Assembly (NCBI GenBank): GCA_964187785.1 | Contig: OZ076419.1 | Coordinates: forward strand, 7,688,001-7,752,000 | Reading direction: 5' to 3' | Length of the DNA stretch: 64,000 nt | Source of the DNA: Amphiscolops sp. MND2022 | Lineage: Eukaryota | Part shown: one piece after another, positions 1 through 64,000 of the stretch | Numbering within the stretch: the stretch's first letter is position 1 | Layout of the letters: each line of letters starts with the position of its first letter | Made by a program: the position numbers and the translations under genes | The notes under the pieces: model-generated | The model's input: the letters and a program-made list of their open reading frames with translations, nothing else | Told to the model about the DNA's origin: nothing | Database searches by the model: none

Positions 1-1160
1 TACCCCAGAGGGCATGACAGGCAAAATCGTAACGGTCTTGGTACTAAAAATAGCAACGCAAACTAAAAATAGATACGTTCAGCACTATAAATAGTAACAT
101 TACGTCACTAAGCATATTTGGGGCGGCATGATCAAAGAGCCTTGCGAGGCCGTAGCGGGGCATGCCGTTTGAACGGCCGAAAAGGTTTACATGTTTGAAT
201 CAACACTACATGTATACATAATCTATATGGACCTACATGGCCGATCGCCATGAGGGGCATTCTACATTCATGGGGGTTAAATGATGAAACTGCATTTACT
301 AAGAAAGCGCCGTGTATCCATCATCTAATTACGGTTATATGTATGTAGCAACACTTCATGTTCAACAGATCAACATTTTCATGTACACTTTCAAGTAACA
401 CTCAATGCGTCGATAGGCCGTGAAAGGCCTTACTTAAAGTAATAGCAACAGGTATTCTACTGGTATATAGCAACTGGTATTTAGCAATTCTAACAATTGG
501 ACCACTTAACTCGTAAGCCGAGTCCGTCCTTATTTGCTTGTACAGTTATCAACAAACAAAGCATAGCATCAATTAAAGCAGGCCGGTCTAATCGTGTGGC
601 CGGACTGGTCCTTTCTTGAGTAAATATATAGCTAGCAACTATGAGTGAATGAGTAAAATTAGCACTGCTGTGATTGGCCAATTTGCCGTACGCGGCCATA
701 TTAGCTATACTGAACAGGCAGCCATTTGAACACGTTTCCTTTCTGCCTGTCAGTATAACTTGCTGTCAAATATTATCACAACAAATTAAACCAAATTTAC
801 ATGTATTGTAAACAGTACAAATATTATAACTAAAAGTTTTCAAACTTATTGTTAATGCATTGACAGTTTTACTGTAGCGGTAAAGTGCCGGGTAGGGCGT
901 TCTGTCTGCTGGCATCAATTGTGTAAAAATTGCCGTCACAGGCGGCAGCCTGCGACACTTATATTATTGTCAAAAGAACCCCAGACGAAACAAGACAGGA
1001 ACTTTTTACATAAAGCATTGAAGCATGCAGGCTAAGGTTTTATTAAACATTAAAAATTCAGGGACCCTGCATGGAAAATTTTTATAAAACTTCCCTGCAG
1101 CTTAGAAAATCCGGACAGTATTTCCCTGTGCTTTAAAAAAGTCTTTCGAAATATTTAAAA

Positions 1161-1495
1161 CCAGAGCCGCATATGCGGTAAAGGAGTCGGTTTAAGTCTT
1201 TTTCCTTCTGACTCGCTTTCGTTCGAATCGTATGAACAGTTTGTGAGAAAATCAAAAAAATCGAAAAATGACTGTTTTTTGGCCATTTTTGGGCTAAATT
1301 TGGCTGTTTCTCACATCCCAGCCATACGAATTTAATGAAATTGCACATAAAGGACCATAATATGGTGTAGAATGACTGTAGAAAATTTCGTTCGAATCGT
1401 ATGGACAGTTTTTGAGAAAATTGAAATTTTCATGAAAAAAAAAACAAAAAAAACAGCACGATTGCATAAGTAGTCGAAATTTTTTTCCGACTCCT
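1161..1495 (-). mobile_element. Non-autonomous Helentron/DINE-like element (family H1)
   Basis: Reverse-complement copy of 15239-15684. Subterminal inverted repeats AGGAGTCGG/CCGACTCCT, a terminal stem-loop CCGC-ATAT-GCGG and A/T-run flanks. Confidence 0.6.
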
Positions 1496-1575
1496 AAAAA
1501 TACATCGATACAGTTGTATTGTACCAACAAAATGCTTTTCTCATTTCAGGCAATTAATATAATAATCCAACTAAC

Positions 1576-1785
1576 CATTTGTGAAGATCTCAACTTCGGT
1601 AAGCTGCAAGTACGAATTGGTAGCTGCAACACGTACATAGCTTCCCTGTATGCCTTCTTTCCCGCCACAAGCTACAGATGTCCACTGCTTCTTGCCCACT
1701 TTCTCAGTAATGGCACCACACTCTTCGCAAGACTTCTGCTTTTTGCTTTTGCAAACATAGACAATGTTTCCAGTCATTCGTTCCG
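1576..1785 (-). CDS. F-type lectin (fucolectin/F5-8C-like) domain exon, C-terminal half
   Basis: AG acceptor at 1787-1786 and GTTAG donor at 1575; phase 1-1 exon of 210 nt. Reads ERMTGNIVYVC...CGGKEGIQGSYVRVAATNSYLQLTEVEIFT, matching the FTL end motif GRYVRV...LxLCEVEVF. Confidence 0.8.
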
Positions 1786-2416
1786 CTGAAAAAAATACAA
1801 TTTGAAGAACTCTATGATCAATGCTTTATGATTGCAAAACGTAGCAAGTAGGAAAGATCTCAAGTCAACGCGCTGCTTAAGTCTCAAACATAGACTAGAG
1901 TGTCCCAAATATGCTCATTAGCGGTTATTAGATGAAAGTTGAAAAACACCACAGTGCTCGGAAGAGCATTCAAAAGCGTGCTTTTGTTTCTAAGAAATTG
2001 TTCGAACAAACCTCGGGTTTTGACAAAAATTTTGACAGTATGACGTTTAGCCCAATCACTGAATCCCGTTTTTTTGGCTGCCGAAAGCGTTTCCATTGCA
2101 AAAACTTGAATTCTTAAATCACGTGAGCAAATTAAAAGTTGAGATCTTGATGAATAAAAATCCAGTTTTAATCAAATGAATCTTCCTTAAAAGGCATTTC
2201 CCGTTTTTTCCTGTATTTGCAAAGACCGAGATGTTTTACGTTTTCCTAAATTTTTTTTCTCAACATTTACAATCATCGAAATTTACAACCTTTCACCTCC
2301 AAAGTACAAAACTCATTTGATCAAAATTGGTTTTTTATTCATCAAGATCTCGAGTGTTAATTTTAACTCGAAAATAAAGAATTCAAGTTTTTGATAAACG
2401 ATAGAACAAAACTTAC

Positions 2417-2620
2417 AGCAACAGTCTGGTCGGTTCTGCAATTTCACAAGTCTCACTTTCGCTTTATCAATGGAGTACCTGACCCATCCTTTTTTGGGAT
2501 CTTTGGCGTGGAAGAAGGTTTTGTCGTCTTGATCCATCGAGTTTTCCAGCACGAAATCATCCGAGTAGGTTTCGGATGACTCCGCATCGGCAATCTTTGC
2601 TTTCTTGAGTGCAGTATCAA
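2417..2620 (-). CDS. F-type lectin domain exon, N-terminal half
   Basis: TTTCAG acceptor and GTAAGT donor; phase 1-1 exon of 204 nt. Splicing to 1785 gives FFHAKDPKKGWVRYS...QNRPDCCSERM, i.e. H-x25-R-x-D-x4-R (canonical FTL fucose motif H-x26-R-x-D-x4-R). Confidence 0.8.
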
Positions 2621-3209
2621 CTGAAAAAAAATCAATGTTTTCAAAACGACTTTTCATGATATAAATTACTGTAAAAACGTGATTTATTGGTTTTTTGAGG
2701 AAAATTTGACTCAATTTTAAAGTTTTTAATTGCATTATTGATTGAATGGCTACATAAAAACGCGTCTTAAAGTCGTAGTTCACTGCAAGGTTTGATTCAA
2801 AAGTAGTTTAAAGACCGAAAAAATGATAGCTACCAACAGTTTTAAAATTCCAAATTTCAAAGTGAATCAAAGTCAAATCGTAGTGAAAAACTTGCTCAAA
2901 TCTTTCTCTGCTTTTGATTTTTTCGGGTAAAGTTGTGACTTTGTTCTGAAAACGTTTTCAGAGAACATGCGCGTTCAGTTTTTTAATAGTTCTAGCGATG
3001 CTGGATCGTTTCTGATTTGGTTTTTTTGTAGTTCCAGCGATGCCGGATCGTTTCTGATTTGAGTTTTTAGTCGGCGCTTTTCGAAGAAAAACGCAGACCA
3101 TAGTAGTGACTTCTTTTTTTTAAGACCAACGAACTGACAGATTTTATAAACTTTATAAGTTGGCACTAAACCGGCACTAACACTAAACTGTGTCATACTA
3201 CTTCACTGC

Positions 3210-3600
3210 CACTTGGCCACTACGGCTTTTTTGATGTCTGACAAGCAGAATGACAAGGGTTCGAGTCCCGCCATGACCAAATTTTTTTTGTGCAATTTTT
3301 TTTCGGCTTTGTGAGACTTTTTTCGCAAATATCTCCAAAGGGTCCACCCTTCATTTTTTTGTCTATTTTGCAAAAGAATGGATGTTAAAAAACTTCCAAA
3401 GGGCCCCATTTTACATGTTTCGGCACTATGCGACTTACAGGAGACCAAAAAAAATTTAAAAAATTTCAAAAAAATCGGATTTTTTTTTCAATTTTTCTTC
3501 AAACGGGTACTGTAGAAGAGAATACTTGACACTTTGAAGTCCTTTTGTTATTTTTGAGCCTTAGATATGGCGCCGACTTGGGCCGTTCCCGGGTTGTTTA
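3210..3600 (+). repeat. Interspersed repeat, GGGTCCCC/TTTTTCGGCAC family with tRNA B-box (SINE-like)
   Basis: GGTTCGAGTCC at 3258-3268. The body and 3' end CTTAGATATGGCGCCGACTTGGGCCGTTCCCG are shared with many copies in the window. Boundaries approximate. Confidence 0.55.
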
Positions 3601-3659
3601 TAGTTCGGATCGTTTCTGATTTGGGTCTTTTTAGGCAGCGCATTTTAACAAAATGAGCC

Positions 3660-4060
3660 CGATTATTACAGTGGCAAGTTTTTTTCTTTCTTTTTCGTCA
3701 GATAACAGAATGTATGCGTAGTAGACACTTTTTCTACAGAACTACTAAACTACTGGACCGGCCAGCGGAAACGCATCTAAGTTATTGCAAAGGATCCCCC
3801 TTCCGTGTACTCAATTTTTAACGAAAGATACAAAACCGGACGGGACTACAGGGTTCCCCAATTGAATTTTTTTCGGCACTGTGCGACTTTTTATTCGAAA
3901 TTTTTTGTCGCCAAAGGGTCCCCCTTCAATTTTTTTGATATTTTGCCACAAATTGGATTTTCAAAAAGCCCGAAGGGTCCCCCTTTTACAGGTTTACAAA
4001 CTTTGCGCTTTTTGAGACTTAGATATAGCGCCGACTTTAGACGTTCCCGTCTTGTTTATA
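3660..4060 (+). repeat. Composite of two interspersed repeats
   Basis: 3660-3785 matches 40075-40230. 3833-4060 is another GGGTCCCC-family copy ending GCGCCGACTTTAGACGTTCCCGTCTTGTT. Confidence 0.6.
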
Positions 4061-4399
4061 GTTTCAGAGCGATGCGAGACCACTAGTTACATATAAAATT
4101 CTTTCAAAACCTGGAAAAAAGTTCTGAATTGTTGCACTCTGAAAAAAATTTTCAGAATTAATTTCAAAACTTGATATCATGTTCAGAGACAAGCACAAGA
4201 ATTACTTCCGGTGGAAAAATCTTGACCCTTACTCCCATTCTTTTAAATTTGTATTCAGTCAATGAGTTTTTTGAAGATTACATCATGATCGATTTCCATG
4301 AACTTTACCATGAATGGTGTAGTTTTTCATGAACCATTTTTGTAAAACATCATCAAAAGTGGGAATTTGTTATATTTTTATATCACTGGTATAATTTCG

Positions 4400-6310
4400 A
4401 TGTTTGGCATTTAGAGTGCCAATCTTACTGTCAGCATTGTTATATTTGGTTCTTCAAAACCAGTTGTTTTCAATCAAATCGATCCATCTTTTGCTCTGGT
4501 ATAAAAAACGTTACCATTATGCTCAGAATGTACCATATGTTTCTTCACATCACAGGAACAATTCTCCTAAGTATCCACTTAGCGTTTGATGGAAGTTCTT
4601 TAAAAGCTTGCCGAGTTGGTGGCATGTTAGAAGCATCTTTCGATGAAAAGCACTTACTGTTCATTGAGCCATGTCATCATTTCCAATGGTGGAAAACAAC
4701 GAAAATTTTAAAACTGTAAGTGAAGTTCGTGAATAACTCATGTAGACAATCGATGCTCGTTTTTGTACGCGAAAATCATTTCAGAGAACCTTGACGAGTT
4801 TTTCGTGAATTTAGGCCAATTTTGATCAGGTAGATAGATACCTCCAAAAGTTCGACCTTTTTGTNNNNNNNNNNNNNNNNNNNNNNNNNNNNNNNNNNNN
4901 NNNNNNNNNNNNNNNNNNNNNNNNNNNNNNNNNNNNNNNNNNNNNNNNNNNNNNNNNNNNNNNNNNNNNNNNNNNNNNNNNNNNNNNNNNNNNNNNNNNN
5001 NNNNNNNNNNNNNNNNNNNNNNNNNNNNNNNNNNNNNNNNNNNNNNNNNNNNNNNNNNNNNNNNTCAAGTTTGCTGTCTCCGGGTCCTATTTTGCCGCCA
5101 GACTGTGCTAATGCATTCACCTTTCTCAAATCAACATTTTCATCAAGATAACGGCACACTGCTAAGAATGCGTTTTTGGTGGTTGTGTTTTTTGGGAACA
5201 AGTAATTTACTGCGTTAAAGTTCTCACAAACTTCTCGCGCTGAAATCATTTTCGCTTCGTGAAAAGAATTGTATTGGATCCAACTGTTTTCTAGAAAAGT
5301 TTTTACAAAAATGAAGTATCAATTATATTGTCTTCATCGAATAGAGAAAATAATTGAGAGTTTCTGCTTTGGTCGTCTTGTGTTTCAGGTAATGGTTGAT
5401 AGAGACACTTAGCACGTGCATTGAGCATTTGAAACACCCAGGTCGATGTCCAACGTTCGGCTGTGCTCGGTAACGAAAAGTCGCCCCATCCCACGTTGTA
5501 GAAGATTGATGTAAGGAATTATTGCGTCTTTGAAATGTGCGTCACTTTTCTCGAGCTCCAATAGTTTCTGGAAAATGTAAAGTGCCTTCTCGCTCTCGGC
5601 ACAGTTTCCAAGTGAGTTGACTTTCTCGATTTCCCATGTAGATTCAAACTTACAACCCAAAGTCTCAGTTGTTTTCACTTTGATCAGCTTCTGCAACTTT
5701 TCGCCTCTATTTATTAGCGATTCATCGTGGAAAATTGAGGTTTCCGTTTTGATAAAGTTTTCTGGGTAGGAGACAGTTAGTAGTTTGACTTTGGCATTTT
5801 GTACATTGGATAAGGTTTTATCAACTTCTCGGTCCCAGAAAATTGAGGAAGGTAAAACAGTATGTGAGAGTGGTTTGACGGCATGGATTGACAGTAATCG
5901 TTAAGTTCACCATTGCTATTCTCTCCGTTTATGTGCTTCCTGTAAATGAACTGACAATCATTCGAGTTTGTTAGGGTTTTGAGCATCTCGGCAACACTGA
6001 GTGGCATGTCTGTGTTACCTTCTTTGTGGGATTCACGATTTTCGTCAGTGGCAAACAGAACAAGCCAATAATTATATGGTATTTCACGAAATACAGTTGT
6101 CATTTTTCTGATTTTTTTTCTGAATTAGCTTGTGATTTGTAATGGTGATAATTTTATAATGGCGTTTTCGCCAACCGTTATCTGGACAATTGCATCATTT
6201 TCATGATAGGAGATGTCATAGGTGCGTACTATGGGAATTTTCCATAGAATTTCCACAGTCCAAGTACATTGATACTGCTGTCGCCGTGTTTTTTCAGTTT
6301 TCCGGAACAT
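4400..6310 (-). pseudogene. Degenerate coding remnant of unidentified element, interrupted by gap
   Basis: Chain of minus-strand protein-like fragments (6125, 5777, 5409, 5303, 4776) broken by stops and frameshifts. No family recognised. Confidence 0.35.
4865..5064. other. Assembly gap (exactly 200 N)
   Basis: Run of 200 N. The round size suggests a scaffolding join of unknown true length. Confidence 0.95.
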
Positions 6311-6544
6311 GGCTTCACCTCCTCAGTTTATCAAAATCTCTTTACTTTTACTCTTTATTGGCCTCATGTTCAGCAGAGAAAAGGTTAGATTGCTTCATTT
6401 ATTCACTAAAGCTAAGATTATTCACTTATATTGCAGCAAGAAGTTTCATCGGTTTGCAATGTAAATAAAGCTTGACATATTGCACACATTTTGAATGAAG
6501 AATCAGTTTGACCTTTGAGCTTTATGACTTTGAAAGTTTTCGAC

Positions 6545-6660
6545 TTGGGAGCCCAAAACGTGCACTGTGAATCTATCTTAGAATAATTTCGCTTGGGAGC
6601 CCAAAACGTGCACAAGAATTCTATCTTAGAAAAATTTCGGTTGGGAGCCCAAAACGTTCA
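6545..6660. repeat. 48-bp minisatellite, about 2.5 copies
   Basis: TTGGGAGCCCAAAACGT at 6545, 6593 and 6641, with similar intervening sequence. Confidence 0.85.
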
Positions 6661-7013
6661 TAAACCCCCCTTCCTTTACTACTAGTAGCAATCAATTATG
6701 AAAATACAATACAGGGCGTCACATTCAAATGAGTCAATGAACAATATTATAAGTTGGCCATGTATGTGGGATGCATCTTTTTAGGATCCCGTCCGGAAAA
6801 GATACCTTCAAAAATATTCGCTCGGTTTGAACATTGTCTAAAATTCGTGCAAAAATCGTACAGAAAATCTTCAATTGTTAGTGTTTATTGGCACCGCCAA
6901 TTTCAGATGTAATTCTATATAGCGCTTCCACTTGCGCAGCATATTCCTTCGACTTGCCTCGCCTTCCTTCTGGTCCTTTTGCAAGAACAATCAACTTTAC
7001 TCAGAAACACTTA

Positions 7014-8640
7014 CAGTGCCTCACGAAAGTGTAACAATAGATAGGCATATTTCTAATAAAGGGTATTTTAGTTCATAGACAAATGTTATGTTAGAAACAA
7101 CCATATAATAAAACAACCATACTCTTCTCATGTTGTTTTCAATCACCGGAAGTTGTTTTTCTTCACGCTTTTTTCTGGTTGCACGTTGAATCATAAAACA
7201 TTTATTGTTACAATTTCGTGTGCGCCATTACAAAAAGCAAAAACCACTTCCTACATTATTTCAACTGTTAAATTTCCGTTTACAATTTTCATTCTTTGTC
7301 ACTCACAGTCTCTAATTACTTGTTTCTGTTATGAAAGTTATACCCATCTCAACCAAAACGCAGATTTTCGAGTATGTAGCGGAGGGTTTATCTACAAGGC
7401 AAATTGCCAAGAAGGTGCCATCTGTTAGTCATATGACGGTGACCCGATTGAGGAGCGAGCATTTCAATGGCCTTGCAAAACCAAAAGCAGGTCGTCCATC
7501 AAAATTAACTCCATATGACAAAAGAAAACTCGTCCGAGACATGTCGTCAGGAAGGATACAAACAGCTGTTGATGCGGCTAAAGAGCTCTCAAATACAATG
7601 GAAACACAATTGCACCCTGAAGCTATCCGGCGAGTATTGAGGAAAAGTGGTTTGAAAGCAATCAAGAAAAAGAAGAAACCTTTCTTGAGTAGAAAACACA
7701 GACAACAAAGATTGGAATTCGCACGGAAGTATTCCAACTGGACACCAGAAGATTTCAAGCGTGTCATATGGTCTGATGAAACCAAAATAAACAGATTTGG
7801 TTCCGATGGGCTCCAGTGGGTGTGGAAAAAGCCTAAAGCACCATTATTGGACTGCCACGTGCAGGGTACGTTTAAACACGGAGGTGGAAGCCTGATGCTA
7901 TGGGGATGTATGACTTCTTTGGGAATTGGTCAGGCGTGTAAAATAGAGGGAAACATGGACAGCCAGCTTTATTGCGAGATTTTATCAGATAATCTCATGG
8001 GTACAATACGACACTATGGATGGGGACGAGATGACATCGTTTTTCAACAGGATAACGACCCTAAACACACCTCAAAATTGGCGAAAGACTGGTTTGAGGA
8101 AAATGGAATAACAGTTATGGACTGGCCTCCTCAATCACCGGATTTAAATCCAATTGAACACCTTTGGCACACGCTGAAGTACCAATTGCGAATGTATTCT
8201 AAACCTCCTGAGAGCGTTGCTGAGCTGTGGGAACGGGTGCAAGACGAGTGGAACAAAATACCAGTTGAGACAGTTCAAAACCTTATCGATAGTATGCCCA
8301 AGCGCATAAACGCTGTTTTGAAGGCTCGGGGTGGTTATACTAAATACTGAAACACTGTTCCTGTTCTTATATTCTGTTTTTTTAAGTGTATAAAAACGTT
8401 TATTCAAATTCATTTTCTAAAACATAACCACACACGAAATTGTAACAATACAATTTTTCAGTAGAGTGCTTGTGAATACATGTAAAAAACTCGAAAATAT
8501 AAACCAAAACAATATATATTAATGCAACGTGTTTAACAAACATATTGAAAGCTTACTTAGTTTAAATGCTGTACCCTTCTGAGAGAAAAAGAAGATCTCA
8601 CTTTTTTAAAAGTCTATTGTTACAATTTCGTTAGGCACTG
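7014..8640 (+). mobile_element. Full-length Tc1 DNA transposon (1627 bp)
   Basis: 28-bp TIRs CAGTGCCTCACGAAAGTGTAACAATAGA / rc CAGTGCCTAACGAAATTGTAACAATAGA (2 mismatches). TA TSD at 7012-13 and 8641-42. Confidence 0.95.
7331..8350 (+). CDS. Tc1 transposase, DD34E, intact 339 aa
   Basis: N-terminal HTH region, WSDETK, FQQDNDPKH and SPDLNPIEHLW; 34 residues between the second D and the E. Confidence 0.97.
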   Translation: MKVIPISTKTQIFEYVAEGLSTRQIAKKVPSVSHMTVTRLRSEHFNGLAKPKAGRPSKLTPYDKRKLVRDMSSGRIQTAVDAAKELSNTMETQLHPEAIRRVLRKSGLKAIKKKKKPFLSRKHRQQRLEFARKYSNWTPEDFKRVIWSDETKINRFGSDGLQWVWKKPKAPLLDCHVQGTFKHGGGSLMLWGCMTSLGIGQACKIEGNMDSQLYCEILSDNLMGTIRHYGWGRDDIVFQQDNDPKHTSKLAKDWFEENGITVMDWPPQSPDLNPIEHLWHTLKYQLRMYSKPPESVAELWERVQDEWNKIPVETVQNLIDSMPKRINAVLKARGGYTKY

Positions 8641-8710
8641 TAATTTGCTCTTGATTCTCAGGTAGCGAAGGAAACAAAACAGTTTGCTCTCGGACAAAGC
8701 AACACGACGC

Positions 8711-9171
8711 CAGGGTTGGCATGATAAATAACAGTGTTATTTAACACCCTTATAAATAACAATGTAATTTACCTATAAACAACAATTTTTGTTTTTTTTT
8801 TGTTATTTTCCACTTTCAAATTTGCTTTGCAAGTTCAAACACTTGATAAATTTTTTGCTTTTCAGATACGAAATGAAACCCAAAGGGCCACTCCTGCTAC
8901 GGCCAATCTTGAGCGGAATTTTTCGACCCTCGGACTCACTTACGGCAAGCTCCGTTCGCAACTCGGGGTTGATAAAGCTGGAAAGTTAGCCTTTCTCACA
9001 AGGCAGTTCAACAAATAACTCGGCCGTTGTACTTGATTTTTTTGTTTTTTTTTTTGTATATCGTTTGCTTTTTTGCATAAATAACAAAAATAACAAAAAT
9101 AACATGTTTTTTTCTTTAAATAACTGTGAGTTAGTTATTTATTATAAATAACACACAAAATGCCAACCCTG
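8711..9171 (+). mobile_element. hAT deletion derivative (461 bp) retaining hATC dimerisation remnant
   Basis: TIR CAGGGTTGGCAT/ATGCCAACCCTG and 8-bp TSD CACGACGC. Remnant ATPATANLERNFSTLGLTYGKLRSQL at about 8880-9015. Confidence 0.92.
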
Positions 9172-9369
9172 CACGACGCACTCCTTCGGTTTTGAAATTT
9201 TTGTCTTGAGGCATTTCTTATTTCATCAGTGAGAGTCCGAATATCAGTTTTTCCCAGTATTCAATTTTTTCTGCTAATGTTCGTCTATAAGGTTGAACAC
9301 GAACAAGTTGTCCTTAACATTTTAAAGCTCTGAAAGTATTCTTTGCGAATGGACGATGCATTGGAAATA

Positions 9370-9720
9370 CGACACACATTTCGACAGATGAAAACAAACT
9401 TTAGACAACATTCGAGGTGTTTATGCTGTCTCCTTGGTTACATGCGTTTCGGTTTCCAAAATGTGCAATAGTACAGTTAAGTATAATTCGTACAGATAAT
9501 AAGTAACTTTGTGATAAACTTCTAAGACTTCTCCTTGCTATGATGTTACAGAGGTGTCGAAATACGGCAGACATTCCGACAGATAATAAAATTAGACAAC
9601 ACTGGGGTGTTTATACTGTTTCTTTTTGTTCGCATACGTTTCGGTTTGAAAAACTTGCAACAGCTCGTACAGGTAATCAGTAACTTTGTGATAAACTTCT
9701 AAAACTTCTTGCTATGCTAC
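9370..9720. repeat. Diverged tandem duplication, ~195 bp period
   Basis: TAGACAACA...GTGTTTAT.CTGT and GTAACTTTGTGATAAACTTCTAA each occur twice. Confidence 0.65.
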
Positions 9721-9749
9721 TTGGCTCGAACTAACTTTTCGTGATGTAG

Positions 9750-12700
9750 CTTTTCTGAATGATAGCTCAGCACTAACTGAACACTGCTACCGGTTGAGTT
9801 CGCGCTCCACCTGGTCACACTTCAAATGTGCTGGACTGAGGACTAGAAGCTAACCGGCAAAATTCGACAAAATCTTTCAGTTCTCTGCAAATTTCGCTTG
9901 TTTGGCCGGCTTTGACAATAAGTTCCGCTCTCAGTTTCTGGACAGTTAGTGTACTGGAGAACCTTTCTGTTACAATCTCAAAGGATTCAGTTTTCAAGTT
10001 CGTCATGCGTTCAACAGCGTACCTACCATCACCTTTACCTTCATAGAAATCTACTTGTTTTCTGTCGCACCATTGTCCAATTGTTTATAGTAAGTTGAAG
10101 TCTGTTGAAACTTTCTCACTTCCAAGTCTTATTTGGAAAATTTTGGGTCATCAGACTCACCAGGCAACAGAAAATGTTCAGGTAGTGCTTGGATAGTGCT
10201 TGAATAAACTTTTGATTCGGGATGGCGTGTTTGTCACGTCGATGGGAAAGAACGAAGCAACCTTCCCTCGCACGAATGTACATGCACTTTTTGATCTTCT
10301 GTTCTTTGTCTTAGAATAATGTAGTTCAACCACACCATTCAAAAATGGCATGGTTATTATCGAAACCTACACTATGGTAGTTGCCTCTGTTGTCCCACAA
10401 TTCAACTTTGGGGTGCTCAGAATGGACGTCTTTCAGATGTGGCCTCATATGTATTTTCTCACTTCCAAGGAAAGTTGTTCTGCATTTGAAAACGAAAGGT
10501 TGTTTTAGAAACTGAAACTGCTAACCTTGAATAGACTAATGACTTCTTTCGGAAAATTTCAATTTGACATTCGTACCTTGTTTTGCCACAGTTCTATTGA
10601 ATTATCTTTAATGAAAGCGTTTTTCGGTAAGAAGTCAGAAAAAGGTGATGAACATAAATATAGCCAAAATGAATTTGATATATATAAATATCATATGAAA
10701 GTTTTACAATCGATGCGATCTTGAGAAAAACATAGTTGGAAAAAGGGGATAAAATCCATTGAAAAAGAATTGGCCCATCAGTTATAGTGTAAAGGTATCT
10801 ACGCGAGCCGTCTATCGCATCAACCTAGCAAAGTTTCAACCAAGAAGGAAGTCCTTTAACCTGAGACAAATGGTGGCATTTATGCCTCTTTGATCAAGGA
10901 ATTCGAAGCGTTTGCTACACTGATATTGAAGATAATGCTTCATATCTATTTCTTGCTGCAAATTTTCCCCGCATTAGTAACAGGCACAGCAGTACTTACA
11001 GTCGGCTTTAGTTGGAACTTCACCATTCTCTACTTCCTGTAAATACTCAGTGTTGGCTGACAACGAAACATCTCTGCTTTCATCTTCTGAACTCTCGGCT
11101 TGACATTGGACTATCAAACTGCATGAAGAAGCTTCAAACATCTCATGCAGATCACACTGAACTTTTTTACATGAAGTTTCTAGAAGAAAAGGGGGGACGA
11201 TAGCTCAGTTGATTAGTCAACTTGGAACTGGTGGATTTTCTGGTTCGATTGGGAAATTTTTTGAACTATCTTTTGAAAAAAACGTTGACATAAGTGGGTC
11301 ATTTTGAAAATCCAACCTTGAGAAGTTACCTGAGAGGAATTGTAGCTCTGACGTTCATGGGGTCCTGAACGTCGAGAACAATTCTGACGAAGATAATGAT
11401 TGACGACGTCCCCTTCTTCTATAAATTGCTTTTCACAGTGAACATATGTGCAGCAGCTTTCATACTGTCGATTTTTCCCTTGCACAACGACTACCGTCGT
11501 CACAATTTGTTTTCAGGTCAACTCTGTCGTGCACCCTGTTTGCGAATACAGTGGATACGTCCAAAGTTACGTCCCTCTCGGCAGTACCTGCTTTTTTCTC
11601 ATCAAATTCGCAATTCAGTTCAAATGGAGTTGTAGTTGGTATAGCAAACATATCTTATTAGCTTTCTTTGTCCATATAAAGATACATATATAAAGATACA
11701 CTTTGTCCATAATACGTTTCATCGAAGCTAACTTCGGAACAAGTTTTAACGTCAGCATTTGCATGGCATCCAACTTGTACAAGCTTTGAATTAGCGTCGA
11801 TTCCCCGAACTTGAACTATTTTGCCTTGCCAGGTTCTGTCGAGTGAAAGTGTTTTGCGACTTGCCATTCAACTGTCAAACTGCGTGAAGACGCTTCAGAC
11901 ATTTCATGCGGATCACACTGGACTTTGTGACACGAAGTTTCTGGAAGAAAAGTCTACACAGATACATCTCGTCGTGTAGAGGTTGCGTTTTTGAATGTAG
12001 GTGGCTGAGAACCGAGTTCGAACATTGCTGTTACAGATTAACCAACTTGTACACCTTTCGAGTTGGCATCAATAGCACTCACTTAAGTCATCGCTTCCTT
12101 TTGATAACGCACTGAGACGGAACGTCTCTAACGTTATCACCGAGATGAACTCAGCAACTTCAGCCTTCATGCTTGCATTTATCCATATAGTATAGCATAC
12201 TATAGTAGAGTAAACATATATTCACAATTGATATCTGATAAACAACTAAGAACTGTTCAATCATGTTATCTGTGTTGGAACATATGGAATACTTACAACA
12301 GAACAGATAAATTGAAATCTTGCGCTCCTTCCTTGCACACTTTGATCACGCCATCCCCTGCCAGACTTTGATGACCCACTCCGAACTTTTCCTTCAGTCT
12401 CAAGTACCGGACGAAACAATAACTCTTTCTGAAAGAGCTAAGCACTTGATGCCTTCCTTCCGAGCGTTTTTGTTCGTGTTCCTAATTTCAAGTGTTAGTG
12501 TTAACTGGTCTCGAAGTTCTCTTATTCCAGCCTGTTTTTCGCTTTTCTGTTTTCCCAGAACCGATTCGTCAATACACTTGAATTTGTAAATTCCCTGCTT
12601 GATGTTTTTTTCTTGAGGTTTTCAAGATATTCTTCACGAAGGTGAAACGCACTGCTAATTCTTGTAACATTTCTGCGAATTATAAGAAACAAAAGGGAAC

Positions 12701-15230
12701 ACTGAAGCGGCGACATGCAGAGTTTGGTATACTTTGTTCCATTATATGTTTTATGCATGCAAGGTGTAGAGCTAGATTCGAGACGTTTTATACCTAAATG
12801 CTGAGTTTATTCCGAACACCTCGTCGATCTCCACAGTTGCTGTTATAGCAACCGTGAACTCGTGGCTGGCTGTTAGACGGCATGACGTTTCCTCGTTGAC
12901 TTGGGCTATCTGTCTCTGAAGACCTTTCAGTACTTGGTCACACTTGACACTAAATCCAATAACACTTGAAGGGCAACCATGTCGACAAAATTCAACAAGT
13001 TTCTCAATTCGCGGCAAAATTGTCCCGCCTTCACCTTCATTTCGGTCTTTAACAGAAAATATGGTACTATAACTGTTGCGTCTGATTACCCGTCCAACAT
13101 CACTGAAATAAGTTTTTTAAAACCAAACCAGGTAGTCGATCGGCCGCATAACTTCGCTGACCCTTTCCGTCTTTGTAATCGATACGTTTTTCTTCCTCCC
13201 AAGGTTTTAAATATCGTTGGAAGTTGGAACAACTCAGTTCTTCAATTGCACGTCTGAGTCATCTTTGGCTCTGGCACTGCTTCCCCCTAGGATAATGTTT
13301 CGCAGGTCCTTACTTTTCGAATACTCTTTACACACGGTAAATGATCAGCATTTTGTGCTGATCTTTTCGATGGAACACATTCAAACTGTTTTTTCAGACA
13401 AATATAAATACACTTTGTGGTACCTCTCTTCATTTTCTCGGAAAAATGAAGTTTTACAATGGCCTTGATGAATTTCTCATTCGCGGATCCATGGAAACGA
13501 CAATGTTTTGATAAACACAGATGGTTTTGTAAGGTTTTGCCACATAGTTTTTACTTAATTTCATGAAGAGGTTTCCGGTGTTGGGGGGAGGTTCTCGTCG
13601 ATCCACTCCCAGCTGTGACCCTTTTTTTCACAACTGTCCCCTTCTTTACTGGTTTCTCGCTCTTCTCTGCTGGAGAGCAAATGTCTTCATTACTCTGTTT
13701 TAGGCTCTCGTCATCGAATTTCACATCGACTATCCCGTGGTTTTCATGACATTTCTAATTACATTGGAACACAATGCGACATAATTTTGTTTCAGTTTGG
13801 GGTTTTCAAAATGCTAAGTCTGTATATGTTTGCGAACAAGAAACAGAACTGAAGTCAGGAAAATGGTACTGAACAACGTACAGCAGCAGTAACGAGGAAT
13901 GTGCAAGTGGTCAATATAAACAATTTTTTGACATTGTTGCACTAGGGAATGCTCGACAATTGCTTTTTGATTGAGAATTTCTTTGACAAAAACCGTACAC
14001 AACTTTTGCAGCATCATTGTTCCAATACTGTAAACCTCCTTTTTCGGACCTGTGAGTTTCTTCATCTGTGGAGTTACACAATACATCATTCTGTTCTGAA
14101 ATCTCATTGATACTAGAGCCATCGGCTTCATGCTTCGATTTTATCAGCAATCGAAAGGGGGTACTTCAACTGGGAGCGCAAACTGTGTAGGCAGAGTCTG
14201 CTGCTTCCAGCTTCGCCTTGGAGCTTCTTCTGTGAGCAGCTTGAACTTCGCTTTTAGTGACTGTCTCCTGTTTTCTGAAGGTTACTTCAGATGATGAAGT
14301 ATACAGAGGATCAGTAATATACTCGTTAATCACTTCCGCATTGCTTGTTTCCTCTTCATTTGCTTGGCAAGCTGATTCTGGGCGGATGTGTGCATTCGCT
14401 CTCCCTTTTACTATTTTCTGCAGTCTCTGTACATATTCTTTGGCAAACGTCCTATTTGGATTTCAATAAATGGAGTTTCTGGTGTTTCAGGAAGTTGAGC
14501 ACGTATTCCGATGTTGGCAGATTATTTTAGTCCTGGTACTAGACTGATTAATTTTGAATGAACACAAAAGACCCCATTTAGGACCCTCTTTTAGTACCCG
14601 TTTCGATGTACGTAGCTGAAGCTCTGTTGTGAGATTTTCTTACCCTTAGAAAATCTTAAAATTTTTATGGGGGTCGTAAAACTGGAGAAAAATTGAGGAT
14701 TCGTATCAAGGATTCGGATCTTCCTTACCCCCGTTGTATACCTAACAAATCTATTTCTATACTACTGACGTATGAAGTTCAAGGTATAATTGTTTCTAGA
14801 CATATTAAGTCGACTGTTTCTAATGTCGGCAGCCATATTTGGATTGCACGTTTGACGGGTCGGTCATCGCTCAGTCTCATGACATGACCTATGCGCTGGA
14901 GGATAATTTCATAAAGTATTTTTGCAACTTTCCTCGAATGCCCAATGTGGTGGTTCATTGACTTTTCAGATTCCAAGTCGCCAAGATCTTTTGCGAACAA
15001 GGTACACAAGTTTTTTCACCATTCGTTGGTGTTGATGGCACCTTTAGGTGGTTGAGATATTTATTCCATTTGCCCATAAAGTTTCTCTGAATTTGTTAGG
15101 GTTCGTGTCCAATCAGCGAAAACAACAGACTTTGATGGCCGGTGCCAAACGTTTCCTTCAATCGCAAATAACGAACTAAACAGTACAATCGGTTTCTGAG
15201 AGGGCTAATCATTTAATACCTTCCTTCCGT
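9750..15230 (-). pseudogene. Two tandem degenerate paralogous ORF units of unknown family
   Basis: Paired motifs 2.7-3.1 kb apart: RKEGIKxLALSE (~15200, ~12450), DxxxGKGxxxYAxxR (~13160, ~10040), VEFCR and KCDQV (~12990/12940, ~9870/9815). Many stops and frameshifts. Confidence 0.45.
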
Positions 15231-15238
15231 GCGTTTTT

Positions 15239-15684
15239 AGGAGTCGGAAAAATTTTTCGACTACTTATGCAATCGTGTTGTTTTTTTTTCTCCCGACCTT
15301 TTCATGAAAATTTCAAATTTCTCAAAAACTGTCCATACGATTTTCACGAAATTTTGCACAGTCATTCTACACCCAAAGGGGCCCCATCAAAATCGTATGG
15401 CTGGGATGTGAGAAACATAGCCAAAATTAGCCCAAAAATGGCCAAAAAACAGCCATTTTTCGACTTTTTTCGATTTTCTCAAAAACTGTCCATACGATTC
15501 GAACGAAATTTTCTCCAGATATTCTACACCATATTAGAGTCCTATATGTGCAATGGCATCAAAATCGTATGGCTGGGATGTGAGAAACATAGCCAAAATT
15601 AACCCAAAAATGGTCAAAAAAGGGCCATTTTTCGACTTCAGAAAAAAACCTAAGCCGACTCCTTTACCGCACATGCGGCTCTGG
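15239..15684 (+). mobile_element. Non-autonomous Helentron/DINE-like element (family H1)
   Basis: TTTTT-AGGAGTCGG...CCGACTCCT-TTA-CCGC-ACAT-GCGG-CTCTGG-TTT: subTIRs, 3' hairpin, T-rich target. Internal segment duplicated. Confidence 0.65.
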
Positions 15685-15875
15685 TTTAAATTTGTACAGC
15701 TAAGTGGTCGCGAAGTTCACGAATACCAGCTGGCTTTTGACTTTTCAAAAAACATTTTTCAAAACACTTATTTATAGTCTCATTTATACACTTGTTTTAT
15801 ATACACTCATTTAACACATAGCACATCGGTCCTTATCTTCAACACACTGAGACTCCTTTGTCTTACCTGTCTTAG

Positions 15876-16034
15876 ATCTGGGCAAGACGCGTCAGGGGAG
15901 GGCGGTGACGTCACAGGAGAGCAGCAGCAGAGTGTGAGAAGCAGTGTGAAGTACGTGCCCCTGTTCGATGCCTCGGGCAGGGAGACTGTGGTGTTGGTGC
16001 CTGGAAGACTAGAGTGCGACTGTCAAGCCACCAA
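15876..16034 (+). CDS. TRIP4: TRIP4/ASC-1 exon (start of C2HC5 zinc finger)
   Basis: KYVPLFDASGRETVVLVPGRLECDCQAT resembles vertebrate KFVNLY...VLLPGRHPCDC. AG/GT boundaries, phase 2 end. Confidence 0.85.
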
Positions 16035-16945
16035 GTAGTAGTAGTGGAGGCATTTGCAACTCATGTTTTGTTGAACATGTACAGACAAAAGCGCCCATTG
16101 TACACAAGTCATAAGTGCAGGCATTTGCCACTCCTCTCTATGCCTTGGAACCTAAAATATCGAGAGAAAATATAGAGATGGTTTTGTGGCAATTGAAGGC
16201 CGTTTTGATGGCTTTTTTGATAGTTTTCTGCCAATTTTCATTGGACTTGCTATTCTTTTTTTATGCATTTTTCCACCATTTCTTGTGGAACGATCAACGT
16301 CTAGTTGTGTATCATCGAATATTTGTTTTTTAAATAGATTCAAATTTAATAATAAATGTGTATTTAAAATCATACATCGTCGGAAATATGGATATAACCA
16401 ATCGAATATTTGGTTGTGTGCCAATTGAAAAGATGATATTAGAACGATGTGCTTTTTCTTCGAAAATGGAATCTTCTGAAGACAAAGATCTCCTTGGAAA
16501 TGTCTTGGATATTACCTTCCAATTTTTTCAACTTGGGACTTTTTTAGTCGGCGTTTTATTGAGAATAAGCTCGAATAATATAGTTACTTTTTGTCGGTTT
16601 TGTTTCAATCCACACGAACTGACCAAAATGGTTCTTCCAAAGTTCTACAAAATCTTGAAATGAACCATTTGGCCTGGCGAACTGAACTCTATTAAACATA
16701 CTAACTTTCGGTACTGTGAAATTGAAAAAATCAAATGAGAATCCTTGACGCTTTCAAATAGTTTGAACCTCAAGCGAGGCGCCGACTTGAGACGTTCCAG
16801 TCCGTCTTATTGAAGATTGCATTGTTGGGCCATCTACCATACTGTAATAGCAGAATTGGACCCCTGATTGTAAAAAAATGATTTGGATTGAAAATAAATT
16901 ACCTCGAAACCCGAGTTATTTTGGAGGTAATCAAAAGATGCTTGA

Positions 16946-17143
16946 TCAAATATCATTAAATTCTTGAAACACTTCAGAATCAGTTTTGCAAACAATTTTG
17001 TAGCTTTGTAATATCACTTTCAACAACTTGTATTTACTACTAAATCCTAATCGAGGAGCATAATACTTTTCCTTCAGAAGATTTTGGTCTCCTTTAATCG
17101 AGTCCAAATCAATTTTTACAACCAGAGGTCCGGTCCAATTCAT
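16946..17143 (-). pseudogene. Possible Polinton/Maverick-type integrase N-terminal fragment
   Basis: KEKYYAPRLGFSSKYKL resembles the YYxPxxGFxSxxKL motif. Short and isolated. Confidence 0.3.
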
Positions 17144-17241
17144 TAATTACAGTATGGTACATGTGGTGTAAGTAGATAAATCTATATGAAGTGCCTCTAC
17201 ACGAGTTGTTGTCTCCTCTCTTCTCCTGCGGTGTTGTGAAG

Positions 17242-17407
17242 ACACAGACTTATCCGCAATTGCTGCTGCTGTGGCCGCATAGTGTGTGAACAAGAACGGG
17301 CAGGACCCTGTCTCTTCTGTGGCAACTTCGTCTGCTCCCGAGAAGACATGCTACACATCAAGAAACAGTCTTCCAAAGGAAAGAAGATTTATGAGGCCAT
17401 CCTCAAG
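17242..17407 (+). CDS. TRIP4: TRIP4/ASC-1 exon (C2HC5 zinc finger)
   Basis: HRLIRNCCCCGRIVCEQERAGPCLFCGNFVC resembles HKLINNCLICGRIVCEQEGSGPCLFCG. Phases consistent with neighbouring exons. Confidence 0.92.
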
Positions 17408-17799
17408 GTACTACTACAGTCAGACTTTTATACTTGAATATCATATGCTTAAAATGATAACGCGTTTTTATTGGCTATTAATCGAACTAGCAAGATCTTG
17501 CTAGTTCGTTGCAGCATATGTATCGTAATGATGCTTGCATTAAGCATCGGGGCTTCCTTATTAAGTATGAATGTACCCTTGCAAGTCTCTTCTGCTATGG
17601 AATCTCAGAGGGCGGTGAGAAAAGTTTCTTTTATCAGTTGTTCTAATGACATCGAAAAATGTCTTGCATAGCAGCGGAGGATTGAAGTTCTTTCATATAT
17701 TCAAATGTTTCTTTTATCCTAGTTCGACTGTAGTTAGTGAGACAACTGCATATCATAGATTGGTGTGCGTTCATTTCACCCCACGTTCATTTCACCCCA

Positions 17800-20700
17800 T
17801 GTAACATATCCATGTTACCATTGACCTGAAAAAGGGCATCGTTGATGGAATTTACCCAACAAGGAACGTTCATCACCCAAGAGATTATCGAACTTGACCA
17901 GCAAAATAAGCAATTTATTCCCAATCATCAAATATTTAAACTCTCATAATAATCATGTTTTACCATATTTGGTGCGGCATTTTATAAATATTGATCACCA
18001 CTTCCTTCAAACAAACGGGAAACAAGAAGTGCCAAAATTATAGATTGCAAGAAGAAAAAAGACTGACACACCAACCGAGAGACTTGCTTGCGAGAAGTTG
18101 AATATAACTTCAGTTGAATATTGTATTTGCTCTAATTTAAATCTAGAACAAAATCATCAACTTAACTCGTTTTTCTCTGTTTCTGAAGAAAAATATCAAA
18201 ATTCTACGATCGACAAAAGCTTCTACACCATCAACCGAACCCAACGCGTAGAAAAGGGAAGCTGAATACCTTGTAAAAACAGAGAACTAACTTCTTCCAA
18301 AAAAATAACTGGAACTACATTAAAACATAGGCGCAAAGGAATTTGCGCACGGCTTCGAGCGACAGGTCCCGCAGCCATAATTGACTATCATCATGTGCAT
18401 TTGAACCATATTACCAAGTTATTAGCTATGACGAATAGCTAAGGTTATATACGGCACGAGAATGCTCAAAATACAATGAAATTGAAAAGAATTGTGGGTA
18501 TTAATCCTATGAAGCTTAACTTTTTCGGCCTTTACCACTATATAAAAGGAAGGGCTGCCCTAGTTATCAATAGGACGGTTGATATGTGCCATCACTAGCA
18601 AGTATACTTTCAGTTCTAAAAATTAGCTGAATTGTGCATCAAACAACCTTCCAGCATCAGTGGGCACCATTGGAAACGTATTCCAGAGGATGAATAACCT
18701 GTTAAAATTTGCGAATGGGGCAAAATCACGAAAAGATCCGAAATCATTTTTGTTTTCAATACAACGTAGTTGAATATCATTGCACAGCGAGGTGTGAATA
18801 TAACTTAGTGTTGTCTTGATTTAATCGTTGCATATGACATCAAATCTCTCAGGAATATTGCGGTAATGCATAATACCTTCTGTGCAGATATTCACTGGAT
18901 AGAATACGTTAAGAATGGAAATTTCGCGGTTTTACGCTTCAAACAACCACATCATCAATAACTAACGGTGAGTAAGTACTCCAGTGGTCCAATATGATCT
19001 CACTCTCGAAAACCCATACATCGAGAGGTCTGAAAAAAACTTTGGTTTCCGACATCAAAAATGGACAAACAAACTATTCACCGAAAATTTTACAGGCATG
19101 AGACAAAGCAAATCAATGAGCAATTATGGAGTATATGATTCAATGTACATTGCCGATAGGTCTTCGAGCATTTTTACTTTTTCTACTAGCAGTATAAATA
19201 AATAAAAACCTTCCAAGGATGAAGTCAGCATTTTTAACAACAGCCGTGCAAATAAGACAGTAGGAGGGTTACTAGGGTTAATCAGACCGCAATCTATGCA
19301 TTTTTACAAGACCGATCCGGTAACTTCGTCTATTTCACTCCTTCCTAAGATTAGTTTGGAAAATGTATATTTAAAAATTGAAGGATCAAATATTCATTTA
19401 TTTCAAGATTCGTAGTAAAGCACAATTTGTATAATATACAATGAACTGCCCGAAAATCCAACAACATTTAAATCTTCACCAACAAATTCAGTTCCAACAA
19501 TTTGTTGAGTTTTTGGATGGTCTCGAAGTATTAAGGCTCCGAGAAAATAGGCCAAAACTTTTACAAAATTGATTAAAGAGAGCAATTTATCAAAAATTCA
19601 AAAAATTTGAAAACTTTTTTGTCTCTATCTGTCCGACGTAAACGTTGTGACTTTCCAATTTCTAACTTTGGGCAGCTAAGCAGACCTGTTATCGAGTAGA
19701 AACACCACTGCTTGGATTAGAACTGATTGCTACTTGAAAATAGGTTGAGAAATTTTTTACGCAAAAAAACCGAAAATTTTTCCTATTTTTAATGGTCATT
19801 TTCGCAAAGCCCAATAATTCTAGGATAAAAAAACTTTCACCAAATTAAAGAAAACATCGTTTTACGTCGGTTAGTACCTACATCGGGCCAATTCGCTGTG
19901 GTTTGCGAAAAGAAAAATAGCAAAATCGACAAAAACCCTAAAAATTTTCGAAAATTTCGCGCTTTCGAAGCTAATAAAATCGCGCCGGTGGAAAATTTTC
20001 GGAAAGTTTTCACACGGTTAGAAAGAGCATCAAGTTGCGTTTCTTTTTGGAAAGTTTGGATGGTCGCGGAAAAATAGGCTCTGAGAAAATAGCCTTCAAT
20101 TAATACAAATGCAGAGGGTATGTCACGCGAAAAAAAAACCAAAACGCTAGTAAACGCGGAACAATAGAGACTTAGTCGCTTCGCTTCGCTCGCTCGAAGC
20201 CTCAAAAAAACGTCACCATATGGGCATCTCGCTCCGCTCGTGCCCCAAAAACTAAACGCAAACAATAAGGCCCCTCGCTTCGCTCGTCGCCCTAAAAACG
20301 TCACCATATGGGCATCTCGCTCTGCTCGTGCCCCAAACATAGGCGCAAAGGAATTTGCGCACGGCTTCGAGCGACAGGTCCCGCAGCCATAATTGACTAT
20401 CATCATGTGCATTTGAACCATATTACCAAGTTATTAGCTATGACGAATAGCTAAGGTTATATACGGCACGAGAATGCTCAAAATACAATGAAATTGAAAA
20501 GAATTGCGGGTATTAATCCTATGAAGCTTAACTTTTTCGGCCTTTACCACTATATAAAAGGAAGGGCTGCCCTAGTTATCAATAGGACGGTTGATATGTG
20601 CCATCACTAGCAAGTATACTTTCAGTTCTAAAAATTAGCTGAATTGTGCATCAAACAACCTTCCAGCATCAGTGGGCACCATTGGAAACGTATTCCAGAG

Positions 20701-22255
20701 GATGAATAACCTGTTAAAATTTGCGAATGGGGCAAAATCACGAAAAGATCCGAAATCATTTTTGTTTTCAATACAACGTAGTTGAATATCATTGCACAGC
20801 GAGGTGTGAATATAACTTAGTGTTGTCTTGATTTAATCGTTGCATATGACATCAAATCTCTCAGGAATATTGCGGTAATGCATAATACCTTCTGTGCAGA
20901 TATTCACTGGATAGAATACGTTAAGAACGGAAATTTCGCGGTTTTACGCTTCAAACAACCACATCATCAATAACTAACGGTGAGTAAGTACTCCAGTGGT
21001 CCAATATGATCTCACTCTCGAAAACCCATACATCGAGAGGTCTGAAAAAAACTATGGTTTCCGACATCAAAAATGGACAAAAAAACTATTCACCGAAAAT
21101 TTTACAGGCATGAGACAAAGCAAATCAATGAGCAATTATGGAGTATATGATTCAATGTACATTGCCGATAGGTCTTCGAGCATTTTTACATTTTCTACTA
21201 GCAGTATAAATAAATAAAAACCCTCCAAGGATGAAGTCAGCATTTTTAACAACAGCCGTGCAAATAAGACAGTAGGAGGGCTACTAGGGGTAATCAGACC
21301 GCAATCTATGCATTTTTACAAGATCCGGTAACTTCGTCTATTTCACTCCTTCCTAAGATTAGTTTGGAAAATGTATATTTAAAAATTGAAGGATCAAATA
21401 TTCATTTATTTCAAGATTCGTAGTAAAGCACAATTTGTATAATATACAATGAACTGCCCGAAAATCCAACAACATTTAAATCTTCACCAACAAATTCAGT
21501 TCCAACAATTTGTTGAGTTTTTGGATGGTCTCGAAGTATTAGGCTCCGAGAAAATAGGCCAAAACTTTTACAAAATTGAATAAAGAGAGCAATTTATCAA
21601 AAATTCAAAAAATTCGAAAACTTTTTTGTCTCTATCTGTCCGACGTAAACTTTGTGACTTTCCAATTTCTAACTTTGGGCAGCTAAGCAGACCTGTTATC
21701 GAGTAGAAACACCACTGCTTGGATTAGAACTGATTGCTACTTGAAAATAGGTTGAGAAATTTTTTACGCAAAAAAAACGAAAATTTTTCCTATTTTTAAT
21801 GGTCATTTTCGCAAAGCCCAATAATTCTAGGATAAAAAACTTTCACCAAGATAAAGAAAACATCGTTTTACGTCGGTTAGTACCTACATCGGGCCAATTC
21901 GCTGTGGTTTGCGAAAAGAAAAATAGCAAAATCGACAAAAAACCCTAAAAATTTTCGAAAATTTCGCGCTTTCGAAGCTTATAAAATCGCGCCGGTGGAA
22001 AATTTTCGGAAAGTTTTTACACGGTTAGAAAGAGCATCAAGTTGCGTTTCTTTTTGGAAAGTTTGGATGGTCGCGGAAAAATAGGCTCTGAGAAAATAGC
22101 CTTCAATTAATACAAATGCAGAGGGTATGTCACGCGAAAAAAAACCAAAACGCTAGTAAACGCGGAACAATAGAGACTTCGTCGCTTCGCTTCGCTCGCT
22201 CGAAGCCTCAAAAAATTAGAAAAATCCGAAGAAGCCAAAAACAAGAGATCGTACA
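17800..22255 (+). repeat. 5' LTR of element A (~570 bp, interrupted at 18326-22209)
   Basis: 17800-18325 plus 22210-22255 align to 34794-35355, with about a dozen substitutions and a 6-bp indel by eye. Confidence 0.93.
18326..22209 (-). mobile_element. Tandem dimer of ~1.88-kb Helentron-type non-autonomous element (H2)
   Basis: Near-identical units 18326-20203 and 20338-22209. SubTIRs GGCTTCGAGCGA/TCGCTCGAAGCC, GCGCAAA-GGAA-TTTGCGC hairpin at the 3' end, insertion into an A/T run absent from the 3' LTR. Confidence 0.8.
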
Positions 22256-22267
22256 TGGTGACAAGGG
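22256..22267 (+). promoter_or_regulatory. Primer binding site of element A
   Basis: TGGTGACAAGGG immediately after the LTR end ...GTACA. Primer tRNA not identified. Confidence 0.75.
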
Positions 22268-22852
22268 TGCCGGAGACAAACACTCAGCACTAAGCCAATC
22301 AACGATAGCTAGAAGAAAACGACAAAACTGGCTCTTCCTCAACACTACTTGGACCACGAGTGTGCAGAACATATCGTTGACATTTTTTGGCCCTCATCAG
22401 TTGGCGATCATCTCACGATACGAAGAATTTACTGCTCATACGGAAAACCAATTTTGCTTCTTGGCATCACAGCAACACAGCCATACGAAGTCTTTCATTT
22501 GCTTGTCCACAAACACACACCAATTTGGAAGGAATTGGAGGAAATTTGAAGAATTGCTCGAATACTTGGAGACCTTTTTACCACTGGATTGACGAGGAAG
22601 TCACCATAACTACAATCAACCAAATACGGTGACGAACTTTGGGGAACTTTGAAACTATCGCCACAACACGTTCACGAAAGGTCATGAAGGGTGAATTGAG
22701 AGTCATCCTTTGTGAGTCATACTTCACTTGATTTCATCTATGTTAATTGTTCATCTTTTCACCTATCATCCGTGATTTTTCTGTGGATTAACTTGAAACC
22801 ACATTGTAGCGAAAAACAAGTGAACAGTAAACTGTGCATGAATTAAAAAAAA

Positions 22853-24000
22853 ATGGCCGAGGCGAACACTACAATCAGTTTAAAACAGTTCGGCGGTGAA
22901 TCAGAAAATTGGCGCGATTTTGAATCACAACTCCGCAGAATCATTCAAGTAGCAAATGTAGACGCTGCCAATCAAGTTGACTACTTGAAACTTCATCTTA
23001 AAGACAACGCTTTGCAATATTTTCATACTCTTGACGCTGACACACGCGGAAATTTGAATAGATGTCTAAACGCTTTGAAAACGCATTTTTGTAATCCAAC
23101 GTATAAAGAATTGTACACTATTCAACTTGAAAACATGAAATACAATCACAAAACAGAAAATCCTGAAGCATTCTTAGTGAAATTACAAAATTTAGCAAAC
23201 TCCGCCTATCCAGACGCTGAAGCCCTTCCAGTAGAGGCTGCTAGAGATCAAACAGATGGTGAGAGAGATAGAGTTGCAGCTGAAACTGCTGCTAACACTG
23301 AAAGGCTCCGCTTTTCACAACTGCAACGAGAGCAACATGTAAAACGGCTATTCTTGAAAGCAATGCCAAATTTTATTAGACGAAATTTACTAGAACAACC
23401 AGAGGAAAGAACCGTAGGCGACCTTTGCACCTTAGCACGTCGTACGTCTTATTTGAACCAGATTTGCGAAGTAGATGATTGGAACGCAAACGCATTCAGC
23501 GAAGTCAGTAACGTACAAAGTGAAGATTACTTGAATGTTTTGGCTGAAATTACTGAAACTCATAGTGCAATGGAGGACAAAATGAACAATTTCATTAAAA
23601 AAGTGGATGAAAGTCTGTCTTTGAATGCCATTCAGACTAATTCACGCGGTTATCCTCGAGCACAAAATTATTTGCCAAGATATCAACAGAATCACTATCG
23701 AGGCAATCAATTCCGCTCGAATTACCAACGAGGCAGAGGCTATTATCAAAACCGGGCGTACTCGTCCTATCAAAACCAATCCTATCGACCACGATATGGA
23801 CAACGGTTTCACGCACTCCAAAATAATGATGCTAGTTTGGCGCAAGGACATTACCAAGCGCAAAACTTCCATCAGAGTCACGGCCAGACTGAAAATCCGG
23901 AACCGTTAAATGCCACAGGTGGATCACATACATGCACTACACTAAAATAATATGTCATAGATGCGGTGGTCCTGATCATATGGCCCGAGACTGTGTAGCA
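22853..24000 (+). pseudogene. gag: Gag of element A (frameshift before zinc knuckle)
   Basis: Retrotransposon capsid-like N-terminus (KQFGGESENWRDFE...YLKLHLKDNALQYF). CHRCGGPDHMARDC knuckle in a shifted frame at about 23952-23993. Confidence 0.88.
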
Positions 24001-24152
24001 GCAAGCCCAAAATCGCAACGTGGTGCAAAATTCCCGTTCTCAAGAGAACAAAAAAACTAAATCCTCCACACCAGAAAAACAGGTCATTCCCAAAATCATC
24101 CTCATCACCATATTTAGCAGATAAACGTTCTATAGAAAAAGATTTAGAAAAT

Positions 24153-27020
24153 TTGAATATAAAATCCAAAAAATTAAATAAAAATGATACCCTGCGACAT
24201 CTATTGAAAGCAAAAGAGTTAGCCTTACAGGGTCCTTTAGAGCATCTGGACCAACAATTCGAAGAAGGTCAATACGATAAAAATTTGAAAGCAAAAATTT
24301 CGAAAGATCTAGCTGAAGAATGTAGACAATTTACGAAGAAAAAAGTGAAACAAAAAATCCGATTATCGCAACTTAACGAAATTGTTCATGAACTGCGAGA
24401 CACTTTTGATTCAGAAGATTCTAGAAATCTTTCGGATGCAGTAATTCCGTTAGAAGGTGACACCTTACTTTATGTACCCTTGAAGTTTAGCTCAAAACTC
24501 CGGCGACGCTCGTTGATTGATACAGGTGCGTGCTCTAGTGCGATTCCAGAGTCTCTTTACACAGAGCTGATGACAGATGCAAACGTAATGAAAACATTGG
24601 TCAAAAACGCGAAATGTAAAACAGTTCGGATGGCCTCCGGCAAATCATTACCAGTACTCGGCGAAATCGTTTTGAAACTTTTTATTCATGACAGCGAATT
24701 TGAAGAAACTTTCATGATTCTCCCAACAATGAATAGTGTTATTTTGGGAAGTCCATTTTTTCAAAATATCAAGTAGGAATTTTTCCAGGGGAAAAGTTAC
24801 TCAAGTTTCCTGATATAACTACAACTGAACGAAATAAAAAAAGCTATAACCAGGCGGAAAATTCACTCCAAAACGATAATTGTAGCTGAAACATCTCAAA
24901 GTCACGATCAAGCCAAATTCCCAAGAAGTTTTTGAATTTGAAACTTTCACGACACGATGAAAAATTCGAAGGAATGACAGGAATGGTTTTACCTGATTTA
25001 CAGTTTGAACGGAAGCACGATCTTTGCTTGTCATCTTGTCTAACAACAATAGCAACTAATAATGAATTACAATTTCTGGCTTTGAATTTAACAGATCATG
25101 TAATCACTGTCTCAAAAAATCAACCAGTCGCAAAGTTCCAGATTTTAACTCTCGATGAAGCTGAATCGTTGATACCTATACCGGCAGAAATGTTGACACT
25201 TGATAAAGCTATGAAAGGTGAAGTATTTCAGGAAATAAACCAACTAGTCCAATGTGAAGACAAAATTAAAGTACGTCAACCACAAAAACCGAAACCTGAC
25301 TACAATAATCTATGGTTTCCCACACCTGAAACGTGTGATAATCCTGAACAATTGACACCAATACCGCGTAAAATTTATGAACAACTTCATTTCCAGCAAC
25401 TCGAACAAAAAAACCCTAAACAAAATGAAGCGGATCGAAACGAATTTCTATCTAAATTCGATTGGAAGAATTCGGTTTTGACATCAGATGAAATCAGCGA
25501 GCTCGAAAACCTTCTCAACGAGTTTGAAGATATTTTTGCTAAACACCGATTCGACGTTGGTTATAACACCGAAATGAAAATTAAATTGACGCCCGAACAC
25601 TCAAATGCAGTTTATAAAGTCCGCCAACGCCAATACACCTCCGAGACGAAATGATGGTTGAATTGGCTTTTTGCAATACTACGGCATTATAACAACACTA
25701 ACAAATTCGAAGTACAGTAGCCCAATTTTCGCTCAGCGAAAGCCGTCGGGAAAATTGCGAATTTTGCATGACCTCAGAAGAATAAATCATTTGCTGCGAC
25801 ATGATTATGCCAACCACAATTTTCCTATTTCCAATATGACGGACGCTGTTAACCATTTTGCGGGAAAGAAATTGTTCACAAAATTAGATTGTTCGCAAGC
25901 GTACCCCTGCGTTCAAATGGCAGACCCGCTCTCGGTACAATTGCTTGCATTCAATTTCGCATCCAGGACATACGCATACAAAGTTTTGGCACAAGGTTTG
26001 AGTAAATCCGTTACGGGATTTAGTGCCTTTGTACGAAAATACTTGGATCAATGTCTTGCGGCTAACCTCTGCACCCAATTCATGGACGACATTGGGAGTG
26101 GAGCAGAAAACTTTGCGGAAATGAAAGAAAACTTGACCAAAATTTTCGCTAGTATCCGAAGTTCCGGACTCAAGCTTTCACCAGAAAAATGTCAATTTGG
26201 AATGTCGCAAATTTCTTTCTTAGGCAATACGATCACATCTGAGGGAATTACGCCCGAAACGAAGAAATCAGAAAAGTTTCTAGACAAAGTCAAAATACCG
26301 CAAACGGTGAAACAAGTCAAAAGACTCATCGGCTTCACACAATTTTTTCGAAGTTTCATACCAAAGTTAAACGAGAAGCTGCTACCCTTCTACAAATTGT
26401 TGCGAAAGGATGTCGATTTCAGAGTTCAAGACGACCATATCGAAAAATTTAAGCAAATTAAAACTGATCTTTCAAAAGCAACGACAACAACATTGCGTTT
26501 GGCAAAACCAAATCAACAGTACGTTATCCTTTGCGATGCTAGCTACCATTGTAGTGGTTTTGTACTCATGATAGAGGACTACATTGACAAGACGGCAGAA
26601 TCAAAAACGAGAAAGTACGCACCAGTTTCTCCCGGATCAAAAACCTTTAATGAATCACAATTGAAAATGTCTATTTATTGCAAGGAATTTCTTGCCTTGT
26701 ATTTCGCTCTTGATGCTTTCTCGCATTTCATTTGGGGCTGTGAGAAACCAGTATTGGTGCTCACTGACAACAAAAGCCTGACATCTTTCTTCGAAACGAA
26801 AGAAATACATCCTTCTCTGTGGAACTTCTTAGATCGAGTCTTGGCATACAACATTACCTTGGCGCACGTCCCAGGTCGTGCAAATGCAGCCGCAGACTTT
26901 CTTTCACGCATGGAAACAGAACCAGGAGCAACACTACAGCTTGGACTAACGGATTCATTACCAGTCAGTCCGAGAGATAAAAGTTTCGATGACAGCCAAA
27001 ACACCAGTTATCTCAATTAA
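24153..27020 (+). pseudogene. pol: Pol of element A: protease, dUTPase-like segment, RT, RNase H (broken)
   Basis: LIDTGACSS protease, QFMDDIG RT motif, ILCDAS and VLTDNKSL RNase H, HVPGRANAAADFLSR. Stops or frameshifts near 24776, 24930, 25654 and 27020. Confidence 0.93.
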
Positions 27021-27151
27021 CGAGCTTCAATTCAACAACACAACCTCAGAGAAAAACTCAACTCATGCGGAATATGAAAATATTTTGAACAAATTTCCAG
27101 GAAAAAAAACAATTCCCTGAGCTTACGAATTTTATTCGTGAAAAAGAAAGC

Positions 27152-29194
27152 ATGTGCGACTGGGAATACACAAGCTTAACAAGAGCAGAAAACAACGCAC
27201 TCCACGAACCTGATCCACTAAATGATTTTGAGATCTCTGCACATGCCACAACCTTAAACCTGAAAGCAGAACAATCGAAAGACCATACACTGCGCAAAGT
27301 TCGTAAATGGCTAGAAGAAAATTTGGACATCGACATAACCTACGAAACCCAAGAAATCAAGAAGTATGCAAAACACCGCAGTCGCCTGGTACTCGAAAAT
27401 GGTATCATCTACAGAAAATTTTTCAACGACGTTGGAGTTGTCTCGCATTTACAATACTGTGTTCCAAAGCATCTTCGATCCGAAATTTTATACAGACTAC
27501 ACAATTCCCCAACTAGTGGTCATCTGGGAATCAATAAAACAGTATACGAATTTCGAAAACGTTTCTATTTTCCAAGCTTCACGGAATATTTGCTCAACTA
27601 TGTGAAAAACTGCTCAACTTGTTTGCAAACGAAAAACATTCAGCAGAAAAGGTTACGACCACCTCTAGAATCGTTAGCATCTGATCAAAACTTACCCGGA
27701 GATGTGATGCAGATTGATCTCGTTGGTCAATTCAATGCACCGGTATACAAATACGCACTAACAGGAATCGACGTCTTTTCGAAATACCTGTTCGCGGTGC
27801 CGCTGTCTAGCATCAGCGCCGAGATTGTAGCAAAAGCGCTAGTTTCCATATTTCTGAAACACAGTTACATACCTAAACTAATTCTAGCAGATTTAGGTAC
27901 AGGTTTCCCATCCAAGCTAATGCACGAGTTGACAAACATGCTGGAAATTAAAATAAATCATGCATCTTTAAAACACGCACAAACTGTTGGTGCAGTTGAG
28001 AGAGCACATAGTGCATTCAAACGGATTTTGAAGATTAACTCAACCAGTGCATGGTCTAACTGGCATAAGTTTGTGGATATTGCAACGTTTGTACACAACA
28101 CATCTTACCATGTCTCAATCGGTACCACGCCAAGTTCAATATTTCATGGCCGAGAACCCTTGAAATCCATTGATTTGAGATTCAGTAAACATGTAAACTC
28201 GTCTCAACCATCGAGCGACTTTGTGAATGACTTGCAAGACACTCTTGTTCAGCAGTTTTGCGAAACAAAATCTCGCATTTTGAATTCATATCATCGTTAC
28301 CGAAACTACTATTATCGAAAAGCGGAAGCTCAACCGTTGAAAAAACACGAATACTGCTTGCTTTTGAACCCGTTGCTCACTGATCAGTCTAGCACTATGT
28401 CTAAAACAGTGCAGTCATGGCTGCCTCTCTACCGAGTCGAGCAGGTTCTCACGAAATCCAATTATATCATTCGAAAGGTAGGAACGCCGTTCACTCAATG
28501 CGTTCATAGACTCCGTATTAGGCCAATAAAATTACAATATACCGTTGAAGATTTGCCGAGACTTGATCCTTCCGAGATCAAACCTGATCCATCCTTAAGT
28601 CAATTTCGGAGTGAACCAGGTCTATTCGACAATGAATTGCCACAGCTGTTGAATGAACATCACACAAACATTGAAACACTCAACTTGCAGGACAGTGAAC
28701 CACAAATTGAAGTGACAACCACCCTATCATTTCCAATAGTACAACCAGCATTGGCGCTCACTAGAAGAGAACCAAACGCTCCAAGAGACAACACAACAGA
28801 CTTTAATTTGGAACGTCTCTTTGAGCAACCTGATGTGCAAACAGAAACACAGCGACCTAGACGTTCTACACGACTACAGGCGCGAATTCATCCTCGCGTT
28901 CCGTCACCAACGGCAACACCGACATCACACACGGTGTCTTGGTTCTCTGATGATGACGAAATGGCGCGAACTCTAGGTGATCAAGCTAGAGCTGCTCGAA
29001 GAGCACTTTTGTCTTCACAATTTGAAGCTAATAGAAAAACTTTAGAAGCGGTAGAATCAATGCAACAGAACACACATTCTCAACCGGTAACGAGATCCAA
29101 ATCACAAAAAACCACAAGAACTAACATTACCTTTCAACGTGAGGCAAATAAATCCAATTATTTTCTTAGATCAAACAACTATGATCGACAATGA
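27152..29194 (+). CDS. pol: Integrase of element A (HHCC zinc finger, DDE core, GPY/F-like region, long tail)
   Basis: HNSPTSGHLG...CSTC, QIDLVG, LADLG, AVERAH. Separated from the RT by frameshifts. Confidence 0.92.
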   Translation: MCDWEYTSLTRAENNALHEPDPLNDFEISAHATTLNLKAEQSKDHTLRKVRKWLEENLDIDITYETQEIKKYAKHRSRLVLENGIIYRKFFNDVGVVSHLQYCVPKHLRSEILYRLHNSPTSGHLGINKTVYEFRKRFYFPSFTEYLLNYVKNCSTCLQTKNIQQKRLRPPLESLASDQNLPGDVMQIDLVGQFNAPVYKYALTGIDVFSKYLFAVPLSSISAEIVAKALVSIFLKHSYIPKLILADLGTGFPSKLMHELTNMLEIKINHASLKHAQTVGAVERAHSAFKRILKINSTSAWSNWHKFVDIATFVHNTSYHVSIGTTPSSIFHGREPLKSIDLRFSKHVNSSQPSSDFVNDLQDTLVQQFCETKSRILNSYHRYRNYYYRKAEAQPLKKHEYCLLLNPLLTDQSSTMSKTVQSWLPLYRVEQVLTKSNYIIRKVGTPFTQCVHRLRIRPIKLQYTVEDLPRLDPSEIKPDPSLSQFRSEPGLFDNELPQLLNEHHTNIETLNLQDSEPQIEVTTTLSFPIVQPALALTRREPNAPRDNTTDFNLERLFEQPDVQTETQRPRRSTRLQARIHPRVPSPTATPTSHTVSWFSDDDEMARTLGDQARAARRALLSSQFEANRKTLEAVESMQQNTHSQPVTRSKSQKTTRTNITFQREANKSNYFLRSNNYDRQ

Positions 29195-29866
29195 GAAAAC
29201 GCAAACGATTAAAACGCTATCGAGCAAACGTAGGAAAGGCATTGCAGCTACAGTAAAAATCTTTTGCATACTGAAAAACTGAAAATGAGAAAACAACCTT
29301 TTTCGGTTAGGACAAGTGTTTGACAACAAACTTCCTTTGAACATACGCCTCTTGAACAACACAAACGTTTCTGGATCTACAAAGCCTCGAGCGCACGATT
29401 CAAGCCTCCAACAGAAATAGCACGAGAATCCATAATTTTGTGGAAAAAAAAACATTTTCACAATGAACGGTTGCAAAAACTGCGCTCGAGAAATCTTGGA
29501 GACGCTTATATTCAAGTCATTGCTGGCTTCCTTTTGCCACCGAGCGCCTTTCGGATGAGAAATAACTTTTTTCCTTCGTGGGTTCTTTTCACGCTGTTTT
29601 TCACCAAATACCATCACAAAAACAACTAGACTATATAATGCGGAATCATTCTTGCCAAAACCTGGAAGCTGATTGCAGAAGCTTGAAAGCGAAAATACTA
29701 CAGCTCCGCATACTTTATAATTTCTAGCAAAACTTACCTTTTGAAACCTCCATTGAACATCATGGGAAGTAACTTTTGGATGGATTTCATTAGTAATTCC
29801 GTCCAGGACCTTTCTCAACCCATCAATTATTAAGAGCCTAACGAACATTTGCACTTGACTAAGCAC
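29171..29866 (-). CDS. Antisense 231-codon ORF of unknown function in element A
   Basis: Long open frame in AT-rich DNA with no comparably long plus-strand frame. No motif recognised and no upstream ATG. Confidence 0.35.
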   Translation of the reverse strand: MLSQVQMFVRLLIIDGLRKVLDGITNEIHPKVTSHDVQWRFQKVSFARNYKVCGAVVFSLSSFCNQLPGFGKNDSALYSLVVFVMVFGEKQREKNPRRKKVISHPKGARWQKEASNDLNISVSKISRAQFLQPFIVKMFFFPQNYGFSCYFCWRLESCARGFVDPETFVLFKRRMFKGSLLSNTCPNRKRLFSHFQFFSMQKIFTVAAMPFLRLLDSVLIVCVFSLSIIVV

Positions 29867-30645
29867 CCCAATTACAGGGACAAAATCACAATCAAAAATT
29901 CAAAAAAATATATACTTATAAATTTTGAACGGAAAAAAGACGAGCATGTTATGGAAAACAAGACAATGTTTTCAAAAAAAGACGGACAATCAAAAATACA
30001 TCCTCGCCAAACCGTCAGATGGTTTCTCAGTAGGCCATATCGGGTCGCCAAAACCGTATTGTAAGATTTCTTCAAAAGAACTAACTTTTTTCGATGTAAT
30101 AGTTTTTGCCTCAATGAGAAATAATTGACCGACCGATAAAATACCAAATCATGATACTTTTAACCAATACGTCAATTCTAGCCTCGACACATCCACGTGA
30201 TCAGATCAAAGTACACATCACTGGAGTGTCTGTTGCCATCGAGCTATTTCGTTACAAGAGCTAACTTTTTTTGGGTCGAACGCTACACGCCCAATACCAA
30301 TCAAACATTTAGTCAACAGCTTTCAAAACTGTTAAAACAAAACACCTCCCCCCTGGCAAGAGCCCTGACAATTCGGTATACTGACACCGAGGACTTCAGC
30401 AACCAACGAGATGCAAAAAAAGGAACAAAATTTTTTTTCAGTTGGCCACACGAACAATGTTTACAACCAACACAAACAGTTGCTCACTCATGACATTTCA
30501 CAACACTATCCAGTTCAGTCCACTCACAACTCTGTAAAACAAAACAAAAATCATAAACGCAGGGAACAAACTCACCAAAAAAAGAGGGTTTATTCATTGC
30601 TCAGGCCTTTCTTCTTTAAGATACTCTTCTTTACTTTTGGCAAGT

Positions 30646-31686
30646 TCATCTGTTGTTTTTGCCCCTTTCGGAAACGCCGCTTTTTTGTGGGGGAGCCTCT
30701 ACGTCAAGTCCACGTTCCACCTGGGAACGTAATTGCATCGCTGCCTCTGACTCGCTCTGCTCTTCCTGCCGTTTGTTTGCAGCCTCCTCTTCCTCTTTCT
30801 TTTCAATAATAGCTGAGATTTGGCTCATACTCTTCTCTTTCCGCAACTCGCGGAGTGTTTTTGCCGAGAGCCCAGTGGCGAAATAATTCAGTGTTTGCCG
30901 ACTGCGCTTGGTATCGTTCCTGTCCATGGCTTCCCAGCCAGTGACAAAAGCTGGTCCCTCTGATACTATAAGGACTGAATGGCAACACAAGGCTGGCTGC
31001 GCCAGAAAAAGATCACTGGCCGACACAAAGATCTTGACATTCTCTTTCCACCCTTTAGGAGGACCATTAAGGATCAGATTAACTGTGCACTCCATCGTTT
31101 TGGTGCTTTTCAGCAAAAGTTGCGAATACTTTCTCCTGTTGGCGATGAGGAAAATTTTTAAACCCACAGGAGTGTAGGAGAGCGAATCATCCCCTCCTTC
31201 CTCTACATGCCCATCGGTATGCCATCGTCCGAGTTTTATGATTCCACTACTGTGGTGACGGGATAGATTTGAGGGAACTGAGTATTCCGCTAGATCGGTC
31301 ACACGCATGTTCCACGCTTTTGATTGAGGCGCCCACTCCTTATCGCCCAATCTACTGATGAGCCTCGATTTACCTGCTTCTGTAAATTTGTTGAAAATCT
31401 TCATGACATCTTTCTCAGTGCGGCACCTTTTGACCGCTTCCACAAAATCAACATTCAAATTAAACACATTTGCATTTCTCACCGCTATTGGCTTTTGGAA
31501 CCAGGACGAATTTCCGGTCGAATCTACATAAAGTCCAAAGTTCTTCCTGCAGGCGCATGATATAATTTCCCTCCAATCTTTGGCTTCGGGGCAATTCAGA
31601 ACAGGCACATGTTGCCAACCAAGTTCCTCTAGACCTTCTCGGCTGCCGAAATTTTCAATCAGATAATTCAATTTGCTTACTGCCAT
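30646..31686 (-). CDS. Antisense JmjC-domain (2OG-Fe(II) oxygenase, KDM2/7-like) protein, 346 aa from first ATG
   Basis: HTDGHVEEGGDDSLSYTPVGLKIFLI aligns without gaps to KDM2A [27 protein letters not shown]. Third ligand in QPALCCHSV. Confidence 0.75.
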   Translation of the reverse strand: MAVSKLNYLIENFGSREGLEELGWQHVPVLNCPEAKDWREIISCACRKNFGLYVDSTGNSSWFQKPIAVRNANVFNLNVDFVEAVKRCRTEKDVMKIFNKFTEAGKSRLISRLGDKEWAPQSKAWNMRVTDLAEYSVPSNLSRHHSSGIIKLGRWHTDGHVEEGGDDSLSYTPVGLKIFLIANRRKYSQLLLKSTKTMECTVNLILNGPPKGWKENVKIFVSASDLFLAQPALCCHSVLIVSEGPAFVTGWEAMDRNDTKRSRQTLNYFATGLSAKTLRELRKEKSMSQISAIIEKKEEEEAANKRQEEQSESEAAMQLRSQVERGLDVEAPPQKSGVSERGKNNR

Positions 31687-31903
31687 CGCTATCTCAAATA
31701 CGTGCAAAACTTAGCATGCTTCAAACACGCAACTAGATAATTTTCCAATGAATTATCTTGCTTCATCATTGCTAAAAGTATTTCGCAAAAAAAAACAAAT
31801 TTCACCGCTGAGACTTTAATTATTCTCCACTCTTTCTTACGCTAACAACTAACTGGTATTTGATAAAAACATGTAATCCTGAATGAAGTAATCAATAAAA
31901 AAA

Positions 31904-32263
31904 ATGCAACCAGAGCAAAACAACAGGGCTGAAGAGACAGTTCTTCTACTGGAGGAATCACACCTCATTCCTGGAACATCGACAGTCACATTCTACCGTC
32001 GCATCATGCGCACCACCAGTGAAAGCACGAGAATGCCTGTCAGAATACACAGCGTCACCCATGAATGATCTGTCCGTACTCCACTGGGCCCAATGGTAGT
32101 AGTGGTGGCACAAAATATGTGCCTCGAGGAACAGGTTACAATCTCTCCCTGGTGCGCAAAGCACAAGACGTTTCAACAGCACTGTAAATTGTGGGTGACA
32201 TTTCGGCAATTCATTCTTGGCACAACACAACTTCTAAAAAAACATTCACAACAAAACCTTTAA
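31904..32263 (+). pseudogene. Small 119-codon ORF upstream of env with one internal TGA
   Basis: ATG at 31904 after an A-run, single in-frame TGA at 32066-68, WCAKHKTFQQHC motif, stop at 32261-63. Confidence 0.4.
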
Positions 32264-34507
32264 CAAACTTTTTTTGCGTTTTAGTCATTTCCGAGCTTCT
32301 CACGCTGTCTCTTTCTGACAATTCATCGAAATGGGCATCAGACATTATTCCTGATCACGAGGCAAATGCTCTTTCGGAAAATGGTATCATCTTCGATCAT
32401 GAAACAAAAATCCTACTAGCGGAAAAATTCATAAATGTTGAATTTCTGGTACCATTTCCGAACTTGGACATACAATTGCACGAACATCTCAATGAATCAG
32501 TTCACGCCTTGTACCAACTTTGGAAAGAACCGAGTATATTTTGTGACTTGACATTCTCCAGTAATTTCACAACAAATGACTCAGTTTTTGACATTAAGTG
32601 GATTTTACATCACGTGCAAAATGAATCACAATTAGCTTCCACCGATCTCCAGAACTTACGTAACGAAATTTCAATACCATTGCATCCTAACGAAGAACCA
32701 CAATTCGGAAGCCAAAGTCGAGTAAAGAGAGCAGCGCCATTAGCATTTGCTGCTCTAGCTTCAGTTGGTTTATTCGGAAGTGGGATTCTGCTAGGCAGTA
32801 GTGAAGGCTGCGGACTTAGAGGAAAACAAGACAAAGCGAAGGAAAATGCAAACAACATACTTCGACTGGCCCGCATTTCCGAAAACATCGCTGAGAATGT
32901 TTACAAACTACGATCCGAATCTAACGAAAAATTCTACCTGCTGACGAATGAAGTCTCCAAGTTACATCAAATACAACAAGAACTAGCTGAAACACAAGAC
33001 AACTGGAAGATAATTGAAAATCAATTTGCTGTGTTTCAAAACAACATTCATCTATTACTAGACTGTACACAACTTCTATTCTCACGACAGCAGATGAATT
33101 TTAATTATGATACTATGGCAGCACTGTTAACAATGACACATACAAACATTAAAGCTTACTGTAGTGCATTGTACGCCTACCAGTTGAACATTGTGAATGC
33201 GATACCAACAATTTTGGCGATACCAACAGTTTTGGGACAATTTTTACCAATGTCACTAGTGCCGCGACAATCACTACTGAAGACATTAGAAGAAGTCATT
33301 ATCGAACAAGGTCAAGCTGACGATCGTTTAACATTGGCCATTCCACCAAAAGAAATTCTAGCGTACTACGAAGCGAAACTTCTGACAGATGTCACCACAT
33401 TGGAAGAAGGTCTCCTAATGACTTTATCAATACCATTGGCATCAAAACAAACATCGCTTACAGTTCATAGAGCAACACCGATTCCAATGCCGCAACCAGA
33501 ACCGACACTGGCGATGAAATGGAAAACAGAAACTCAGTTCCTCGCTATCTCGGAAGACAATCTAGAAACAGCTCTTTTGACCGAATATGATTTGGCGAAT
33601 TGCATTGGATCAGCAACCTATCAAATCTGTCATCGTTCAATTGCCACTGAACGCGGTCACGGATCGTGTTTGGCAACATTGTTCTTCAAAGGATCGTTAG
33701 AATCAATTCAAGAATGTGAAACCGAAGTGATTGAACTACCGGCTGCAGAAAAAGCAGAAAACCTTGGCTATGGAGTTTGGTTAGTGACATCGGCAACAAA
33801 AGCCTACACGTTATATGAGACTACTTCAGACTCAAACACGGCAACAGGCTTGACCAAATACCCAGGTTGTAATATTTGCATAATTACATTAGCATGTGGA
33901 AAACAACTCACGGGACCACATAACAATTCGATCTGACCTACAAACATGTAAAAGTATACCAGCGATCAAAGTTCATGTTAATTTGCCTGACCCACTGAAA
34001 CATCTTTTGAGCGAAGTTCGACCAGTAGACGAAATGCCATATTTTCCAACAAAGTCGGCTGCAGGAGTTCAAATGCTGACAGAACTTCGGCAAAAACTTC
34101 TTACGAGCCCGAAACTAGAATCAACGGACAAACTAATGGAAATAGCGAGACCCATCACGAGCAAAATGAGATCATTACGACCAACCCTGCGGGATGAACT
34201 CAGTTCGTATTCGACCTGGAAAACATCAATTGGAATGAGCATCATTTCATTTTTTGGATCAATGATACTTTATTTCATTTTCATGTTCTTCTATCATAAA
34301 TGCAAAACATGCCAAAAATATGCCCCTGACCATATGCTCAAGTTAAACGCTGGCACAAACGCAAGCACAGACATTCAACAACGAGAGACAGACACAACCA
34401 TTATCAGACGACGTGGCTCGACTGGGGACACGCTAGCCCCTGCTCAATATACATTACCTGCCCCCTTTATGAAATCGAAAAATAATAAAATAACAAAACA
34501 CTTTTAA
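32191..34507 (+). pseudogene. env: Env: class I fusion glycoprotein, one frameshift at ~33920
   Basis: Signal-like FFCVLVISELLTLSLS, furin site RVKR (32719-30), fusion peptide AAPLAFAALASVGLFG, heptad region, Cys-rich ectodomain, TM IGMSIISFFGSMILYFIFMFFY. GPH|ITIRSDL continues in the next frame. Start codon unresolved. Confidence 0.88.
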
Positions 34508-34781
34508 AGAGCTTTTTCTTATATAATTCAAGCGTAATGAATGTGTAATCATGTATCAACTGCTATTGAAAAATCATAAACAATGACTGTTTAGCTGTAT
34601 ATCATCCCTTTTAAATTGTATATCATATGACTCTTCATTTTCTCCCTTCTCCTTGACCTGGACTTCTGCGTGTGGATCGCCATCTTTTGTTCTTCTTTCT
34701 ACATAACGATCACTCCTAATCTGGAAATTGCTTCTACACGATACCGACCGGTCAATTTTTCAAACCCACTGGGAAGCTTCT

Positions 34782-34793
34782 GAAGTTGGGTAG
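34782..34793 (+). promoter_or_regulatory. Polypurine tract of element A
   Basis: GAAGTTGGGTAG directly before the 3' LTR TGTAACA. Confidence 0.6.
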
Positions 34794-35355
34794 TGTAACA
34801 TATCCATGTTACCATTGACCTGAAAAAGGCCATCGTTGATGGAATTTACCCAACAAGGAACGTTCATCACCCAAGAGATTATCGAACTTGACCTGCAAAA
34901 TAAGCAATTTATTACCAATCCTCGAATATTTAAACTCTCATCATGTTTTACCATTTTTGGTGCGGCATTTTATAAATATTGATAACCACTTCCTTCAAAC
35001 AAACGGGAAACAGGAAGTGCCAAAATTATAGATTGCAAGAAGAAAAAAGACTGACACACCAACCGAGAGACTTGCTTGCGAGAAGTTGAATATAACTTCA
35101 GTTGAATATTGTATTTGCTCTAATTTAAATTTAGAACAAAATCATCAACTTAACTCGTTTTTCTCTGTTTCTGAAGAAAAATATCAAAATTCTACGATCG
35201 ACAAAAGCTTCTACACCATCAACCGAACCCAACGCGTGGAAAAGGGAAGCTGAATACATTGTAAAAACAGAGAACTAACTTTTTCCAAAAAATAACTGGA
35301 ACTACATTTAAAAAAATAGAAAAATCCGAAGAAGCCAAAAACAAGAGATAGTACA
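34794..35355 (+). repeat. 3' LTR of element A (562 bp)
   Basis: TGTAACATATCC...GAGATAGTACA followed by TSD CCCCA. Confidence 0.95.
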
Positions 35356-36044
35356 CCCCACATTCATTTCACCCCACATTCATTTCACCCCACAATCATT
35401 TCACCCCACGTTCATTTCACCTCATTTTCACTTCACACCATATTGTAATTATACAAAAACGTCTCGCCTTAATTAACCAATTAGCAATTAAACTTTGATG
35501 CCTACTGTCTTTGAGTCAGCTTCGATTTGATTGTCAGTTTCTGACCTGTAGGATTTTTTGCCGTAGAAACACCGAATAAGAAATTTTTTGCTGAAGATTT
35601 GCAACATCCATAATTGTAAATTTTGATTGACAGAAGAAAAATTTTTTTTCAGCGCCTTTTTCAGAAGTATTACAATTCCGATAAATGAAACTATTCGGTT
35701 TCGAATTTATGGTTCACATAGAAAGCATCGTTTGCTTATCTAATTGGTAATTAGATTCAAGACGCTTTTCTATTAGCTCTAAGATTGAAGTTGGGTGGCT
35801 TTAGTAATTAATCTGAGACGCATTTGATAATTTAAATGTGGGGTGAAATGAACGTGGGGTGAAATGAACGTGGGGTGAAATGAACGTGGGGTGAAATGAC
35901 ATGGGGTGAAATGATATGGGGTGAAATGAACGTGGGATGAAATGATACTAAACCCATAGATTGACTATGAGCAAAATTGAATTTCCATGTTGAACATGTT
36001 ACGAAGAATATTCAGAAACATGTTACGTGTGCATTAACCTATAC

Positions 36045-37323
36045 CAGGGTGGCCACTTTGCCCCCAAATTTGGGGGCACCCCCAAATGCCCCCAAATTGC
36101 CCCCAGCATAATTTTAACCCCCAAATAAATGTATCGCTTAATTTTTTAATGTTTTCAGGTAGTGATGGGTGGAGATTGCAAGTTTACGAACAACTTAAGC
36201 GAGAAGTTTGCTTGGGGACTGCGCATTCCGGGACTTGACCATTCAGTGCGCTGCAAATATTGCAATACAGTGGTCAAAATTGCACGAGGATTATTTGCAT
36301 TGAAACAACATGAACAATCGGCGATGCACAAGAAGAACATGCCATCAACCTCGAGCCGTACTCCAAACATTGCCGCGGCGCTTTATACGAGTTGCAGTAA
36401 GGAGACCGGCGTGCTGCGTGCAACTATTTATCATTGCTTGAAGATCATCGTGGATGACGCAAGCTTTAGATCCAGCGAATGCTTTAGTCGCAATCGGTCA
36501 CTTTACAAGGTGATGTTCCCAGATAGCTCCTTTGCTGCGATTAATTGTGGGAAAACGAAAACGGGATACATCATAACGAGAGCGATAACCCCATTTGTAA
36601 GAGACCAAGTCACCGATAAAATCACTTCCTGTGACCGTGTGGGTATTCATATGGATGAATCGAGCTACCATAAGAAATGCCGCCTCGAATTCTGGATCGT
36701 TCACTTTGATGGGGAATTGAGAAAGAATTCTTATCTCAGAACAATTGAATTGGAAGCAAAATTTTCGGTTGATCCAACGATATCGTGCGATTGTCGCCTC
36801 AGAATTGCTGCAACTTGTTAAGAACGCATCGTCTAAGTACAAAGAAGAATGCGAAGTTCTGAAAGCAAGAAATCAACGTGTGCAGTCTCAAGCTACAGTT
36901 TTTCGTGACGAATTCGATATATACAAACGGCGCACACCATGTGAACTAAAAAGAGAATTAAAATCTGTCGATTCTGAAATTGAAAGAACACAAGCTTTGT
37001 TAGAGGAGCTGCATTCGAAGAAGAGCCGATTATCCTCGGAGACAGCATCTGCCAACTTTCTTGCGGATTCACAGTCGAGTGACGTGATCGCTAAAATGTT
37101 CAAAAACTGAAAAAAGGGATGAATTTTATATGCTTCATAAGTTATTTGAATAACTTAATGTTATGCTTTTATAAGATATCATTCCTCTAACCTGTTGTTT
37201 TCAAGTACTTCCAACATGCCACGGCATAATGATTTTTATTAACCATGATTTCCGTTAATTTTGTAACATTTCAGATAGATTTGCATCTGCCCCCAAATTT
37301 GAAATTTTGAAGTGGCCACCCTG
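36045..37323 (+). mobile_element. Internally deleted hAT transposon (1279 bp)
   Basis: TIR CAGGGTGGCCACTT/AAGTGGCCACCCTG, 8-bp TSD ACCTATAC, subterminal GCCCCCAAA repeats. Confidence 0.93.
36162..37110 (+). pseudogene. Truncated hAT transposase (zinc finger, first catalytic D, coiled-coil tail)
   Basis: RCKYC...RGLFALKQHEQSAMH finger, MFPDS...CGKTK and IHMDESS, then a jump to a C-terminal segment. Confidence 0.8.
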
Positions 37324-37948
37324 ACCTATACCTTAAGTTCTCTGGATTTGTGTTATCCAACAAAAAAATGAAAGAATCATAATTTACATAATCCTCCATT
37401 TTCAGACAATTGTTTTCCGACCATCTTGAAAAAAATGTTGTTTTGACCGAATCTATTTATTCCAGCCGATTACTAAATTGATTCCTTCTACTCCAAAAAC
37501 ATTTTTTTCAACCTTTGAACTTTGAAATAGATTCGATATTTTCTGCAGTGCAATTCTGTTTTTATGCTTTTGGGTTACCCCCGGCAATGAATTGTACTCG
37601 CTTTTGCAAAAGAGAAAACCAACAGCCGCTATCAAAAATCAGGAGCGAAAGAACATGAAAAAACTATACCTACCTGAACTTGAAACGAAAGATATTTTTT
37701 TCCTGGAGAAGTTCTGAAATGAAATCGACATCCCTGGTTACAGCAAAAAGTGTTGGAATGATTTCAGTTTCACTCAACTAACTGTTTGAATGTCAAAGTA
37801 TGTGATTTTAATTACAACACTTTTTTCAAACAACATTACACTGCTTTGTTTTCTAGAAGCAAAATTATTGTTCTCATAAATATTAATCTAGTGCTTTTTC
37901 GAATAAAATTTCAAGAATTATTTTTTAAACATTTTTGAATGTTGGAAG

Positions 37949-38099
37949 GTTCACAACGACTATCTGCGTGCCAGGGGATTGCCTCCGGTGGATGTGAATC
38001 TGCCTGATGGCGGGGTGCCTTCGGGGGGATTTGACACCCAGACATCAGAACAAGAGAAGCAGACGACACTCACCATCTCGGAGATCACTTCTGCAATAG
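37949..38099 (+). CDS. TRIP4: TRIP4/ASC-1 exon (poorly conserved linker)
   Basis: GC-rich open segment with AG/GT. Phase 0 start and phase 1 end join exactly to 17407 and 38798. Confidence 0.65.
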
Positions 38100-38797
38100 G
38101 TAGGAGCCTAGGCTTGTAACTGAAAAAGTAGGCCACTAAGGAATTCTAGAGGTGACCGAAGCATTTTAGCTGCAAATGAGCAACAACGTCTGAAAAGCGT
38201 GAATAATGTCTAAATTATTAACAAGACGCCCGCTAAGCACCGGGATATTTTCAGCCACAAAACTTTCAGGCTCCAGCTCGGGCACGAACCCAGGCGGACG
38301 CACTACCAACTGGGCCTTGGTGGTTAAAATATACGCATATTAATTGGAGTAATAAAGAGAAAATTTGGAAAAAAACTACACAGGTGGTTATTTTTCTGGA
38401 TGGATAAATAGGCTCAGCCTCTTCTCTCGTGTTTCAGCTTCCAAAAAGACGTTTTTAAGACTAAAAGTTCCCATCTTTGGGTTTTTGGCACTGTGTTACT
38501 ATTTTCCAGAAGTTGCCCTTTTAAAGTTTTCCGAAACCTGTTTTTTTCTCAATCTTCATGAAAATAGAATTCTGACTTATTTGAAAGACAGTCTTTTTCG
38601 AGCCTTATGCGGGGCGCCGACTCTAAACGTTCCCGTATTGTTCTTCTAAAAGACTCTTAGGCAGATGTTATGGACTACATAACACAAAAAAGCCCTTGCC
38701 CTCCTGAAAAGCTCATTTCTGTACATCAGCGGGTGCAAAATAACGTTTAATTTTTAACCAATACTCTGGCTAGTAATCCAGCTTCTGTCTTCTTCAG

Positions 38798-39082
38798 CAA
38801 ACGACGAAGAAGTGCAACGTCCATCAGAGGATGTACAACTACCTCCGGAAGACGTGCCAGCTTCAGACGAATCCAGAGCGATCGCCTTCAAAGACCGGCT
38901 GTTGCACTACGACCGGACTGCTTCCAAACGAACCCAGGTCATCGACGACGAAAGCGACTACTTCGGCGCTGATCTCTGGCAGAACCCAGAGCAACGAGCC
39001 AGAGCCAAGGCCAGAGAAGAGAAACTCAGGGCCGAGAGGAAACTGGAAAAGAAGAACAGATGCATTACTATCGATCTGGAAG
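38798..39082 (+). CDS. TRIP4: TRIP4/ASC-1 exon
   Basis: AFKDRLLHYDRTASKRTQVIDDESDYF...ITIDLEG resembles HKDKLLEFDRTSIRRTQVIDDESDYF...VTIDFAG. Confidence 0.93.
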
Positions 39083-39289
39083 GTCAGTCTGGCAGCTGTT
39101 TGGAAAAATTGTCTTGGGCTTTTCTGTAGGTTGCGTTTTCGATAAAATTATGCGAAACGTTTTATAATTGACTAGTTTCTGGTTATACCGAGAATCGGGA
39201 ATACAAGCTGCTGTTTTTAGTCGGCGCATTTTAGCAGCGCGTCCAAAACGAAAAGAAGAAACAAAACAGACGTCCAGAACCTCGAAAAC

Positions 39290-39630
39290 ACACTAAGGAT
39301 CCCCCCAAAGGCCCACTTTTTTCGGCACTATGCGATTTTTTTTGAAACTTTTTGGATTGCACCAAAGGCCCCCCCTTCATTTGTTTCGGCATTTTTGCAA
39401 CACAATGGATGTCAAAAATCCCAAAGGGTCCCCCTTTTTACATTTTTCGGCACTGTGACTCTCATTTTAATTTTTTTTTGGGAAATTTTTTCAAGTCCCC
39501 AAAGGGCTCCCCTTCAATTTTTTTTCATATTTTGCAACCAGCTGGAACTTCACAAAGCCCGAAGGGTCCCCCCTTTTACAATTTTGAGCCTTAGATATAG
39601 CTCCGACTTTGGCCGTTCTCGGCTTGTTTT
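39290..39630 (+). repeat. GGGTCCCC/TTTTTCGGCAC family repeat
   Basis: Internal repeats and the conserved 3' end CTTAGATATAGCTCCGACTTTGGCCGTTCTCGGCTTGTT. Confidence 0.7.
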
Positions 39631-40074
39631 AGTTCAATCTACAAATGACATTGCGGCTTAATTTTAGGGCGGGTTCTTAGATTGAATATTTTGACCAAAG
39701 GCTGCCTATATTTGAGATGGCTTCTATTTTCCAAGTGGGGTTGTAACTGGATAAGAATTTACCGGATACCTGATATTACAGAGATTTTTCTACGGGATAT
39801 TAACCGGACACTAGTTACTTAAAATACGTTTTCTTTCGCTTTTATCGTTTTAATTTTTGAATATTCTTTAAATTGATTCAGAATACCGGAGGCGCGTACT
39901 GGCAAAATTTGGATTTTTTTTTACCGCCGTGGAGAACTATAAAGCGCCATGCGATCAGCCGGATTGCAAACAAAAACACAACTGGAATGGGGCAACAATT
40001 CTGTTAATTATTTTTCAACGATGCCATTGATTAACCAACCATTTTTAGTCGGCGCCTTTTCCTTTAAAGGAACC

Positions 40075-40400
40075 GACTATTACAGTGGCAAGTTTTTTTT
40101 TCGTCAGACCACAGAATGTATGCGTAGTGGACACTTTTTCTACAGAACTACTAATCTACTGGACCGGCAGGCGGAAACGCATCTAAGTTAGTACAGGGTC
40201 CCCCTTTGATTTTTTTTTCGGCACTGTGCGACTTTTTTCGAAATTTTTTTGTCGCCAAAGGGTGCCCCCTTCAATTTTTTGATATTTCGCAACAAACTGG
40301 GTTTTTCAAAAAGTCGAAAGGGTCCCCTTTTTACAATTTTAAAAACTTTGCGCTTTTTGAGCCTTAGATAAAGCGCCGACTTCAGACGTTCCCGTCTTGT
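40075..40400 (+). repeat. Composite repeat homologous to 3660-4060
   Basis: The same two modules in the same order. Confidence 0.65.
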
Positions 40401-40666
40401 TCAAAACATTTTAATCAACTTTGAAGCATTTTCAAGTGACATACCCGGTCAGATTTTTTTCCTAACGGGATACCGAATATTTAATAAGATACCGGAAGCG
40501 GATTCCGGCACATCCCTAATTCCTAGGAAAATGCGGCATATACCACGTGAAGCCCAAAACTTGGAAACTCCACCTTGCAGATTGCCTTCAACTTTTGATT
40601 ATTACTTGTAACTGGTATTAACTGTTGATCTTACAGCTACTTTTGAATCATAGCTTCGTTTTTCAG

Positions 40667-40972
40667 GAAGGCAAATTATGGAATCGATCAATAACATGTC
40701 GATATACGAAAGGGCTCGTCTTGAAGAAGAAAAAGCGCTCGACCAATCAGAAGTGAAGCAACAGACGGAACAGCGTCTGATAGAAGACCTGGCTTCAGCT
40801 ACTCAGTACACGTTTCCCAATCTATCCTCCATGTCAAATTCTACCATGGTGCCCCAGTTCATTCCAGTGCTCAGCGAAGGATTGAAGCAATCCTATTTGC
40901 AAGCAGTGGAGAATAATTTGTCGAAGGGGCTGAGACTCCAGGACAGCTTTCTTCAAGAGATGTCTGATCAAG
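40667..40972 (+). CDS. TRIP4: TRIP4/ASC-1 exon
   Basis: GRQIME...LRLQDSFLQEMSDQG resembles GRKILE...LRIQDQEFQEGFDG. Phase 1-1. Confidence 0.85.
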
Positions 40973-41120
40973 GTTAGCTTCTTGAGATTCATTATCATCT
41001 GTTTATGGTGAACGATACCCCCCCCCCCCCCCGAGGCACCTCCTGAAGAACAGGTCCGCCTTAACTTAAAACTAAACCGACAATTGCCTAATTGTCTAAG
41101 ACGTCGGTGATAAAATTTTT

Positions 41121-41255
41121 AGGAGTCGGAAAAAATTTTCGACTACTTATGCAATCGTACCTTTTTTTCAATGAAAATTTCAATTTTCTCAAAAACTCTC
41201 CATACGATGTTTATAAAATTTTGCACATTCATTTTTAGCCCAAAAATGACCAAAC
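41121..41255 (+). mobile_element. 5' fragment of Helentron-like family H1
   Basis: AGGAGTCGGAAAAAATTTTCGACTACTTATGCAATCG, as at 15239. Confidence 0.6.
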
Positions 41256-41727
41256 CAAGTAGGTTATTTGTTTTTAGTCGGCGTTTTCGAAGAAAACACG
41301 ACTCTTACAGTGGCTAGTTTTTTTTCGTCAGTTCAACGCGATCGGTTCACTTTTTTAGTCGGCGCTTTTTTTAAGAAAAGAGTCGACTATAGTCATGGCT
41401 TTTCGTCAGTGTTTTTTTCAAGACCAAAATAGACCTGAACTGACCAAAATAGTTCTACCAAAAGTTCTACAAAATTTACAGAAGACGCCAAAATGTACCT
41501 GGTGGCCCAAGGAACTGAACCAAAAAGGTTTCCCGCGTAACATACAATACCGGACGAGACCAAAGGGTCCTCCCTTTCAGTTTTTTCGGCATTGTGGGGC
41601 TTTTTTCGAAAAAAATTTTTCGTAAAAGTAATTCACCAATACTTGGAAATTTGAAGTCCTTTTGCTATTTTTAAGCCTTGGATATGGCGCCGACTTTTGC
41701 CGTTCCCGGCTTGTTGTTCATTTGTTC

Positions 41728-42045
41728 AACTTCTTGGCCGAGAGGTTAACCCGGATTTTCTGGGTCTAAGAAGCAGGCGAGCGTGGGTTCGAGTCTCGCA
41801 CTAAACCACAAATTTTTTATGCTTCCAAAAGTAGAGGGGAGACCAAAGGCCCCCCCTTTGCGGTTTTTTTCGGCACTATGTGACATTTTTTCCGAAAATT
41901 TTTGAATTCTAACAAAGGGTACCCCCTTGAATTTTTTGAAGTTTCCAATTTGTAAAAAACGGTTAATAAGCCTAAAGGGTATCTTTTTGGGTTTTTCGGC
42001 AACATTAGATATGAAGCCGACTTGGGCCGTTCCCGGCTTGTTCAA
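41728..42045 (+). repeat. tRNA-derived SINE-like copy
   Basis: A box TGGCCGAGAGG (41735-45) and B box GGTTCGAGTC (41786-95), tRNA-Leu/Ser-like, followed by the GGGTCCCC-family body and tail. Confidence 0.6.
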
Positions 42046-42089
42046 TATTGTAATCCGTTTCCGACTCATCTACCGCCCATGCGACTTTG

Positions 42090-42430
42090 AGTAGTAGGCT
42101 ATTTCCCGATATACGCCCATAAAAAAATAACATCAAAAAAACCAAAATCATCTAAAATTAACGTTTTTTTACCGTAATAAAAAAGTTAAAAAATAACATG
42201 TTTTCAAGGTAAATCATCTAAAATTAACGTTTTTTTTTACAACTGACTGTTAAAAAATAACCAAGGCAAACCATCTAAAAATGTTAATTTTAGATGATTT
42301 ACCTTGAAAACATGTTATTTTTTAACATTTTTTTTATTACGGTAAAAAACGTTAATTTTAGATGATTTTGGTTTTTTTGATGTTATTTTTTTATTTTTTA
42401 TGGGCGTATATCGGGAAATAGCCTACTACT
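42090..42430. mobile_element. 341-bp Polinton/Maverick-like miniature element
   Basis: ~140-bp TIRs starting AGTAGTAGGCTATTTCCCG; 6-bp TSD ACTTTG (42084-89, 42431-36). Confidence 0.75.
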
Positions 42431-42626
42431 ACTTTGGTCATCTTATATCTAAATATGCTCAGTCAAATATTTGTGTTCTAACTAACAAGGCATTGCGGTA
42501 TTTCAGTCCAAAAATATGTGTGAATTGAGTGTTATCAGGTAATTGTGGTTCCTCCCTAATCTCATCTTATCTATGCCGCGCTCGAATTTTGTGTAAATTA
42601 TTAGTCTGATTAACTCTATCGATTTA

Positions 42627-42706
42627 CAGTAGGCTACCAAAAGTTTGCGCGCACCCAACATAAGGAAGTCAAAAATTGCTGTGCGTAAACTTTTGGGTGG
42701 CTATTG
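42627..42706. mobile_element. 80-bp Tc1/mariner-type MITE
   Basis: Imperfect ~27-bp TIRs CAGTAGGCTACCAAAAGTTTGCGCGCA / rc CAATAGCCACCCAAAAGTTTACGCACA, flanked by TA. Confidence 0.55.
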
Positions 42707-43205
42707 TATAATCGAAGCTATTCAACGTGGCATAGAACCGAATTATTTAACCCTATGTGGAAGATGGTACTATTTCGTACCAGTTAGTTACTGCAAACTT
42801 CTGACTGGAAGCACCACCAGTTGACAGTATGGTAAAGAAAACTTTTGAATAAGATTTTCATACGATATTGCATACATAGCATTGCACGCCTTTTCACGGA
42901 ATATTGACTTGATGTCCCCGAAATTAAGAAAAGGCGACAAAAAATCAAAAAAAATTGAGCGCAGATTTTCCGTTTTTCCAGTTTTTGTTGGCCACTTTAT
43001 CCCACTGGTATCAAGATTGGGTCAAAGTGGCCCTAGAATGTTTTGAAACATGCTGAAATGCAGTCAGAAACACGAGGCGTGCAAAGTTTCGTGGCGCAAA
43101 GTCCGGAGCCAGTGTGGCGCAATAAATCGTTTGTTTGTCGGACTTGATTAGATTTCCTCGTCCATTTAGGGTTTTGAATTCAGAGGAGGGGTTGAATTTT
43201 TGTAG

Positions 43206-43433
43206 GGGTTTGTCTGTCAATGCACCAACCATGGGCGTCTCTGCTGGTGGCAGGTATCAAACAACACGAAGGTCGCGACTGGTACACAACTCACAGAGGG
43301 CGTCTGTGGATAGCGTCAACCGCCAAAACCCCCTCACTAGAAGACATAGAGGGACTACAACAGAGCTACAGGGTGCTCAGAGGAGATGATAACTTACAGT
43401 TCCCCCAACAGTATCCCACTGCGTCTCTACTAG
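43206..43433 (+). CDS. TRIP4: TRIP4/ASC-1 exon (ASCH domain N-half)
   Basis: CLSMHQPWASLLVAGIKQHEGRDWYTTHRGRLWIAS is the ASCH signature. Phase 1-1. Confidence 0.97.
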
Positions 43434-43629
43434 GTACAGTGTAAGACGTATATGACGTCACCAACTTCGTCACAAGTTTTTTGACGGTCAGACTTGGCTT
43501 GGTTTCATCGATGCTAGGTAAATTTGCCGACGGCGCTAATGGCTGACTGTGCAATTGGCTTACAAAGTAATTTCAGAACAGCGGAATTAGACCTGAAATG
43601 AAGTTTGTTAAACTTTGAAAATGAATTAA

Positions 43630-44193
43630 CCTCGACAGTACACCGAGAAGTTGAAAAAGTGACAAAAATAGCAAAAAATTTTTCAAAGCCTAATTTCTCC
43701 ACGAATAATAGCCACAGCTCTCAAATCGGTTTTCTGCTCCTGAAAGCCCTTTACGTAAGCTTTCAAATGAACACTAGTTAGGCTGGGAGTTGGCGCCACT
43801 TTTCCGACGCTTCGCCGGGCCTTTCAAATGACACTCGAACTTTTCGCTGCAGCTTCATTAAAAAAAACTTCTATATGCGGTTTCAATGGTGACAAACTGT
43901 GTTACTAGAGTGTGACAGTAACTTAGCAAACAGTTGCAGTGTTATTGAGAAAAAGTTAATTTTCTGAAAAGTATTTTTTTGCGAATTTTCACTTTTTTCT
44001 AGTTACCTTTTTGCCGGTGGTTCGGAAAACAAACTATATTGACACAAATGACAACTCGCCCCAGGTAGTCCAATAGATTGTTGATTAGAAAAACAAAGCT
44101 TCGTTTTCCTATAAGCTTTTTGCGTTTCGTAATATTTTATTGATTGTGAAAAAAATCGCTGTCCTCAAATTGGGCACAAAAGCACTGTCGAGG
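43630..44193. mobile_element. piggyBac-type MITE (564 bp)
   Basis: TTAA|CCTCGACAGTAC ... GCACTGTCGAGG|TTAA. Confidence 0.8.
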
Positions 44194-44486
44194 TTAAGTT
44201 TTTTGTAGAGATCAGGAAATGGAGCTGATCTTGATTCAAAATCATTTCAATTTTTGTATTCTTTCAAATGAGAAATACAAGCATGTTCACAAACAAATAC
44301 TTGATGCAAATCGATTACTCGATGCGTAAAACAGTTGCATAACAAAATTGAGAATAGTTTCACTGATATTCATATTCATATTCTTTCACTGAGAAGAAAT
44401 CCAATCATATTTAATCGGGTCGGCTAACTGCAGAGTCGGCGAGTTGAGCGACCGGCCAATTGCATGGTCACCGGCTGCATCATTAG

Positions 44487-44909
44487 CAGTGAATTAGGTT
44501 TTCCCAAAAACGCGCTTATCGCTTGTTGCGCTTATGACTGGCACGCTTACGCTTAAGCGGTGCTTTTTGGAAGAAAACGCTGGCTCAGCGAATTTTGGTT
44601 CTCAAAAGCTGCAATTTTTTGAAAAACATTACGGACTTTTTGAAAATTTCGATCGGTTACTTCCTTATCTCAACAAACTACCACCACCAGAGACAAATTT
44701 TTCTATTGTACTAGTGTCGGGTGAAATTCTCAGTACAAAAAAACTTGCCACTGTTAGAGTTGGGCACTTTTTGTAATCAAAATAGCTATAATTTCTGACC
44801 AATTAGATAAGCGCAAATTTCAGTCGTCGCTTTCGCTGTCGGCGCTTATCCGGATATTACGTCGCTTTCGCTTTTTTTGCGCTTTCGCTACAAGCGACCT
44901 AATTCACTG
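44487..44909. mobile_element. hAT-type MITE (423 bp)
   Basis: 13-bp TIR CAGTGAATTAGGT and 8-bp TSD ATCATTAG. Confidence 0.88.
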
Positions 44910-45384
44910 ATCATTAGATGCACCCAGAGGGGCTCTCTTGCGTTCTGTTTGATGTACAAAGGTTTTTGTTATAGCACCTTTTGGACCTTACGTCAGTCAT
45001 GCTTTCGATATGCCCTTGAGCCATACTAAATCTTCATCAATAAAGATAACTCGGACTTCTTCAACTCTGTGCGCAAAATGTGTTGTAACTAATGAATTTA
45101 ACTCTAATCCAATTCAACTCAAAAATAAATTATACTATCTTAATAATAAATTAATATAAGTTATTGAAAAAATACTATAAACATAAAATTCAAAAATATT
45201 TCATAAATTTTATGTACCATATAAAACCATTTGGCTGGCCCCAATCACGGGTTTCCATCAGTTCAAAAGTTCTTCGAAAAAATAACTTCAATACAAACAA
45301 AATTCACATTACAATTCTTGAAAATACTATTTTGTACCAATCATATGTCTTTTAAGGAGATCTAGGAATCAAAGGCGACTAGAC

Positions 45385-45650
45385 TTTTTGCGGAATCCAA
45401 GAGATTAAATCGAAGAGCAATTCCAATTTTGCGGAATCTAAGATAGCTAATTGAATCCAAGACGGTTAATTGGCTCATTAATTATTTCCGTGGAAACCGA
45501 GATTTGAATTTGCGGAAACTAAGATTTTCTTACATTTTGCAACATCAAAGGATGGACTGTTCTTAGATTCCGCAAACATCAAAGAGATTGGAATTTTGTA
45601 AGCGTGTCTCTGATTCCGCAAAACCCTGTCGTGGTTTCCGCAAAATACGC
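45385..45650. repeat. Cluster of TTTGCGGAA(T/A)C motifs, forward then inverted (probable MITE remnant)
   Basis: Three forward copies (~45386-45520) and three reverse copies (~45566-45645). No TSD found. Confidence 0.45.
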
Positions 45651-46559
45651 AGAAAAGGCTCGTCTATGCAGTGTAATGTAAGCGCCTATTTTTTGATGAA
45701 AGCGCATCTAAAGCGGCTGAATGTTTTGATTTCTGGATTCACCTAAGAAGTCAATGCCCAAGCAAGCCAGTTCACATTTTACTTGATAAAGCGTGCTGAA
45801 ATTATTCAATTCGTGAACTTTTTTGAATAGTTTGCTTAAGTCTTTGAAATGAAGGTTTTTTCCTTAACTACGTTCAAAAAAAAGACAATAATGAAGCATG
45901 AATTTTGCCTAAAAATTTTCTTTTTCTTAATATAAATTACCCAATCGACAAACACGTGAAACAGTTTTTCCCAACTGTTTCATCAGTTGGATTATCAAGT
46001 TTGGCCCATCATCCACTTCGAGAGCAATCAAGTTTCGGAACAATGCAATGCAATGCAATAGTCGAAGAGTGCGATAGTAATCAGAGTTTGAGTTCCTCTA
46101 TCGAAACATGACATCAGAGACTTCTTGGAGCTTCATCGTCATGATTCTTCTCCGAAAGTCAGTCGGTCGATTCCTAAGTAACGTGTGATTTTCTTCCCCG
46201 TTGAATCCTGTAGAGTATCAAAGTATATTGATTTTATGGTTTCTTTAGTCATATCAACTTAGTGGCTACCGTATTAGGAACAGTCAATCACCTTGATAGC
46301 AATTCTATGCGACTTGAAAAACGGTTGTTTTCCACTGATGTTATTCAGTGATGATGTTTACCAACCCTTTGAGTTCGATCAAATAGAATTTAGTGTTGTT
46401 ATTACCCGAAATTTTTTAAGCAAGATATAATTTATTAGTTTCATGACACTTAGTACTAAACTATAGATAATACAAATCGGATGCCGTGGTATTTCTAATC
46501 AAATTCAATTGTTTTTTTTTGTCTTGAGACTTTTTCGTCTTATGTATATTTGAAAAGTC

Positions 46560-46890
46560 ATACTCTTTCGCGTGCAATATTGGGTGTTTCAAGCTTTTTG
46601 GTGTCATAGTGTATATTCTTAATTATAGTATAATTTATCAGGATTTAAATACATGCTAATAGACTTTTATTGATTAACTACATACAAAATTAAGTCATCT
46701 CTCAAAGAGACCTCCCATAAACACGCAGCCCTTTGAACAAAAAGAAGTTTAAAGTTTTTTGTGTTGTAAGAAAGAGGAGGGTTGTAAGAAATTTTGCAAC
46801 AATGACGATTATTCAAAAAATTAAAGTCAACCAGTTTACCGTTACCGAAAATATTCAAATCTGTAACTTTGTGTTGGAAATTTCCTAATT
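46560..46890 (-). pseudogene. Possible fossil non-LTR RT split by element B
   Basis: LRDDLILY...LNPDK here, and RAISLINAL in the right flank (~63130-63160), resemble RT motifs. Very degraded. Confidence 0.3.
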
Positions 46891-46895
46891 GCTCA

Positions 46896-48416
46896 TGTGA
46901 TAATCCTCATCTAGGCTCTCTGCTTCAGACTCATCGTCTGAATGGATAGTTATGTCTACATCAGATTCAGCTCGAAACAAAGGCTTTGCAGGATGTTTTA
47001 GATCCTTCATTTTAGATGCCTTAAGAGGAAAATCTTCGTCTTCAGTTTCTGAATTTTCATTGTTAGATGCGTGTACTCCTATAGACTTGTTTCCTTTGGA
47101 TCCTGTAGGTTGCATGTTTCGTGTTTCATCATTTTCAGACCTTGGGTTTGTTGCTATTGAAGCACTTTTATTTGATTTTATTTCTCTGAGAATGGTTTCA
47201 AGTTTATTGTCCATTTCTTCTCTCATTTTCTCTATTCTATCGTTGTTCTTTTGTTCAAATATTTGGGTCCAAGCTTGGATCTCAGTGCTGATTTGACTGG
47301 GTTCGACCAATTGTACTCCTATGTTGTTTTCACCTAAATTTTCTTGGACAACAGTATCAGGATTAGTTAAAGTTATATTACCTGTATTTGGCGTTTCGAC
47401 TTGGGTCCTTTCTACACTTCTCTCTGGGGAAGGAGTTTCTAGTCTCCTGGACCGTCTATTTCGTCTATTTCCCATCTCGTCTCAAGTGAAAATGTTTTCT
47501 GGCTTTTGGGGAAGAATTTGAATTGACTTTAATATCTCAAAAGAACAAGATCGGAGGGTTTACAAAGATGAAATCGAAGAGGTTTACAATCATTTGAAAA
47601 GCAACTGCTTTTGATGAAAGACAAATCTTGAATGAATTCTCCCAATTATATTACAAAACGAAATATATTTAAAAATCATGACACCCCTTTTTATTAGAAT
47701 CATCATGAAAACCAGCACAAAAATAGAATTGCGTCAAATGACATCATATTATAAAAATAGCACATTTACATGACATCATGGGAAGTGGTTATGGACAAGA
47801 AACTGCAAAACCCTGGAAAATATCTCAAAACAACTTCTAAATATGGCTGAAAACACTTTCTAAATGCTATTATAACGCGTCCTGGGATCATTTAATGAGT
47901 CCTGCGAGAACCGCATAATGACGTATAATCGTTTTTATTCAAACCGTAGGATGCCGCATAATGTTATCATAAAAGACGTATAATGCCGTATATACATCTC
48001 ACCTCAAAACGCATAATACCGCATAATGGTATTACCAAAAACGTATGGTGACGAGTATACATCACACCTCGATCCGCATAGTACCGTATAATAGTACTAT
48101 GCTAAAGCACAAATTATTACGATGATGAGTCAGAAACTTGCAAGTTATACTATTAGACGGCTAGATAACTCATTGTTTAATCAACATAAGGACTCTTAAT
48201 GGAAAGACAGGGTTTGTTAGCACAACAATGAAAGTTCTTTCATGACAAATATAGTATAAATATCGTGTTTACATGACCTTTTAAAGAAAACAATGCACAA
48301 GAAAACACACTATCAGCGGGTCCACATGAGTTCGAAAGAGTTTATTTAAGGGGTACTGTTGCTTGTTCCTTTCTAGAGTTGCACCACGGAGCCATCACAT
48401 CTTGGTGGGTGTGACA
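46896..48416 (-). repeat. 3' LTR of element B
   Basis: Same length as 61548-63068 and no difference found by eye. Contains the 196-aa gag-N ORF (46885-47475). Confidence 0.96.
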
Positions 48417-49419
48417 GTCCCGCATTTTTAAAAAGGAACAATGCTGCCTCGAAACCGTGGATAAATGCTTTCGACCTGATGGCTCTCTCCTTGACAGTTT
48501 CACCGTCGTACTCCGTGGCGACCAGATATTGTCCAAGCGTCTCTAATGCTATTTGATCGAAACATTTCCCACAGAAATCACAATGCCCTGCCACATTTGG
48601 CATGACCGTTGGTAGTAGCCTTATGCCTTGTCTTTCTTGGGCTGGTATTAACACGACGTTTGGGCTATGTACTGTGTCGAATGGGAATCCTAGCTGCATA
48701 GGTTGTTGCACGGCGAACTGTGTTTGGCTGGTACTCTGTGTTGTCCCCTCCAACGGGATTGGGAATAACATTGGGGACAAATTGAATCCTTGCATGGTCC
48801 TCATGACTGGTTGTTGTGACTGGGTTACATCGCTATGTATTTCGTAGTCCATAGGGTTATTCATGAGCATGCTTTGCATATTCGCTTGGCTAAGTTCTCT
48901 ACTGGGCTCCTGTGTAACCGTTGGGGTTGGCAAGATTCCTCCTTCGTATTGATCTTCTCGTACAGTAGGTAACACTCTGGCACATGGTCGGCCATAACTA
49001 TTTGTATTTAGGGCTGCATCCCTATTTTCTGTCCATGGGAACAGGTTTCCCTCTTCAAATTCACTGTCGATGAACGACGATGGAGAGCCTACAGGGTCGT
49101 CTTGAGAGTCGTTCATCAACTCTATAAGGTCTTGTTCTATTTGGGTCCCTTCCACACGTACAGCATCATCGTGCCCCGCTAGTACGTTCGAATTGGGAAA
49201 CAGTGTTGCTACTGAAGATCCAACAAATGCTGACATCAGATTGTTTTCTGCCGGATTTACTCTGAATTTCTCTCCCAATTGCGATATGTTTCCTGGGGCA
49301 ACTGAGAAGGTTTCTTCTGTCTCGCTGGAGATATCGATGACATCAGGAGATAGAGGAGAGTAAAGGCTATCTTCGTCGAAATTGAACTGAAGCTTGTCCA
49401 TTTTTCCAAAATTATTCAA
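48373..49419 (-). CDS. ORF3 of element B (348 aa, acidic/disordered, C-terminal HCxxCxxC), not an env
   Basis: Uninterrupted sense ORF without signal peptide or TM. It reads through the PPT and stops 44 nt inside the 3' LTR. Confidence 0.7.
   Translation of the reverse strand: MNNFGKMDKLQFNFDEDSLYSPLSPDVIDISSETEETFSVAPGNISQLGEKFRVNPAENNLMSAFVGSSVATLFPNSNVLAGHDDAVRVEGTQIEQDLIELMNDSQDDPVGSPSSFIDSEFEEGNLFPWTENRDAALNTNSYGRPCARVLPTVREDQYEGGILPTPTVTQEPSRELSQANMQSMLMNNPMDYEIHSDVTQSQQPVMRTMQGFNLSPMLFPIPLEGTTQSTSQTQFAVQQPMQLGFPFDTVHSPNVVLIPAQERQGIRLLPTVMPNVAGHCDFCGKCFDQIALETLGQYLVATEYDGETVKERAIRSKAFIHGFEAALFLFKNAGLSHPPRCDGSVVQL
48417..48429 (-). promoter_or_regulatory. PPT of element B
   Basis: AAAAATGCGGGAC directly before the 3' LTR start TGTCACACCC. 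Confidence 0.6.
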
Positions 49420-50252
49420 GTTAAAATTAATGGGAGAATTATTTTAAGTATCAAGTTATCAGTTTATGAAAAACAGCCGAATTTCAGATTGATTAAGACC
49501 ATATGGTGGCTGATTTTCTTTTCTCTTCTGTTTTTGATAAAATCCCGCGGAAAAGTTGAGAGTCATGCTTTTTCGAGTTCTCCGTTCCCCTTATAAGGGT
49601 TTTACTAGGAGTCATGTCATGAGACTCACTTGCAATAACTCATAAACAATTTCCATAAAAGGTGTTTTACTTAACACATCATCGGATTGCCGCTCATCAC
49701 TTGGATTTCCGACAATTTCCAGACAGTTAAATGATATATAAACAAAATTCAACATGACATCAAAGTAAGTAAATGCCTCCATGAAGATATTTATTGAAAA
49801 GTTGGGAGAAAAACTATCTAATCTTACATGACTAATTTTATGAAATGATGAAAAGAGTTATGAAGCATGTTTCTCTTTTGATTAATAGCACAGCTAAATC
49901 GACCATTAATTCCAAGAAAACATGTGTTAAACTTGGTCCCGCATTTGAAAAATGCGTGTGGGGTGATGGTTTGACGTATAATTTCCGGTTCTGACAATTG
50001 TTTCTTTTTATAAGCTCCCGGAACATTATCGGTTCGAAATTTACTAAATGAACTAAATTCAACATAAAGCTGACGTTGTGATTAAGCATCAACAATATCA
50101 CACGTGTTTATCATTGAGAGTGTTTAATTTTCTTCATAATATTACGTAATACTTCTTTATCTGTTCAATTCCAGCCACGAACTGCATTAATTCATCCTAT
50201 TAAGAATATGCAGCGAGAACCGCAGGATGACGAGTATACGTCACTGCAGGAA

Positions 50253-50462
50253 CCGCATATTGCCGCATAGTCTTTCTTTGCATTCCGCATACTGCCGCAT
50301 ACTCTTCTCTTGCAATCCGCATATTGCCGCATATTCTTCTCTTGTGCTCCGCATACTGCCGCATGCTCGTCTTTGCTCGATCCGCATACTGCCGCATATT
50401 CTTCCTTTGCATTCCGCATACTGCCGCATACTCTTCTCTTGCAATCCGCATATTGCCGCATA
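50253..50462. repeat. Tandem array, 7 x ~32 bp, CCGCATAYTGCCGCATA core
   Basis: Seen directly, in the spacer between the divergent ORF3 and antisense gene. Confidence 0.9.
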
Positions 50463-50852
50463 CTATCGGCCAACGCAATATCTATACTTAAGTTAGCCAT
50501 TGGCGTTATGCAATGAGTCAATCAATCACGCTGGCAGACGTGACTGACATTTAATTAGCCAATCAGATTTCAGTATTTACTTTGCATATTTGCGCAAGTT
50601 TATACCATTTGCTTTTTGCCTTTCTATGTTACGTTACGCCACGCCTTTTGTTTCGATTCATCGCCTTATACGAACAATTGTGTAGTTAGAGTTTTGTTAA
50701 AGTATCAACTTTGAACTTGCAATTATATTCTCCATTTCCCCCTCTCATTACTCTAGAATTTGTCTCAAGTTCGTTTACAGCTTTTGCAATTTACACTCCA
50801 CTTTTCCTTTTCATTTGCTTCTTTCTCCCTCTTACTTCCTCTTTCTGGAGAA

Positions 50853-53800
50853 ATGGATTCGCCATCCGGGGCTGAGCGATCAGGAAAACGAAGGTCTCGT
50901 AAGGACCAAGCTCCGCATCACCGCAGATTTGGAGGCAGAGATTACAACCCTTCCTTTTGGTCAGATCCAGGTAAATTCAACTTTGATTGGTTCAATCCGA
51001 TTTAATTTGTTTTAAAAGTTTAGATTTTCTCGTCAAGCTGGCCAGGCTTGTTAGAGCGTGTGATCTATGCATATGACAGATCGAATTCAGATTTTTTGAA
51101 ACGTTTCCGTTTCTAGTTTGTAAGCGACTTCCGTTCTCTTCATTTCCTGTAACCGCGTCCGGTTCCGGTTGATTTAGAACAGAATAAGCTAGCTTTTGAA
51201 CCACCGATTACCTTATCGTAATAAGTCCTTTGTTTCAGTTGAACCTGAAGTAAGAGAGTCATCACTGACACCTTCACCTGCGAAGACTTATACGCCCTTA
51301 CATTCTTCATCACCTAAGACTCTTTCTGCCCCTGTTGTGCAAGAATCTCCAGCTGTTGTCCCACTACAAATTGATGAAGGAATCGCTGTCGTAACTGAAC
51401 CAGAGCTACCATTAACTACCATCGCTCCGACTACTCTACAGGATCCACAAAAGACTCTAGGGGCAGAAGAAAACACTGCTGATCAGGACAATCCAAGCTT
51501 AAACGAAACTCCCACTGGAATGATGGAAAATAACGAAGCTGACTTAGGCCGGGAATTGTTAGAAGAATTTATTTCTCCCAGATCTAGTCAGGTAGTCTCG
51601 CCCCTTCTTAACCAATTCCTTGCTACTGCCGCTAATGAAAGTCTAAGCCAATTCACCAGAGCTGACTTTAACCTGGCTCGGGCTAGTGGGCAACTTAACA
51701 CTCAACCTCCTGAACAAATGGAAATTCCCACGACCGAGACCTCTCAACCTGCATGCACTCGTACCAGCATCAGTGTCACCAGACAAGAAATTCGGACCAT
51801 CAGTAGCCTCCTTGAACGAATTCCGCAAGGGTACATGACAAGGGAAAGAGGCGATTGTGATCAACCATTGACACTTATGGTTGTTGATGCGACAAATCCT
51901 GCCCCTGTTACTGCAACATCAAGCCAAGAAGAAACAGGAACGAGTGCGCTAACTGGAGTACCTGCCTCGGAATTACGAGAAGAAGACGTGGTTAGAAGTG
52001 GGAAACGTCGTAGGCCAAAATATTCCTTGACCAGCGCGATGTTCAAAAAACATCCAGTGATGAAGTTTTCAGCGACCGGCCCGCTCGATAAGGACAAGAC
52101 CCCTCACAAGTGGTGGTGCAGGGTATGTAAAGTTGAACTGTCTCTCATGAGTCGGGGGAGTCTGGAATTAGTATCTCATTATCGCACCGAATCTCATTTA
52201 CTGAAAGAACACCGAATGAGGATGGAAATAGCGGGATTAGCCTTGTATGACAAGAACGAAAAAGAGCTTTTGGGGGTAGCACTTCAGGATGCCAAGAAAA
52301 AAGCCAAAGACATGTACCCCATTGCTCCACAATTAGATGTCTGCCGACCTCTCGTAGGGCAAGATGTTGTACCTAATTTCAGCGCTGTAAAAAGTCCTAC
52401 AGAAAAAGTTTTGTCCCAAATAACTGTTCTCGAGCATGGGTTGAGATATGGTGGGCATATCAACAGTTTGACATCAATTTACGATGAGCTAGCTCGGATT
52501 GCCAGTAGCAGTCACATGACAACGCAAAACTGGAGCCCACAGCGACTTTTCGTTAGTGATTTCTTGCTGTTTCTTTTATTGCTGGTCGGCTTAAGAGTCT
52601 GATATCCTTTCTTTCCGGAACTAATTTTGAGTCTAAAACTATATATTTCATGTTTGAGCCTTAGGACTAACAAGTTTGTTTATTTTACAGGCTATCCTTG
52701 TATACATGTTTCGAGAGCTAATCAGCTACTGCGTCACTGCGATCGCCTCTTCGGGGTTTTATTCCCTTGCGTTGCAGCAGACTCCTACAGCATCCTTCCT
52801 CATCCTCAGCTTCTGGTCTGGGAACGTATTCCATAGAGTCTGTTTGGGTTGTGCTCCCCGTGGAATGCTGCTACCCAGGAAGATTCTCAGTTTAATGTCA
52901 TCTTTTCTCAGCCTCTTTGAGACGGAGCCAACTTGTCTGTCACTTGTTAACTTCGGAGACAAATTGGGCGACTGCCTAACTACTTGCCTTCCCGGGAAAC
53001 AGCCACCGACAGTTGTCAAGACGTATGGACCTGATGAGTTCGAGAAAAGTCTCTCCCTTCCAACCTCACAGATTATAGAACGCCATGACTACAGAGCTAT
53101 TTTGGATTATCTGCTGATGAAACTACGTACAGCACTTGACAAAGACTGGCTACAACAAATCCCCGTATTGCACAAAGTAAAATACTTACTTGTGATTTAC
53201 TCTTAGGGTTCTGTAGACTTTCGTTTACTTTTATTGTTTCTGCTTCAGTGTGTAGTTCGTTTGGAATACTCTCTTGAAGATGCCTCTGCCATTATCGAGC
53301 ATCTTTCAAATAATTGGAACCACGTTTGTGATCATCTAAATCACGTATCACGACTCCCAGCATACCGGTTTCATATGCGCGAGGTTATTGTCTTTTCCCG
53401 TATTCACTATCTCCTCTTTAAATTCACCGTATCTTTTGTTCATTTCATTCTTTCATTTCAGCCGAACACTTTAGATGAGTGTTTTCGTCTCGACACCGCG
53501 TATCTGGCACGTCTCTTCGTGATCCGTTGTGTCCTTGATCACTGTTAGTTATTTCCTTTTCTCAGTTTACAATTAGTTTTGCTTCCGGTCAAAAATCAGA
53601 AATCTTAAGTTCGGTTATATATCAATGCGTTCTAATGGATTTCTCATGGGAGTCTCTGAGAAAATACGAGGCCAAAGCTCATCTTTGGTAAAAATGTTAC
53701 ATCTTTTGTACTTCCATCACAGTTTTCTTTCGATTTATATCTGCACTCATTCTAGTTTGCGAGTGAAAATAAGCCGCTTTCTACTTCGTTTCTGTGTTGC

Positions 53801-55324
53801 AGCAGTTTCTGCATAAACCGCATAATGACGTATAGTCCATCCAGCAATTCCGCATAATGACGTATAGTCCATCTAGCAATTCCGCATAGTGACGTATAGT
53901 CCATCTAGCAATTCCGCATAATGACGTATAGTCCATCTAGCAATTCCGCATAGTGACGTATAGTCATCACACCTCGAACCGCATAATGCCGTATAATCTG
54001 CTTAGTAGTTTCGTGCACTGCCGTTTAGACGTTGCAGCCTGTTCCGTAGAATGACGTATAATTAGTTCTGCTTGTTCATGTTTATTTCTTTGAATCTCGT
54101 ACGTATTATTTGACACGTGTTATGTATCACATCTAGTAGTTCAGAATGTCTTTCAATTATGTTGTTTCTGACTTAATATAGTACTCATCAAGAATTTTAA
54201 TTTGTTGTGTTTTAGATAACTCGGCCTTTTCGGAAGTTCGCAAAGGAGTGGAAGGAGGGTTTCGTGCCTTCAACCAATTTGCTGTATTCATTTACAGTCA
54301 ACTCCAAAGCATTTTACCGGATGAAACTCTTGGAAACATCTCTGACTGGGACAACTTCTTACAACTGGATCTCACTCAGGACAGCCTGCCGTTCAAAACT
54401 GCGGACGAATATGTACTGAATGAAGACTTCTACCGATTAGTTTCAGCAAGTAAACTGCCTCGGCCGAGCAAATTTGTGAACCAGTCAATTTGCTTCAGTA
54501 AAACCTTTTGCAAGTCACTGATGGGGCATGAAAACATCAAATCCAAATTGATGAGAGGGTTATCGGCTTTTGATCCTGCTGTGATGCTCGATGGTACTGA
54601 GGCTAATTATACAGTTGCTATCGAGGATCTTTCTAGTCATTTTGCCTCTGTTGGATTGATTTCTTCTAGCGATCGAGTAAAAATGGTCAGCCAGTACCGA
54701 GCACTTGTTACGAAATTCCGCTCTGGGACTGGATTGGAATATGATGACTGGATACATTTCATCTCTTCGCATCACGAGTTACAGTGTCGGCCTGAGCTTT
54801 TTCTTTTGTACAAATTTGCTTGTTTGTGTTTGCCCCCACTAGTAGAGATGCCTACTGAATTTGTAGTCCCAATGCCAGCTTTAGGATCCAATGAGGAGAC
54901 CTTCCAATCTTGTGTAAAAAGTTTGCAAATGTCATATTCCACTATCCCACATGTGTCTAGCTTATACCGGGACCCGAGATCTGTTAGTCGAGTTTTTCGT
55001 TTGTTGGGGCGTGGTTCTGATTTATTAACAGACAAGAAGTTTTCGGTATGGAACTTCTTGAAAGGAAGTGGACCCCGAAGAGCCTCCATGCTGGGAAAAC
55101 TGGAAGTTGGATATCGGAAGGCTGTTTTACGCCATGAAAAACCGGTGGTTTCCTCTAACACTACTACCCCAAGTGTCAGTCGCACTAGTAGTGTTAATAG
55201 TACTCCGTCTCCGGACCCAGCTTTGAGCAGAGTCAGTGTCCCTGTCAGTCGCTGTACTGGATCGTCTCTTGAAAGTGGTCAACCGAAGGCGAAACCCAAT
55301 TCCGGCAAAGGCAAAAAACATTGA
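50853..55324 (+). CDS. Predicted six-exon antisense gene in element B (~1080 aa), zinc finger plus hAT-transposase-like body
   Basis: Exons 50853-50970, 51239-52551, 52691-53176, 53249-53383, 53462-53543 and 54216-55324. All introns are GT-AG and phase-consistent (total 3243 nt). Contains WCRVC...HYRTESH, LSAFDP and PELFLLYKFACLCLP. Confidence 0.75.
53818..53995. repeat. Tandem array, 32-bp CCGCATAATGACGTATAGTCCATCTAGCAATT, 5 copies plus 1 partial
   Basis: Seen directly, inside predicted intron 5. Confidence 0.9.
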
Positions 55325-55550
55325 TTGTCTGTTGTAGTTATCAATTGCTATGTTTTCTTTTGTTGTGTTTACTTTATGTTGATACATCCAGTGTATTTAT
55401 TTGGATGATTCTTGGTGTATTATCGCTACAAAAACGAGAGACAAACTCATGCACTGAGGTGCACTTCAAAGATAGAAGATAAGAGGAGAATTTCTTTGCA
55501 GTTCTTTTTATTATTATAAGTAAGGAGAGTCAGAGTATAGAAGTTGTCTT

Positions 55551-58500
55551 TTAGTATCTGTATGTGTCAGAGTAGTTTGGGTTGGGATTGGGGCGTAAGT
55601 TGTATTTTTCACCACGAGTATTTATGGGTTCTTCTTGCAATGGGGTATTTTGTGAATTTTCTGGGGTTTTTTGGGTATCATCAACCGATGAATTATTTGG
55701 TTCTTTTTGAGTTTTTTGGGTATTTTGATCATCTTCACTGATGTGTTGTGGAGTTGCATTTTCATGATTGTCGCAATTTTGATCTGGTTCAGTGGTCTGT
55801 TCCACTGGGCTCCCCCCACTATTTTTTGAAGATCCTGGGGAGGGAGGGCGGTTATTATTAGGTATTTGAATTGGGGTATATTCGGTTTCCTCAGTGTCTT
55901 CTGAGTATTCTGAAGGACCATCTTCAAACGGATTAGATCCAAAATTTGTATTCCATGATTGGGCATATAGATCATCATTTGCTATAGGCATCTGGTCATC
56001 TTTTTGCCAATCAGTTTCGCGGACAAAAATATCTGCTAATGGAGCTTGCGGAGTGAATTTTCGCAGGCGTATCCTGTGTAGCAGTTGCGTTTTGTTAGTA
56101 CCAAGTCTCCTGACAATATAATTATTGTTAGGGAGCACTTTTTCCACTTTATATGGACCACACCATCTGAATTCTCGAAATGGTATTTTCGTCGCTTGCG
56201 TGTCGGCTTTTGGGTTGAGAATGTAGCAATAGTCCGTCGTTTCGAGCGGTGCTGCTTTGGCTTTTCTATCATAGTAGGCTTTGTACTTGAGATAGGATTG
56301 CATGATATTTTTCTTTGTTTGATCTAAAAGGATTTTCATACGTTTTTGTATTTCTTCTGCCACATCTGCCTGTGGTTGATATCGTGGGTTAGGGTTATAT
56401 CCAAGTTTATAGTCTAGGATATTATGTGGTATTCTGCCATGGAAGACTCGTGAAGGTTCACAACCGAGTGATGCATGGTATGATGTGTTATGGTTAAGGA
56501 CTGCTAACGGGAGATATTTATGCCAGTTATGGCGGAATTCGCCTGTTGCAGCTTTTAGGTGTGTTTTCACTGAGGCATGGGTTCTCTCGAGGAGTCCTAT
56601 TGTTTGGGCATGTTTCATTGTTGCGTGTTTAAGTTCAATTCCCAGAACTGCAGCAACTTCGTGAGTTACTTGAGCGTTGAATTGAGTGCCTAAATCTGTG
56701 ATTATCGTTGTTGGAAGGTAGGTGTGCTTGCATAGTATATCCATGATGACTCTTGATACTGCTGTGGCGGTAATACGAGTCACGGGATAAGCAAACAAGT
56801 ATCTCGAGAAGACATCTATTGCTGTGATGATGTGGTCATAACCTCCGCTAGAGGGGAGGTTTGGTAGAATATCCATCTGTAGAATGTCTTCCGGGCCAAG
56901 ATCCCATTCTGGGCAATTAAGAAGTTCGGTTCTGAGGAGATCGTTGTTGATACGTTTCGTTTGAATGCAGACTTGGCAGTTACTGACCCATTTTTTAATG
57001 TATTTAGCCATACATGGGTAGTAATATTTTTGTCTTGCTTCCTGAATCATTTTCGTGATTCCTGGGTGGTTTGAATTATGGCCATGAAGGGCTTGTAAGA
57101 GTTCATCTAGAAGTTGAACCGGTAGGAGAATCTGGTAGTGAGATGTGGTTCCTGTGTCCGTATAGTATTTTCGGGTGAGGACTTCTTGTTTAATTTCTAT
57201 TCTTGTTATGTTTTGTAGGTAGTGTTGGTATCTGTAGTCTGATGCCAACTCATTCTCGTCGAAGGGGTTGCCTTCGATTTTTGCTCTCAGGTTTCTGAGG
57301 ACTACGTCATTATTCTGCTCGAGGCGGATTTTGGCATTGTCCTTGAAGTGTCCTGATGAAATAGAGATTAATCCTGAGGTGGGTTTGTGAAATTGTTGTA
57401 GTTCGGCGAGCTCATTTTCGGGGTCATTGTGTGTTTCGGTTTGAGCTTGATCTCGGATATTTTGTTTTTCTTCCCAAAGTTGGGTTTCGTCGATTTCGTC
57501 ATCTGGGAGAACATAGATCTGTTCTTCTTCGGCAATTCCAGATGACTGGATATTTACCTCAATTGCTTTTGTGTGAATGTCATTGCGAATTGTTAATTCT
57601 AGTTTTTCTGTTGGGGCGACTTCTGTCCTTGATAGGAAGTCTGCAGCAGTATTCATTGAGCCAGCGACATGGGCAATTACAAAATTGTATTGTAAAACGT
57701 AATCGCATGCGTTCCAAAGTGCTGGTGGGATCATTTTCGTTTGAAAAAACCGGGTTACTGACCGGTTGTCAGTGAACACGATGACTGGGAATTTGCTTCC
57801 CCACATGAGGTGTCCAAATTCGACGAACGCAAAATATATAGAGAGGAATTCTTTCGCATAAATTGACATCTTCGTCTGTGTTGGATTGAAAGTTTTTGAA
57901 CCAAACGCTATGGGTGCATATGTTTTGCGTCTGGATTGGAGTTTTTGATTCGGATCGTCTTCGATCATGATAGCGTATCCTGCTGCAGTGAAACTTGCAT
58001 CGGACATGACTATGAGTTGTTTGTTCTTCAATGGTTGTTTCAAAGCTAATTGGCAAGAGTTTTCCAAAAGTTTGTTGAGGTTTGTGAATTCTTCTACCAA
58101 GTTTGTTGGTACATAGAATTCGGAAGTTTCTTTGAGGAGTTTAAAGAACGGGGATAGCCGTTCTGAAAGGCGTGGTATATAGTTTCGGTAATAGTTTAGG
58201 AATCCAATATACCTTTGTAGTGCCTTCTTTGATTTTGGAAATCTGAGTTTTGCGAGGAAATCTTTTACTTTGTCGGCCTGAGGGGCAACTCCATCTGGTG
58301 TGATGGTGCGTCCCAAAAAGTCGACTTGTTTAACTCCGAAATGACATTTCGACATGGAGAGTTTTAATCCAGCGTTTCTGATACATTCAAAGACGGTTTT
58401 GATGTTGATGTACAATTGTTTTGTGTCGTTTGCTGCAATGCCAATGTCATCAACATATTGGGCACATTGGTCAGCTTTGATTGCCCTGTCCAGATATTCC

Positions 58501-60445
58501 CTCATGAAGCTTGAGAATGCTGAAAGGGATCGGCTGAGGCCCTGAGCAAGGCGACGATAAGCAAATGTTCTGCTTGCAAAATTGAAAGCAAGCATCTGGA
58601 TAGATTGGTAATCTGCCATTTGAAGGCAGTGGTAAGCCTGAGAGCAGTCTAATTTGCAGAAAAGTTTTTTCCTGCCATGTGTTGGGCTGCATCGGATAAT
58701 GTGCTTACCGGGTGGTTATTGTTGACATAATCTTCAGTGATGAGATTATTAATTTTCCGGAGGTCTACAAGGAGCCTAAGACGCCCATTAGGTTTGCGCT
58801 GTGCAAAAATTGGGCTTGCGTATTTGGAAAATGGTAAGGTTGTGATTATACCATATTTATGTAAGAGCGCGAGTTCTACTGTGATGTCATCTTTGAGGTT
58901 AATGGGAGTCGGTAAACTTTGACTATAAGCTGGTCTGTCGTCATTTGGCGTTAATTTCACTTTGAACTCTCGGTTGATCCCTATATCAAAGCGATGTCTG
59001 GCGAAAATGTCATGGAATTCGACCAGAATCTCTTCAATCTCTTGTCGTTCTTCTGAACTAAGTGTTGTATCTGTCCAGTCGAAATTTGAGAGGAATGTTT
59101 TCCTGGATGTTTCATTATCATGTGGGTTCAGTTTTTCGAGTTCTTTTAACTCAAGGAGTTCGTTGTATATACGTTGTTGTATTGGAGTATATGTTGCGGG
59201 ATCGCCTGGATATTCCGGGGTAGGAAACCAGTACGATTCTTGATCAGAATTTGGTTGTGGTACTTTGAGGAGTTCGTTGATGTAGACTTCCGTAGTTTCC
59301 TCTTGTTGTATCATGAAAGATAGTACTGCTGGGTCTACGGGTTGGATGTGTTTGATTTGTTCGGGGGTGAGAATTTTAAAGTCCGCTAGATGGGTGTCAA
59401 GGGTTATTGTATATGGCAATTCCGAAAAATTGATGATTTGATACCCGATAGCATTATTATTGACTGTGCTGAGTGATGATGTGATGAATATGCTATCGTG
59501 GTTTTCAAATTGTTGTGATGGTGTGACAATTCCTGTCGCATTATGATCCATCAGATGAGGCATTTTGCTTGCTATGGCAAGTGTTTCCCCTGGTTGTAGG
59601 GTATAGGTATTTTCGGCAAACAATGGTGTTGCTTGGCGTATTGCTGTTTGTGTATCAGGCTTGAGCTGCATCGAGAGGTAGGGAAAAGTTAAGATGCCTT
59701 GATTGACATCAAAAATTGCATTGTTCCTTCGAAGGAAACATAATCCGATTAAGGGGTTTGGTAGGTTTTTCATAATGATGAAGTTTTCTTTTAACATGAA
59801 GTCTGCGACTTCGAATTCTAGTAATACTGTACCAATGGGGACTTCTAGTTGTCCATTTGCCACCATAATTTGGAAGTTTGGTGGAGGACCGGTTTCTTTA
59901 ATTGCTTCATTTGCAAGCAGCTTGATTTTGTTGAGGTCTTGTTCGGAGATTGCACTTGTGAGAGCTCCAGTATCGATAAGACCATCAAGTGTCAGTTTTT
60001 CGAAGTCCATCGGTATGTAGTACATATGTCGTTTTCGCTTCAATGTCAAAGAAGTTGAAATTGGGAGGTATGACACGTTTCGTTCTTTGTCAAATTGTAT
60101 GTGTTCAGTGAGGTCTTCACTTAATAGAGGTTGTTTTTTATCATCGCAAGAAGTGTTTATGGTGACATAATTTTTAACGGGGGAATTGTGGTGAATTTCG
60201 GGTTTTGAGTCAATTTCAGGGTGGGTTTGTTGTTTAATGAAGTAGTTGTCCGGTGAATCACGGAGGAGTTCGTATAAGTCTTCAGTGTGGTATTCGGTCA
60301 ATGATTGTTGAGAAGTTTCTGTTGTCAAGTCTTTTTGGACGAGTGTTGCTTTTGTGGGTTTTGGGCTCAACTGATGCTGCCAGACATCAGGTGAGTTTGG
60401 TTTTTGTGGAGATTTTTTGTAAAGGCGTGGCGTTTCTAGTTTAAA
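55551..60445 (-). CDS. pol: Pol of element B: PR, dUTPase-like segment, RT, RNase H, integrase; single 1-nt frameshift at ~58665
   Basis: IDTGALTS, QYVDDIG, VMSDAS, FTDNRS, HGHNSNHPG...CQVC, MDIL, TDLG and LERTH. AGKKLFCKLDC is restored by adding one A to an A6 run. Confidence 0.95.
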
Positions 60446-62127
60446 TCCTTCGATGAGGATTGTTGAGATCGTTCTGATTTTGGTCTGATTGGTTTTTTGG
60501 CTTGTTTGTATTCTTCTATAATTTTCTTTTGTGCTTCTGTTAGGTTCCATTTCGGTGGGCGGTTTTCCATATTGGCTCCGAAATAACAGTTTTCTTCATC
60601 GTGACCAGGTGTGTTACAGGTGTGGCATTTTTCCGCATCGGGGTCTTCCTCAAGTTTGCGCCGTTTAGCTAATTTGGAGCAGTCAGCCATCATGTGGCCT
60701 GTTTCCTTGCAGTAACGGCATTGATCATTCTTGAGGGTTTTGTCTGGTACTGTTTTTGGAGTATGTTTTTTGGCTTTGTCATTTGGTTTTTTGTTAGTTT
60801 TTTCAGTGATTTGTTCTTTTTTTGTAACAGTCATTTGGGTTTTGACGAGAGGTTCGTCAGCCTCTAGACCATTAAGCTCCATTTCTCGTTCGAGATGTTT
60901 AACAATTTGTTCGTAGGTGCCATTTTCAAGATAGGCGTGATTGATGGACTTTTTAAGATGGGGAGGCATTTTTGCGTAGAGTAGGTTTTCTATCATTTGG
61001 TGGGCGTTCTCCCCAAACGCTTTTTCAGCACTTTCTTGGAGTTCTTCTAAGAAATCCGGGAGTTTTTGGTGTTCTGGGTCAAATGAGAGTCTGTTGAATC
61101 TGTGTTTTGCAGAAGCACTGGACTCTGGTTTGACATATTTCCTGCGAAAGACTTTGAGTATGTCTTCTAGGGTTGTTGTTGGTGTCCTTTGTATGTTTTT
61201 AAATGTTTTGAGGGCTAAACCTCTGAGGTGGGCATGAAAATGGTTAATCTTCATGTCCTCTGTTAGGTTTGGTTGCATTCGAAGTGTTGTGTGAAACAAG
61301 TCTTCGAAGTATTCGAATTTTTCATTTTTCTCATTTTTTCCATTGAAGGTGAGTGTATTTTTGGGATGAAATAGTGATGGTTGTGAGTTTTTGTTCGCCA
61401 ATTTCTCTATTGCAATTGCAATTTGATTCACTGGGTCAGGTGGTTGTGTTGTGAAATTTGGTAAATTGAGGTCTGCGTGGGATCCAATGGTGTCGTTTGA
61501 TTTTTGAGAACTTTGTCTATGGAGTTTTCGGTTGGCTCCTGTCACCATGTGATAATCCTCATCTAGGCTCTCTGCTTCAGACTCATCGTCTGAATGGATA
61601 GTTATGTCTACATCAGATTCAGCTCGAAACAAAGGCTTTGCAGGATGTTTTAGATCCTTCATTTTAGATGCCTTAAGAGGAAAATCTTCGTCTTCAGTTT
61701 CTGAATTTTCATTGTTAGATGCGTGTACTCCTATAGACTTGTTTCCTTTGGATCCTGTAGGTTGCATGTTTCGTGTTTCATCATTTTCAGACCTTGGGTT
61801 TGTTGCTATTGAAGCACTTTTATTTGATTTTATTTCTCTGAGAATGGTTTCAAGTTTATTGTCCATTTCTTCTCTCATTTTCTCTATTCTATCGTTGTTC
61901 TTTTGTTCAAATATTTGGGTCCAAGCTTGGATCTCAGTGCTGATTTGACTGGGTTCGACCAATTGTACTCCTATGTTGTTTTCACCTAAATTTTCTTGGA
62001 CAACAGTATCAGGATTAGTTAAAGTTATATTACCTGTATTTGGCGTTTCGACTTGGGTCCTTTCTACACTTCTCTCTGGGGAAGGAGTTTCTAGTCTCCT
62101 GGACCGTCTATTTCGTCTATTTCCCAT
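60436..62127 (-). CDS. gag: Gag of element B (563 aa, two CCHC knuckles), N-terminal 193 aa encoded in the LTR
   Basis: Capsid-like FxGxxEKFEYF...LRGLAL; knuckles CRYCKETGHMMADC and CHTCNTPGHDEENC. Confidence 0.93.
   Translation of the reverse strand: MGNRRNRRSRRLETPSPERSVERTQVETPNTGNITLTNPDTVVQENLGENNIGVQLVEPSQISTEIQAWTQIFEQKNNDRIEKMREEMDNKLETILREIKSNKSASIATNPRSENDETRNMQPTGSKGNKSIGVHASNNENSETEDEDFPLKASKMKDLKHPAKPLFRAESDVDITIHSDDESEAESLDEDYHMVTGANRKLHRQSSQKSNDTIGSHADLNLPNFTTQPPDPVNQIAIAIEKLANKNSQPSLFHPKNTLTFNGKNEKNEKFEYFEDLFHTTLRMQPNLTEDMKINHFHAHLRGLALKTFKNIQRTPTTTLEDILKVFRRKYVKPESSASAKHRFNRLSFDPEHQKLPDFLEELQESAEKAFGENAHQMIENLLYAKMPPHLKKSINHAYLENGTYEQIVKHLEREMELNGLEADEPLVKTQMTVTKKEQITEKTNKKPNDKAKKHTPKTVPDKTLKNDQCRYCKETGHMMADCSKLAKRRKLEEDPDAEKCHTCNTPGHDEENCYFGANMENRPPKWNLTEAQKKIIEEYKQAKKPIRPKSERSQQSSSKDLN
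60439..60445 (-). promoter_or_regulatory. -1 ribosomal frameshift slippery site UUUAAAC
   Basis: GAT TTA AAC TAG at the gag end; the -1 frame continues FKLETPR into pol. Confidence 0.75.
61536..61547 (-). promoter_or_regulatory. PBS of element B (possibly tRNA-Leu)
   Basis: TGGTGACAGGAG after LTR end ...TATCACA; one mismatch to the TGGTGTCAGGAG expected for vertebrate tRNA-Leu(CAG). Confidence 0.75.
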
Positions 62128-63068
62128 CTCGTCTCAAGTGAAAATGTTTTCTGGCTTTTGGGGAAGAATTTGAATTGACTTTAATATCTCAAAAGAACAA
62201 GATCGGAGGGTTTACAAAGATGAAATCGAAGAGGTTTACAATCATTTGAAAAGCAACTGCTTTTGATGAAAGACAAATCTTGAATGAATTCTCCCAATTA
62301 TATTACAAAACGAAATATATTTAAAAATCATGACACCCCTTTTTATTAGAATCATCATGAAAACCAGCACAAAAATAGAATTGCGTCAAATGACATCATA
62401 TTATAAAAATAGCACATTTACATGACATCATGGGAAGTGGTTATGGACAAGAAACTGCAAAACCCTGGAAAATATCTCAAAACAACTTCTAAATATGGCT
62501 GAAAACACTTTCTAAATGCTATTATAACGCGTCCTGGGATCATTTAATGAGTCCTGCGAGAACCGCATAATGACGTATAATCGTTTTTATTCAAACCGTA
62601 GGATGCCGCATAATGTTATCATAAAAGACGTATAATGCCGTATATACATCTCACCTCAAAACGCATAATACCGCATAATGGTATTACCAAAAACGTATGG
62701 TGACGAGTATACATCACACCTCGATCCGCATAGTACCGTATAATAGTACTATGCTAAAGCACAAATTATTACGATGATGAGTCAGAAACTTGCAAGTTAT
62801 ACTATTAGACGGCTAGATAACTCATTGTTTAATCAACATAAGGACTCTTAATGGAAAGACAGGGTTTGTTAGCACAACAATGAAAGTTCTTTCATGACAA
62901 ATATAGTATAAATATCGTGTTTACATGACCTTTTAAAGAAAACAATGCACAAGAAAACACACTATCAGCGGGTCCACATGAGTTCGAAAGAGTTTATTTA
63001 AGGGGTACTGTTGCTTGTTCCTTTCTAGAGTTGCACCACGGAGCCATCACATCTTGGTGGGTGTGACA
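61548..63068 (-). repeat. 5' LTR of element B
   Basis: Direct repeat of 46896-48416. Confidence 0.96.
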
Positions 63069-63700
63069 GCTCATCATTCAACTCATTTACTTTTTATGAT
63101 TGCAAGGAAATACCCCCCCCATTTTTAATGCATTTATCAAACTAATGGCGCGAAGCGGAAATCCAGTGCATCATTTTTGCAGTATAATTCCAGATGTTCG
63201 TTTTCCTGTTTCTTGTATCTTTTTGTGGGAGACCATTTATCAAGGATATCAAAATTGTTTCCTATTTGAGATATTGAGATAAAGAATAATTCAGAAGTTC
63301 GAGTAAATGAAATTCAAATACACTACTTATTTTGTTGCCTGTGCCTCCCTCCTGTAGTATGGAGTCGAACACATTGCTCCGTGATAGCTTCTTCGTGGTT
63401 CCAGTGCTGTTCACACTTTTTTTCGTGGTATTGAACCAAAAAATAACAGGGTTAGGGAGGTTTTTGAAGAGTTAGGTAGTAGTAAACTACAACTAAAAGA
63501 AGACAAACGCAAAATAGTGAAAACTAAATCGAATGGCTCGGATTTAACATTTCAGAAAACGGAGTACAGCCACTTAACGAAAAAAATATAAGGTATATCT
63601 GAAGAAATGAAACCAAGCACTTGAGATCCTACCTCGGAGCAATGAAACAACAAGCAGGTATTTCAATAAGGTTACAAAAATGTTTTCTCAATTGCTTCAG

Positions 63701-63909
63701 GGTGTGTCGATGTAGTGGATTGTTTAACCCAAGAACAGTACATGGACCAGTTCTCATCCCAGTCTGAAGAATGCAGTGACTCATCTTACGTGTGGCTGTG
63801 TGAGAATGCAGTGGAACTCAAGTACATGTTTCCGGTGATAGGAAAACCCAAGATATGGAAGCTAGACCCTGATAAACACAAGGCCGCCAAGAAGAGCTTG
63901 AAACTTTGA
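63701..63909 (+). CDS. TRIP4: TRIP4/ASC-1 last coding exon (ASCH C-half)
   Basis: GCVDVVDCLTQEQY...FPVIGKPKIWKLD...AAKKSL* resembles GCVDLIDCLSQKQF...FPIKGNPKIWKLD...GAKKGL. Phase 1 joins to 43433. Confidence 0.96.
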
Positions 63910-64000
63910 TTGCTCACTCATTTATTTATAATATTAATATTCTCTCATTACCACCTCATTTGGGTTGAATTTATTTCGAGTTGAATGTATGTGCATATGA

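What the first reader, a model, noticed from the sequence alone, without database searches (positions are those of the whole stretch)
30590..31707. Env-bearing Gypsy retroelement carries its own antisense JmjC histone-demethylase-like gene
Seen: inside the TSD-bounded element A, between integrase and env, a minus-strand ORF contains T-D-G-H-V-E-E-G-G...G-L-K-I-F-L-I. The first His is at 31209-07, the Lys lies 17 residues after it, and a second His lies 76 residues after it (QPALCCHSV, 30981-79). A shifted frame at the C-terminus reads PTKKRRFRKGQK...KVKKSILKKKG* (stop 30590-92). That is an NLS-like tail, suggesting a 1-nt lesion in the C-run near 30690. Knowledge (from memory): KDM2A uses T209, H212, D214, K229 and H284, with the same T(-3) and K(+17) spacing and H at +72; HxE occurs in other KDM families. 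So all Fe(II) ligands and two 2-oxoglutarate-binding positions appear intact. Inference: a retrovirus-like element captured a JmjC oxygenase and expresses it antisense, possibly to remove repressive histone methylation from its own proviruses (anti-silencing, analogous to plant VANC proteins). The substrate could instead be RNA or a protein hydroxylation target. I know of no described LTR element with JmjC cargo. Caveat: this copy has about one lesion per kb, so the intact ORF alone does not show selection.
Basis: partly seen in the sequence, partly recalled or inferred. Interest (0 to 1): 0.93.

Follow-up and report, generated by a model that had tools for sequence, protein, structure and literature searches.

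The report
Retrovirus-like element carrying a JmjC gene
A family of retrovirus-like mobile elements carries, on the opposite strand between its integrase and envelope genes, a conserved gene whose predicted fold and catalytic residues match histone demethylases, so these elements may erase the chromatin marks their host uses to silence them.

Summary
Window 30646-31707 (-) is a 353-aa ORF with T164, H167, E169, K184 and H243 at the stated codons. Pfam and a small profile find nothing. An AlphaFold2 model (pLDDT 90.6) matches only JmjC lysine demethylases (KDM7A, PHF8, PHF2, KDM2A) in its top 28 PDB hits. A 150-sequence profile reaches PHF8/KDM7/PHF2 by sequence and aligns those five residues with PHF8's T-x-x-H-x-D, Lys and second His. 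A distant member folded separately gives the same answer. The gene lies antisense between integrase and an F-type env in five element lineages from three samples. It sits in a ~3 kb cassette that was swapped whole between two otherwise 93-95% identical elements (proteins 41% identical). The family has 230 clusters, none named by any source. It also occurs free-standing and on an adenain-bearing contig. In the window copy one frameshift cuts off the conserved basic tail, and gag, pol and env are broken too. Demethylase activity and an anti-silencing role are inferred, not shown. No paper describing an LTR element with a JmjC gene was found.

The parts
17795..17799 (.). Target-site duplication, left copy (CCCCA), inside a 16-bp minisatellite
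   Evidence: The same pentamer follows the 3' LTR at 35356-35360. The repetitive context makes the exact length uncertain.
17800..18330 (+). 5' LTR, cut short near its 3' end by a nested insertion. Its last 47 bp reappear at 22209-22255.
18331..22208 (.). Nested ~3.9 kb insertion with an internal ~2.0 kb tandem duplication. Absent from copies L004 and L005. Not part of the canonical element.
22256..22273 (+). Primer-binding-site-like sequence starting TGG directly after the LTR end
   Evidence: read from the sequence; the tRNA was not identified
22853..24057 (+). gag (broken: 1 frame change relative to the uninterrupted 402-aa version in L005)
   Evidence: No Pfam hit, but 96% identical to the gag-position ORF of L006.
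24153..29194 (+). pol: protease (domain about 24477-24764), RT (about 25737-26234), RNase H (about 26508-26834), integrase zinc-binding and core domains (about 27461-27961). Broken: 4 frame changes in the RT-RH-IN part relative to the uninterrupted 1381-aa version in L005.
29330..32313 (.). Exchangeable cassette between integrase and env. It has no nucleotide similarity to the corresponding 2.9 kb of the otherwise 93-95% identical element L006, apart from a 55-nt island (catalytic-motif codons) and a 59-nt island at 29372-29428.
30590..31707 (-). JmjC-like gene (X353). Likely ATG at 31686-31684. Catalytic-type residues: T164, H167 (31209-31207), E169, K184, H243 (30981-30979). Broken: 1 frameshift separates the body from the conserved basic C-terminal tail.
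30589..30594 (-). AATAAA polyadenylation-type signal at the end of the gene, overlapping the stop codon of the tail frame
   Evidence: sequence motif only; use not shown
31708..32313 (.). Region upstream of the JmjC-like gene, head-to-head with the 5' end of env. Presumed promoter region, and part of the swapped cassette.
   Evidence: position only; no promoter evidence
32191..34507 (+). env, class-I F-type features: signal-like segment, R-V-K-R site followed by a fusion-peptide-like segment, C-terminal membrane anchor. Broken: 1 frame change relative to the uninterrupted 764-aa version in L004.
   Evidence: No Pfam or PDB sequence hit.
34768..34790 (+). Purine-rich tract directly before the 3' LTR (polypurine-tract position)
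   Evidence: read from the sequence
34791..35355 (+). 3' LTR (565 bp, TGTAAC...GTACA)
35356..35360 (.). Target-site duplication, right copy (CCCCA)

Best explanation
The 353-aa minus-strand ORF is a real gene for a previously unannotated family of JmjC-fold Fe(II)/2-oxoglutarate oxygenases, nearest in structure to the KDM2/KDM7/PHF8/PHF2 histone lysine demethylases. It is a standing accessory gene of a clade of env-bearing Ty3/Gypsy (retrovirus-like) elements. It sits antisense between integrase and env, inside a ~3 kb cassette that carries its own upstream region and an AATAAA signal. That cassette is exchanged whole between related elements. Shown: the fold, the conserved metal and cosubstrate residues, the constant position, the cassette swap, and long-term conservation of the reading frame. 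Inferred: the gene is transcribed from the integrated DNA by its own promoter. Its basic C-terminal tail takes the protein to the nucleus. There it removes repressive lysine methylation (most likely on histone H3) from chromatin, including that of its own copies, and so delays or reverses host silencing. Cassette exchange and the deep divergence between cassettes would then reflect an arms race with the host's silencing machinery. The window copy is a decayed relic: its JmjC-like gene has lost the tail through one frameshift, and gag, pol and env are broken too.
For: Fold: AlphaFold2 gives mean pLDDT 90.6 and pTM 0.88. Foldseek against the PDB ranks 28 JmjC demethylase chains first (ceKDM7A, KIAA1718/KDM7A, PHF8, PHF2, JHDM1A/KDM2A; E 7e-10 to 3.5e-7, probability 1.00), then YxbC, TYW5 and KDM5B. 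Replicate: the distant member P0095 (pLDDT 85.1) has only JmjC lysine demethylases in its top 50. Residues: in 30 diverse members T164, H167, E169, S175, G182, K184, Q237, P238, H243, V245 and T247 are at least 90% conserved. In 150 members, which include many gene-call fragments and decayed copies, H167 is kept in 93 of 119 spanning sequences, E/D169 in 103 of 121, K184 in 104 of 121 and H243 in 92 of 117, with most of the rest being alignment gaps. The 150-sequence profile hits only PHF8, KDM7 and PHF2 among 177,635 PDB sequences (best E 0.046) and aligns T/H/E/K/H with PHF8's T-x-x-H-x-D, G-x-K and H-A-V-L-T. Position: the gene is antisense between integrase and env in the window, L003, L004, L005, L006, L009, L011 and L012, from three samples. 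Cassette: L006 is 96/94/85/91/93% identical in gag/PR/RT/IN/env protein and 93-95% in DNA, but its JmjC-like protein is 41% identical and the 3 kb around it does not align. Selection: six lineages keep uninterrupted ORFs although third codon positions are saturated (0.61-0.71 different, against 0.41-0.55 at positions 1+2). Within the family the gene is the least diverged segment (1.7-1.9% against 2.5-3.8% for flanking cassette DNA) with dN/dS 0.43-0.55. A basic tail is conserved across lineages. Transcription-unit features: an ATG, and an AATAAA just past the stop.
Against: No Pfam model matches, neither JmjC, Cupin_8 nor any other, for any of 30 members. The sequence link to PHF8 is marginal (E 0.046). 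Foldseek TM-scores are modest (0.37-0.44), because the protein has its own N-terminal domain and C-terminal helices. No histone-reader domain (PHD, chromo, Tudor) is present, so targeting is unexplained. There are no expression data, and an antisense transcript could form double-stranded RNA with the element's own RNA and invite silencing. The within-family dN/dS rests on about 19 substitutions and is not significant. Among the four copies of the window's own subfamily that I read, none has an unbroken JmjC-like gene: 1 frameshift in the window and L003, 1 in-frame stop in L004 and L005. JmjC enzymes also include protein and tRNA hydroxylases, and TYW5 and YxbC are among the hits, so histone is not the only possible substrate. 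Free-standing relatives exist (L001, L002), so the family is not exclusive to these elements.
Confidence: 0.55

Rival explanations
1. Same fold and same place in the element, but the enzyme is a JmjC-type hydroxylase (or a demethylase of a non-histone substrate). It would act on a host protein, a protein of the element, or an RNA, for example to modify a host restriction or translation factor, rather than acting on histones.
For: The JmjC superfamily includes hydroxylases. TYW5 (a tRNA hydroxylase), YxbC and a putative asparaginyl hydroxylase appear from rank 29 onward. There is no histone-reader domain.
Against: The best 28 hits for X353 and all top 50 for P0095 are histone lysine demethylases. 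The only sequence-level PDB hits are PHF8, KDM7 and PHF2.
Confidence: 0.25
2. The protein opposes silencing without catalysis, as has been argued for fission-yeast Epe1, by binding heterochromatin proteins or recruiting activators. On this view the JmjC fold is a scaffold.
For: Epe1 is a JmjC protein with anti-silencing activity and reported non-enzymatic functions (PMC7192584, PMC6317313). X353 has long acidic and basic C-terminal helices that could be interaction surfaces.
Against: The metal and 2-oxoglutarate positions are the best-conserved columns of the whole family, which is hard to explain without catalysis. The one copy that lacks them (L001 19351-20058) looks like a decaying fragment.
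Confidence: 0.1
3. The gene is a host or other-element gene that these elements pick up repeatedly by recombination, as a passenger of no use to them. The constant position only reflects a tolerant spot in the element.
For: Free-standing relatives lie between tandem-repeat arrays (L001, L002). Element-borne and free-standing versions are interleaved in the tree. Element B carries an unrelated antisense gene in the same relative position.
Against: Five element lineages whose RT and integrase are only 44-68% identical all keep an uninterrupted copy with the active-site residues, in the same orientation and slot. A useless passenger would be lost from elements under strong size and replication constraints.
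Confidence: 0.08
4. The ORF is a chance open frame on the antisense strand and the motif is a coincidence.
For: None beyond the lack of a Pfam hit.
Against: There are 230 homologous clusters, a confident fold and conserved motifs.
Confidence: 0.01

Closest known systems
KDM2/KDM7 (JHDM1, PHF8, PHF2, KIAA1718) JmjC histone lysine demethylases
   Same: Best structural matches for two independent family members. They are the only PDB sequences reached by the family profile, with T(-3), H, acidic(+2), K(+17) and the second His aligned.
   Different: Sequence identity is only 11-15%. No Pfam JmjC hit. No PHD, CXXC, F-box or other accessory domain. X353 has its own N-terminal domain of about 110 residues and a basic tail. 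The acidic ligand is Glu rather than the Asp seen at that position in the PHF8 alignment. It is encoded by a mobile element rather than a host locus.
Fungal DNA transposons encoding TET/JBP dioxygenases (KDZ, Plavaka, EnSpm, Helitron and others; PMC12730594)
   Same: A mobile element carries an Fe(II)/2-oxoglutarate dioxygenase that could erase a silencing mark. The gene has moved between element lineages. The proposed role is escape from silencing.
   Different: Different branch of the dioxygenase superfamily (TET/JBP acts on DNA bases, JmjC on proteins or RNA). DNA transposons in fungi, against an env-bearing LTR retroelement here. Function is inferred in both cases.
VANC anti-silencing proteins of Arabidopsis VANDAL (Mutator-like) transposons
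   Same: An element-encoded factor that reverses epigenetic silencing of its own family, with rapid diversification between families.
   Different: VANC is a sequence-specific DNA-binding protein with no oxygenase fold. It is found in plant DNA transposons.
Epe1 of Schizosaccharomyces pombe (PMC6576747, PMC7192584)
   Same: A JmjC protein, discussed in the literature alongside PHF2-type JmjC proteins, whose biological role is anti-silencing at heterochromatin.
   Different: A host gene, recruited through HP1/Swi6. No relation beyond the fold was tested here.
Antisense genes of complex retroviruses (for example the HBZ-type gene of deltaretroviruses; general knowledge) and antisense ORFs of plant Ty3/Gypsy elements
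   Same: A protein-coding gene on the minus strand of a retroelement.
   Different: Those genes encode regulatory proteins, not enzymes, and are driven from the 3' LTR. Here the gene sits in an internal cassette with its own flanks.
JmjC/cupin proteins of giant viruses and of an insect filamentous virus (BFVD hits)
   Same: Virus-encoded JmjC-fold proteins exist.
   Different: These are much weaker structural matches (E 2e-6 to 6e-4) from large DNA viruses. No relative of the family was found in 2.9 million viral contigs.

Membership tests
JmjC-domain Fe(II)/2-oxoglutarate oxygenases | Double-stranded beta-helix (jelly-roll) catalytic core | tested here: met
   AlphaFold2 pLDDT 90.6 with a run of strands across residues 116-261. 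Foldseek probability 1.00 to 28 JmjC demethylase chains in the top 28. Replicated with P0095.
JmjC-domain Fe(II)/2-oxoglutarate oxygenases | H-x-D/E ... H metal-binding triad | tested here: met
   H167, E169 and H243 are at least 90% conserved in 30 members and align with PHF8's H-x-D and second His.
JmjC-domain Fe(II)/2-oxoglutarate oxygenases | 2-oxoglutarate contacts: Thr/Ser at -3 and Lys about 15-17 residues after the first His | tested here: met
   T164 and K184 are at least 90% conserved and align with Thr and Lys of PHF8. That these PHF8 positions bind 2-oxoglutarate is from general knowledge of the KDM2/7 structures.
JmjC-domain Fe(II)/2-oxoglutarate oxygenases | Match to the curated Pfam JmjC or Cupin_8 models | tested here: not met
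   No hit for X353 at E up to 10, nor for any of 30 members at E up to 1. So this is a new sequence family within the fold, not a member of the curated Pfam family.
JmjC-domain Fe(II)/2-oxoglutarate oxygenases | Oxygenase activity dependent on Fe(II) and 2-oxoglutarate | not testable with these tools
   No biochemical data.
KDM2/KDM7-type histone lysine demethylases | Methyl-lysine histone substrate and chromatin-reader modules | tested here: inconclusive
   These are the nearest structures, but no reader domain was detected and the substrate groove was not analysed.
Ty3/Gypsy LTR retroelement with env (retrovirus-like) | LTRs with TG...CA ends, target-site duplication, and PR-RT-RNase H-IN domain order | tested here: met
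Ty3/Gypsy LTR retroelement with env (retrovirus-like) | Envelope gene after pol with class-I fusion-protein features | tested here: met
   Signal-like segment, conserved R-x-[KR]-R followed by a hydrophobic segment, C-terminal anchor, 13-15 Cys, conserved in L004, L006 and L009. There is no homology to a named env family, so membership of a particular env family such as the insect errantivirus F-type is not shown.
Nested transposon (the cassette as a separate mobile element) | Terminal repeats and its own target-site duplication | tested here: not met
   Only 8-9 nt chance matches between the cassette ends. The cassette is present in all copies.

The most novel reading that the evidence does not exclude
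A whole clade of retrovirus-like elements encodes its own histone lysine demethylase, and removes repressive methylation from proviral chromatin. The gene lies in a plug-in cassette that related elements exchange, with relatives also found free-standing and on an adenain-bearing (Polinton-like) contig. A neighbouring element family uses the same slot for an unrelated conserved gene. The slot would then be a general counter-silencing locus of these elements, comparable to the accessory-gene regions of complex retroviruses.
Probability: 0.35. Interest if true: 0.92.

Novelty: new variant of a known kind. Interest (0 to 1): 0.82.

Why it matters
Hosts silence retroelements largely through histone and DNA methylation. 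Known counter-measures encoded by the elements themselves are few: VANC in plant DNA transposons and, by inference, TET/JBP in fungal DNA transposons. An LTR retroelement with an envelope gene that carries a demethylase-type enzyme would extend this idea to retrovirus-like elements and to histone marks. It would also define a new, unannotated JmjC family of 230 clusters with no Pfam model and no name in any source. The swapped cassette gives a natural comparison for studying element-host conflict, because near-identical backbones carry very different enzymes. The claim can be tested directly with descriptive data, namely stranded transcriptomes and chromatin maps of the host species.

Tried and rejected
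- Pfam on X353 and on 30 members gave only chance-level hits (SPT2_N, DUF4760). I rejected these.
- PDB sequence searches with the single protein and with the 30-sequence profile found nothing. Only the 150-sequence profile reached PHF8/KDM7/PHF2.
- The word-indexed protein search with the profile added little.
- No source gives a name or accession for any member.
- There were no relatives in IMG/VR viral contigs. The metagenome scan gave three short contigs without context.
- Rfam found nothing in the window.
- I considered that L001's X-like ORF next to a SET-domain ORF might be a JmjC-SET fusion. The X-like part lacks both His ligands and looks decayed, so I did not build on it.
- I considered that the cassette is a nested transposon. 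It has no terminal repeats or duplication.
- I looked for a DNA-level donor of either cassette among the fetched loci and found none.
- I tested whether element B's antisense ORFs are distant relatives of the JmjC-like family. They are not (hhalign probability 0.1-0.2%).
- The antisense 231-aa ORF at 29171-29866 is not conserved as an ORF in L004 or L005 and looks non-coding.
- Within-family dN/dS is too weakly supported to use as proof. Cross-lineage dS is saturated.
- Five literature searches found no LTR element with a JmjC gene. This covers the open-access library only.
- The host organism was not identified.
Full report
**1. The observation**

The ORF tool lists a 353-aa minus-strand ORF at 30646-31707. 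Its translation contains T-D-G-H-V-E-E-G-G-D-D-S, then G-L-K-I-F-L-I-A, then Q-P-A-L-C-C-H-S-V. Counting from 31707:
- H167 is on 31209-31207.
- K184 is 17 residues later.
- H243 is 76 residues later, on 30981-30979.
- T164 is three residues before H167.

The listed TTG start comes from the bacterial code. On the minus strand an ATG at 31686-31684 (residue 8) is the likely start. An AATAAA lies at 30594-30589, a few dozen bases past the stop.

**2. The element**

- LTRs: direct repeats at 17800-18330 and 34791-35355, starting TGTAAC and ending GTACA. They are flanked by CCCCA at 17795-17799 and 35356-35360, inside a 16-bp minisatellite.
- The 5' LTR has lost its last bases to a nested ~3.9 kb insertion (18331-22208). 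That insertion is absent from copies L004 and L005. The end of the LTR and a TGG-initiated primer-binding-type site follow at 22209-22273.
- Pfam finds aspartic protease, RT, RNase H, integrase zinc-binding and integrase core domains in Ty3/Gypsy order.
- The ORF after the cassette has no Pfam or PDB sequence match. It does have a signal-like segment, an R-V-K-R site directly followed by a hydrophobic segment, a C-terminal membrane anchor, sequons and 13-15 cysteines. The cleavage-site arrangement is conserved in L004, L006 and L009. This is the layout of a class-I, F-type envelope protein, so "env-bearing" is justified by features rather than by homology.
- Breaks in the window copy, judged against the longest versions seen in relatives: gag 1 frame change, RT-RH-IN 4, env 1, the JmjC-like gene 1. 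None of the copies I read is unbroken in all genes.

**3. What the protein is**

Sequence methods alone almost fail.
- Pfam finds nothing for X353 or for 30 family members.
- PDB sequence searches find nothing with the single protein or the 30-sequence profile.

An exhaustive profile search finds a family of 230 clusters at E <= 1e-3, with 35 at E <= 1e-30. In 30 long members the columns T164, H167, E169, S175, G182, K184, Q237, P238, H243, V245 and T247 are at least 90% conserved. In 150 members, many of them fragments or decayed copies, the shares among sequences spanning each column are:
- H167: 93 of 119.
- E or D at 169: 103 of 121.
- K184: 104 of 121.
- H243: 92 of 117.

Most of the remainder are alignment gaps.

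An AlphaFold2 model built on the 30-sequence alignment is confident: mean pLDDT 90.6 and pTM 0.88. Foldseek against the PDB puts 28 chains of ceKDM7A, KIAA1718/KDM7A, PHF8, PHF2 and JHDM1A/KDM2A in the top 28 places (E 7e-10 to 3.5e-7, probability 1.00). YxbC, TYW5 and KDM5B follow. TM-scores are modest at 0.37-0.44, which I attribute to the protein's own N-terminal domain and C-terminal helices.

Two further tests agree.
- The 150-sequence profile hits just nine PDB sequences at E <= 10. All nine are PHF8, KDM7 or PHF2 (best E 0.046). The printed alignment places the family's T, H, E, K and second H on PHF8's T-x-x-H-x-D, G-x-K and H-A-V-L-T.
- The most distant member with genomic context, P0095, was folded on its own alignment (pLDDT 85.1). 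All of its top 50 PDB hits are JmjC lysine demethylases, including nucleosome-bound KDM2A.

I conclude that this is a new sequence family with a JmjC fold and a complete set of metal and 2-oxoglutarate positions. The Pfam JmjC membership criterion is not met, so I call it JmjC-fold or JmjC-like, not a member of the curated family.

**4. Is it part of the element?**

Other copies come from the same sample.
- L003 is 98.8% identical and shares flanking DNA, so it is a duplicate of the locus or a haplotype.
- L004 and L005 are about 95.4% identical to the window and 99.7% to each other. They lack the nested insertion.
- All three have the gene antisense between integrase and env.

More diverged lineages show the same layout, with homologous gag, PR, RT, IN and env.

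| Locus | Protein | Sample |
|---|---|---|
| L006 | P0014 | same as the window (ERZ25074608) |
| L009 | P0019 | ERZ25071359 |
| L011 | P0028 | ERZ25071359 |
| L012 | P0020 | ERZ26859043 |

Against L009, RT is 57-68% identical, IN 53%, env 44%, gag 34% and the JmjC-like protein 31%. The gene is therefore an old, standing component.

**5. The cassette**

The L006 element is almost the same element as the window's.
- Protein identity: gag 96%, PR 94%, RT 85%, IN 91%, env 93%.
- DNA identity: 93-95% over window 22218-29329 and 32314-35355.
- The JmjC-like protein is only 41% identical.
- Window 29330-32313 does not align with L006 9151-12022. The only islands are 55 nt encoding the H-V-E-E-G-G-D-D-S region and 59 nt near the integrase side.
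- The junctions are sharp and carry no terminal repeats or duplication.

So the whole intergenic unit has been exchanged between lineages: the gene, about 600 bp upstream (head-to-head with the env start) and about 1.3 kb downstream. Recombination during replication of co-resident elements would explain this. That mechanism is an inference.

In a neighbour-joining tree X353's nearest relative is P0002 (46%), a free-standing copy in L001. It is not P0014 (42%) from the near-identical element, and element-borne and free-standing versions are interleaved. L001 and L002 carry no recognisable pol or env. Their copies lie between arrays of ~170-370 bp tandem repeats.

A distant clade member, P0095, lies on a 14-kb contig with an adenain-type protease, which suggests a Polinton-like element or a DNA virus.

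**6. Selection**

Between the window/L003 pair and the L004/L005 pair, the gene is the least diverged part of the element.

| Segment | Nucleotide divergence |
|---|---|
| JmjC-like gene | 1.7-1.9% |
| Flanking cassette DNA | 2.5-3.8% |
| RT, IN, env | 3-5% |

dN/dS for the gene is 0.43-0.55, but it rests on about 19 substitutions and is not significant on its own. RT, IN and env give 0.21-0.42.

Across lineages, third codon positions are saturated (0.61-0.71 different), while positions 1+2 differ by 0.41-0.55. All six ORFs compared are uninterrupted. Together with the active-site conservation, this is the stronger evidence for long-term purifying selection.

**7. The C-terminal tail**

Relatives end in a basic stretch followed by a conserved N-L-P motif and more basic residues. 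In the window and L003 this tail is encoded in a different frame from the body. In L004, L005, L006, L009, L001 and L002 it is in the same frame. I neither locate it nor join the frames. L004 and L005 each have one in-frame stop in the gene instead.

**8. How it most likely works**

Shown:
- a JmjC-fold protein with conserved catalytic-type residues;
- a constant antisense slot;
- its own ATG and AATAAA;
- a conserved basic tail;
- cassette exchange.

Inferred:
- transcription from the integrated DNA by a promoter in 31708-32313;
- nuclear import through the tail;
- removal of repressive lysine methylation from chromatin, including the element's own copies, and hence delayed silencing.

The nearest structures favour histone lysine as the substrate. 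The absence of a reader domain, and the presence of hydroxylases among the lower hits, keep a non-histone substrate open. A non-catalytic, Epe1-like mode (PMC7192584) is possible but fits poorly with the active-site conservation.

**9. Comparison with what is known**

Five searches of the open literature found no LTR retroelement with a JmjC gene. The closest published parallel is the capture of TET/JBP dioxygenases by many fungal DNA-transposon lineages, with transfers between lineages and a proposed role in escaping methylation (PMC12730594). VANC of plant VANDAL transposons is a functional parallel without structural relation (general knowledge). Virus-encoded JmjC or cupin proteins exist in giant viruses, but they are weak matches, and no relative occurs in 2.9 million viral contigs. 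I rate this a new variant of a known kind: an element-encoded eraser of silencing marks, here in a new enzyme family and a new class of element.

**10. Side result bearing on the model**

A second, young Gypsy-type element lies on the minus strand of the window, with LTR segments 100% identical 14.65 kb apart. In the same post-integrase position it carries an antisense 358-aa ORF. That ORF belongs to a large conserved family (107 clusters at 43-98% identity, many with dozens of members). The family has no Pfam or PDB match and no relation to the JmjC-like family. The slot may therefore be a general site for accessory genes in this group of elements.

**11. Limits**

- The host species is unknown.
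- There are no expression or chromatin data.
- Model coordinates could not be inspected for active-site geometry.
- Contexts were obtained for 12 loci only.
- Frame changes in long-read assemblies can include assembly errors, so break counts are upper estimates.

I built no repaired, joined or consensus sequence. Break positions are not reported.

Noticed in passing
window 46894-62300 (minus strand); antisense ORFs at 54248-55324 (+) and 51196-52602 (+): A second, young Gypsy-type element (LTR segments 46894-47193 and 61546-61845 are 100% identical). It has two antisense ORFs after its integrase. The 358-aa one belongs to a large unannotated family (107 clusters, 43-98% identity, up to 44 members per cluster) with no Pfam or PDB match and no relation to the JmjC-like family. 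The 468-aa one was not searched for homologues.
   Followed up: partly
L011 12436-13203 (-): In the P0028 lineage, a Macro domain ORF (Pfam Macro, E 1.1e-5, 25.8 bits, above the 22-bit cut-off) lies on the pol strand between integrase and the antisense JmjC-like gene. This is a second unusual enzyme-type domain in this group of elements.
   Followed up: no
window 18331-22208: A nested ~3.9 kb insertion near the 3' end of the 5' LTR, made largely of a ~2.0 kb tandem duplication (18323-20334 and 20335-22150). It is shared with L003 and absent from L004 and L005. Its nature is unknown.
   Followed up: partly
L010 (14-kb contig, sample ERZ17099311), gene at 82-1074: A distant member of the JmjC-like family (P0095, 10 cluster members) sits at the end of a contig that also encodes an adenain-type protease (Peptidase_C5, E 1.4e-7) and a 1446-aa zinc-finger protein with a weak Endonuclease VII match. 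It may be a Polinton/Maverick-like element or a DNA virus.
   Followed up: partly
L001 5134-5893 (-), 9998-11005 (+), 19351-20058 (-): Three JmjC-like stretches lie within 21 kb and outside any recognisable retroelement. Each is bracketed by arrays of ~183-bp tandem repeats. The third lacks both His ligands and abuts a SET-domain ORF (18812-19354, Pfam SET E 1.1e-9).
   Followed up: partly
window 17768-17799, 35354-35444, 35838-35945: The element is inserted in a 16-bp minisatellite (unit CACCCCACATTCATTT), and an inverted array of the same unit lies about 500 bp further on.
   Followed up: no
window 7331-8350 (+): An uninterrupted 339-aa Tc1/mariner-type transposase ORF (HTH_Tnp_Tc3_2 E 7e-18, DDE_3 E 2e-14).
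   Followed up: no
window 29372-29428 and L006 11690-11748: A 59-nt island of 81% identity inside otherwise unalignable cassette DNA, on the integrase side. It may be a conserved cis-element or the true recombination boundary.
   Followed up: no
window 32191-32313 versus L006: The first ~41-47 codons of the env ORF, including most of the signal-like segment, lie inside the swapped cassette. The L006 env ORF is about 60 residues shorter before the cleavage site and shows no N-terminal hydrophobic segment, so the env start or its splicing may differ between cassette types.
   Followed up: no
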